DNA from: Antedon mediterranea
Taxonomy: Eukaryota > Animalia > Echinodermata
Length of the DNA stretch: 64,000 bases
Direction: 5' to 3'
Assembly: GCF_964355755.1 (NCBI RefSeq)
Contig: NC_092675.1
Span: 6,381,812-6,445,811 of the forward strand
Below are positions 1-64,000 of this stretch, piece after piece. The notes under the pieces are model-generated. The model ran no database searches. It was not told where the DNA came from and was given only the letters and a program-made list of their open reading frames with translations. The translations under genes and the position numbers were made by a program. Each line of letters starts with the position of its first letter. The first letter of the stretch is position 1.

Positions 1-339
1 TAAGTGAATACTGAAGCGATTAAGGATAAAAACGTTATTTACTTTCTATACTATGGATTAACATATTCACAATTATTGTAAGGAGTAATGCGCTGGTTTC
101 TGGATCAAAAATCGAAAGACTAAAATTAAAATATTTTTATAGATTCTGTAAGTAAATGCGATGTTATCATTGATTGATTGCATGATTTTTAGTTGTATTT
201 TGTGCACAAGGGTCTTCCTTGGCTTTTGCGCGCGCGGTTTTGTCTCTGTTATGGTCTAAGATTTAGAAACACCCATCAATAGAGGGCGACATTTAAAAAA
301 TATTATACAAATTTGTTTTCGGTATCATAGATTATTTTA

Positions 340-452
340 TTTTGTTTTCGGTTTGTTTTCGGTTGTTTATGGTTGTTTTCGGTTGTTTGTGGTTGTTTTC
401 GGTTGTTTAGGGTTGTTTTCGGTTATTTTCGGTTGTTTTCGGTTGTTTTCGG
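340..452. repeat. 10-bp tandem repeat (GGTTGTTTTC)n, probably subterminal repeat of a small transposon
   Basis: About 11 near-identical copies, followed by ggtaattagactgaccg. Confidence 0.85.
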
Positions 453-493
453 TAATTAGACTGACCGTCATAAATGACCAGTCATTTTGTCAA

Positions 494-632
494 TAGTGTT
501 TGTGACTTTAATTGCAACCCCCATGGTTACTATTAGAGTAGTGGGTTATTATTATAGATTGACTTATAAGGTGGTGGATTACTATTAGAAGGGGGGTTAC
601 TATTAGAGTGTGGGTTACTATTAGAAGATTTA
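494..632. mobile_element. Partial copy of GGGTTACTATTAGA-repeat MITE family
   Basis: Same motif and internal sequence as copies at 36396-36826 and 62411-63081. Confidence 0.7.
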
Positions 633-840
633 TCAAGTCTAATCTCTAGACTAGGCATAGAGTAGGCCTAGTCCTCCTATTATTAATAATTACTTTATTA
701 GGTAATAATTATATACACTCACTAGCCTTGGCCTAATGTTCAGTAACTTCCTTGAACTTTAAAATATTTAATCTCTTAAAATCTAATAAATTTAAGTTTA
801 AGTATAATACAAAACTAAAAAAAAAGTATCAGTAATTTAC

Positions 841-902
841 GAAATAATTGAGCAAGAGTTTCCTGTTTCCAAAACGGAATTAGGCCTTAGTTGGAAAATC
901 CC
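841..902 (-). other. Probable non-coding first exon/proximal promoter of a further TRIM paralogue whose coding exon would lie left of the window
   Basis: agtaatttacgaaataattgagca matches 11304-11326 upstream of the first TRIM; same donor context TTATTTC|GTAA; kB-like GGAAAATCCC at 893-902. Confidence 0.55.
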
Positions 903-1239
903 TTTCATAATTAGCATCATGACCAGGTATATAAAATATACCAAATTGGCTAGTTGAGAATTCTCAACTATTACCGCAGTACGCCTGTAACGACGAAGCC
1001 TACCGGTATAATGGGATAGGCTGATTTCCTTGTTAACTTAAGGGGTCATTTAATTACTGAATTATGATTGGTAGTAAAGGAAATTTACTGGAATCCTATT
1101 GGATGGTAAGGTGGTAGTAGGACCATGTCCATCCCATTGCAGTAATAAAGTTGAGCCACCTGCGACCATTACAATGTCCTACCATGCTAATGTAGGAGTG
1201 GGGAAATGTTATGCTTACTACTGTTTCTTTTAATAATTT

Positions 1240-3140
1240 AGTACAATTAATAAGAATAAAGAATACTGTACACTTAACAATATACAACAAATAACATTAA
1301 TGTACGATGTAGTTTAACACTGTTCTCAACTATAGTCATTTTGGTATACTTGAGCACATTGATAAAGAATAGGATAAACTTAACAATATACAACAAATAA
1401 CATTAATGTACGATCCCGTTTAACACTGTTCTCAACTATAGTCATTTTGGTATACTTGAGCACAGTGATAAAGAATAGGATAAACTTAACAATATACAAC
1501 AACAATGTACGATCCCGTTTAACACTGTTCTCAACTATAGTCATTTTGGTATACTTGAGCACAGTGATAAAGAATAGGATAAACTTAACAATATACAACA
1601 AAAAACATTAATGTACGATCCAGTTTAACACTGTTCTCAACTATAGTCATTTTGGTATACTTGAGAACAGTTATAAAGAATAGGATAAACTTAACAATAT
1701 ACAACAAAAAACATTAATGTACGATCCCGATTAACACTGTTCTCAACTATAGTCATTTTGGTATACTTAAGCACAGTGATAAAGAATAGGATAAACTTAG
1801 CAATATACAACAAAAAACATTAATGTACGATCCAGTTTAACACTGTTCTCAACTATAGTCATTTTGGTATACTTGAGAACAGTGATAAAGAATAGGATAA
1901 ACTTAACAATATACAACAAAAAACATTAATGTACGATCCCGTTTAACACTGTTCTCAACTATAGTCATTTTGGTATACTTGAGCACAGTGATAAAGAATA
2001 GGATAAACTTAATAATATACAACAAATAACATTAATGTACGATCCAGTTTACCACTGTTCTCAACTATAGTCATTTTGGTATACTTGAGCACAGTGATAA
2101 AGAATAGGATAAACTTAAAAATATACAACAAAAAACATTAATGTACGATCCAGTTTAACACTGTTCTCAACTATAGTCATTTTGGTATACTTGAGCACAG
2201 TGATAAAGAATAGGATAAACTTAAAAATATACAACAAAAAACATTAATGTACGATCCAGTTTAACAATGTTCTCAACTATAGTTATTTTGGTATACTTGG
2301 AGAACAGTGATAAAGAATAGGATAAACTTAACAATATACAACAAAAAACATTAATGTACGATCCAGTTTAACTCTGTTCTCAACTATAGTCATTTTGGTA
2401 TACTTGAGAACAGTGATAAAGAATAGGATAAACTTAACAATATACAACAAAAAACATTAATGTACGATCCAGTTTAACACTGTTCTCAACTATAGTTATT
2501 TTGGTATACTTGAGAACAGTGATAAAGAATAGGATAAACTTAACAATATACAACAAAAAACATTAATGTACGATCCAGTTTAACTCTGTTCTCAACTATA
2601 GTCATTTTGGTATACTTGAGAACAGTGATAAAGAATAGGATAAACTTAACAATATACAACAAAAAACATTAATGTACGATCCAGTTTAACTCTGTTCTCA
2701 ACTATAGTCATTTTGGTATACTTGAGCACAGTGATAAAGAATAGGATAAACTTAACAATATACAACAAAAAACATTAATGTACGATCCCGTTTAACACTG
2801 TTCTCAACTACGGTCATTTTGGTATACTTGAGCACAGTGATAAAGAATAGGATAAACTTAATAATATACAACAAATAACATTAATGTACGATCCAGTTTA
2901 CCACTGTTCTCAACTATAGTCATTTTGGTATACTTGAGCACAGTGATAAAGAATAGGATAAACTTAACAATATACAACAAAAAACATTAATGTACGATCC
3001 CGTTTACCACTGTTCTCAACTATAGTCATTTTGGTATACTTGAGCACAATATACAACAAATAACATTAATGTACACGATTCTGTTTAACACTGTTCTCAA
3101 CTATAGTCATTTTCATATACTTGAGCACAGTGATAATATG
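1240..3140 (+). repeat. 106-bp satellite array, ~17-18 copies
   Basis: GATC landmarks at 1617, 1723, 1829 give a 106-bp period; very high copy identity. Confidence 0.97.
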
Positions 3141-3149
3141 AAAAACATA

Positions 3150-4290
3150 ATAACACTATAATATTTGTAGATGAATGACGCGGACACGTACATATGTTCA
3201 TAAGTAATTGATATAAATTGACTTTTAAAAGTGGAATTAACACAAATGATTGTAGATAAATATGACGTGAATTGCACGTACATAATGTTGATGAGTAGTA
3301 TATTTATATAAATCGACTTTGAAAAGTGAAATAACACTAATATTTGTAGATGAATATGACGTGGACACGTACATATGTTGAATGAGTATATTGATATAAA
3401 TCGACTTTTAAAAGTGAAATAACACTATTGATTGTAGATGAATATGACGTGGACAAGTACATTTATTGATGAGTATATTGATATAAATCGACTTTTAAAA
3501 GTGAAATAACACTATTAGTTGTACACTATTGATCATATATGAATATGACGTGAATTGCACGTACATGTGGATGAGTAGGCCTATATTGATATAATTGACT
3601 TCGAAAAGTGAAATAACACTGATTTGTAAATGAATATGACGTGGACAAGTACATTTATTGATGAGTATATTGATAAATCGACTTTTAAAAGTGAAATAAC
3701 ACTAATATTTATAGATGAATATGACGTGGACACGTACATATGTTGATGAGTATATTGATATAAATCGACTTTTAAAAGAGGAATTAACACTATTGATTGT
3801 AGACGTGAATTGCACGTACATATGTTGATGAGTGTATTGATATAAATCGACTAAACGTTAAATAACACTATCTTGTACAAGTACCCTCACTTGCACTGAT
3901 GAAGGGCTAGTGTTGCCCGAAAACTCTGCTAACTTTTCTGGCTGTCTTACTTTATCGTTTTGATTTAGCTTTTCGCTTCTTTTTTTGTATCTCCATTGAG
4001 ACCACAGCATTGTTATTATTTCAGTATTTTGCCTTTGGATTAATGACTGTAGATGATATGACATTTATGTTGATATAGTATATAGTTTTGTATATATAAT
4101 ATGCACACGTACATACGTTGATAGGTATTGATATAAATAGATTTTTAAAAGTACGGTAATAGACACTTTATTTGTAGATGAATACGACATGGACAAGTTG
4201 CAATAAATTCTATCGTTATATCGTATGTTGATGAGTATTGATATAAATCGACTTTTTTAAAGTGGAATAACACTAAAATGTATAGATGGA
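3150..4290. repeat. Degenerate ~87-bp tandem repeat
   Basis: aatcgacttt at 3311, 3399, 3486 and onward; interrupted by unique sequence at ~3870-4060. Confidence 0.85.
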
Positions 4291-4514
4291 TATGGCCTCA
4301 ACAAGTATTGTATTAAGCGGTACTGTATATTGATAGACTTCATACCTGTAATGTCAATGAAATCTGGCAACAAGAATTGTGTTTGATCCTCCTAATAGTA
4401 TTCTAATAATCTTGGTTTGTAAAGGAGGCATGAAAAATCTAAACGCATAGCCAGGGGAGGGGTTGGAGTTTCGAACAAACTTCCCTGTGCCCGTCGTACG
4501 GTTTTTGTGAACTT

Positions 4515-4625
4515 TTTAGTAGCGTGCAAACGCGACTCTACAGCTCACTATGTCGATCGGTCGGTCGGTAAACACCAACTCAAATTTGAGCACGCGACTG
4601 CAGCCATGTATAGGCCTATGGCCTG
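4515..4625 (+). mobile_element. Short interspersed element, HINE/DINE-1 (Helentron-associated)-like
   Basis: tttttagt..cgtgcaaacgcgactctacagctcactatgtc followed by (GGTC)n; second copy at 27284-27396. Family assignment is inference from architecture. Confidence 0.55.
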
Positions 4626-4739
4626 TTTATACTAGAAATCAGCAGTGAAAGTATATGTAAATAATATGTGTTAATATAGAATTAGTTTTTTTTATTTAAT
4701 AAATAGTATTAAAGTTGATCTTATTCTTTATCTGTGATT

Positions 4740-7296
4740 AATTATACTCAAATGACTATAGTTTAAAACAGTATTAAACGGCATCTTACATTAATGTTAT
4801 TTGCTGTTTATTCAAAGTTTATCCTATTCTTTATCACTGTGCTCAAATATACCAAAATGACTATAGCCTAGTTGAGAACAGTGTTAAACTGGATCGTACA
4901 TTAATGCTATTTGTTGTATATTATTAAGTTTATCCTATTCTTTATCACTGTGCTTAAGTATACCAAAATGACTATAGTTGAGAACAGTGTTAAACGGGAT
5001 CGTACATTAATGTTTTTTGTTGTATATTGTTAAGTTTATCCTATTCTTTATCACTGTGCTCAAGTATACCAAAATGACTATAGTCGAGAACAGTTTTAAA
5101 CTGGATCGTACATTAATGTACGTTTTTTGTTCGTATCCGGATATTCACCCCCTGGACATTTACCCCCCGGAAAACTACCCCCCGGACAACCACCACCTGG
5201 ACCACTACCCCCTTAGGACAACTACCCCTTTAGGACAACTACCCCCCGGACAAATACCCCCCGGACAACTACCCCCTTAGGACAACTACCCCCTTAGGAC
5301 GACTACCCCCTGGACAACTACCCCCCGGACAATTACCCCCTAGGAACAATTACCCCCCGGACAATTACCCCCCGGACAATTACCCCACCCCCGGGTAATT
5401 ACCCCGCGGACAACTACCTCTGACACAATACTCCCCGTAGGACAACTACTTCCTGGACAATACTCCGAGGGAAAATAATCTTTTAGGACAACTACCTCCG
5501 TAGGACAACTAACCCCTGGACAACTAACCCCTGGACAATTACCCCCGGACAATTACCCCCTAGGAACAATTACCCCTGAACAATTACCCCTTGACAATTA
5601 CCCCCGGAGAATTACACCCCCCCCCCCCCCCACTGTTCTCAAGTATACCAAAATGACTATAGTTGAGAACAGTGTTAAACTGGATCGTACATTAATGTTT
5701 TTTGTTGTATATTGTTAAGTTTATCCTATTCTTTATCACTGTTCTCAAGTATACCAAAATGACTATAGTTGAGAACAGTTGTAAACTGGATCGTACATTA
5801 ATGTTTTTTGTTGTATATTTTTAAGTTTATCCTATTCTTTATCACTGTGCTCAAGTATACCAAAATGACTATAGTTGAGAACAGTGTTAAACTGGATCGT
5901 ACATTAATGTTTTTTGTTGTATATTTTTAAGTTTAGGCCTATCCTATTCTTTATCACTGTGCTCAAGTATACCAAAATGACTATAGTCGAGAACAGTGTT
6001 AAACTGGATCGTACATTAATGTACGTTTTTTGTTGTATATTGTTAAGTTTATCCTATTCTTTATCACTGTTCTCAAGTATACCAAAATGACTATAGTTGA
6101 GAACAGTGTTAAACTGGATCGTACATTAATGTTTTTTGTTGTATATTGTTAAGTTTATCCTATTCTTTATCACTGTTCTCAAGTATACCAAAATGACTAT
6201 AGTTGAGAACAGTGGTAAACTGGATCGTACATTAATGTTATTTGTTGTATATTATTAAGTGTATCCTATTCTTTATCACTGTGCTCAAGTATACCAAAAT
6301 GACTATAGTCGAGAACAGTGTTAAACGGGATCGTACATTAATGCTATTTGTTGTATATTATTAAGTTTATCCTATTCTTTACCACTGTGCTCAAGTATAC
6401 CAAAATGACTATAGTCGAGAACAGTGTTAAACGGGATCATACCTTAATGCTATTTGTTGTATATTATTAAGTTTATCCTATTCTTTATCACTGTGCTTAA
6501 GTATACCAAAATGACTATAGTTGAGAACAGTGTTAAACTGGATCGTACATTAATGTTATTTGTTGTATATTATTAAGTTTATCCTATTCTTTATCACTGT
6601 GCTCAAGTATACCAAAATGACTATAGTTGAGAACAGTGTTAAACTGGATCGTACATTAATGCTATTTGTTGTATATTATTAAGTTTATCCTATTCTTTAT
6701 CACTGTTCTCAAGTATACCAAAATGACTATAGTTGAGAACAGTGTTAAACGGGATCGTACATTAATGTTTTTTGTTGTATATTGTTAAGTTTATCCTATT
6801 CTTTATCACTGTGCCCAAGTACACCAAAATGACTATAGTTGAGAACAGTGTTAAACGGGATCGTACATTAATGTTATATGTTGTATATTGTTAAGTTTAT
6901 CCTATTCTTTATCACTGTGCTCAAGTATACCAAAATGACTATAGTTGAGAACAGTGTTAAACTACATCGTACATTAATGTTATTTGTTGTATATTGTTAA
7001 GTTTATCATATTCTTTATCACTGTGCTCAAGTATACCAAAATGACTATAGTTGAGAACAGTGTTAAACGGGATCATACATTAATGTTATTTGTTGTATAA
7101 TGTTAAGTTTATCCTATTCTTTATCACTGTTCTCAAGTATACCAAAATGACTATAGTTGAGAACAGTGTTAAACTGGATCGTACATTAATGTTTTTTGTT
7201 GTATATTGTTAAGTTTATCCTATTCTTTATCACTGTGCTCAAGTATACCAAAATGACTATAGTTGAGAACAGTGTTAAACGGGATCGTACATTAAT
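4740..7296 (-). repeat. 106-bp satellite array in opposite orientation, ~19 copies, interrupted at 5131-5631
   Basis: Unit is the reverse complement of the 1240-3140 unit. Confidence 0.97.
5131..5631. repeat. GC-rich 16-18-bp minisatellite (GGACAACTACCCCC)n ending in poly-C, likely MITE-derived
   Basis: Roughly 25-30 copies of ggacaa(c/t)taccccc inserted in the AT-rich satellite. Confidence 0.85.
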
Positions 7297-7352
7297 TTTA
7301 TCCTTTGCTTTACTGTGCTTTGATTTGATAAGCAAGTTTGGTTGCCCCGCCC

Positions 7353-8309
7353 GCGATTTTTTTTTTCGTACATAAGTTGGGGACCCCCTCATGAAACGTC
7401 ACCAAATAAACATGAATAATTCATCAGTTAAATTTGTTGTTCCGTGTGCACCCAAGCGTATAGCAACAAGAAGTGATTACACAACTGCGATACGATAAAC
7501 GATACTTTCTACAGTAGGCCTAGGATTATAAGTCAATTCACGTGATTGCCTTCGCGCACTCTTCTTCACACAAAATGTGTCGAGTCGAGGCTAATCGACA
7601 GCTAGGCAAGACATTAAACCATGGAGGTATATTTTTATACCTCCATGATTAAACTAAGTAGTAATTCATTGGACATAGCCCAAAGAAAGCTTAGAGCCAC
7701 AAGAATAAAGAATGTGTATATAATTTGTGTACTGTATTTTTTTAATTCTGCTATTTTATTATCAAACAATATGCATGTACTCAAAGGAACTTTAAAAATG
7801 CCCGTATATGAACACATGAGAATAAAAAATGTATTTTTGTGTAATGTTTATTGTTTAATTTTGCTGACTTATTACTCGGATTGTGTCATACCAAAGATAA
7901 CTATCTTTGGTCATACCTAACACACACACGTCACACACACCCCCACACAGCTACTACTAGAATAGACACACATGGGTTTAGAGACTAATAATTAGGCCTA
8001 ATAGTATTAATAGAAACTATAATTTTAACACGTAATTCTTTAGTAATAAATTATATTAAAAACACCATAAACTAAAGGCTGATTATTTCGACAATCCACA
8101 CACAACGCCGCTATCTTCTATGAAATCGCACGCCGCAACAACAGCGGAGATAGGCCTAGAATCGTACCGCACTTGTGTGCTCACTTCTTTCTTGTTGCTA
8201 TACGCTTGGGTGCACACGGAACAAGAAAATTTAACTGATGAATTATTCATGTTTATTTTGTGACGTTTCATGAGGGGGTCCCCAACTTATGTACGAAAAA
8301 AAAAATCGC
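7353..8309. mobile_element. Non-autonomous Mutator/MULE-like element
   Basis: ~140-bp TIRs (GCGATTTTTTTTTTCGTACATAAGTTGGGGACCCCCTCATG...) and a perfect 9-bp TSD GCCCCGCCC at 7344-7352 and 8310-8318. Confidence 0.8.
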
Positions 8310-9735
8310 GCCCCGCCCCCATATGCTGCCTACTAAATTACGATTCCCTAGCTTTTCTATAAAAATTGAAGTACCCACAATGCACGTTATACGGAAGTCA
8401 TAGTCTTGTAAAATACAGACACAATAGTTTTTATCGTATTGTTTTCATTTAAATATCACTAAGATTGTCTTAAACTACAAACAACTAAAATTAGTGAAGG
8501 TATGCAAGTGTTTCTAAATATTTATTACTGGTAGTATTAATACAATTTGGATTATATCATTTTCCAGAAAGGTAGAAAAAACATAAAATAGTTGAGAATT
8601 CTCAACTAGCCAGGATGGTATAGGAAATATAGCTCTCATGACATCACTCATCCCCGTTCATGCGTGTTAGCCGGTGATTGGCCAGTAATTTTTTCCCCCC
8701 AATGATTGAGCAGCACAGCACAGCACAGCACGTACTGTTATAGGTTCTTTGCTTATACTTTATTTATATTTCTACCAAATAATTACTACATGATTTCTGG
8801 GTAGGCATTATTTGTTTAATGAGAAGAATACAATCTGTTTAAACTGACATTTTATTGAGTCAATTCACCAATTCTGTGTTGAAAATTTGAATAATAAATC
8901 TTTCTTAATCAGTTACAAAATGAGTTACAAATCATATTTATACAATAATGTAGTGTTATTTTCTTATTTCTAATAAATTCTAAAATTTCTGAAAACCATT
9001 ATAATTTTCACAATTTTACAATATTGATTCTTAAACCAAATTTGTTATTTTTCCTAATCATTCTGAAAATATACAGTAGGGCTACTGTCAACACACTCAA
9101 TTTTCTAAACTTTCTGAAAACAAACAACTGTCCCAAAAGAAACATATTAATTGTCCAATTTTTGAAAAATCCAAAATGTTAAAATTTTATGTAACAAATC
9201 TTAAAACTAAGTTATTTTTAAATTTTTTTGTAAACATTAAAAATTAATTGTATTTACTTTCTAATTAGTTACTTCCTGACTTTATTTTAGTTTATAAACT
9301 AGGCCTAGGGGAAGAGTGAAATTCTTGTCTGATAAACTTGTGACTTGATGAGAAGTTCATATTAAATATTTATACTGTACATTTAACTGTTATCAATAAC
9401 AAAATCAGTATATTAACAATAACATTTGTTAAAGTTTATAATTTGTTTACACAAGTGATTGTTTTTGGAGATCTGGAGAACGAACAAGTAATAATTGTTA
9501 TTAAGAGACTTTGTTGTTTGATCTTTCTTTTTGTACATGCATGTGGCATCACAAACTACATCAAAAAGAGATCTAGGCCTGGGTGGTGTGTGAGAGAGTA
9601 GATTATAATTACAGTATTTTGTTTTTGATAGACCTGAACAAGAAAGATGATAATATATTTTCTTACACAACAATTTTTTATGCCTAATCTTTAAAAAGAC
9701 TACTATTTTATTATCGATGTTGGCTCATTGTTTTG

Positions 9736-10927
9736 TTAAATAAGTTTAGATCGAATAGTTCCAATGGAATTAGCTTGTGTAGTAAGAGATCCATTTTCTT
9801 GAAAATAAAACAATCGCGATGAATTTTCTTGTTGTTGTTGTTTCAGTTGTTCTTTTATCAGCATTTCCTGGCCAAAAAGTTTTTTTTTTTTTATTAGCTT
9901 TCTTAAACTTATTCTGATGCACTTTTGGATGAAAAACATTAGCTTCGCTTCTACTACCAATCATTTTATGAGCTTCATTCAAAATGTTATCAGCATCAAA
10001 TAAGGCTGCACTAGGCTGAGGTGCTTTGACTAATGTGTCTATGAACAAAGATGTATTCTGCAGTTGCACTATTTTCTCTTCTTTAACTTTCTTTTCATTC
10101 AGACGTTCTACCGACATTTGTTGATTACGTTCATCCAGGTTATCCAACAAGATTTGTGCAGACTGGTTAATTTTCCAACAGAGGATCTTAGCATGTTGTT
10201 TTATTACTGTTTCACATTCCTTTATCGACTGATTCTGTTTTTCTGTATCCAGAATGTGCTGTTGTAATTCAGCCTTCATATCTTTTTCTTTAGTATTACA
10301 ATCGTATAACATGTTATCAGCTTCATATTTGAATCTTTCAAATGCTGCATCAAGCTCTTGTAAATTATGCCCTTTATGAGTGACAACAGTGCATTTCATA
10401 CAGACCGGTACAGAACAGGTGCCACAGTAAAACTCAACAGCAACACTTGTGTGTTTTGGACACATAACTGGCTTTGCTGAACTGCGTTCCTTTGCATCCA
10501 TGGACATATACTGGTTCAATGACATCACGGTATGATCTCGAAGAGCAGGGATCTTACAGTGATTTTCAGAACACTGGCTGCAAAGATATGCTGAACACTC
10601 CATACAGTGTGCAGCGGCTACTTTATTACACATAACACAACTTTTCACACTTGCTACATTTCCTTTCGTTTCTTTAGTGTACTCAAGTAGTTGATTGATG
10701 AAACAACTTGATGGTAGGCCACCCACACCATTACTTGGAACCTGGAATTCTTCACGGCACATCGGACATGATAACATTCCACCATTTCTCTCTACCCAAT
10801 CTTGAATACACTTCAAACAAAATGAATGCTGACAGCCTAGGGTCTTTGGAGTTTGAAATACCTCATGGCATATGGAACACAGAAGAACTTTTTCATTAAT
10901 ATCGTTGATTACTTTAGCAGTGGCCAT
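9736..10927 (-). CDS. TRIM56-like RING/B-box/B-box/coiled-coil E3 ligase, paralogue A (single coding exon; apparent +1 frameshift in A13 run at 9880-9892)
   Basis: [21 protein letters not shown]; B-box1 CVMC..CMEC..LCSQC..H..H; B-box2 CPKH..C..C..PVCMKC..HKGH; coiled coil. The conserved C-terminal motif lies in the 9736-9960 frame. 5'UTR acceptor TTTTTAG at 10970. Confidence 0.93.
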
Positions 10928-11312
10928 TGTTGTTTTTTCTTGTGTGTTTTTGTCACTAAACAGGAAACACTAAAAAGTAATTAAATATTAGTTTATGGAG
11001 TTACTGAAAGGGGTAACTGAACTTAAGCCCATGGGTGGCTCGTCCACCCCCACTTTCCCCACCTTTGACTTCTGGCCCAAAAAGACATTATAATTACAAT
11101 CTAGCCCATGTAGAAAACTGTGAGAACCCCTCTCTGTGAGATATTGTGTAGTTACTAGGCCTACGTAGCCTAGCCTACATAGGCCTAAAATGACAATGTT
11201 CACCCATAAAGGTATTTTTATACCTCTTAGATTGATCTTACAAATATTCAATCTAATCTCATAATTTTAATTAATTATAGTATAAACTACAAAAATAAAT
11301 ATTAGTAATTAC

Positions 11313-11382
11313 GAAATAATTGAGCAGCAGGCACCTTCACGTTTCTTCCAAAATGGAAAATTCCATATATATGACATCACTC
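11313..11382 (-). promoter_or_regulatory. Probable non-coding exon 1/promoter of TRIM paralogue A with kB-like and ATF/AP-1-like sites
   Basis: Donor TTC|GTAATT at 11312; GGAAAATTCC at 11355-11364; TGACATCA at 11372-11379; conserved with 841-902 and 8637-8648. Confidence 0.5.
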
Positions 11383-11889
11383 TTATTATCTCTATGCTCT
11401 TCTTATCAAAGAAACACTATCTTGCTCTTAGGTGGTTGGCCGGTTTTCATGTTTAGTTTATGACGCAGCTCCATTCGTGTAATCAAGGCAATAAATATTG
11501 ATTGTCTTTGTGTATATTTGCACGAAGATAAATAAAATCTCAGTATTAAACTATTTTTGATTCAATTTACCAATAATGTGTAACTGAAAATTTGAATGCG
11601 TTAATACAAAATCATTCATACATAACTAACTATTTATTTTCTAATTATAATTCTTCTTTTTTTTTATTTCTTCATTTATAGTGATTTGTTTCAATTTAGC
11701 TTCAAATTTTAATCTTCTCAAATATACATAGTTTTTGGTACGACTACAGTAATTACAATAACTTATTTCTGTTTAGAATTTAATCAATTGAATCAATTTA
11801 AATTTTTATATTATACTATTTCTAAAATATAATTCTTTAACAAAAGTCTAACAAACTTAATTTTAAATACTACAGTGTAAATTGTATTG

Positions 11890-12317
11890 ATAGTAATATA
11901 TCTCCGTCGCTGTGGTCTGCTAGTAATATATCTCCGTCGCTGTGGTCCGCTATTTGAAAAGCTTTGGATGATTTTGTACGTACTTATTATATAACATATT
12001 TAAAACAAATGACATATTATTGAACATACAGTAAAGCATTTAAAACTAATGATCTAAATAATATAATACTATACAAAAAGCTGAACATTCATTAGTGCCA
12101 TTCATTATCAACATTAGATATAAATTTTCCATTTCAATTCATTGGATGATTTTGTATGTACAGTATGGTATTTAAAACAAATGACATATTATTGAATATA
12201 TAACATACATACTGTATAAAGCATTTACAACTAATGATCTAAATTATATAATACTATACAAAAAGCTGAACATTCATTAGTGCCATTCATTATCAACCTT
12301 AGATATAAATTTTCCAA
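11890..12317. repeat. Local tandem duplications (30 bp x2; ~180 bp x2) downstream of the TRIM paralogue B stop
   Basis: tagtaatatatctccgtcgctgtggtc appears twice; 11965-12130 is repeated at 12142-12316; homologous to ~28570-28785 downstream of paralogue C. Confidence 0.8.
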
Positions 12318-14567
12318 TGGTACATGATTCATTATTAGTAGATTCTTATCATTTGATTGGAGGACTGTGGGTCACATGATATTCATTAACTATTCCAATG
12401 AACTCTTGCGAGTATAATTATGCTATATTCTCGTTGAATTTTGTTATATGTGGTTCATTCTTGTTACACAATGATCAACGACCAGGCGTGAAACGAGGCT
12501 AGGTTGTGCACATTCAAAAAATCAACCTGTAGTGTGCGCCATCTATAATCCAAAATCATCAAAAAAGCATCAAAATTGAAGCGCTGCCTACTCGAACGGT
12601 TTAAGCTTTGCCTAGCCTCCAGATAAAAATATGAATGTTCCCTCTAGGAAGTGTAGACAATGGTTCTCGGAATGATAATGAGTCTGGTAAAAAGGCCTTA
12701 GAAGGACGTACTCCTATATATGCTTAATAACATTTTAAAGTATAGTGTTGTATTTTTTAAAGTCTTCAACATTATGATACTGTACTCGAGCTGTTCAACC
12801 AGTTTTCAGCCATTAAAAACAATTATTGTAGGAGGAGATAGGAAAATGCGAATTATCCTCGTATTATGGTATGCGTGTATTTTTCAAGATGGACATCCAT
12901 TAGACAGTGTAGGCCTATACCACGATCGGAAAACACCCCTATTTGGGGCAAATCGTTGAACCTAAATTCGTTTTAATTGTCAATTACTAATTATCGAACT
13001 CAATTTAATTAGTAAACAGGGTTACATCAGGTGGTTAAAATCAGTATCGAAAGTACGAACCAACTTTATATACCATCGAGTAAACATTCTAGAAATAACG
13101 CGCAATTTACCGAATTTTGCCCTTACGTAAATTTATATATAGATAATACAAGATTGTGTGTATTATAAATGTGGATGGGCGTTTATTAGATAGTTGGGTT
13201 GGGTGGGGGGATTATTATTCAAAGTGATGTTTTATTGGGGAGGTGTTGGGCATTTATTCAAATAAATACCATCCTAATAATTAATACATTATTTAATTTA
13301 AACATCTTTTGAAACTAACTTCTGCGACACAGTGGACCGTTTCGGCCCAAGAAGGAAGACATTTAATAGACGGCTTGCAACATGGGCAGACGTATCCCGG
13401 TCCTAACGGGACACAGATACCAAACCTTCACATGCGCGGTCCGATCCGAAAATAAACAAAAAACTAAAATGGCTATATAGCCACTAACGGCCAACTTAGT
13501 TAAAACCAGGAAGTTGCAAGGTGAACATGTGAACTTATCGTGAACCCGGAAATTACTTCGACCAGCGTACAATTGAAATTGAATTGAAAATATACTGATG
13601 AAATAAAAAATTTTGTTATAAAACCATTTATAATATCTTCCTAAGATAGAAATATGGAACAATAACGTAGTACTGAAAACTAATGGTATCAAATCTACGT
13701 TTCGCAGTACATCTAAGTTAGATAAGGTAGGTGTCCAAGGCGGAGATTTATACCGAAGTTTATTTATAAATACTAGTCTAGTAGAAACTACTAGACAGGA
13801 TATCCATATAGTGACTCTTATGTTTCTCACATTTCTATCATGTCTGACTACTATATCATCAGAGTTTGACATCTTACAGCATGATTTTCTAGGATATGAA
13901 ATTAAACAAGAAATATTTCTTACAAAAAACGCTGCTCGCTTATTGAAAAATATTTTTTATTTCAAATGTTTTTGAATGCGTCATTTTATTGTCACATAAT
14001 AGTTATTTTACCTGAAAAAATGTAATTTAAAGCAACAAATACTTAAATTGTCTGTCAGACAATGGTTTTGGGGTTTCTTTTCTTTTTTTATATGTGAATA
14101 AATATAATTTTTTTGTTACAGAAGTGAATACTCAATTTCTGTCACTTTAGTTAATTTTATTGCTAAGGTCAAATCTGGGGGTCACTTCATCACCCTAGAT
14201 ATTTCAATTGTGAAGTATCCTATTACAAACACAAACTTTAATGGACTGTTTCGATAATAATTCAATGAATATCTGACAGTGAATATACCAGAAATGCTTA
14301 TGGGATTTGTAATTTTAGCATGACATGTCCTAATAGACTCTTTCCCATACGTTTTTTGGGTCTACTGTAGCAGCTGGAATCAATAAATTATAGTGGAGTT
14401 TCCATTTTCACAAAACTGTCTGTCCTTAGAACTATAACTGCTGCTTGCTTTAGCTTCTGATTGAGTAGTCCTAATGGGACGTAGCGGGCTAGAGCAGCAG
14501 CGTGAAAATGTAGTCATACAGTAGCACATGAATGTGGAAAAGGGGCATAAGCAAGTTTAACTCAATA

Positions 14568-15867
14568 TTAATCGGATTGAATGGTACCAATAGACTGGGT
14601 AATTGAAGTGAGATTTTGGTTGTTATGAAAACTGAATAACACTACTGAACTATTAGCAACAGCAGGTGCAGGAACATCAGCTTCAGCAGGGTCAATCAAT
14701 GATGGATATTGCAAAGTTTGTTGTGGATATGCAATTGGAGCCTGATGTGGATATGCAATTTGAGCCTGATGTGGATATGTGACTGGAGCTTGATGTGGAT
14801 ATGTGACTGGAGCCTGATGTTGATTTATGTTTGGAACCAGTTGATTTTGTTTTTTTGCAATCATTTTGTTAGCCTCATCCAAGATTTTACTGGCATCAAA
14901 TAAGGCTGCACTAGGCTGAGGTGCTTTGACTAACGTGTCAATGAACAATGATGTATTCTGCAGTTGCTTTATTTTCTCTTCTTTAAATTTTTTTTCTTTC
15001 TGCTGCTCATCTAAACATTTTTTAGATTTTGTGTCCAGCTCATTCAGCAATGTCCGTTCAGCCTTATCAATATTTTGACGGAGAATCTGAGCATACCGTT
15101 TTACTTCGTCTGCACATACCTTTATTGATTTCTTTTGTTTCTCAATATTTCCAATATGTATTTTTAATTCAGCCTTCATTTCCTTCTCTTCAGTGGTACA
15201 ATCATTCAATATTTTATTAGCTTCATCTTTAAATCTTTTAAATGCTGTATCAAGCTCTTGTAAATCATGTCCCTTATGAGAAACAACGGTGCATTTCATA
15301 CAAACAGGTTGGTTGCAGGTGTTACAATAAAACTCAACAGAAACACTTGTGTGTTTTGGACACATAACAGGCTTAGCGGCTGTACGTTCTGCTGCATCCA
15401 TGGCCATATACTGGTTTAATGACATCACTTTATGGTCACGACAAGGAAGAATTTTGCAATGATTCTCACCACACTGCTTACAAAGATATGCTGAACACTC
15501 CATACAGTGTGCAGTAGCTGCTTTATTACACATAACACAACTTTTCACACTTGCTACATTTTCTTTTGTTTCTTTAGTGTACTCAAGTAGTTGGTTGATG
15601 AAATAACTTGATGGTAGGCCATCCACACCATTACTTGGAACCTGGAATTCTTGACGGCACATTGGGCATGTTAACTTACCACCACTTTTTTCCACCCAAG
15701 TTTGAATGCACTTCAAGCAAAACGAGTGCTGACAGCCTAGGGTCTTAGGAGTTTGAAATACTTCATGGCATATGGAACACAGAAGAACTTTTTCACTAAT
15801 GTCATTGATCACTTCAGCAGATATGGATTTTTTTTCGTTAGCTTCTTCCAATGCTAGACAGGAAACA
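14568..15867 (-). CDS. TRIM56-like coding exon, paralogue B (no own ATG before the RING)
   Basis: Intact RING, two B-boxes and coiled coil. The ORF track start is TTG; the position equivalent to the paralogue ATG is ATA. Acceptor TTACTTTTTAG|TGTTTCCTGT is identical to that of paralogue A. Confidence 0.93.
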
Positions 15868-18800
15868 CTAAAAAGTAAATATTAATATGATGTTACCTTA
15901 TAAAGTAGTCTTGGTATTGTACATGCAAAACAAGGGCATTAACAATTACATTCTTCCCTGGTTACACTAAATCAACAAAATACTGTGGCAATAATGAACA
16001 AAACTTATCTTTTGTATAAATTACTCCCCTTTCATTTACTGTCCCGATGTGAAAGCTCACTAATACAAATTGAACTCACTACATGTAACCTCTAGACATT
16101 ATCTATATTAAAACAAAATCTATACCCCTTTCACATCGCTTACACAAACACAATAACACAATGAATAACAACAGTGTTTTGTAAGGTGTTTATCCCGGTG
16201 TGTAAACTTTGGAACTTTGCTAAGCCATGTGAAAGGGGAATAAGAAAGGCTATGTTACAGTACCTCTATCTCTAGGGCAGGCTAACTGTAACCTTGACTT
16301 GAGGGTCTTAGTAAGTGACTAGACGTACCTCTAATTTAGGAATATATGTTACAGGTATATAATACCTAATTAGTGCGCATAAATTATAATAAGTAAACAA
16401 GTGTACATACACAGAACTGCTAGCAGCTGATTTGCTGGTACTTTTAGTAGTTTTTTGGTAGGTTTCATTAATATCAGTACATATTTGCCTGGGCCATGAT
16501 CCATCATTGTTTTTTTGTTCTACAATCAAAACCTGATAAAAACAAATGTTCTTGTTAAGACGTACGTACAAAACATAAATCATTAATAAGTATTAAATAA
16601 TAACATTAAAAAAAGTGTAATTGAAACTACCATATTGACAAAATAGGTTGGTAGTGGTCAACCCACCAATACATTGGTGGTAGCACTGGTAAAGCTGTGG
16701 CCTCTCGCTCTCTATGGCCACCCTTGACTTGTTCTCTTGCCCCGTAACTTTGTTTTTGTGACTTTTTGTACTGTTTGGTGAACTGTCTGGGGTTTACTAA
16801 AATAGGAAGGTTCTATGGAAGATCAGAGTATTAATTAATTGTTTCCAAAGGGAGAATAGAAGGACTTTGGCCAATATCACAGAATTGTGTAACAACACAG
16901 GAAAAATTGACACTTTTTATATTGCTATTGATAATTATTTTCCCACCAAAGTAGTCGGTCACTAATTGACACACGGCAAACGGCTATGGCCATTTCCATT
17001 TACACTGGCTAAAAAACTGTGAGATGAACTCGAGTCATGCTCATTTACATTACATCGATCACCTCGGTGCTGTTAATCAAAACAACAGTACTTCGAGCGT
17101 CCATTGTAGAAAACTTTATTGATGGTTTATTGGTTGGTTTAAACACTTGAACATATCAATGATCTTGTATCAAAATATTAGAAGTGAATTTACACGCAAT
17201 TTAGTTAATTTATTAATGTAGTCCTACAGCATTAAATTTTCTTTGTGGATATATTTACATATTATCAATAAATTATTGTTAATCAATTTTTCTTTTAAAT
17301 TAAAATTTTCAGTCAGACGCACAACTTCAGATGTTGACCAAGTTGCAACATGTTCTGTTTATTGTTAGAGAAACATTGCACACAAAAATGGTAGAAAGAT
17401 ATTGCAATAAAAAAAAAAGATGATCCTTGAAAATCACAAGGGTTCAATGAATAATAACCAATTTTGATTTGCTGCATGATTGGATTAGTAAATATGTTGA
17501 ATCCACAAACCTGTCCTTGGTACAGTCCTGCATCTTGTACTGTGTTATCTTTCTTTGCAAGTTGTTCATATGTATCGCTCATGTATGTATTCCCTATTCG
17601 GGCCTCACTCTTGTCTGGTATATCAAAAGTCTCCCTCATAACATTCTCAATTGTTTCTATAATTTAAACAAGTTTACAAGAAACTAAATTAATAGATTAA
17701 TAGAAAAATAACACCACTGCACTAATTACCATAAGTTCTCCCTTAAAGGGGTGTTTAGAAAACTCAGATCTAAGATATATCAGACTTTTCTAGATCTAGA
17801 AAACTCAGATATCTGACTTTTCTAGATCTAGAAAACTCAGATATCAATATCTGAGTTTTCTAGTTCCAGAATGGAACTAGAAACTCAGATCATCATATGA
17901 TTGGTTGGTAGGTCATTTGGATCATTCCATTATTAATCAGAAGGTAGGTCATTTGAAATACTAGAGTATTATTAAAACTGATTACTGTGTACGTTTTCTT
18001 ACTAATATTGTAGAAGCGGCCTACGGCTTAAATCATAAAGAAAATACAGTGCATGTTACCGTTAAAATGTAGGCTTAAAAATTAGGTATGGAGGTACCTC
18101 CATGGTACGAGTTGGTGTGGGTACGAGTTAGTTGAGGTACGAGTTAGCCAAGTTGGGAATAGGTACGAGTTATTTTGGGTACGAGTTGACCACTTCTAGC
18201 CTAGTAGGGCCAGGTACTCTTCGCGATACTTCGCGATAGCACCCACACGTTGAGCCTTGAATTGAGTTTGCTTAGCTAGGCTAGGCCTAAATGCTAAGCA
18301 TACATTTTAAAAGGTGTATACTGTATTTCTTTATGATTTAAGTCGTAGGCTGCTACTACAAGTTACAATAATTATTATTATTAGTAAGAAAACGTATAAT
18401 ACTGTAGTATTTCAAACAAGCTACCCTCTATTAATAATGGAATGATCCTTTTGATGATCTGGGTTTTCTAGTTCCATTTTGAACTAGAAAACTCAGATAT
18501 ATCTGAGATCTGAGATCACCCCCCTTAAAGTGATCTTTCACATATAAGTGTACTTCTGAATTACCCTCTGTTCAAGTTAATTACAGTATTACATTTTAGG
18601 ACGACCCTCATACTGTACATGGCAAAATCTGATTTGGGAGTTGGTTGTTTTTTAGCTCAACAAAGTCCTCTATTTATCATCGAGACCAGCAGCAGATTAT
18701 GACTGCACATGGTCGTACAATGGCTTAAAAATCATAAATATGAGCTTTTTGATTATATTATTCTGCAGAAAACACATCATCAAAATTCAGTAATCTTCGT

Positions 18801-21800
18801 AATAAGCCGGGTAAAAATGTGGAACACCAGGACTACTTAAACAAAATAACTAAATTTACTGTACCAATAGTATCTCCTTTGCTAAACTTCTTGGTGACAA
18901 AATCAGTCTGACCCTGATTGCTAATCTTACAGAGCTTTAACTCCATCAAGTACACTTCTACCTTGCAATGCTTCACAATCATGCCATGTAAAACCACCTT
19001 ACGAGATATCGGCTCCTGCCCTTCTATAATACCATACCAGAGTACAAATTTTTTCCATGCAGTGGTTGGTACCAATACATAATCCAAGTCATCTATAAGG
19101 TTCTCTTTCAAAACAGAGTCTCCATTCACCACTAAACATACAGTAATATAATGTATGATTTTTATTAAAGTTTTCCACAGTATAGAATATGTTGCATGCC
19201 ATGCCTAAATTAAGCAGCAGTTAGTTTTGTGTTGGACTACTGTAAAACATTGGTAAAAGTGCAGAAAATCAGGGACGTTTCGCCTCAGGTTTTCAGGACC
19301 TGACACTGGTGGAATGAAACATTCTAATGTTAGGCTGAAACATCCCAATTTTAGGTCAAACCAAGTGATCATCAACTATGTTGTGGGTTTTATCAAAAGA
19401 TGTTTGAACTAAACAATTATTTATATTATTTATTTCCATCCACGTAGGCTGTGCCGTTTCGTGGAGGTTCACCAATTCAGCTTGGCCTACGCTTAGTTAA
19501 GGCAGACCAAACAAGAGAACCTATTTCCTGTTATTATCATACTTTAATTTAATAATCAATAATACTGATCCAGCCAGCACATCTTCTACCCTACAGTTGG
19601 TATTTATTTATTTGCATTCTAAAACATGATTGAATGGCATTAAAACAGCAGAATAAATTAAAATAATATTACAAATCCAGTATGTCTATGTTTTTTTATA
19701 CACTGATAAATTGATAAGCAGGTTAATTATAAATTTATGTCAATGCAAAGCATTATCTTGTTTGGACTTTTGGGGAGGCTTCTTTTCGAGATGGGCTTCT
19801 TTTCGAGATGGGCTTCTTTTCGAGATTACGTTTGCCAATTAAAGAGGGGGCCTTCTCTTCAAAATGTTTGTGAATTGCTACTATAATAATATAATTATTT
19901 AATATATATTATTATATATTTTGATATTCACATAGTCTCGAAAAGAAGCCCATACTACTGTATCTTGAAAAGAAGCCCTGTTGGCTTGAGATTACTTATG
20001 CAAACCAAAGGGGTGGCTTCTTTTCAAGGTTTTACGGTATGGCATCCAGTTTGTAGTTTAGCTAGCTCAGCCTCATCAGTCAAATCCAGGACCACTGATC
20101 TGTTGTAACAACCTTAGGCCTACTGTGTTATATAAACGTACCTGTTAAGAGCTGAGAGTTATTTACTGGTCCTGGGAAAACATTACTGTGTCCCACATTA
20201 TTCATGTCCCACCTATCATATCCAACATATTTTTTCCATTGCTTAAACCATCTACTGTCCACTAGGTACCTTTAAGAATAACACATATCGTAACGTTTGT
20301 TACATAACTTCAGCAAAATAAAACTACATAATAAGATAAAAAAAAAGTATAAAGGGAAGTTAATTACGTTTAAAAAACCCCATAAAACATCATATGATAT
20401 GGTACTGGTTACAAGAAGCACATCCTAAATTTATAAAAATTAACAACAACAAATCTTAGATAGAGTATATTTAACTTACCGGTGGACAAATTTTAATGTG
20501 CTTATTTATTTTTTTTTAAAACTAATTTAACTATTTATACATATTTCTATATTCTTTTTATCAAATATTGTAAAATACTACTTTTTAGCCTTTTGGCTGC
20601 CGTTTTATTATACATTTATAAATATCCATGTAATCAAGAAAAGAGAAATGAGACGGCAAAACTAGTTCTAGACTTAGCTAGCCTGTAAAAACTTGAGAGA
20701 GTAGAGATAGTTTCACGTTATTTACCAAAAACAAATGTAATGATACTACTAGTTTGTAATGTTTTTCAGAAGATTAACTCTTTTTCAAGTAAATCAGGGT
20801 TTTCCCCTTATTACATACATGGTATCTTGTACAAACTTACATGGTTCCTGTTCCAATGAAGATTTACAGTAAGCGGCACCCTCAGGACAGGGAAATGTGG
20901 CTGCTTACGGGAGGTGGCCGCTTACAGGAGGTGACTGCTTACGGGAGGTTCTGCCGATAGAGGGCCAAAATATATATCATATTTTTCGCCATTCTTAACG
21001 CAACAGGCCTCTAAATTCTCTAGCCAATTGTATTTTATTGTTTATGGTTTAGTATTATTTATGATTTTCAGACACATTTTAAAAGCTTGTGTGCATGAAA
21101 ATGGTCGGTCAAAATCTGTGTAGTTTTCTCATCTCATCTAAAAAAACATAGGAATGTTCTTCACAGAAATGTTTTTAACACTGCAGAGTCATTTATTGTC
21201 AAAACCCCGAAAACAAAACAACACTGGGCCTACTAAAAATGTCAGGTGTAGGCCTACTAGTATTTATCTATTTATTTACTTTTAAGTAATGTAATATATG
21301 CAAGAATTATTAAAAATAGTTAAATAATTCAAACACCTAATAAATCAAACAAGAAGATTTTGCACACAAGCTTAAAAAAAAACAAACTAATAAGTACAAC
21401 AATAAAGTATCAAAATTGTATTTTTTTGGTCAAAAGTCTACACAAATTTTTCAGATGGCCGCTTACAGGGAGGTAATTTACCATACAAAAAATCTAATTC
21501 TTATCTTAGTAAAAAGGGTGGCTGCGGCTGTCCTAGCCTGTATTACTACACTAGGCTAGGGCCTATAAGACTAAGTAGGCCTAGGCCTAGTAAGTAGTAT
21601 AGGGCCATAGGCCTAAATATAAGGGGTAGGAGGAGGCCTAGCCTATACTAATAAGCCTAGCTAGCTAGGCCTGTGGGCTAGCCTACTAGCCCTCTAGGTA
21701 AGCCCTCCTACTAGCTAGTAGGCCTACCTATGCCTAGCTAGTAGGTTGATGATGATATGGAATTAAGTAAACCTTATTTACCACGTATCACCTTTCCTTA

Positions 21801-21885
21801 GTGGCGTTTTAATGGAATCAAATATTTCCTCCTTCTGCTCGTTTAATTTCGGCATAGGCCTAGGCCTACCACCTCCCGCCATCAT
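14568..21885 (-). CDS. Predicted chimeric gene: USP15/USP4-type DUSP-UBL fused to TRIM RING/B-box/coiled-coil (6 exons, 688 aa)
   Basis: Exons 21885-21782, 20269-20142, 19131-18865, 17656-17511, 16532-16411, 15867-14568; all GT-AG, phases compatible, 2067 nt = 689 codons including stop. Confidence 0.78.
16123..16240. mobile_element. Small TIR element (CCCCTTTCACAT...ATGTGAAAGGGG), Harbinger-like
   Basis: Inverted termini visible; related element at 53691-54186. Confidence 0.55.
16411..21885 (-). CDS. USP15: USP15/USP4-family N-terminal exons (DUSP + UBL1); no catalytic-domain exons seen in window
   Basis: [78 protein letters not shown] match the remembered USP15/USP4 N-terminus. Confidence 0.92.
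17743..18528. mobile_element. TTAA-flanked MITE (Kolobok-like) with TCTAGAAAACTCAGAT subterminal repeats and nested GGTACGAGTT repeats
   Basis: ttaaaggggtg ... caccccccttaa termini; internal inverted repeats. Confidence 0.6.
19770..20039. mobile_element. Partial MITE with GGGCTTCTTTTCGAGAT repeats, ending TACGGTA (pogo/Tigger-like)
   Basis: Repeated motif in both orientations; related fragment at ~47935-48022. Confidence 0.55.
20865..21530. mobile_element. Tc1/mariner (Tigger-like) MITE with GGCCGCTTAC repeats
   Basis: Reverse-complement homologue at 23856-24389 ending gaggttcaactgta. Confidence 0.65.
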
Positions 21886-21972
21886 ACTTTTTTATCCTGA
21901 CCACCTACCCACCGTACCGCACACACACACACCTACCCGTCCGTAACAACGTAGGTAATACAGCCTTCTGCT

Positions 21973-21983
21973 GGAAAATCCCC
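21973..21983 (-). promoter_or_regulatory. Candidate NF-kB site GGGGATTTTCC ~90 bp upstream of the DUSP-TRIM ATG
   Basis: Matches GGGRNNYYCC; the same or a one-mismatch 10-mer occurs at the other TRIM promoters. Confidence 0.45.
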
Positions 21984-22236
21984 AATACAATAATATCTCC
22001 GAAAATCTTGTGTACCGCCCTCTAGAATTAAGTTTATTAAAAACTTATTTCAAAATACTATAATATACGAGTAGTGGGCCTGTCACGATAAATATGGTCC
22101 GGGGCCAAAATCGGTCCGGCCGGACCAGTTTTGGCTCTAAAATTGTGGCCAAAAGCAGTCCGCCACTGCCAAAATCGGTCCGGGTTTTTCTTCTGTCGAT
22201 TTTAATTGAATTACTAGGCCTATGATGCTGTTTTAA

Positions 22237-25200
22237 GAGCCATTGTCTGTAAGAATCAAAGAAATATCAAAAAAAGTGGCAGACTCAAAAAAATGGATTT
22301 CTTTCAAATTTTGCACATGGCTATATATGTGTTGAGAGAAATCAAATATGAAGTATTTTTTATTTCAAACGTATATTTCCATGGCAACGGCCAAATTTGT
22401 GTTTTTGACAAATTTTGTCCTTTTTTAAGGTTTTTTAAAATGGATATTAGCACTACTTTGATGAGCGATATTTTTGTGTTGTTCATTTAATTATAAAAAA
22501 TAATTAGTGTATGCATAATAACAATGCATTGTGTACCTGTTTCAAATTTTTTTATTTTTTTTATTTCATACTTTGGGAGATACCATTTATTTAAAAAGGG
22601 GTGTTTTTCACTTTTTTTAAATTGTTCAATGCAACTAAACTTTACTTCACCATAACGCCCAAAGTAGTGTATTTTTTTAGCTGATTTATTACAAATAGGT
22701 AGTTCTAATTTTTAATAATTGATTTCTAAAATAAAATACTGGGGTAAATTTAAAATCTACAAGCAGTGTTGCGAGAAACATAGGCATTTTTATATAAAAA
22801 AAACATGGTATATTAGTAAAAACATTTTATTTTCTTTGATTATTTGATTTGAAACTCATTGGTCAGAAAAATTCTTAATGTTTTATATAGTTAAAAAAAA
22901 AATTAATTTTTAATTATAGATTCTGTAATTCCCAGTTTTAATGTCATTTTATAGGTTATATCCTCTGGAAATTTGAATAAATTATCAGATCGTTGTGAAT
23001 TTTAATCTTTGCAACAGATTACTCCTCTCTTATTTTGAAGCTCCTCTTTCATTTGTTTACTTCTTTTATTTGCTAACCTAAGCAGATCCCATATGCCCAT
23101 CCACCACCACTTTCGACTACCACCCCTCCCCACCCCCACCCCGACTATAACCACAAAAAGATAAACTGCAACACTTTGGTCGATCATCCACTATAGAGTG
23201 TCAAATGCATGCATTCAAGCACCACCCACACTGCCGCTACTATCGCCCCAATGAATAGACGGATTCAAACTCCTCCATCCAACCACCTCCCCCTTTTCTC
23301 CAAGCCCCCACCCACCCCAAGTTAAAAATTGCAATGCAAAAGATAGGACATAAAGTTAAGTTTTTAGACCCTCGCCTTCAACCACCTAACTATTTAAAAG
23401 TCCTGGATCCACCACTTTCCCCTCCCCAAAATAGAACCAATCAAAAGTCAATGATATACTCAGGTATGTTAATGCTACATAACAAATATTGAAGCCCTGA
23501 TTTGAAATTTTATTTCATTTAAGGTCAGCATGTAAAATATCACACTTTATTATTAAATATTGGTTTTAAATTCTATATTTTTTTTACTGTGATGGTTGGA
23601 TTCAGTAATAATTATTAATTAATAATTATCTGATAATTATTTAATTTCCCTTAGTTATGCATAGCAACAGTTACTATGGTAACTAAAAATGAGATATTCT
23701 TTAGATTTTGCATATTTATCTCATACAAATTTAAATTTGTAGATTATTAGCAGGCATGCCTTATTTGCATTTTCAAATTACCGTTTCACAAGGTCATATT
23801 CGTAAGCACTTTCTTCTGTGATTATTTTTATTCATGAAAACCCCATATTTTATTTACAGCGGCCACCTCCCTTAACGGACGCACTTTGAAAAGCCTGTTT
23901 GTTCTTCCTATCTAATTAGTGCATTTGGTGCTTACCGTAAGCAGCTGCGAGCACCTTTTTATACTAAAAATGAGATTTTTTGTAAGCGGCCAATCGAAAA
24001 ATGTGATACTTATTGCATGGACCTATGAATTAGAGGTGCATGTTTATTGTATTTCTTTATATATTAGCTTTATTTTGAAGAGGTTTTAAAAACATTACTG
24101 TGAAGAGATGAGAAAACTACACAGATTTTGACCGACCATTTTTCATATGATAAAAGTTTTTAAAATTTGTCTGAAAATGCTAAAAAATACTAAACCACCT
24201 GATTATAAATAATAATATGCCTACAATTAGCTGGAAAATTGAGAGGCTCGTTTCGTTAAGAATATCGTATATAGCCATAATAAGTGATTTTGGCCCTTTA
24301 TCGGCAGAACCTCCCGTAAGGGGTCACCGCCCGTAAGCGGCCACTTTTCCAGGTCCCGAGGGTGGCCACTTACGAGAGGTTCAACTGTATTTAACAAAAC
24401 AATTATCCTTAGTTACGCATAGAAACAGGTTCTAAGATAACATAAATAATACATTTTGACATAACTTGACCCAACAAATTTTTTTCACAAGGTCAGACAT
24501 TTTCTGGGATTCAGTAGATAAGTAAATTTGGGAAAATGTAGTAAAGCTATGTAATCAATTGTTTGTAGTCATGAAACCCCATATTAAAAATATTGTACTT
24601 AGTTACGTATAGAAACAGTTGCTACAATACACTATAGGTAAAATGTTGATGTCATTTGACCTCAATATGTAAAATTTTTATTTTTTCATGAAACTCCATA
24701 TTTAATTTTTTTTAAAAATATCATTTGTTACGTAAACAGGTTTAAGATAACACTAAAGGTCATTTTTTTTTATCTTTATTCAGATTCGTCAAGACTTTCT
24801 TTCTGAGATTATTAGGATTCAGTATTTAAAGTAAATTTGGCAAAAAGTAGAAATGTAAAACTATGTAGAAAAAATGTTTTTTATTTATAAAAAACCCCTT
24901 ATTTTTTTTAAATTTTCGCATAGAAACAGTTACTATGGTAAAATGTTGACCTCAAAATGAATGAATTTACAAGGTCAAGTTTGTCATTAATGGAATGCAG
25001 TAGAAGTAAAATTGAGAAACATGTACAAATGCAATCAATTCTTTGTATTTATAAAAACGCCATTTTTTTCGTTTTTTAAAAATTACTTTCCTTAGTTACA
25101 CATAGAAATGGTTGCTAAGGTAACACTATAGGTAAAATATGAAAATTGTTGAGAATTGTTATGAACTATCTTGTAAATTTTGATCAAACATTAATAGTTG

Positions 25201-26125
25201 TAGTAAAGTGGGGACCTGTCCTGTTTTGCAATCTGACCCCTTTTGACCTCAAATGACCTATTTACAAGGTCAGATTTTTTGGGAGGTCTTTCTGTATCTC
25301 TTTACACAAAATAGATTTAAAAATTTATAAAAACCATTGACTCAATTATTTCCAAGTTTAACATTATTTTCCATCAACTAAATATTTCAATGCAAAATAC
25401 TGTTTTTCTGGCAATTAATTGAAATAAACCTGGCAACACATTCTCCTATTTTATCTAAACTATTCGTATGACTCTAGTAGCAATATGACAAGCCATATAT
25501 ACATTTTATTATTGGATTAGCCATATTTAAATTGTGTTTCATGTGTTTTGTTTGTTGATATTTTGTTATATTTTTTGCATTTTTCGTATTTTCCTGGCAA
25601 CACAAAACCTATGTACGAAATTTACCCCAGTGTTTTTTTCGTGATTATTGTTGAAAAACCTATTGACTATCAAATTAAAAAACCTCATTGATTTAAAAAC
25701 ACCACTTTGGAAGTTATAGGTACGTTTATGAGGTATACTTTTATAAAAAAAATATTTTTTAAAAACACCCCTTTTTAAAATAATGGTATCAACCAAACTC
25801 CATTTTGTAATTTATTTTTTTTCTACATTAAATGGAACTCAATACATGTTGTTTACACTGCTATAAACAAAAACTGTATAATGTAAGTATTTTTGGTTAA
25901 AATAAGTATACAAGTTTGTACTTTTTCACTATAAAAAATCTGTGAAAAATGGCAAAAACATCAAAATTTGGATAATTGACCGTTGTCATGGCAACGGAGG
26001 CTAAAAATTAAAATGAATGTTGTAGATATGCTTTTTATTGAAATGTCTATTCATGGTAAAAATTTGAGAGAAATCCATTTTTTTACATCTGCCACCAAAT
26101 CTTTGATTTTTACAGACAATGGCTC
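22237..26125. mobile_element. Non-autonomous Sola3-like transposon
   Basis: TTAA TSD, GAG...CTC termini (GAGCCATTGTCTGTAA / TTACAGACAATGGCTC), imperfect TIR of ~550 bp; these are the described Sola3 hallmarks. Confidence 0.75.
23856..24389. mobile_element. Tigger-like MITE nested in the Sola3-like element
   Basis: tacagcggccacctccc ... gagaggttcaactgta; inverted homologue of 20865-21530. Confidence 0.65.
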
Positions 26126-26866
26126 TTAAGTTGTTTATGGCTAGAAAAATATCCCATGATATATATTAGTAAGTTATCTTGTCGGATAAATACTATAAAT
26201 AAATGTATTTTATCTAAAAACATGACTTAGGTGTTCACTCATATTTCGGCCTGCCACACACTCACACGAACGGGTATGAGACGCTGATATTGCCAGCTAG
26301 ATTTTATTTATGATTGAGGCCTTTTTCCTTCCTCAGCCTAATCAATATTGGATAATTGTTTTATAATAATTGTATTGAATTGATATATTGATTGATTAAC
26401 CATAAATAATTAATAAATTAAATTGTTTTTAACATCATGGGGAAACGAAGATGTTAAAAAAGAACAAAATGGATTAAAAACAGGCAGATACATATTGTAT
26501 ACAAAAGCCTAACAATTAGTACTAATTATTGATGAGTTACTACTAATAATAATTAAAAAAACAGGCTTAATTTATAATATTAAAATAACAAATAAAACCC
26601 TGTAGTTTTCAATATAATGACTAATCATGGCATTTTTTTAATGATATATACATTATGACTCATTTTGCGCACCATATATTTGTAAGACCGGACCATATTT
26701 GGCGGCCAAAAACAGTCCTACTGCCCGGACCGATTTTATCCAGGCCGGACCAGTTTTGGCAGCCAAAATTGGTCCGGCCGGACACGTTTTGGCAGCCATA
26801 AATGGTCCCCCGGACTGATTTTGGCAGCCAAAACTGGTCCGCTGGACCGATTTTGGCCCGGACTGA

Positions 26867-26962
26867 CACAGTAGGTAGGTTGTCATGTCATAATACATAG
26901 GCGAACATATACAAACAACAAAACAAGTAGTAGGCCTACTGTATTAGTAGTAAGTACCAAAT
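26867..26962 (-). pseudogene. Remnant of a TRIM-type non-coding exon 1, truncated by the adjacent transposon
   Basis: cacagtagg..ttgtcatg..atac(a/g)taggcgaacata..acaaacaac matches 34968-35046; the donor-containing part is missing. Confidence 0.55.
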
Positions 26963-27283
26963 AATTAATTCCCATTCACCATTGCCATTTATAATATATG
27001 TCGCAATATTTTAGATCTTTCAACATAGGACAACGTCAGAAATGTAGTCATTGCCAATATCAAAACAAATATCAAAAAAGTCAAAATCATCAGGTAGGAT
27101 GATAATACACTTTTTTGATATTTGTGTTCGTTGTCAAAATCATCAGGTAGGATGATAATACACAACGAACACAATATCGATAGACATCCTCGAGCCCCAA
27201 AGCAACAAACAAAACACAGAAGAGAAGGTAGAAAGAAAAGGAAAAATATACCTGTCTAGGTAAAAATAACCTAATAATATATG

Positions 27284-27396
27284 TTTTTAGTTGTGTGCAA
27301 CGCGACTCTACAGCTCACTATGTCGGTCGGGCGGTTGGTTGGTCGGTCGGTGAACACTAACTTGAGCACGTGACTGCAGCCATGTATATGGCCTTG
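27284..27396 (+). mobile_element. HINE/DINE-like short element, second copy
   Basis: Homologous to 4515-4625. Confidence 0.55.
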
Positions 27397-27555
27397 TTCA
27401 AATGAATACACATAAAAACCAACCATCTCAAACTGAAGGCTCACAATGTCTGTTGGAGTGTAGTTAAACAAATAATAAAACAACAAGGTTATAGCTGGTT
27501 TTGTAACTAATTTATTTTAGCTTCAAATGGGAATTTCGTCAAATATAATTGTATA

Positions 27556-28406
27556 TGTTATGCGCGATTTGAACGATTTGCGCAATTTGAAATTGCGCAA
27601 AAAAATCCTTGCGCAATTTGAAATTGCGCAAAGGATTTTTTTGCGCAATTTCAAATTGCGCAATCAACTTGCGCAATTTCAAATTGCGCAAGAAAATCTT
27701 TGCGCAATTTTAAATTGCGCTGCACAATTTGTAAATTGCGCAAGATAGTTCTTGCGCAATATGACACCTTTGCGCAATTTGAAAACGAACTGTAAATTTT
27801 CAAATTGCGCAACAAAATTCTACCAGACAATCGGTATTATAATAATTTATTGGAAACTAAATAACTCAAAATAAAACATAATAAATGCGAAGATAACATG
27901 TGTATAATAAATACATAACATTTATTATTACAATTAAATAATATTATCACTGTAACTTGAAATAAATCAAAATAAATGTAAAAATTAAGTTTTTAATATT
28001 AGTTTAAGCTAGGCCATGTAACCTAGTCAGTATCAGTAGTCCAGACCCTAGCTAGGCTAGAGTAGTATAGCCGGCCGCCCGCGCCGCGCCCGCCTGGTGG
28101 AACACCACCGCTTCGTTTTCCTTCGTCGGTTCTTCGACGGTATGCTAACTTATAACAATATTTGCACTACTAAAATAAGGAAATGCGATATTTATCTTTA
28201 ATTTTGAATCATTCTTAGAAATTACTATAAAAATATGGGTGTGCATGATTTCACAATCTGTCGAAAAACCTTGCGCAATTTGCAGATTACTTGCGCAATT
28301 TAATACGTTGCTTGCGCAATTTGAAACACATGTTTCAATTCAAATTGCGCAAGGATTTTTTTTGCGCAATTTCAAATTGCGCAAATCGTTCAAATCGCGC
28401 ATAACA
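27556..28406. mobile_element. MITE with TGTTA...TAACA termini and TTGCGCAA palindromic subterminal repeats
   Basis: Near-perfect TIR TGTTATGCGCGATTTGAACGATTTGCGCAATTTGAAATTGCGCAA. Confidence 0.85.
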
Positions 28407-29719
28407 TAGTTTTATTTATTTTTTATTTATTTATAACTAATTTACTACATCTAAGTAATTACAATTTCATTACTGCTTTTGGTATGAATATTTGGATGTT
28501 ATAACTTGTTTAAAATGTAATTTATTTAAATTTTCATTTTTTGATGATGTATTATTCTATTTATAAAAAACAAATTCTTAAAAGTATGTCTAACATAATT
28601 TTTAATGCTACAGTGAGAATACTGACAGTAATATACAGTAATCTCTGTGGCTGTAGAAAATTAAGCTGCTTTAAAATAGTTCATTGGAAGATTATCTAAC
28701 TTACGGTACACAGCAATGCCAATATAAGATTCAACATAAAGCATTCAAATTAATGATCTAAGCTTATACAATACTATACAATAACAACAATAACACATTT
28801 TATATCAAAGTGCAAAATTAAAGCAAAAGAAAAAAATGAAGTTATATGAAATAATTTGCTATTTAATTAATTAAATGCTATTATTAATACATACTTAATG
28901 TTAGAACTAATAGAAGCACATCAAAATATTTACAATTTAAAAAGAAATATGAGAGAATAAAACAGTTGTTAAAACTTAGGAAAAACACTGAATGTAAATA
29001 AGTTTTCTCCAACTTTGGTAGTAAACATTACGGTAAATTACTGGAACTAAAGTAATTGAACCAAAAGGACGCAAGTTCACAAAGAAAACACATTTTAAAT
29101 AACTGAGAGATTTAATGATAAACATATTTTTGTTTAACTTCAACCATCTGTAATGGAACTAAGGTTTTATAAATGAAAAGAAAATTGACACATGGTAGTT
29201 TATTAATGACTTAAACCTACTCATTGCCAAATAAAACAGTTATTACATTTAAATTTTACATCTATTTTAGAATTTATAAACTAGGCTACTTTTCTTGTTG
29301 TTGAAAAGAAAATGTAATATGTATGATAAAAATATCTTAATTGGACTACATTTTTACATAATGTAAAAATATAAATTTTATTTTTGTTTTATTTTATTCA
29401 GTCAAAACCAACAGCGATAAATACCGCCACTAACAGGTTTGAAACATAAAACAATACAACATCAAAAACGGTTAACAATAAAATACAGATAAATTATTAG
29501 GGCGACTTTTTCTCATTCTCACAGATTTCCTCATCTTTATCGTTTCAAATTAATTAATTAAATTTCAGTATATCACCAGGCGGTTTAGAATTAATGTTCT
29601 TTGCCTCTTGTGTTTATATATAAAAGTATCTCTTCGGAGATCCCGCCTCGTGAATAATGTTCTCTTGTGTTTATATATATATATATATAAAAACATAGAT
29701 CAGCATGCCATAAACAATT

Positions 29720-30395
29720 TCAATTTAAAATGTAAATTAATCAAACAGGTCATGCAGGCTGTTAAAGAAGTGAACACATAATCTTCCTCTTAAAATAACC
29801 AAGCCTGTCATTAAAAATATCAATATGATTGCTAAAAAAAAAAAATTCCCCTCTTAGTACAGTCGACACGGCTAAAAGGAATAAGCAATAAATGTCTATT
29901 TCGTGTAAGACCAGGGATATTTAAACTAAATAGTGAAATTAATGAACAGTCATATTTAGAATTTAAAATATTATATAAAAAAACCATATCAGATATTGTT
30001 TGACGATTGCTGACAGAATCAATGGAAAAGGCAAAATTAACACAGTTATAAGACAGGAATCGTACAAATTTCCATTGAACAGTGTCGATTCGACGGGTCT
30101 GACATGGAGAAATTGAATTGAAAATTACGGAACAATATTCAAGGTGAGGACGTATAATAGATTTGTATAAATATAAAAGTGCCCTGCCGTCATTCATAAG
30201 CCTACAATTTCTCCATATCAAGCCCATCATTCTATTAGCTGATTAATATGTGAACAAAAATTTAATTTACTATCTATAAAAATACCTAAATCTTTCTGTA
30301 CATAAACCAAGATCATGTCCATTCAAATTATAATTGAAGAGCACGGGCCTTTTTTTAAGTGTTATAGATAAATATTTGCATTTATTAGCATTAGG
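29720..30395 (-). mobile_element. Degenerate LINE ORF2 3' fragment (CR1/Jockey-like RT C-terminus)
   Basis: LYKSIIRPHLEYCSVIF motif; frameshifts and stops around it. Confidence 0.8.
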
Positions 30396-30537
30396 AAAAT
30401 TGGGGCAAATTTTATGTACTAACAACCAGAAATTGGCAACACCTTGATCTTAAAATGATTTTTTTTTAGTTTAAAATCTAGTTCATTTATGAATATGGGA
30501 AAATGGTACTGTACTGTATTGATTAACAAGTTGTGCT

Positions 30538-31863
30538 TTAATTTAATGGAGTGGATTTAATAGTACCAATAGAATGGCTAATTGCAGTGAGATTTCCACT
30601 GAAGCTAAATAACACTGCTGAACTATTAGCAACAGGAGCTTGAGCAGGGATAGGTTGAGCATTAGTACCTTGAGCATAATATAAACGTTGAGCATTATAA
30701 GCTTGAGCAATATATGCTTGAGCATGAGGATCTGGAGCAGGAATATGTTGAGCATTATAAGCTTGAGAAAAAATATTAGTAGAAGGAATATAAGGAGAAG
30801 GAGGAAGAAAAGGAGAAGGAGGAATAATAGGAGGAGGAAGAGCTGAAAACATTCCATTATTACATTTATTATGGACAGCCTCTTCAATTTCAATCACAAT
30901 CATTTTGTTAGCCTCATCCAAGATTTTACTTGCATCAAATAAGGCTGCACTAGGTTGAGGTGCTTTGACTAATGTGTCAATGAACAATGATGTATTCTGC
31001 AGTTGCTTTATTTTCTCTTCTTTAACTTTTTTTTCTTTCTGTCGCTCATCTAAACATTTTTTAGTTTGTCTGTCCAGATCATTCAGCAATGCCTTTTCAG
31101 CCTTATCAATATTTTGACGGAGAATCTGAGCATACCTTTTCACTTCTTTTGCACATACATCTATTGATGTCTTCTGTTTCTCTGTATCACTATTATGCTG
31201 TTTCAATTCAGCCTTCATTTCCTTCTCTTTAGTGTTACAATCATTCAGGGTTTTATTAGCTTCATCTTTAAATCTTTGAAAAGCTGCATCAAGTTCTTGT
31301 AAATCATGTCCCTTATGAGAAACAACGGTGCATTTCATACAAACAGGTTGGTTGCAGGTGCTACAATAAAATGCAACAGCATCACTTAAGTGTTTTGGAC
31401 ACATAACTGGCTTTGCTGCAGTACGTTCTGTCGCATCCATGGCCATATACTTGTCTAATGACATCACGGTATGATCTCGACAAGGAGGAATTTTGCAGTG
31501 ATTTTCGCCACACTGCTTACAAAGAAATGTAGAACACTCCATACAGTGTGCAGTAGCTGTTTTATTACACATAACACAACTTTTTGCACTTGCTACATTT
31601 TCTTTCGTTTCTTTAGTGTACTCAAGTAGTTGGTTGATGAAATAACTTGATGGTAGGCCACCCACACCATTACTTGGAACCTGGAACTGTTGACGGCACA
31701 TCGGACATGACAGTTTACCACCACTTTTCTTTACCCAAGTTTGAATGCACTTCAAGCAAAATGAATGCTGACAGCCAAGGGTTTTAGGATTTTGAAATAC
31801 CTCATGGCATATGGAACACAGGAGAACTTTTTCGTTGATATCATCGATTATTTTAGCAGCCAT
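30538..31863 (-). CDS. TRIM56-like RING/B-box/coiled-coil E3 ligase, paralogue C (441 aa)
   Basis: Intact RBCC closely similar to paralogue B; Pro/Ala/Gln-rich tail; acceptor TTTCTTGTATAG at 31892 in the 5'UTR. Confidence 0.95.
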   Translation of the reverse strand: MAAKIIDDINEKVLLCSICHEVFQNPKTLGCQHSFCLKCIQTWVKKSGGKLSCPMCRQQFQVPSNGVGGLPSSYFINQLLEYTKETKENVASAKSCVMCNKTATAHCMECSTFLCKQCGENHCKIPPCRDHTVMSLDKYMAMDATERTAAKPVMCPKHLSDAVAFYCSTCNQPVCMKCTVVSHKGHDLQELDAAFQRFKDEANKTLNDCNTKEKEMKAELKQHNSDTEKQKTSIDVCAKEVKRYAQILRQNIDKAEKALLNDLDRQTKKCLDERQKEKKVKEEKIKQLQNTSLFIDTLVKAPQPSAALFDASKILDEANKMIVIEIEEAVHNKCNNGMFSALPPPIIPPSPFLPPSPYIPSTNIFSQAYNAQHIPAPDPHAQAYIAQAYNAQRLYYAQGTNAQPIPAQAPVANSSAVLFSFSGNLTAISHSIGTIKSTPLN

Positions 31864-32335
31864 TGTTGTCTTTCTGTGTCTTCTTTAACTACTATACAAG
31901 AAAGGAACAACAACAAATTAGTTAATTATTAGTTTTAGGAAGCAGCTTATTGGAAGAAATGCTAGCAGTGATGGCACCAATGGCTGGGGGCCATCAAGAG
32001 GGTCCAAGGGAGGAGCCAGCCACATCACAGAGGGTTGGGTCAGGGGTGCGAAGATAATAATTTTTGGATTACTCATCTATGACAAACAAAAATCTACTGA
32101 ACCTTATAGAGCTGCTAGGTTCCCGAAAATTGAATTAGTCGAAATATAATAAATGCGAGATTGACCTCAGCCCCACCTTCCATCGTTGGGGCTAAGAAAA
32201 TTAAAAATAGAGCTGCTTATTTTGAAATGTCTACAATTGGGAAGGAAAATAGGCCTGGCACCACCACTGATGCGTAGTAGAAGTACTAGCTCAGATTAAA
32301 CAGGACCTTAATAAATAATTAACTGCATCCTCAAT

Positions 32336-34677
32336 GGTGTCAGATGAAATCGGTCGCGCTTGAAATTGGTCGCGATAAAATCAACATTCGGCATTTTGTA
32401 TGGAGCGCCGCTAGATACGCTTTTATCATATTAGTTATGTTTGATATTGGTCGCGCTAATTTGTATAGGACGCACTAGATACATTTTTAATGAAAACGCT
32501 AATTTGTTTTTAGTTAATTTTAAATATAGAATTTCTAATATTACTATTAACATTTTTTTACCTCCATCTTTATTATTTTTTAAGTACAGTAAATAAAAAT
32601 ATTTATCTCATTATTTATAAATAATTTGTGTTTTCATTTTATTTTACAGGTGTCAATGAATAATTGTAATGTGTTTGTTTAGAAAATCGTTTTAAAAATG
32701 TTTTATTGAATATTGTTTAAGTTTTTGAAAAGATTGGCATTTTGAAAATGTTGAAATAATTTAATAGTTAAACAAGTAACGCGCCTATTGCATATTTTTT
32801 AATCACAGTTAATTACGAAACTCGTTCTATACCTGCAAGTGAATACCAGCTCAATGAGGTTTATGCAATAAAGGAAGATGATGCATAACGATGATTTTTA
32901 CGATATCCGCCACTCTGACGTGAGCATGGTTTTATGATAATAATAATAAAATATATAGATAATATGCAGTTATAAATCAATCTACCGGGCCTATACAGTA
33001 GGACTATGATGTACAATGATAGATGTGAGAATAATAATTGATGGATAATAAAAGCGGACACGATTCTCAAAGAGGTAATCTTGCACTGATATTTAAAGAT
33101 GTATTGTCCCTTTGACTAATTCCCCCAAATTTTTTTTTAAATATTTCGAAAAAAAGTGGGTCATTTTTAAGTATCATAATAGTTATTAACTTTCACCAAA
33201 AATTAGTTGGAAAAAAAATCATTTAACTGAAATACAGACGTTTTTTTATTCTAAAAATAACTTTGACATCCAGTCAAAGTTTTCGATCAAAACATATTTC
33301 ATAATGCAACGTGTTTGTTTGGCTACTCTGTATGCATAATCATAAAACTTCCTCGCGATCTGTGTGAAAACACCTTCTCAACCGTGACGAGTTGTAAACA
33401 ATCCTAATTAGCATCATGCATAATGCATACTCATGGTTTGAAATCTTTGTTTACTTTCGCTCGCAGCAATTTTCCAAAGGAAATGTAATCAAATTAATTT
33501 ACCTGTTAATTTAAGATAAACTTGTTGTTTTTGGCTTGAATTTTCGACCTAAAGTGAATAACTTTAATATTACTTTGATATAATTATATCCAATTAAAAT
33601 ATAGAATATTTTGACCTTCATTTTTTTGTGTTTCAAGGGACAATATATCTTTAAACATTTAGATTTACGAACGGCGTATGGATGTGAGACACTGAGTTGG
33701 ACTCAATTATTTACATTAAATGATTATTATAAATGAAGAAATAAAGATATTCAAATTAAAAACTATAGTATCGCCGACGTATACGTAATGTATATACATC
33801 GTTTCAGGAGACCTGTCATAGATGTTTCAAACGTATGGTTATTAGTAATAATACATGGCCATGGACAACGATCATACGCGTTTTGTCCTTGATTTTGACA
33901 CACCTAGTGCGTGTTTTTTTTAACGGCTGCACGATCAGGGTGCATCTCTGATATGGCTTATGGGGTTTATTTCAGTAACTCGCCTTTTAACGATCCGCAT
34001 ATAATAATCAGTTTTACTAGTTTAAACATTAGAAATAAAAATATACACATGATTTGCCTCAACAATAATCATTATATACTTAATATTATCCTACATAACG
34101 TACGGACATAAATAAAACAGAAATAAAAATAAGGTGATCGAATAGTAAGTTAACGACATGGATATGATATAATCTGCCACAGTATGCATAAGTATAAAAA
34201 TGGATATGGATGGCTTTATGGGCTATACATTGTAACAATTATTGTTTTCAAATAAATTAAATTCTCTTTTACGTAATTGTTTGCATAATAAAAGACACAG
34301 ACCTATATTCTCTATATAATATATTAATTACAGTACCGTACATAATAAAATAGATGTAAATTATTATGTGCCTAATATAATATTTTAAACATATAAAAAA
34401 AGTAATGAAAGGATAATAAATATATTTATTAACCAAATAAAAAATATCCACATAAATAATCTAGTTTCTAAAAAATATCAATTAAATCTATATTATAAAC
34501 GAAGAAAATGTATATCCCGCTAGCATGCATCTCACTCCATACAAAATAGCACGACCGATTTCAAACGCGACAGATATCATAAAAAATGTATAGCTCTAGC
34601 GGCGCGCCATACAAAATACCGGAAGTTGATTTTATCGCGACCGATTTCAGAGATGCGACCAATTTCATCATAAACCT
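32336..34677. mobile_element. Non-autonomous TIR element (~85-bp TIR with GGTCGCG motifs) in TRIM C intron 1
   Basis: gatgaaatcggtcgc..gcgataaaatcaac..ttttgtatgg..cgccgctaga mirrored at 34596-34672. Confidence 0.75.
33093..33654. mobile_element. TTAA-flanked MITE (Kolobok-like), nested
   Basis: ttaaagatgtattgtccc ... gggacaatatatctttaa; second copy at 54849-55113. Confidence 0.75.
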
Positions 34678-34936
34678 CCTAAATATACATAATAATACTA
34701 ATAGTGGTCAACCGTGCACGATTGATCTCTAGCTTTCTGTGCACAGAAATGTGCAAGGGAAGTCTTGAATCAATCAGGATTAATTTATTGAAAAAAAAAA
34801 TGTTTGCGCTAGACTACTGGCCTAAAGACTAGTAAGTATACTATAGCGTAAGCCTTCTAAACACCTAAACTAGCTTGGGCCTACTGTACTCGTTAGATAG
34901 AGAGAGGTGGGCTAGGTATTATTAGTAAAGACTCAC

Positions 34937-35140
34937 TCAGAGATCAGGTTTTTAGAGTGCGCCTTAGCACAGTAGGTTGTCATGTAATTTAAAACAATAC
35001 GTAGGCGAACATAATACAAACAACAAGTAGTATTAGTAATTACCAAAAAAATAACCAAGAAAAGCCTATATTTTTGTTTTAATTCACTTTAAAAAAATGC
35101 CTGACCGGCGCATCACAAAAATGGTAAGCTGGAAAATCCC
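34937..35140 (-). other. Probable first exon/promoter of TRIM paralogue C (contains uATG at 34983)
   Basis: Strong donor GA|GTGAGT at 34936; homologous remnant at 26867; kB-like site 35131-35140. Confidence 0.5.
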
Positions 35141-35256
35141 AACCCACCACCGCCCTCTATAATTCAGTTACCTAAAAACTTTTTTTTAATCCACCATGAT
35201 GGTGGGATCAACATTGTCATTGTGCGACAGTTTTTTATAATTACAAATTCAGAAAA

Positions 35257-38200
35257 ATGCCACGATTTTTATCATTAGACTATTTATCTGAGGTAGTTGG
35301 GCCTAACTATTTGAAATGGGGGAAGTAGATCTCCTACTAGGCCTAGGCTAGACTATATAGATAGGGCCTAGCCTAAGTATACATTTTAGGCCTACTACTA
35401 GGCCTACTAGCCTGGCATATAGGCTAGGCCTAGATGCCTAGGCTAGTCTTGGTAGTCTAGCCGGCGTAGGCTAGTGTACATAATCAGCAATCTAATTTAG
35501 GCCTAACTGAAAGTCTACTACTAGGCCTACTAGGCCTAGTACTGTTATGCACAATTTAACATTACTACTGTAGTATATTCTTTACTCCATGAGTATACTA
35601 TACTAGCCGAGGCCCCAGGTACGTTTATTTATTCGATTCTAATAAATATCGGTAATACTAATCGCATCGCATTCTCTCTTGCATTTAAAACATTTGTGGT
35701 ACTTTTGTAGGTTCAGAATCTTAAGCATTCTGTTCTCAGTCGGTGTTTGATAACATTTCACGCAAGACTGGGATGTAATGATGCATACTCTCACGATGGG
35801 ACACTGGATGACTATGCTTATAGAACACCTTGGCGAAAGGGTAATTCTTTGTTTGTTTTTGATACATACTCCAATTATATAGTTTAAAGTATTATTTTGT
35901 TTTTATAAGAAATTGGTTTTAGAGGTACATTAAATGTTAAAAATTGAATAAATAAATATTTCTTGATAATTTAGCATATATTAATTTATCTAGGCCTAGG
36001 CTAGGCCCAGTATTAAATAATTTGACAATAAACTTAGATATCACATTTTTAAAGTAAACACAAATTGAAAATATTTCAAGGTAAACAAAACAGAGATCAT
36101 TACCAAAATAACAAAAAACAACCTTATTCTAGCAATTATTTTATATCGGACTATATTTTTAATTTATCATATGTGTATTATGTGGTAAATTATAACAGAC
36201 AATATATTTGTTGCATTTTAACTTCATAGCTACTTTGATAGACAATAATGGTACTGAATTAGCTGAACAAATCAAGTCACTGAACAAGAAAAATACTGCT
36301 ACTGTTGAAACTATCACATTGAGGTTTGTAACAGCAGTTTTTAGGGTTTAAAATAGGTGATGCTGATAGAGGTATCAAAGCCATTATGTTACACTACCGT
36401 AAATCTTCTAATAGCAACCCACACTCTAATAGTGACCCCCCTTCTAATAGTAACCCACCTTATAAGTCAATCTATAATAATAACCCACTACTCTAATAGT
36501 CCCCATGGGGTTACTATTAGAGTCACAAAAACTTATGATGCAGCCATATTCTGAAAATAAGGAGATAATGCATGTTGATCTGGGGAATGGGGAGGATTGA
36601 GTGGTTTTGAGTTAGAGTTCAACCAAATTGGTTTATTCGTACTGTTTGATTATTTTGCTATGAGTTGCTGACCAGAAAAGTTGGGGGTGGGTTACTATTT
36701 TCAGGTGCCTAATTTAAGATTAGTAATAGTAACCCACTACTCTAATAGTAAACCCCCTTCTAATAGTAACCCACCCTAAAAACAATCAAAGAATAATAAC
36801 CCAGGGTTACAATAAAGATTTACGGTAACCGTATATTAATATATTAATGTTCTGGTAATTTTATTTCATATGAGTCACTTGCCAATTACAGGATTGATAA
36901 ACTATTTTATAATTTATTGTGCTTATAAACTAAGTCTCATTTGAGGCTTGGGGAATGGAGTTGTGAGTTTAACAACTCTGGCACAGATCAGGATTGAACC
37001 CTAGATCCTGGGATTGGAAGGCAAGCATATTAACAACCAAGCTACAACTTCACTAATAAAATCCACTAATAAACAGTATCATAACTTGATTTAATATTAA
37101 TAATCTTAAAACTAATTGTGTTATCCTGTCTCTTCGGATATTTATTAGAGAATGTGATGATGTTGATGAACCCAACCCTGAGGTTGTTCCTAGTTCTAAC
37201 CCAGACTCTCCACCAGTCTCCAATGATGATGTTTTACATATAAAAGAAACTATCAAGGAAAAAGAAACAGAGAAACATCAAAGGATCAAAACAAATATAG
37301 GTAGGAATTGGTATATATGCATAATATGCTGTTTAAACTATAATGCTGATACAACATTTTTAAATGTTCCTACTTTTATGTTCCCATTTGATTTTTTTTA
37401 CTTTACTTTTTTAATGCTAAATATTTACATATACTGTATACAGTATATAATATATGTCTTTATCATCTTTTTTTTTGGTCTTTTTATTTTTACTTTTTTG
37501 TTTTTGTATTGTTCCCTGTTGTTTAAATGTTGAGGGCTACATGCATGTCAGCCTCGGCTGTTTTGACAATCGTTATACAAAGTTTAATAAAAAAAAAACC
37601 TCTCATATTACTATCTTGCCAATTAAAGATTGAAAACTAAACCCATGCAAATAAGAACTAGTAAGGTTAGGCCTTTCCCAGAAGATGGTTGCAACATTCT
37701 CAACCATACTTTATTTCCATTTGAAAACACCGCAAACCAACTTTATAACTAAAGCCATGCTGTTAGCAGATAACCCTAGTTGCAATTTACGTAATTATTA
37801 TTATTTCAAAATAAGATCTGGCTACACTATCAAATTAGTTTGACCAAAAAAAGTGTGATGTGCCCAAATATGGTAGTGATATGCCCAAATTTGTTAGTGA
37901 TATGACATCATCATATCCATATATGGGCACATTACATTGTTTTGTTACATAAAGTTTGATAGGTATACAGAGCTTTACAAGAATTATTGTTGACTTGATA
38001 TTTAGACCAGCAGTTGTCTTTGGAAACTCCAGTGCTGTGTGCTTTGAAAAAGTCACTACCTAAAACAGAGCATCTTTTACGGCATTTAACAGCTACCATT
38101 GTCCAGGATCCATTCACACAAGAGGATGGCAAAGCTATTACAGAGCAAAGCATATTAAGGCAAGTTTTCCATGGCAACATTCTAGATTTGTTAAACATTT

Positions 38201-41200
38201 AAGACTCAAACGCCTGTATTCTTAAACCGGACTTTAGTCCTAGTTCGAAGTTCGACTTGAAAAAGTCGTAGTTCGAGCTATTACTTCAAATTCGATTCAT
38301 AAACGAAGTAGTCGAAGTTTGCAGTTCGACTTAATGAAGTCGAGCTTTTAGTCGAGTTGCACACGTCTGGGTAACAAAGACTATACATTGACCAATGACA
38401 AGAGAGTATTTGAGGAGCAGACGACATTTTGCGCATTGATATCACTTTCCATTTTCTTACAAAACTTTTTACACATCAGGACTATATACATGAAAAATAA
38501 TTTTAAACGTTAATTATTAGAACAAGATCAGTATTAATTTAACAGTGAAGTACTTTTGATTAACAACAAACAAAATCTTAAAAATATATTTAGGAACCAT
38601 GGCGGTACGGTAACTTTCATATTTTCTGGGCCTTGCATGATTGCGACAAACCACGCACTTCATAGCGTAACAAGAAAGCGCTAGGCCCAGAGCCATATAT
38701 ATAAAGAGTTACGACATTGGATTATAGTCACGTGATATGCAGATCAATTTGTGTCAAACTTGTCTCCGTTAATGCATGTAAAGTATAGGAGCAAGAAAAT
38801 ACTTTAAACTTTTTCTTATATTTAAAAAAATTTAATTGCACATTTTACGGTGAAATATCGATGTGCACAGCGTACAGAAGTACTTGTGCCAAAGAATATT
38901 GCGCGCGCGTGCGCTACAGTAGTACATTATAAAGTTCGATTGATTGATTTTGGAACAAAACATCCCATAACTACGTCCTATTAATAACAATTATGTAATA
39001 TTTTCAATTCATAATGCATGCTTTGATGACTAAATAAAATAATAAAGTGTCGTGGATATATTTGTTAATATACAGAAAAGGGTATGAACAATATTTAAAT
39101 AATAAAGGCAAATTATTACAAATGAAATGATGAACGAGTCTCTGAAAGTTTGTGTCAAAAACACACAGAGAGCCATATACTGTATAATAAGAGGGGTGAA
39201 TTTGTGTGTTTTTTGTATTGGTTCATGCTTTGATGTATCCTGACTTGCATGTAGGCCCTGGCATTTATTCTTTTGTTATTATAGACACAATATATATATG
39301 TTACCAAATTAATACCATTAATAAAATTAATTACTAAAAACAAAAACGGAATATAAGCGTTATTTCATAGACAAAAAAATCTAAAAATAATGCATGAACT
39401 ACACGAAAACGCTATAAAATAGACGCTTGGGCCCTCAGCGTGCGAATTCTTTAACACAAAAATGGCTTCTAATTTTCAATGTCGTAACTCTTTATATATA
39501 TGGCTCTGGCTAGGCCCCCTAAACATTCCATCGCGAGGTGAATTTCCGCATCTCCCATTGTCGCTATGGTGTGACATAGTTCAAGTCGGACTTGCGCGAA
39601 GAAAATAATGTAATTTGTATACGGTTATAAATAAAGATGATTTTCATTATTATAACTTATACCAATGTATATTTAATTAAGCTAATATAAAAATAGATAT
39701 TTCATTCTTCAATATCTGGCCAATATAACAACTCAATGACTATTACGTTTTTCATAAACATCGTTTAAAAACCATTTAGTTGACCATTTAGCCTGCCCTC
39801 CAGGACTAAATAAATCGATCAAAATCCGTCTCGATTTAGTCGAGGTTGGCCTGATTTAGTCGGCGATTTAGTTGAAGTTCGGTTTATGAATTAAAATGAG
39901 GTCATTTTTAAAGTTTTAGCTCGAACTAAGACTAAAGTCCGGTTTTAGAATACGGGCGAAAGTCTTGAAGTCGAGGACTGAAGCACCTGAATGAGTAGTA
40001 CTAAGTGTGTTAAAACCAACTCGGACAGCATCGTGTGACTTGCCCAACGTCGGTGCTGTCTGAGTTGAATTCAGATGAGACTTAAGATAGGGTCGGGCGT
40101 AGTTTTAGGTTATCGGGAGAAGTTTAAACGTGTTTAGTTTTCTCCCAACATTGTACGACCTGTCTAAGTTGGCATTTAGTGTGAGTAGACACTTCACTGA
40201 TTGTCTTGTTTCATTGTATTTTTAAATAGAAATGACAGACTGTACAGCCAGAAAAACACAGAGATTATTCAGCCTAGTAATTTATACTATGAACAATTTG
40301 AATTGCAAGAACTTGAAAAACGGGTAAGAATGATCATAGAGATATTGTTCACTATAATATCTCTATGGAATGATCCAAACAATTTTCGGAAAATACACAA
40401 GTTCAAATTCAAATATTCTTTATTCATCCTCAATCATGAAAATATACAACAACAATATATGAGAACATAAAAAAGATGAAAAGGAAACACATAAAAACTC
40501 AAAAGAGCTTGATTAGTTGTGTCCCCCTATGTCCCTAAAAACTAGCCTAAAAAACTAAAACATAAATAATAAAAAAAGCTAAATCCTGCAACAAGTATTA
40601 TTTTTAAAATTATTTGTAAAATGATAATAAATGTTCTTTAAACAATGATTTAAATATATATATTGATTTGGTACTTTGTAGTTCGTAATTCAAGTCATTC
40701 CACAATTTGGGTCCCACACATGACACAGTAAAACTAGTAGAAGTACGATTACGTTTTCTGAGTCTCATTTTGTCTTTAGATCTTGTATTATAATTATGGT
40801 AAGAACCATTTTTAATAAAGAGCGATGAAAAACGCACGTCCTGATTAGTAGTAACATTATACATGAAAAGCCCAATTTGGTACTTATTGATATCCGCAAT
40901 TTTAAGAAGTTTAAATTTATAGAAACATTCAGTCATTGAATCATTAAACTTTGACCATGTTATAGCTCGTAATGCCCTTTTCTGGAGTTTAAATAACTCA
41001 TCTAAATAACTTGGAAATGTGCTACACCATATTATGTTGCAATAATTTAATACTGGTTCAATGAGTGATTTGTATATTGTCCAGAGAGCATAGGTTGGTA
41101 AAAAATGTCTTACTTTATATAGTATGCCTACATATCGAGATATTTTCCTAGCTGTAACATTGATGTGGTTCTTATATGTGAGAAATTCATCAATATGTAC

Positions 41201-44200
41201 TCCAAGGAATTTAGTCGATTTAACTCTATCTATTCTTTTATTGTTGACATAAATATTTACATTCTCTAAATTACTTGGATTTCGCTGATTGCGGAAAATT
41301 ATGTAATTAGTTTTTTTAACGTTGATTGATAGTTTATTGCACATGAACCATTCCGAAACATTTTAACTAGTTCTATGAGCGTATCCAAGTTTTCGTGAGA
41401 TGCAGATATGTTTGTGTCGTCAGCAAATAAAACAAAAGATAACGAGTTTGAGCAATTAAATACATCGTTAATGTACAAAATAAAAAGTAGAGGCCCCAGA
41501 ATTGAACCCTGTGGTACACCGCAATTTATATCCATCAAACACGAACTTGTGTTATCAATAGACGTAAATTGTTTCCTTCCATTAATATAGTTTCTAAACC
41601 ATTTAAGGGCCGTGCCTCTTATGCCATAGTGTTCCAATTTTTTAAGAAGTATATCATGGTTGATGGTGTCAAACGCTTTTGACAAATCAATAAATATTCC
41701 GATGGTATTTTTTTTCTTATCAAGCGCATCGGTTATTCGTTCAACCAGATCTATAACGGCCATAAAAGTAGAACTGTTTTTTCTGAAACCATATTGTGCA
41801 TTATTAAGGATGTTAAACTTTGTGATATAATTATTTACTCTAATTTGAACAATTTTTTCAAGAATTTTTGAAGCGGTAGGCAGAATAGAGATCGGCCTAT
41901 AATTACTGACGTCACTTTTATTGCCAGATTTAAAAATTGGAACTACTTTAGCTACTTTCATACTATCAGGGACCATGCCTGTCTCAAGAGAGAGGTTAAA
42001 GATATGTACAAGAGGAGATGCCACAGCAGCAATAATATGTTTTAGAATGCGATTACTTAAGTTATCAACACCTTCTGAATTTGAATTTTTGATTTGACTA
42101 ACTATTTCAATGACCTCTTCTTCATTTGTAGGATTGAAAAATATGGATTGGGATTGACTCTCTTTCATATATTGTTTAAAGTCAGAATTGTTTACATTTG
42201 GTATTTTGTTTGCTAATTCATTTCCAATGTTGGAGAAGAAGTCATTAAAAGCGTCAGACACACCTTTTGGATCACATACCAAAGTTTTATTACTATGGTT
42301 AATTACCTCATTTGGCTTAACACTCGATTTTTTTCTATTTAGAACTTCATTTAAAACTTTCCATGTTTGCTTTGAATCGTGTCGAGCTGCATCCAGTTTT
42401 TTGGAATAATATTGTTTTTTCCGAATTCTAATTAAATGAGTTAATTTATTTTTGTACTTTTTATATATATTTTTTAATAATTGTGTTGGGTTTTTAAGGT
42501 ATTTTTTATAAAGTTTATTTTTCTTTTTTATTGAAATCAAAATTCCTGTTGTGATCCATGGTTTTTTCTTTGTATTACCATTTGGCTTATTACTTTTTGT
42601 AGGTATGTTATTATCTATGAGATTGGATAGTTTTTTAATAAATAGGTTATATGATGTATTGGTATCTGTGCATAAATATAGTTCACCCCAATCCTCATTA
42701 GAAATAGCAATAAGCAAGTTATTTAATGTTGTATCATTAATTATTTTTTGTTTTGTAATTGGAGCTTGTGTGTTAGTATTTAATGACAAGTGTGTTGTCA
42801 TGAAAATGGGTAGATGATCGGTAATGTCAGTGACTATTACTCCACAATGCGAAATGTTATCATCATTTGTAATAATATTATCTAAAATTGTAGCAGAAGA
42901 CGATGTTATTCTGGTGGGTAAGTTGATTAATGGACTAAAAGATGTTGAGTAAATAATGTTTGTGAATTCCTGTGTTGTTTTTTGAATGTCATATTTTAAT
43001 AAGTCTTGATTAAAATCTCCTAAGATATAGCAGTTTTTGTTTTCGCGATTAAGTTTATGTAAGATTTCTTCCAGATCAGAGTTAAATGAGTTGACGTTTG
43101 AATTTGGTGGTCGATACAACATACCTACAATAGTATTTTTGCCGTTTGTGTTTTTTATTTCTAGAAAAAGTGAATCAATGGAGTTATCATTAAATACAAA
43201 ATCATCACGTGTTACGGTGTTGATTTGTTCTTTTAAATATAGACAAACTCCACCACCGACTCTACCTTCTCTATTACAAGTGTACATATTGTATCCATTG
43301 ATATTTAATAAGTCAATTGGCGTGTTCTTATTTATCCAGGTTTCCGAGAAACCAAGTACATCAAACGCACGACCTATGGTATCTAACATAATGCTAATTT
43401 CGTCGAAGTGTTTTGGAAGACTACGTGCATTCATGTGTAACGTGGTAAAGATACCATCGTTATCAATTTGCGCCTGTAGCTCATTTAGTTGTGTTGGAGT
43501 GAAATATTTGCATAAACCAGCCTCGTCACTTTCAAAGCAATCTAAGGAATGTGTAGGACTCGATTTATTTTCATATTGAGTCGTGCTCATAAAGTAGTAT
43601 TGGAAAAGAACAAAATACAATCAATTCACCAAAGCTGTTAAGCAAAATGGCGTTCAAATAAATGACTAAAAACCGGCAGGTTAGCAATACAATAATAAAA
43701 AAAAACACAATTTACAATAAAAAGAATCACAATAAAGCACACACACCAAACAGTTAATGCAGTCTATAATGTATACAATAGTTAAAATTCTGGTTTCAGG
43801 GCAAAAACAAGAAATCTCACAATTTCACATTTAATGTACTACCACACGGTAAATTAGGTGGAATGCAGTTTGTTGAGATCGGAAAATTTTGTTACGACAA
43901 TCTTCTTATTATTCTTAGTTAGTACATGTATGCGTCCATCTTGGGTCCAGACTGCGGTCAAGGCGGAATTATGCTGGGTTTTGATGGTTCTTAACAATTT
44001 CATCCTTTTCATTGTTAGGTTCTCGTGTATAAAGTTGCTTTCCACTCAAAAGTGTTGGCAGCCAATGGGCATGCATATTCATATTTCCATCTATTTTTTG
44101 GGACACAACAACATTTTCAACCAATCATATCTCAGAAAATGTTTTATTTATTATACCCATAATATACTTTAATTTTTGTGTTTCTATAATTGTCAGGACC

Positions 44201-47200
44201 CGTGTTTGGAGGAAGTTGAAGTGAGCAGTGTAGTTGATACAAACATGCTGTACAATGTCAATGACAACCTGACTACAGAGAATGTCCTGGGCTCAATAAA
44301 TGATGGTAAGAACTTTCTACCTCCAATTCATAAAGAAATCATTCTTTAATCTATCATTTTTCAGTAACTACATTTATTGTCATATGACGATATAAATACA
44401 GTATAAATGCATTGTTATCCTTAACAGTAGGCCTATAAATGTTGTTTATCTTAGTCTACTACTTACAGAATAGAATGGCATTTCTGAACACTATTGGAAA
44501 CAGTCTTAATTTGGAGTTAGTATGCTACAAAAATTAGCCTATGTACCCTATGATACTTTTTTGAATAATAACAATGTGCTTAGATATTGAAAAACTTGGA
44601 GGAGTGAAACTGACCCAGAATGAACCATATGACTCAAGTCAACCAATCACAGTTAAGAAGTCACCAGAGGAGGCATTTATCGAGATCAACAAGACTGCCA
44701 ATGAAATATGTCAGCATCAGGATGATGGCATTCTAGAGTCTCCGTCAAAGACTGACATCAGCTTGCTGCCAATTTTTCTTCAGAACCTCACAGAATCATT
44801 GGCAAAAGAGATCATACCAACATTTGAATTTCCGTAAGAAACAGATGATACTAATTAACTATTTAAAAAATATTTTAATATTTAAATACTATTTTAATTT
44901 TAATTACTACTGTTTCCTTTGTTATCAAAGCATGTTTATATAAGTACTTACTTTTTTATACCATAATAATAACTAATACCACTTATAATAATATTTCTTG
45001 TTCTACATTTCTAAGAGTATTGATCTCAGCAGAAGAAAAAGAAAAACTGATGCAAGCATTGATCACGAGTGAGAGGTTCTTTAAGGATATTTCAACACTA
45101 ATATTAAAAGGTAAATTTTATTCCACAATTGTCTACAAAAATTTCATCTAGATCTTTTTATAAAAAGAAGTTTCTTTTCTCCTTTTGAAGGTAGAAAAAA
45201 ATGTATTATGTAAAATTAATCTTTTATTGTTTATGAAAATATGTAATGCTTTAATACTATTGAAAATGGAAGTCAATGCTTTCAAGAATAATATTTAAAA
45301 AAAAAAAAATAACATTTATAAAATTGTACTTTCAGTTCCTGTCAGTCCAACCAAAGTGCTTCTTGATAACCTCATTCAAGAAGCTCAGATGCTATTGAAT
45401 GCCAAACCAGAGCACTGTAGTGGAGAGCTAGAATTGAATCTGACATGGGATCCTGTAGCTGCATCAAAGCCTGATGTATATAGAGCTACAGAGCCACTGG
45501 ACATAGTAGCGAGCACAGAGGCTAAAGTTGTACCAACTGCGGCTGAGGAATTCTTTCCATTGGAATATAATGAAGGTACAGTAATATCTGCATAATATAT
45601 ATTTTACAGACATCAGTTGTGCTACAAATATTGCTAATGTGTGAATACACCATGGTTATTTTTTATGTTCAAAACTGTGAAATAAATGTGTACATTACAA
45701 CTAAAGCTTTGTCTACACTATCAAACTAGTTGGACAAAAAAAGTGTGATGTGCCCAAATATGATATTGATATGCCCAAATATGGTAGTGATATGTATATA
45801 TATATGTCCATATATGGGCACATCACATTTTTTTTGACAGTGTACCCATGGTATACATTTGTGAAAATCTTAAAATATAATACATAATAATATAATGCCG
45901 AAATAAAAAAGTTACTATTATGAGAACACGATTATCAACATTTAAATTTATACAGCAGCACACATTTATAGCATGCTATCAGCATTGCTTTACATCAATT
46001 ATAAAATTATGATTTTAATATGTATACCTGAAACAAAAATATAACTTGTATAGATTTGAAGAAAAACATTTATAAAACATTTTTACTCACTAAGCTTTGA
46101 ACACAATGGCAGAAGACAGAATGGACCTGACTCTGTCAGAGGTTTCTGGTGTTCCTTTAGTAGTTGTGGACCTGACTCTGTCAGAAGTTAATCCTGGTGT
46201 TCCTTCAGAATCAGAAGAGAAGATCGCTGATCAGCTTGAAGGCACGGTTAATGGACAAAGTAGTATTCAGACTAAAACAATGGATCAAAATAAGCAAGAA
46301 AACCAACATCATATGAATAATGAGCAATGTGAAGAAATCAGTGTGGAGAAAGATTGTATGGAAATTGAAGAAAACATCTTGAAATCACAAACACAAGAAA
46401 AAAAGTCCACTTATGCAGAAAAGGAAGAGGGGAATGATAATAGAATAGATATTGGAATACAACAACATAAATCACAAATAGATATCAGTGATGAAAAGAA
46501 ACAATGGGATTTGAAAAATGAAACTAGTTGTAATGATAAAACAGAAAAATATGGAGGAATATTATTTAAGGTGAAGAAAAATATAATTCAAACACAAGAC
46601 GGGATAAAAAGACGAAAACTAAAACATGATGAATCAAGTAGAATATCATTGCCTCTTACTGGGAACCCGGTTGATGATTTCTTCATGTTAAGAAATGGTA
46701 AAAGAAATTTAAAAATGGGTGAGGATACTACAAACATGACAGGAAGTGTAGAGAGTGCAGAGACATTTGGTAAAAGAAGTACGAAAATGGGTAAAGATAC
46801 TACAAAAATGACAGGAAGTGTGGAGAATGCAGAGAAATTTGGTAAAAGAAGTACGAAAATGGGTGAAGATATTACGAAAATGACAGGAAGTGTAGAGAAT
46901 GTGGAGAAATTTGGTAAAAGAAGCATAAAAACGGTTGAAAATGTTGTGGATATAAAAGCCGGGAAGGTTGAAAATACATCTGATGATATGAAAACAAGAA
47001 ATACAAACACAATTGGTCAGAAACTTTCTGGTGAGTATATGATTACATCTGTGAATTATAATGAATTGCAATTACTATATATACAAATATAATTGTTTAA
47101 CTGCTGCGAAATAGCTTTTTGCTACAGTGTTAAGTTAATCGATCAGATGTTTACCCTCTTGGGTGGGAGAGAATTACTTTGTTTTCAAAAAGTTGTCTAA

Positions 47201-50200
47201 ATGTACCGAGTGTACAGTACAATAATTATATCAGAGTAGGGGAATACATATCTGACGAATTATAAACATTTAAATATTTAAACAATTTTTAATTAAACTA
47301 CATTTCTACATTTTCTTAGAAACATTGACAGTTAATGAAAAATCAAGAGCAGATAATAAGAATATGGAAGAAGAAATAAGACCTATGAAAGAAAAACAAA
47401 GGAAAAGGACAAAATCCAAAATCATAGAAATTAATCTCCCAGGCAAGAATGCAGTTTACTATTTCTATTTGTTTAAATAAACACATTAGGCATAGAAAGT
47501 TAATTCTAAACAGCCCGGTGATATACTGAAATTTTATTAAATTATTAATTATTTATTTAAATAAATATACAATGTAAAAAAAAGATACTGTAAAAACAAA
47601 TTTCTTGTTTATTTAGAGTCCTACCAAAAAATACTGAATATTTTGGAAGATTGTGCAAAACCTGCTTTACGATTCTTAGTGTCAGTTGGACGTCTTCAAC
47701 AGACGGCTACATTCTACTTCCTAGAACCATGTGCTACCAGATTTATGATGAAACAACAACACCTTCAGCAAATGAACAATAATAATGGTAAGGACTGGTG
47801 ACAATACTTTCCTTTGTGTACACTCTTTCAGATCTGTAGGACCAGAACACGGATACCAGGCCCTACAGTATAAATTGCACATACTGGAGATATATAAATA
47901 GGCTCTATAAATGTCATTGTATGTTAAACATTGAAAGAAGCCCATCTCGAAAACAATGCCACCCTTCTTTGGTTTGCAATACTCATTTGGAAATGAAGCC
48001 CATCTAGCAAAGAAGTACCGTACATGAGATTCGGTATTAGGGGGTAGCCCTGGCTAGGTTAGTCCTGCTGCATATCACGATTAGAGTTTCGTCCTAATTT
48101 GTTTAAACAATCCTTTAAAGACTTCATTTATCATTGTATAGAGTACAAGTTTACCATTATTCTTCATGCTATGGTGTCTTCTGCTGACCTCTTGTGCAGA
48201 TGTGACCTTACCTCACATCCTAATTTGTTTAAACAATCCTTTAAAAACTTCATTTATCATTGTATAGAGTACAAGTTTACCGTTATTCTTCATGCTATGG
48301 TGTCTTCTGCTGACCTCTTGTGCAGATGTGACCTTACCTCACGTCCTAATTTGTTTAAACAATCCTTTAAAGACTTCATTTATCATTGTATAGAGTACAA
48401 GTTTACCATTATTCTTCATGCTATGGTGTCTTCTGCTGACCTCTTGTGCAGATGTGACCTTACCTCACGTCCTAATTTGTTTAAACAATCCTTTAAAGAC
48501 TTCATTTATCATTGTATAGAGTACAAGTTGACCGTTATTCTTCATGCTATGGTGTCTTCTGCTGACCTCTTGTGCAGATGTGACCTTACCTCATGTCCTA
48601 ATTTGTTTAAACAATCCTTTAAAGACTTCATTTATCATTGTATAGAGTACAAGTTTACCATTATTCTTCATGCTATGGTGTCTTCTGCTGACCTCTTGTG
48701 CAGATGTGACCTTACCTCACGTCCTAATTTGTTTAAACAATCCTTTAAAGACTTCATTTATCATTGTATAGAGTACAAGTTTACCATTATTCTTCATGCT
48801 ATGGTGTCTTCTGCTGACCTCTTGTGCAGATGTGACCTTACCTCACGTCCTAATTTGTTTAAACAATCCTTTAAAGACTTCATTTATCATTGTATAGAGT
48901 ACAAGTTTACCGTTATTCTTCATGCTATGGTGTCTTCTGCTGACCTCTTGTGCAGATGTGACCTTACCTCACGTCCTAATTTGTTTAAACAATCCTTTAA
49001 AGACTTCATTTATCATTGTATAGAGTACAAGTTTACCATTATTCTTCATGCTATGGTGTCTTCTGCTGACCTCTTGTGCAGATGTGACCTTACCTCACGT
49101 CCTAATTTGTTTAAACAATCCTTTAAAGACTTCATTTATCATTGTATAGAGTACAAGTTTACCATTATTCTTCATGCTATGGTGTCTTCTGCTGACCTCT
49201 TGTGCAGATGTGACCTTACCTCACGTCCTAATTTGTTTAAACAATCCTTTAAAGACTTCATTTATCATTGTATAGAGTACAAGTTTACCATTATTCTTCA
49301 TGCTATGGTGTCTTCTGCTGACCTCTTGTGCAGATGTGACCTTACCTCACGTCCTAATTTGTTTAAACAATCCTTTAAAGACTTCATTTATCATTGTATA
49401 GAGTACAAGTTTACCATTATTCTTCATGCTATGGTGTCTTCTGCTGACCTCTTGTGCAGATGTGACCTCCCTACAGTATACATTCATCTCAGAGCTTTTC
49501 AGCAACAGTACAGGAACATTCTTAATGGTAAGAAATTTTAGTTAAAACATGTAGTTCTTGTTTTCGTAATTATAAAGATACATTACATATTTCAAGAGAT
49601 TGTGGGAGATTGTAATTGCATCAGTGTATATTGTAATACATGCTTTGGAAAACTGAAGAATTTTATGCGTTGTTATGTGTTATGATTTTACAGATGAACT
49701 GCAAAATGTGATAGACAAAATGTTTGATAAGTTACAGATACTTGATAAGGAGCAAGTTCAGTCACCAAAAATTACAGAGCTTATTGAACAGCTTCAGAGC
49801 TGGTACACTCGTAAGATAACAAAGGAAGGAAGTGATCACCAGCCTAAGGTTTGCATATCAACTCATTTTTATCCTCATTATGAATGTAAAGAATTAAGAT
49901 AAAATAGATATAAAAGATAAGGAGAATTTAATTGTGGTGTGGTGTTATTATTATCATCATCATCGGTACAATCACAAAGCCATAATCTACAATGATGTCA
50001 ATTGCCTTTACTCCTTCTCAAAATCAATTATCATTGGTGGATACCATTAACTCCAAAAAAAAACTAAATCCTCCGCAAAATATTTTTCCTTTTTTTCCAT
50101 GTCTAATATATTAAATTATATATTCAATTTACAGATACTAATTATTGTATCATTTGATGTTCCTAGCTTAGTGAACTCAATCTGCAAATCCATTGGTCAA

Positions 50201-53200
50201 TTACCTTGTAAGTATTCAATTCAACTTGTCATAACAAGTGTATAACACAGAGTCTTTGAGAGAAGATGTATTTTTATTCATATTAATGCTAGTTTAGACT
50301 AAATAGGCTTGTATAGATTTTGTACACTGCTAACTAGTTTAATATATCACTGCTTGACAAAGGCCTCTGATCTAAAATCAACTTTCTCTATCTTTGGCAT
50401 TCCATGTCCATACTGGTGAGTCTGCTAAACTTACTATTTCGTACTACATTGAAAGTAATGCATATAATAAGAAATTCTAAGCTGTCTATCAAAAATATAG
50501 AAAACAAATTATATGTGAATGATATGTATTAATAAATGAGAAAACATGCAAGTGAAAACATTTCCCAACCAAGACTTTTTTCCCTAAAATGTTCATTTGT
50601 ATCATGTATAATATAAAATACAATTTTCATTTTTCCATTATATAGATTTTATATGCAAATACTTTGCTGGTAGTGGCTATAGAGATATATCATCCCAACT
50701 GGACCACTGTAACTGCCTGGTCCTTAAGGAAAGCCAGATTGGTGAGGACTTTCCCTGGGCTCATTTCTCCCTGGTAGTAGGGTATGCACACCGCATAGAA
50801 TCACCATGGGAAGAAATGTGTAATAGACAGAATATACGGTATATTGCACTCAAGATGGTCTGGCCACCGCACAATGACAAGAATCATCTGGGTAAGAGTG
50901 CATATACAAATAATGAATGTTTAGTTGAATGGAGAAAATGTTTTTCTGAACTGAAAGATGGACTGGTCTATTCAATAATTTTTTTTCTAATCTAAAGCCC
51001 TGTTTACACTATCAAACTAGTTTAACAAAAACAGTGTGATGTGCATAAATATGGTAGTTATATGCCCAAGGGTGATATGACATCATCATGTCCATATATT
51101 GGCACGTAACATTTTTTTGTCACATAAAGTTTGATAGTGTAGACATAGCTTTATGCTCTTTAACAAATATGGTGCTTGAAATTTGGCCACTCACATATTA
51201 GTTTTTGATTGGGCATTTCATAATTAAGCCTACCACTTTGCACACAATTCATGGATATACTCCAGTACATTTTTTTTTTATGTCGTAGAATTGCCTTACT
51301 GTTCTAAAAGCAGACTATTATTTTAGAGGAATGGAAAAAATTATTAAATCATTTTGTTTTCTTAAATAGGAACATCCACAGCAGGTGAGACTGAACCGAT
51401 TGTGAATGCTGTTATAGGCTCATCAGCAGTCACTTCCAATCATCATCTTCTGCAATTGTTAGAAGCAAGGTTAGTCTAAGTTTGTAGGCAGAAAATTTAA
51501 AATTATATACATTAACATGTTGTGTTATACCTGAGCTCTACCATAACTTGGGGAAATTCTAATCAAATGCAATATCAAAAGATAATTGATTTGATTAGAA
51601 CATGGAGCTTATTCCTCCATGGTTAGAACTAGGTTTAATAATAATGTGAAATATTTCATTAGGTTTAGAAACTATAACAATTTTTGTTTGTGTTTGTATT
51701 AATATATTTATTGTGGTGGTAGTGGCGTAATTCAGAAGCCCAAGGCCCCTGGGTTAGGGACCCTAAGTGACTCCGACGCTAGAGGCGTTTTTTTGCTTTT
51801 TTCAACATATTTTAATGCCTCTTTTTCCCTTTGGTCTGGGCCCTGGTTTAAGCCAGTAAAGCTCATAGCTGCAACACCGCTGTGGGGCGGGTCAAACATA
51901 TATAACTGTATTTCTATATTACACACAATGTTGCTATGTTTGTGGAAATAAATTAAAATGCATAGACATAAATATGCTTCTCAATTGAATTACGTCATGA
52001 GGTGGTTTCCCGAATGATCGTAAAATCAAAACGATACTGGGTATGACCAACTAGCATTCTTGTCACCAACTAGTCATCCATTCATAGAGTACTGATGTAG
52101 CAGCCTCTGTACGGTGACTATAGAATGTGACCTGAGACATGACTAACCATGAATTTTAGTTGATAGAAGATTGAAAAATTTGTTATGAAGAGTTAAACTT
52201 TATGTGGATGTTTAATGAATTTATGTCAATAATGTTTACATACTAGGCACAGTAATATTTCTTAGTACTGTATAAACAATTTTCAGTTAATATCGTGATG
52301 TGGTTTCCTAAATGATCGTAAAATCAAAACGGTACTACTATTACGTACTAAATTACTGTATCATTAAAGATTTAATTTCCAAGTGCTTGAAAGAGATTAT
52401 CTTACCGACCAATCTGCCTCAACTTGCCAGTCGTTTCCAGACATTGTGATCGATGAGAGGACCTGCATAATTCTACTACCTTCAAAGCAATTGACAGAGG
52501 AAAACGCTGTTGATTTCGTTATCAACAGGATAGTTGGGTTAAGTCTTCAATGTTGTTACTGTGCTGTCTTCATATGTAATGACGATGCATCTGCAAGGTA
52601 ACATATTTTGATATGTTCAATTCATAAGATATAGATGACAAAACAGTGGTCGTATTCACCATTCAAACTTAGGGAGAAAGGGAAAGGGAAGCACTTACCC
52701 AAAAAATAAATAGAAATTGTAGCTTTGTTTTCTTTTATTTATTATTAGTTTTTTTTTCTTTTTATTTTTCGTATTTAATGTTATATCTTGAGGTGGGTCA
52801 AACTTAAAGTGTTTCTGACTTAAGTATGACTCTCCCCCCACATGATTACTTCATTGTATTTATTATCCTGTATGTTATGTGATTATACTGTGGAAATAAA
52901 TTGAATTGAATTGAAAATTTAAACAAATTCCTATCTATTCTAAGTAAATACAATTGAAGGGAAATATTTAAATACTTACTGAGATAAGTAAAATACACAA
53001 TATTTAAGGGAAATATCTCACTAACTTTGATTGTTGAATAAGAGTAAGACCACCGAGTCTCAAGGATGTTGTCTTTCTGATACATGTACGTCAAGCGCAA
53101 TAATACAAAAATACATAAAATAAAGGTAATTAAAAAGATTGAAGCCACTTTTCCCTTTTCCCACAGATAGCAATTATGCATTTAAGTTCAAACTTAATGG

Positions 53201-56200
53201 ATATGTACATTGTTGATTGATATATCAATATTTAATGTTTTTCCTCACAGCTACACATATTCAGGGCAGATGATAAACAACCTAGCAAGATTACATGCAG
53301 TAGCTGCACAATATTCTCCTTCCACCAATGATTTTGAAATCAAGGTATAATAATATTGTGTGAATAATTATGATAAAAATAATAACATTAAAATAAATCA
53401 TCATTATAAAATAGACATCACTGTCTACACTAACTTTATGTGACAAAAATTGTAATGTGCACATATATGGACATGATGACATATTACTACCATATTTGGG
53501 AACATCAAACTAGTTTGATAGTGTAGACAGAGCTTTACTTTCTTCATTAACAGATACTGTATTGTTACAGTCAGGAGCAAACGGCACAACTTGTGAGATC
53601 TGTAGCGGATGCTTCGTTGGAAAGAAATCTTGAATGCAAAAGATATAAATTGTCTGAAACAATAAGCAAGGTACAGTAGTTAAAATCCAATACCCTTTTC
53701 ACATCTACATAAATTGTAACAACTTGTAACCAGGTTTGATCTCCCCCGATTTATTACACGTTTTCATACACACAAACACGAACCCTAAGAAATCTCGGAA
53801 GGAAAGCATAGTGTTGGTTCAAGACGGAGTTTTGTCTTAATATTAGTAAAAAGATAAATATTTTGGCACATATGGCGTTTCATATGTATACTACTTGATT
53901 TTGGATATGTATTTTCAGACAAAAATCGAAATAAAAACAAATAAATAAAAAAAAAGACAATGAATACAGACTTGGGGCAAGTCTACATAGTTGCATGCTA
54001 TTTGATTACTATGATTGGTCAGTTTAATACCAGGGCAATACACGCATGCACGGTAAGAACTGGAAACATTTCAGAACTAAAACAGGCCTCATCAGAGGCC
54101 CATCATCCTGAAATTGTCCACAAAATTGTATTCACACTGCAAACCTGGTTACAAGTTGTTACATTTTGCAGATGTGAAAGGGATATTAGTCGTTAAATCC
54201 ATTAACGCCCCTTAGCTTTCCTTTTGTGGGTTTTGGATCAACAGTTATACCCTTCAATATCCCTTGTTATTAATTTATTTTAATATAAGATAAATAATAT
54301 ATAATATCTATATTTTTGTATTTTCATTGTATAAATGTATTTTGTTGGGACTCCTTTGGAAACAAACCTTTGGGCTTAAAGGGTTATCCCTTGCTTTCCA
54401 TGTCTTTTTCTAAAGTCTTTGATGAATTATTCTATGTATTTATTTTCATTCATATTTTATGCTGTTTTATAAATTGTAATGTTCTTGGAAAGCAATAAAT
54501 ATTACTTAAATACTTCACATTGCTTAACAAAAACAAGTTTACACACACCATACAATACAAAATACAGGTGTTGTGTGTTGTTAAACTCCGGAGATAGCTA
54601 GGTGAAAGAGCTTCAAGATTCTAACAGACACAAGATCCTTTTGCAAGAGAAAAAAGAAATATAAACTTATTTTTTCTTGCAGCAAGAGAAGTTTCTTCTG
54701 TCCTTGCCATGTTTCAACTCCATCAGTGCCCAGCAGGTACTGTCCACTCACGGCCTTAGAAGCATCTTCCACATGTCCTTACCAAATATGATGAAAACAT
54801 TTGCATGGTTACCAAATAAAGTACTGGAGGTAATTTATAATTCTAAAGTTAAGGATGTATTGTCCTCCAAAAACATGAAAAATGAAGATTAATAAAATCA
54901 GACTTTGAATATGCTATTTTGTAGTTTTAACAAAGTTAATCACTTTCGTAGAAAAAAAAACGAAAAATGTTTTCAGTTATGAAGTGATAAACGGTTAAAT
55001 TCAACCAAAAACCCATTGGCTGGCAACCAATTTGACTATTTTTGCTTTAAATTACAGTTTTTTTAACTTTATAATATAAAAAATATTTTTTCACGGGGAC
55101 AATATATCTTTAAATAAAATATATATAATATAAGTAAAAGCAAATCTAATAGGGAGGTTTCGCAACCTTACGAATACGATAACGAAAACGGATACGTCAC
55201 ACATTTGTGAAACTTTTGAGCTGATTCCCATTTCATATTCGTAAAGCGTATTCGTGTTGACGAATATCACCAGTCATATTCGTAACTACAAAACGAGTAT
55301 AGTTTTTGATCTATTTTGCACATTTTGCATTTGAATTAGGAATGATTCATGATTATAATATAATTATAGATTTATTGAAAGTAATTTACTAAAGTAATTT
55401 ACTAAAATGCCAGGTCAATTTAGATAAATAGCAGTTTTTAAAGTCCTCACTCGCTTTGATGTTACGCTAGGCCTAGGCAGCCAAGCACCAAGTACCTGCG
55501 CTTCTCTCAAATTTACCGCAGTCATATTTTGGACGCACCTCAATATTTCGTTGCCATGCGAAACAGATTTTTTTATGGCTTACGAAAACGAATACGTGTG
55601 CGTGACGTATCCGTTTTCGTTATCGTATTCGTAAGATTGCGAAACCTCTCTATTATTGATTCAATTGTTATATCCTTTTTTAGGGGTTGTATTCGATCAT
55701 GCATCGTAATGAAGATATAAAACCAAAACTTGATCTACCTTTTACTGAGAACATTCCATTAGATTGTAGAGAGGAAGGCAAAGCTAAAAGCATGGCATCA
55801 TATGACCTTCACCCAAAGCCGAGTGAAATTAAAGTGGAACCATTTGAATTTCCTAGTTTAGATTTTAAAAAGAATGAATTCCATGACTTTGGTACCAAGG
55901 ATTCAATTGAACATTCTGTCTCTCGAAACTTATTCCCCGACAAATACGAAGCAATGGATCAACAATATGAACACGCTATGAAAGGTTGGCCAACATTTCA
56001 AGATTCTAACAGATTCTGTATTGATAATCGCATTACGAATCAACCAGCAACATTTGAACATTTACCATGGGATAGCCATGGTATACAATCCAATATGTCA
56101 GGTGTTTCAAATAGTATGTCACACCATGAACACTTAGCAGGTGATATTTTTGGTAATGCAGTACCTAAAGCATTTCAATCGCAACAGATGAATCATTATC

Positions 56201-56841
56201 ATACTTCACCGATGAATCATTATCATACTTCACCGATGAATCACTATCATACTTCACCGATGAATCATTATCATACTTCACCGATGCATCAATTCTCAAC
56301 GGACCTATGGAATAATGCTAGAATGACAATTCCAGGAAATTTGGAAACTCAAAATAAATATTCCACGTCTGGTGCATACAAGCCTAGGAAAACATTTGGC
56401 AATCATCTGTCAGAACAAAGTTTTATGTCTGGTGCATACAAGCCTAGGAATACATTTGACAATTCCCTATCAGAACCAAGTGTTCAGTCTGGTGCATACA
56501 AGACTAACAATACTCCTAATCATCTGTTACAAGAAAGTATTATGTCTGGTGCATGCAAGCCTACCAATATTTTTGGCAATCCCCAATCAGAACAAAGAAC
56601 ATTTCGTAGAGACAGTTATGGTTATGTAGGAATGAATGAAATGCCTTTTGATAGAGTAACAGCAAATACCCAGCAGGAACAGAAAGACTGTCGGTTCCCC
56701 AATAGATTTGTTAGCAGTGTTCAGGAGGATGAAGAATTTAATTGTGCTATGGCAAGACGTGTCATGAATCCTACAGATCCTCCAAATAGAAAGGCACACA
56801 CTCTACCTTGGGAAACATTTGATGCATGGAAGGATCCATAA
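35257..56841 (+). CDS. SHOC1: SHOC1/ZIP2-like meiotic XPF-family protein (shortage in chiasmata 1), ~23 exons
   Basis: Exons approx. 35257-35292, 35711-35840, 36230-36323, 37149-37300, 38006-38159, 40230-40323, 44197-44305, 44584-44833, 45016-45110, 45336-45576, 46095-47030, 47320-47442, 47617-47787, 49402-49527, 49694-49848, 50134-50207, 50646-50891, 51370-51469, ~52370-52597, 53251-53344, 53571-53670, 54682-54829, 55684-56841. Motifs LDYL, YRTPW, VVPSSNPDS, DDFFMLR, DFPWAHFSLVVGY, LERD..IVIDERTC (XPF-like), LLSLPCFNSISAQ (HhH) match remembered SHOC1. Confidence 0.85.
36396..36826. mobile_element. MITE with TA-flanked CCGTAAATCTT...AAGATTTACGG TIRs (pogo/Tigger-like)
   Basis: Termini visible; internal sequence is the reverse complement of 62411-63081. 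Confidence 0.8.
37813..37977. mobile_element. ~150-bp Harbinger/Tourist-like MITE (AAGCTCTGTCTACACTATCAAACT TIR)
   Basis: Further copies at ~45702-45845, 50993-51153, 53420-53537, 59601-59712, 59954-60110. Confidence 0.75.
38211..39958. mobile_element. Non-autonomous TIR element (CGCC(T/C)GTATTCT..AACCGGACTTTAGTC), Harbinger-like
   Basis: ~40-bp TIR; AAA on both flanks. Confidence 0.75.
38688..39508. mobile_element. Nested hAT/P-like non-autonomous element
   Basis: TIR CAGAGCCATATATATAAAGAGTTACGACATT and perfect 8-bp TSD GCTAGGCC (38680-38687, 39509-39516). Confidence 0.88.
40400..44045 (-). mobile_element. 5'-truncated CR1-type LINE: ORF1 C-terminus (43854-44045) plus ORF2 APE endonuclease/RT (43620-40610) broken by one frameshift near 41360
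   Basis: SETW, GDFN, TDHLP, YRPISIL, DLSKAFD, GVPQGSILGP, FADDT; ORF1 FIHENLT..VWTQDGRIHV; 3' AATAAA plus TTTGAA-type tail at ~40400-40425. Confidence 0.95.
46700..46925 (+). repeat. Coding 72-bp repeat x3 (KMGEDTTKMTGSVENAEKFGKRST) in a SHOC1 exon
   Basis: ATGG landmarks at 46715, 46787, 46859. Confidence 0.9.
48090..49468 (+). repeat. 126-bp tandem array x11, each unit = intron 3' end/acceptor plus first part of a SHOC1 exon
   Basis: tgtatag|agtacaag at 48141 + n*126 up to 49401; stop-free 42-aa unit; only the last copy continues to the donor at 49528. Confidence 0.95.
53691..54186. mobile_element. TIR MITE (CCCTTTTCACATCT..TGTAACAACTTGTAACCAGGTTTG)
   Basis: ~45-bp inverted termini. Confidence 0.75.
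54849..55113. mobile_element. TTAA-flanked MITE, same family as 33093-33654
   Basis: ttaaggatgtattgtcc ... ggacaatatatctttaa. Confidence 0.7.
55148..55653. mobile_element. TIR MITE (TAGGGAGGTTTCGCAACCTTACGAATACGATAACGAAAACGGATACGTCAC)
   Basis: ~52-bp near-perfect inverted termini. Confidence 0.85.
56188..56600 (+). repeat. Coding repeats in SHOC1 last exon: 24-bp x4 (MNHYHTSP) and ~60-bp x4 (SGAYKP..)
   Basis: Visible in DNA and in ORF 55687-56841. Confidence 0.9.
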
Positions 56842-57001
56842 GCAATTGGCTAGAGAGCAATTTAGAGACCTTAATTTGCCTTCAGGTCAGGACACATGCA
56901 CTGTCTAGCTTACAATTTATGTCATCATCATCATCTTCGTCGCATCTTGAAATTAAATAAAAATGACAACAGATAACAATCAAATGTACTGTACAGCCCT
57001 G

Positions 57002-57193
57002 TAAAGGCCGATTTACACAGACGAGCAGCAATGGTAATATAAATATAGAATCTTATGTTATTCCTTATGACCATTTACACACAACGCGGAGTGGACGGGC
57101 AGTTTCCGCTCAGAGCAGATACAGATTCTATGTGGGACAAGCTACATAGTTTTCCGCTTGCCATTACTGTTCGTCTGTGTAAATTGGCCTTAA
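57002..57193. mobile_element. Harbinger-like MITE (AGGCC(G/A)ATTTACAC TIR)
   Basis: taaaggccgatttacacagacga ... tcgtctgtgtaaattggccttaa; related fragment at ~63420-63542. Confidence 0.7.
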
Positions 57194-59391
57194 GGAATTA
57201 CTGTTAATGTAAATATATAAACATGTTTTTTGCAATTTAATTATATGCAAATTCAATCTTTCATTTTGTATTACCATATTGGTCTTATAGTATACCAAAC
57301 ATCTAGATGCAACTTGCCATTTGGTTGGTTCATATCACAATTTTTTTTTGTAATACAATAGGTAGTTAGAATAAAGGGCAACAGTTCACTTTAGAAATAA
57401 CAGTACTGTATACAGGTAGGCCTAGATGTAAACATGTTTTATATTCATTGACAACCTGACTGGCGCTGCCTCATTGAATGGAACAGTCAATTATTCTAAC
57501 CCATTAAACATTGTATATTTCAGATCTTTCAGTCGAACCAACTAAACAGTTTGATAATAATATGTAGACCTGTGCTGTAAAGCATGTTACATTAAACGAG
57601 TTGTATTATCTCAATCTAAAATAGCATTTATTGGAGTCCTTCAATTTCATTATGAACACAAAAATACAATTGTCATTAACATCAATCTACATTCAACAAA
57701 TATGGAAGTAAGCGTCACTAAAACTGTCAAAAGTTGTAAATATTGCAATATGTATGCACTAATGGTAATTGGAGATATGCAATATGATTTGTTTATCAAT
57801 ATAAATTTGCAATAGATTAATTCTGAACCAAGTTGTAACTGGTATATTTGTAATGATCATAAGATACAAACATGTTACAATGGGTTTGTCAATCAACAAC
57901 TCAATTTTGACACATACAATTATTACAATAATGTTGCAATATTAATAAAAAAATATCTGAACATGAAATATTGGGAAACATTTAACTATCATTATACAAT
58001 CAATTTATAAAAATTCAATTTGTGCGTTTCAATATAACATTTAATTAACAATAAAAATATTTCTACAAATCTTCAATGATAATTTTCAAAAATTAACTCA
58101 AATCAAACAAAGAATTTATTTAGACAATATGGTTTATTGCAGATAGCTTGATATCTGTATAAAGCATTGTTGCAAAATGCATGGTGGGAAGGAATGAACA
58201 AATCAAATAGCGAACGATTCGCCATTTCCTTCCCATCATGCAAGCTTTTTATCGCTATCTGAGATAAACCTAATAATTGCTACAAATACAGATAATGGCA
58301 ACGTTGACAATTCCAACAATGAAATAAATATTCCTTTTCTCAATACTGCCTTACCTGGATAGAATGACTTATTAAAGACGCTAAACAACATTTTCCTCAT
58401 TTGACTAAACTAAGATAGGATAGGCTATAACAACAATAACTCTATTCTGTCCCTAAAATTCTATAAAGTACGATGCGATCAATTAACATTAAAATGCTTG
58501 TTAAATAAGCCTATTTAAGTACAGCACACGCATTGATTTCTTTTACATTGTTTTATACAATCTTTTACTCCCAATTTGCATGCTATAAGACACAACAATG
58601 AATCCAAACAATATTATTTTAACATGAATTCCTCAATGAGTTGTAGATATGTTAACACAATACATTAATATCTTGAATGTTTTATGTACAAAACCTTTTC
58701 CCCACACAACTAAATTACAATCTGTTTTACAGTTGTGTTAATTCATTAAGTATTTTTATCCTATATATGTAATACGATCCTGAAATTTAATTAAGTTTCT
58801 GTTGTTAGGGTAGTAAAGTTAAGAGTCTACTAATTTTGCATGCAAAATGCTATGTACAATTTTAAATTTAACTACAGCTAAAAATGTAAAACAATCTAAT
58901 ATTACAAGGTTAGTTTATGGTACAATAAAGTGCAAATCTCCATTAAAATTGTACATCTTGCACGTGTGTTAGTAAAGGCCAATATTGAAAATAATTATAC
59001 AGTATAAAAATTAAATACTTGTGAGAGATATAAAAAAAGAAGCTAAAACGCATGCATATTTGAGGTGATACCGTTGCTAGTGAGTTGCTACCTGTATTAC
59101 ACATTCAAATAAAATAAAATAAATAAATAAAAATAAATTTTGAGGTCAATTTTTGTCGGATTTATTTGCATTTCAGCGAGTTTAAATATACCTATTGTAC
59201 GGAGGTATTTGATTAAATATTGACAATTTTTTAGGTTTTTAAAATTCATTTCCTTGAATATGAATATGTTCAAATAAAACATTCATTTAATACTATCGAT
59301 AATGATCAAGTCATGACACAAACATATGCAAAATTATTAAATCTACGAGATACCACATAAACAATCAACTATGTTTATTATAGTACACACT

Positions 59392-62300
59392 TTAACGCCC
59401 ATTTTCATACCCTGGGAACAGCTCCCTTAAGATGGTTGCAAGAACTTTGCTCTGCGCCATACTGTAACCTTTTCCCAGGTCATGTCGACAGGAAGGGCAG
59501 TTGTACACTTGTGCACGGAACGAGCGCTGCAAGCATGCCTGAAATGAAAAAGTATTTTAAATGGTAAAAAATGAAAGATAAAATAAACGATTATTTTAAA
59601 TAAGCACTGTCTACACTATCAAACTTTATTTGACAAAAAATGTATGTATATATGGACATGATGATATCATAACACTACTATACACTAGTTTGATAGTGTA
59701 GACATAGCTTAAGATGAAAAAAAAGTCATGAAATAGATTTCCTTCTGAATTTACAATATGTGTATTTGTAACTCTAACTACTGTGGAATAGCTTTGCGTA
59801 ATGGTGTCGAGAAATAAAGTTTTTTCCTACTCCGACGTAATTTTGATTTGCAGATGCTCAGACTGACGTGTCGTGGAATCAACTTCCATAAGGAATCATA
59901 ACAATTAGCTGTCCTCATTGCATCTAACATTCAGTACAATGTTTATTGTTTAGTAAAGCTCTGTCAATCAAACATAATGGACAAAAAATGTGATGTGTCC
60001 ATATATGGACATGATGTTATACCACTACCATATTTGGCTATATCACTATCATATTTGGGCACATCACACTTTTTTTTGTCGAACTAGTTTGATAGTGTAG
60101 ACAGATCTTAAAACAGATAGCACATTGTTGTGGATCTATGCAAACAATTGTCAACAACAATGGTTTGTTCTTTTATAACTTGCAATACAGTATTATACAG
60201 ATATTGCCCTGCTTAAAGGTGAAATATAAGATTTGACATCCCCTCGGGAATGATATTTTGCTCTCTGGAATATATTTTCCTCAGAGCTAGACGCTTCGGG
60301 AAATATATATATAAAATGCAATATAGCTACCGACAAGCACACACAGGTTAATATTGTTTCAGTTTTCCTTCCCTATAATGGATACACCCACCACCCATTT
60401 AATGCTCTTACCTTACAGACATTGTGTTTGCAAGGCGTTGTGATAGGTTGATAAACCAACTCCTGACAACAAATACACATGAAAACCTCTTCAACAGTTG
60501 ACAGGAAACTCTGAAAAAACAAAAAAAAAGGTTTAAAATAAGTAGAAATTACAATTTAAAAATTTATTGCTCTCCCAAAACCGGACAATCTTGGGCTGGC
60601 CCACAATGTCTGGTTGGCAGGATGCATGTCACTAGTCTCCAAGCCAATCTTGGGCTGGCCCACCATGTCTGGTTGGCAGGATGCATGTCACTAGTCTCCA
60701 TGCCAATCTTGGGCTGGCCCACTATGTCTGGTTGGCAGGATGCATGTCACTAGTCTCCATGCCAATCTTGGGCTGGCCCGCCATGTCTGGTTGGCAGGAT
60801 GCATGTCACTAGTCTCCAAGCCATTATACAAACCTTTCCTTTTTTCATCTCTTCCATGACATCATTCCATGCCTTTGTATTCTCTTCATCTTCCTTTATT
60901 TTTTTCTTCATCTCTGCGGGAATTTCTGCCTTCTCTATTTTCTTCTTTTTGGCCGGTGTACCAGATGTGGACTCTAAATACAAGATAAATTGGTTACTAC
61001 AATTTATTTACTGCAATTAACATCAGACAGATTTGCTGCCAGTTAGGAGTCTCACACATTTAAACTACCAATGCATGCAGTATCAAAGTATTAAATCTAA
61101 ATTCTATACCAGTTTTTTTTCTTTTGCCTTTCGACGTTCCCTCTGCTTTCTCCTCATCATCACCATCTTTTGATTTTCCCTTTTTCTTCAACTCTTTTTC
61201 TTTCTCCTTCGCAGCCATTGCCTCTAAGTATCCATCAGGGTACTGAAGAATATATCATAACTAAGTTAATTACATGTTTTTCTAAATAATTTCTTTTGCT
61301 GAAATTCATATTCATAAATGTATTTCTCAAATATGATGGCGCTATCGGCACAGCACTGGTATCCCAAGTGCTCAGACATAAAAACGAAATGTTATATTTA
61401 TATATTAATTTTTTCCAAACATGATCTTGTAAACCAAAAACATTAAAAAAGTATACCTGTACAGTAAGGCCGTGTTCTTTGATCAGTTTCTTTCCCATCT
61501 TCGTCCACGGAGCTGGAGATTCATCATCACGACGAAGCAAAAATCGCCAAACCCTGAAACCACTCTTACCCTTCTCAGGCCAATATTGCACAATCTAAAA
61601 ATAGATTTAGTTTCTAATATTAGAACCTTTTTTACCCCCTCACCTTTTTTAAACGTTACCTCTTAAAATCACAAAATGCTCAGACTGACGTGTCTTTGAA
61701 TCAGTTTCAAGTAAGAATCATAGCATTAGCTGTCCTCATTGCATTCATGTTGTAAACACCTAAATTTAGTACTATAATAGCCTTATGACAATTAAAAATT
61801 ATTCCAGGCATGAAATCCACATTATTTTGTATCAGGTAGGCTAGTAAACACTAAAATAATTGAAATTTGTTAAGAATACTGACAGAAACCCAGAATTCTG
61901 GTAAATTATTTAATCATACCTTGTATATTCCATCATATCTGCAACCATCCTCTGGCGCATATTTTGAATGTTTTCTTCCCTTACAGCTACGCACAACACG
62001 TACCGATTTACCTGCTTTCCAATCCTTAGCCTCACCTCCATTCTTTTTGTCCAATGGGCAGTTGCAGTTTCTTGCAAGGGCTCTAACAAGAAAAAAAAAA
62101 GAAAATGTTCTTTTAAATCTTTTTTTAGACTTAATTTATTCTCATATTATTTCGCCTTAATAAATTACTTACTGATTCATCTTTGTCAATTCTTGATCAC
62201 ATGATTGTTCAGCGGTTCGTTTGTTTCCAGAGAGGTCACGACCTCCACTTCCTGTGTATGTAAACTCTTCACCATTATCCTTAAAATAGTATAAACAGAG

Positions 62301-63742
62301 TGCAATTAATTCAATAATAAATAACCAATTAACACTGTGAACACATGGCAGAATTTCCTTTCTATATCATGCCATCGGGTCACTAATCTATTTCTTCTAA
62401 TCCATCATTAACGTAAATCTTCTAATTGTAACCCTGGGTCATTATTCTTTGATTTTAGGGTGGGTTACTATTAGAAGGGGGGGGGGGGGTTACTATTAGA
62501 ACTCTAACTTTATTTTATAAACTTAAAAACACTCAATCTTCACCCACTCCCGAGATCAACATGCATTATTTCCTTATTTTCAAAATACGGCTGCATCATA
62601 AACGATCAATAGTTTTTGTGACTCTAATAGTAACCCCTAGATTGACTTATAAGGTGGGTTACTATTAGAAGGTGGGTTACTATTAGAAGGAGGGTTACTA
62701 TTAGAAGGAGGGTTACTATTAGAAGGAGGGTTACTATTAGAAGGAGGGTTACTATTAGAAGGAGGGTTACTATTAGAAGGAGGGTTACTATTAGAAGGAG
62801 GGTTACTATTAGAAGGAGGGTTACTATTAGAAGGAGGGTTACTATTAGAGTAGTGGGTTACTATTAGAAGGTGGGTTACTATTAGAAGGAGGTTACTATT
62901 AGAAGGAGGGTTACTATTAGAAGGAGGGTTACTATTAGAGTAGTGGGTTACTATTAGAGTAGTGGGTTACTATTAGAAGGAGGGTTACTATTAGAAGGAG
63001 GGTTACTATTAGAGTGTGGGTTACTATTAGAGTAGTGGGTTACTATTAGAGTAGTGGGTTACTATTAGAAGATTGACGGTAATACATTCTTATAGCCTAC
63101 CTCATCATCTTCATAGCCACCTGCCAAAACAATTGAATAAGCACCTTCTATTTCACGGCCATGAATTCCTGCCACGTGAGGGCGGTGTATACCTACTTCG
63201 CTGACTTGAACCCTGAACTTCCACTGTGTTCCGACGTGTATTCCAGGTATTTCTCCAAAGTGATTGGGTGGTACAATGGTACAAATTTTTGACCGACCAA
63301 CGCATGCCATACCCTAAAAAAAAAAAGCAGACAATTTCAAGCAACACTTCAGGAACCCCTTTAAATGGAACATTACTTTTAAGTGGGCACTTTCCTGTGA
63401 AGCGAATGAGGGGTCTTATGAGCCTTTAACACAAAACGTGAAGCGGAAGTGTGGTTAAGCAGAAACCTGCCAAGGATAGATAAAAATTCTACGTGGGAAA
63501 ATCGCAGTTTTTCCGCTCACCGCTCGTGTAAATTGGCCTTTATGGCGCTGCACTGTTCAAACACACAACATCTAACATGCATTGGAAGTAAATCAAATAT
63601 AAAATGTGTTGAATCTACCTTTCCCCAATCACGTTTACAAGATGATTTCGACGACGCCATTTTGGCCTTCTTCTTGCTCTCCTTCAGTTTTTGACCAGCT
63701 TGCACCACTTCACTTGCATCATTTTTACATAGGGGACAATAC
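59392..63742 (-). CDS. UHRF1: UHRF1 3' part (end of PHD, SRA, polybasic linker, RING); gene continues beyond window
   Basis: Exons approx. 63742-63619, 63313-63101, 62280-62174, 62081-61920, 61594-61457, 61243-61110, 60974-60833, 60511-60413, 59538-59392: [93 protein letters not shown]. Confidence 0.98.
59852..59925 (-). ncRNA. Intronic box C/D snoRNA candidate, copy 1
   Basis: AGATGC-A-ATGAGGA (box C variant) ... ATGA (D') ... CTGA (D)-GCATCT; 6-bp terminal stem; sense to host UHRF1. Confidence 0.72.
60586..60824. repeat. 59-bp tandem repeat x4 next to a UHRF1 splice donor
   Basis: caatcttgggctggccc..atgtctggttggcaggatgcatgtcactagtctcca x4. Confidence 0.92.
61675..61745 (-). ncRNA. Intronic box C/D snoRNA candidate, copy 2
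   Basis: AATGC-A-ATGAGGA ... GACACGTCAGT-CTGA-GCATT; boxes, stem and guides conserved with copy 1 while flanks are unrelated. Confidence 0.72.
62411..63081. mobile_element. MITE with expanded ~17-18-bp minisatellite (GGAGGGTTACTATTAGAA)n
   Basis: More than 20 tandem copies at 62653-63070; termini cgtaaatcttctaat / attagaagattgacggta. Confidence 0.88.
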
Positions 63743-64000
63743 CTTAAAAAACAATAATATTGCTTGGGTCCAATACAATCAACTTTGGCAAAGACAATTT
63801 TCTTTATTTCTTTCGCTAATCGAAGGTTTGCCCCATACTAATAAATACATTAAATACAAACAATAACACTGAAATAGCAAAAGCAATACATATCAATGAA
63901 ATTAGCATAATAAAAACACAAAAAAAACCCCATTAAGACTTGACCGTCTAGTCTAAACTAAATATCGAGAGACACATTTCTAATAGACACGATAGTTTCC

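Follow-up and report, generated by a model that had tools for sequence, protein, structure and literature searches.

Host domains that are targeted by pathogens have been fused repeatedly to plant NLR immune scaffolds, where these integrated decoys diverge from their parent. In animals, TRIMCyp is the capture of a host domain on the RING-B-box-coiled coil (RBCC) scaffold, which occurred more than once independently: TRIM5-cyclophilin A, which is antiviral, in primates, and RanBD/CypA in zebrafish ftr52, as described in the main text of a TRIM survey (PMC3137616). According to the main text of another, TRIM proteins of Branchiostoma floridae have come, through recent recombination, to carry a ubiquitin protease module other than the catalytic one, namely MATH domains resembling those found in MATH-UCH deubiquitinases (PMC3503706). 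DUSP is mentioned in the main text of neither survey (PMC3137616, PMC3503706), and neither DUSP nor USP occurs in that of the latter.

The deubiquitinases USP4, USP15 and USP11 possess an N-terminal DUSP-UBL, which forms a single binding unit (PMC3522295). SART3 and BRAP are partners of this unit (PMC4914101, PMC3522295), and residue F127 of USP4 is needed for SART3 binding (PMC4914101). USP15 stabilises, or is engaged by, the viral proteins HPV E6, HBx and HIV Nef/Gag, the DUSP-UBL not being specified as the site in the cited part of the source (PMC8962386).

Structure of the fusion gene

The window analysed is a stretch of 64,000 nucleotides from contig NC_092675.1 of the crinoid Antedon mediterranea. 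It contains a six-exon gene on the minus strand, in which a USP15-derived DUSP-UBL is joined to a TRIM termed paralogue B, and two unfused paralogues, A and C. The features are given below with their basis; X1, X2 and X4 are contigs presented further on.

21782..21885, minus strand: exon 1, with the ATG, the USP15-derived N-terminus and the DUSP start (frame and parent comparison)
20142..20269, minus strand: exon 2, DUSP (frame and parent comparison)
18865..19131, minus strand: exon 3, DUSP end, β-hairpin GMIVKH (F to I at residue 129) and UBL start (X1 piece 18865-19100)
17511..17656, minus strand: exon 4, UBL, with W to G at residue 188 (frame, alignment and contig X1)
16411..16532, minus strand: exon 5, UBL end and Ser/Thr-rich linker, phase-2 donor GTATGT (frame and contigs)
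15868..16410, minus strand: fusion intron of 543 nt between the USP15-derived and TRIM-derived parts (crossed by DNA contigs X2 and X4)
14568..15867, minus strand: exon 6, intronless TRIM paralogue B, from recruited linker to stop (frame, Pfam and alignment)
30538..31863, minus strand: TRIM paralogue A, 441 residues, unfused, closest relative of B (84% identity over 330 residues)
9770..10927, minus strand: TRIM paralogue C, 385 residues, unfused (P0003)

All introns are of the GT-AG type, with phases 2, 1, 1, 0 and 2. The joined exons translate into 688 residues with the terminal stop as the only one, and the product is identical to the RefSeq entry XP_071952506.1 (P0001), which is a gene model. 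The original prediction had read a stop-free USP15/USP4-type DUSP-UBL from five GT-AG exons, spliced from a phase-2 donor at 16411 to an acceptor at 15867 to give 688 residues; the translation, the Pfam matches (DUSP and Ubiquitin_3) and the RefSeq model all agree with it.

Of 46 listed AG dinucleotides in the interval 16410-15760, the long frame is kept by two, at 15867 and at 15795, the latter having a weak pyrimidine tract and giving 664 residues. The AG that follows 15867, at 15853, causes a frameshift and a product of 260 residues. In the DNA alignment, it is this AG that coincides with acceptor-like AGs of paralogues A and C. The linker had been regarded as a former 5'UTR; judging from this alignment, the TRIM exon seems to open with 14 nt that were once intron, and the proposal is amended for this segment. 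Exon 6 comprises, in order, 43 nt of recruited linker, an ATA codon (15824-15822), a C3HC4 RING, two B-boxes, a coiled coil, a tail of PHQAP repeats and the stop.

The DUSP-UBL and TRIM halves

The DUSP (PF06337, residues 32-124) and the UBL (Ubiquitin_3, PF14836, residues 142-230) are both recognized by Pfam above the cut-off. The DUSP-UBL is 79% identical to that of the parent XP_071961505.1, the similarity stopping just past the UBL, and it is placed beside Antedon USP15 in the tree. An intact USP15 was found on another contig. The USP Cys/His-box catalytic domain is absent from the chimera protein by Pfam and from the window by tblastn, where Antedon USP15 (939 residues) is matched over residues 1-224 only, in keeping with the earlier reading, which had recognised no catalytic exon there.

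Residue 129, the counterpart of USP4 F127, is an isoleucine, and the SART3-binding hairpin G[LM]FVKH is therefore not matched. Ten of the 107 invariant DUSP-UBL columns are altered, including W188G, and the branch of the chimera measures 0.22-0.25 versus 0.01 for the parent. Decay would also fit this long branch and these altered columns.

The C3HC4 RING (PF00097, residues 286-326) has all eight zinc ligands, as read from the sequence: C286, C289, C301, H303, C306, C309, C323 and C326. As it begins at residue 286, behind the DUSP-UBL, the RBCC is not N-terminal. One B-box is matched by PF00643 at 422-460, and B-box 1 was read from its Cys/His pattern, PF22586 matching weakly in paralogues A and C. 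A long helix spans residues 482-570 in a low-confidence AlphaFold model (3-sequence alignment, mean pLDDT 36). The TRIM56/TRIM45-like invertebrate RBCC proteins (A, C, P0002 and P0004) share the RING-B1-B2-coiled coil arrangement with 72-84% identity, whereas the chimera has an N-terminal extension of about 270 residues before the RING. The search for homologues of the TRIM half alone was insensitive, returning 6 of 2714 candidates.

At the DNA level, the ATA of B occupies the same alignment column as the ATG of A and C, as had been noticed. Residue 325, the first internal methionine of B, lies inside the RING's final zinc pair; the claim that an intact RING depends on the 16411-15867 splice holds, since the part of B ahead of the RING end is free of ATG codons. 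The dN/dS of B versus A is 0.26 over 325 codons (0.14 in the RING), a value in which selection before and after the fusion is inseparable, and it suggests that the TRIM half is under constraint.

Assembly and splicing

Contigs and reads were placed over 13000-19800, a range with exons 1-2 and their junctions outside. The DNA contigs X2 (15807-17806, one difference) and X4 (15766-17769) are unbroken, and each crosses the join, which answers the concern of a mis-join at 15.9-16.4 kb. Contig X1, from another study, is RNA-like. Its mean depth in the fusion intron is 0.7, and 0 in the bins 15951-16404. The X1 pieces (236 + 146 + 122 + 115 = 619 nt) match an exon 3-4-5-TRIM splice to the base. The depth is 18.4 both at 17619, where a distance of 38 to the end gives the exon 4 start, and at 15819, where a distance of 49 gives the acceptor at 15867; the same splice reproduces the bin depths of 9.59 and 3.79. 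From these depths and distances, and with X1 taken by guess as RNA, we infer that this splicing is supported, and the 16411-15867 junction that had been called for finds its backing in this fit.

All three coding differences listed in single-copy stretches are synonymous, which likewise suggests constraint, two of the listed alleles lying in exons 3-4. Eight differences at 15375-15762, seven of them synonymous, were disregarded, as they probably come from paralogue reads.

Recurrence in other animals

A DUSP-UBL accompanied by RING/B-box was found in 22 of the 154 proteins screened (15 C-terminal, 7 N-terminal), with a query that contained both halves and thus favoured TRIM partners in the ranking. 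None of the 22 has a USP catalytic core. In Anneissia the DUSP-UBL is N-terminal to a different TRIM; in Ptychodera and two Branchiostoma species it is C-terminal on different TRIMs. The 16 further fusions are gene predictions, with a Pfam RING in 12. Such fusions bear misleading database names: TRIM45-like, MID2, PML-like, USP15 or ubiquitinyl hydrolase.

Several fusion modules cluster with the USP4/15 of their own lineage. On a 22-row tree, a single clade for nine fusions was rejected (p-AU 3e-48) and seven state changes were counted; the nine fusion-type rows are eight of the 22 fusions plus P0177, and the long-branch fusions, omitted here, were placed only in a quick tree with unsure positions. 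P0177 consists of a coiled coil and DUSP-UBL only. Several animal lineages appear to have acquired a DUSP-UBL/TRIM join independently.

A common origin for the crinoid chimeras of Antedon and Anneissia was rejected (p-AU 0.005). Their TRIM halves share only 31% identity, against 55-57% between Antedon B and the unfused TRIMs of Anneissia. Three substitution sites are common to both chimeras versus 8 that group by species; the three common sites leave room for an older crinoid origin with gene conversion.

Among 34 proteins scanned, the orphan DUSP-UBL has as other partners WWE-PARP, WWE, PARP14-type RRM, BTB (2), Sina zinc finger, PRY-SPRY, kinase and L1 ORF1. In Lymnaea, the DUSP-UBL occurs with a C-terminal RING, which we take to be IAP-like. 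Over 24 fusions, the SART3 hairpin is changed at F in 35%, V in 52% and H in 42%, compared with 25% for the mean conserved column, which may merely be a surface loop effect. The Anneissia, Ptychodera and Branchiostoma fusions retain the Phe.

The ESM Atlas, in clusters of at least 50 members, gave generic TRIM clusters below 0.9 and no DUSP+TRIM cluster. By title and abstract start, no DUSP-UBL/TRIM fusion was found in the literature; supplements and subscription papers were outside this scope, and domain tables of genome papers could hold it. The architecture, of which the original prediction knew no description, is not unique, being annotated in at least five named species and having a close published precedent in the amphioxus TRIM-MATH, but the fusion itself was absent from this literature.

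Proposed function and alternatives

The chimera resembles TRIMCyp in that a domain was copied from a retained parent onto an RBCC scaffold and in that AU tests indicate independent recurrence. It differs by the captured domain, by its position N-terminal to the RING and by the presence of introns, which suggests a copy at the DNA level rather than retrotransposition. An antiviral role of the chimera is only putative. Amphioxus TRIM-MATH involves another deubiquitinase family and domain, reported in one species (PMC3503706, main text). The DUSP-UBL of USP4/USP15/USP11 is shared, without the catalytic domain and with the SART3-binding Phe changed. As in plant NLR decoys, domain-copy fusion is repeated, with an animal E3 as scaffold and only putative pathogen targeting. 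Captures of this kind being known, what seems new is the recurrence of the DUSP-UBL/TRIM fusion.

USP15 exons 1-5 were presumably duplicated at the DNA level into the TRIM cluster, where an upstream in-frame AG would have been taken as acceptor and the TRIM ATG lost. TRIM proteins dimerise by their coiled coil and assemble by B-box, and the chimera would do likewise. The linker of about 55 residues would keep the DUSP-UBL beside the RING and a bound ligand within reach of E2~Ub; ubiquitination of the ligand would lead to degradation or signalling. At even chances, the chimera is a bait-guided ubiquitin ligase that catches USP15-docking proteins, most likely from pathogens, and ubiquitinates instead of protecting them.

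An endogenous antagonist is a rather unlikely alternative. The chimera would bind USP15's own clients in the host (SART3, BRAP-type coiled coils, other E3s), which it would ubiquitinate or sequester in opposition to the parent deubiquitinase. The known binding of SART3 and BRAP by the DUSP-UBL (PMC4914101, PMC3522295), the 97 of 107 conserved columns kept and the GMFVKH or GLFVKH retained in several other fusions speak for this, but F129I alters the SART3-critical residue in Antedon, and gains that recur lineage by lineage on expanded TRIM families would suit a changing external target better than a conserved host circuit. Equally improbable is that TRIM B took the promoter and start codon of USP15, with the DUSP-UBL as a drifting passenger or stabilising tag. 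This would account for the N-terminal DUSP-UBL, the loss of B's own ATG, a branch about 20 times that of the parent, and W188G with other invariant-column changes. Yet the five exons are still stop-free and in frame at 79% identity, and the two listed exon 3-4 alleles are synonymous. The C-terminus is the usual TRIM slot for a substrate domain and brings no promoter; 15 C-terminal fusions, and a catalytic core in none of 22, are left unexplained.

It is very hard to believe that the gene is an artefact, either mis-assembled or modelled by merging a USP15 fragment with the adjoining TRIM. X1 is only guessed to be RNA, its splice is deduced, and RefSeq offers a gene model, but the DNA contigs cross the join, the fusion intron is missing from X1, which fits the splice to the base, and B has no ATG until the RING end. 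The parent USP15 lies on a separate contig in Antedon, Anneissia and Ptychodera.

The bait-guided ligase gains from the repeated independent origins and the varied partner types. Of the three functions first proposed, with no choice made among them, ubiquitination of, or competition for, SART3-type partners is weakened here by the Ile at the F127 equivalent, and the decoy or bait is favoured. More tentatively, TRIM-DUSP-UBL proteins could constitute a hitherto undescribed class of integrated-decoy E3 in animals, which evolved repeatedly and traps pathogen proteins recruiting or disabling USP15. As part of that same tentative reading, the class would extend over echinoderms, hemichordates, amphioxus and proteins grouping with fish and frog USP4/15, and over PARP, BTB and other RING scaffolds in addition to TRIM, the DUSP-UBL being a long-standing pathogen target.

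Implications

With the origin proposed above, the chimera clearly illustrates how a new gene can come about when exons are duplicated, an acceptor shifts and a start codon is lost. As natural 'inverted DUB' ligases, such proteins may be of use in finding or degrading USP15 interactors. The lesson of TRIMCyp is that a domain captured repeatedly by TRIMs can mark a host factor on which viruses depend. By this logic, repeated capture of the DUSP-UBL, in the screened set always without the catalytic core, points to the DUSP-UBL of USP4/USP15, and the prediction is that something foreign would dock on its surface in many animals.

Gene structure and product

The chimera is a predicted minus-strand gene in which five USP15-derived exons precede a TRIM exon (TRIM B). 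All introns of the translated gene model are GT-AG.

Exons of the chimera
21885-21782, minus, exon 1
20269-20142, minus, exon 2
19131-18865, minus, exon 3
17656-17511, minus, exon 4
16532-16411, minus, exon 5
15867-14568, minus, exon 6 (TRIM exon)

The six joined exons encode 688 residues with a single stop, at the terminus, bearing out the original prediction of a DUSP-UBL-RING-B-box chimera. When the TRIM exon by itself served as query for homologs, the matches included a 688-residue protein identical in sequence to the chimera, P0001 (RefSeq XP_071952506.1, an 'uncharacterized protein' of Antedon mediterranea), in which Pfam recognizes DUSP, Ubiquitin_3, RING, and B-box.

Pfam domains of the chimera
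Residues 32-124, DUSP
Residues 142-230, UBL
Residues 286-326, RING
Residues 422-460, B-box

Reading of the sequence finds 8/8 RING ligands. The RING, B-boxes, and coiled coil are those of a TRIM; the position of the RING is not. As predicted, DNA alignment places ATA in the TRIM exon at the ATG site of its unfused neighbours, paralogues A (30538-31863) and C (9770-10927), and the earliest Met within this exon is residue 325, at the RING end. The expected lack of a USP catalytic exon in the window also held, only residues 1-224 of the 939-residue parent USP15 aligning there. The chimera is not a deubiquitinase.

Assembly and splicing

Five sequencing runs contain the stretch, none of them on record as RNA, and four were aligned to 13000-19800, with exons 1-2 outside. 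A mis-join at 15.9-16.4 kb, between exon 5 and the TRIM exon, is excluded because single contigs from two DNA-like runs of the same sample cross the join (X2, 15807-17806; X4, 15766-17769).

Run X1 comes from a different sample and study and is tentatively regarded as RNA. Its mean depth is 0.7 in one and 0 in the other of the two bins inside the fusion intron (15868-16410). Its record 6 (619 nt, depth 18.4) matches 18865-19100 over letters 1-236. Two further positions share this depth: 17619, where a piece ends 38 letters away (17656 being the start of exon 4), and 15819, where the distance to a piece end is 49 letters; acceptor 15867 predicts 49 letters and the alternative AG at 15853 predicts 35. 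The record length fits the splice (236+146+122+115 = 619), and the bin means of 9.59 and 3.79 are reproduced if 4 nt (GTTT) may be assigned to either intron 4 or exon 5. From this arithmetic of lengths and depths we infer exon 3-4-5-TRIM splicing, in agreement with the predicted 16411-15867 junction. Where the sequence is single-copy, 3/3 of the coding differences listed are synonymous; 8 more, located in the TRIM exon, probably stem from paralogue reads and were disregarded. The gene is real and very likely expressed, and an artefact is highly improbable.

Origin of the chimera

A search for a separate full-length USP15 had been proposed, and the intact gene is present on a different Antedon contig (P0007, XP_071961505.1). 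The DUSP-UBL of the chimera is 79% identical to this parent, has a branch of 0.22-0.25 versus 0.01, and is changed at 10 of the 107 columns invariant across 10 USPs. The sister of TRIM B is the unfused paralogue A, with 84% identity and a dN/dS of 0.26 (0.14 in the RING). The AG at 15853 aligns with an acceptor-like AG of A and C, and its use in the chimera would cause a frameshift; the AG that is used lies 14 nt upstream and is also present in C. USP15 exons 1-5 with their introns appear to have been copied into the TRIM cluster and spliced in frame to the TRIM through the upstream AG, the TRIM ATG being presumably lost afterwards.

Recurrence and independent origins

The architecture was not known to the original prediction from any description. 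No paper on TRIM-DUSP-UBL was found in searches of the open-access literature, and Antedon is not alone. Among the best 120 of 1376 matches to residues 1-235, Anneissia japonica XP_033114245.1 (three RefSeq isoforms) bears a RING, and Lymnaea CAL1543085.1 (P0016) has two DUSP-UBLs followed by a C-terminal RING, which looks IAP-like. With a crinoid-chimera profile (best 120 of 1366), RBCC proteins with a C-terminal DUSP-UBL appear in Branchiostoma belcheri (two entries), B. lanceolatum (three members), and Ptychodera flava.

Screening covered 154 proteins, 7 of them named and 147 newly added from the top 150 of a representatives search. It yielded 22 with DUSP-UBL and RING/B-box (15 C-terminal, 7 N-terminal), 15 with DUSP-UBL and catalytic core, 51 with DUSP-UBL only, and 66 with none; a catalytic core occurs in 0/22 of the fusions. 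The 16 unnamed fusions, unverified predictions from a query that favoured TRIM partners, have a Pfam RING (12) or B-box with or without coiled coil (4), and some of their DUSP-UBLs are partial. Other partners of orphan DUSP-UBLs are WWE-PARP, WWE, PARP14-type RRM, BTB (2), Sina, PRY-SPRY, kinase, and L1 ORF1. The DUSP-UBL of the WWE-PARP protein P0174 clusters with crinoid USPs (100 SH-aLRT), suggesting one more crinoid recruitment. P0166, a tandem RBCC-DUSP(partial)-RBCC-DUSP-UBL, probably reflects a prediction that joined two neighbouring TRIM-DUSP genes, a hint of expansion at that locus. Anneissia XP_033095827.1 (P0008), USP4-like without the Cys-box region, is probably an incomplete model.

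A DUSP-UBL tree of 22 rows (9 fusions, no Branchiostoma USP) pairs the fusions of Antedon (92/73), Anneissia (93/87), and Ptychodera (94/87) with the USP of their own species, and P0167 with Pelobates USP4 (100/99). P0176, P0166, and P0177 cluster with a fish USP15 (86/87), whereas the Branchiostoma pair stands in a group of its own. A single clade of the nine fusions is rejected (p-AU 3e-48; 7 changes). The TRIM halves of the two crinoid fusions are 31% identical; Antedon B is 55-57% identical to unfused Anneissia TRIMs. Since three sites unite the two crinoid chimeras, they may yet have an older origin, with gene conversion and partner exchange, against which eight sites unite sequences by species and a clade of both chimeras is rejected (p-AU 0.005).

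Other features of the window

1256-7301, 106-bp satellite, two inverted arrays (17 and 15.7 copies) around a 15-bp repeat
40610-43620, minus, LINE element, endonuclease and reverse transcriptase, two frames
46094-47092 and 55684-56841, plus, two long low-complexity ORFs, internal repeats, no Pfam match
48090-49468, 126-bp tandem repeat, 10.9 copies at 98%, one frame open for 492 codons
61235-61594 and 63517-63837, minus, exon-like pieces, weak SAD/SRA match, presumably a UHRF1-type gene

In paralogue C (P0003), the frame changes after a poly-A run: the family's conserved C-terminal TRIM tail (9724-9900, minus) is encoded out of frame beyond it, and P0003 ends in a different sequence; the frameshift is either genuine or a homopolymer error.

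Binding surface and proposed mechanism

BRAP binding is reported to need both DUSP and UBL, a single binding unit (PMC3522295), and the hairpin GLFVKH to contact SART3, F127A abolishing binding (PMC4914101). The hairpin is GMIVKH in the Antedon chimera; its Phe is retained in the Anneissia, Ptychodera, and Branchiostoma fusions. In 24 fusions F is changed in 35%, V in 52%, and H in 42%, where 103 conserved columns average 25%; for a surface loop this excess is modest. HPV E6, HBx, and HIV Nef/Gag are described as stabilised by or engaging USP15, with the DUSP-UBL not mapped as the site, and TRIM25 as protected by USP15 (review, PMC8962386).

There is an even chance that the chimera is a bait-guided E3, in which the DUSP-UBL would capture proteins docking on USP15 and the adjacent RING would ubiquitinate them. 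The dimer geometry and downstream outcome of such an E3 would be those of general TRIM biology. It is unlikely that the chimera instead antagonizes host clients of USP15, and equally doubtful that TRIM B merely captured a promoter, with the DUSP-UBL as a drifting passenger. A bait-guided E3 would resemble TRIMCyp in its way of working. Primates evolved TRIMCyp more than once, and zebrafish ftr52 is a further such origin (PMC3137616); amphioxus TRIMs with MATH domains like those of MATH-UCH deubiquitinases are the nearest precedent (PMC3503706). The main texts of both reports do not mention DUSP, and the word 'fusion' has 0 occurrences in a paper on USP4/15/11 evolution (PMC4624187). Tentatively, TRIM-DUSP-UBL proteins may form an undescribed, repeatedly evolved animal class of predicted integrated-decoy E3 ligases trapping pathogen proteins. 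The notable outcome is the repeated and independent capture of one module, the DUSP-UBL.
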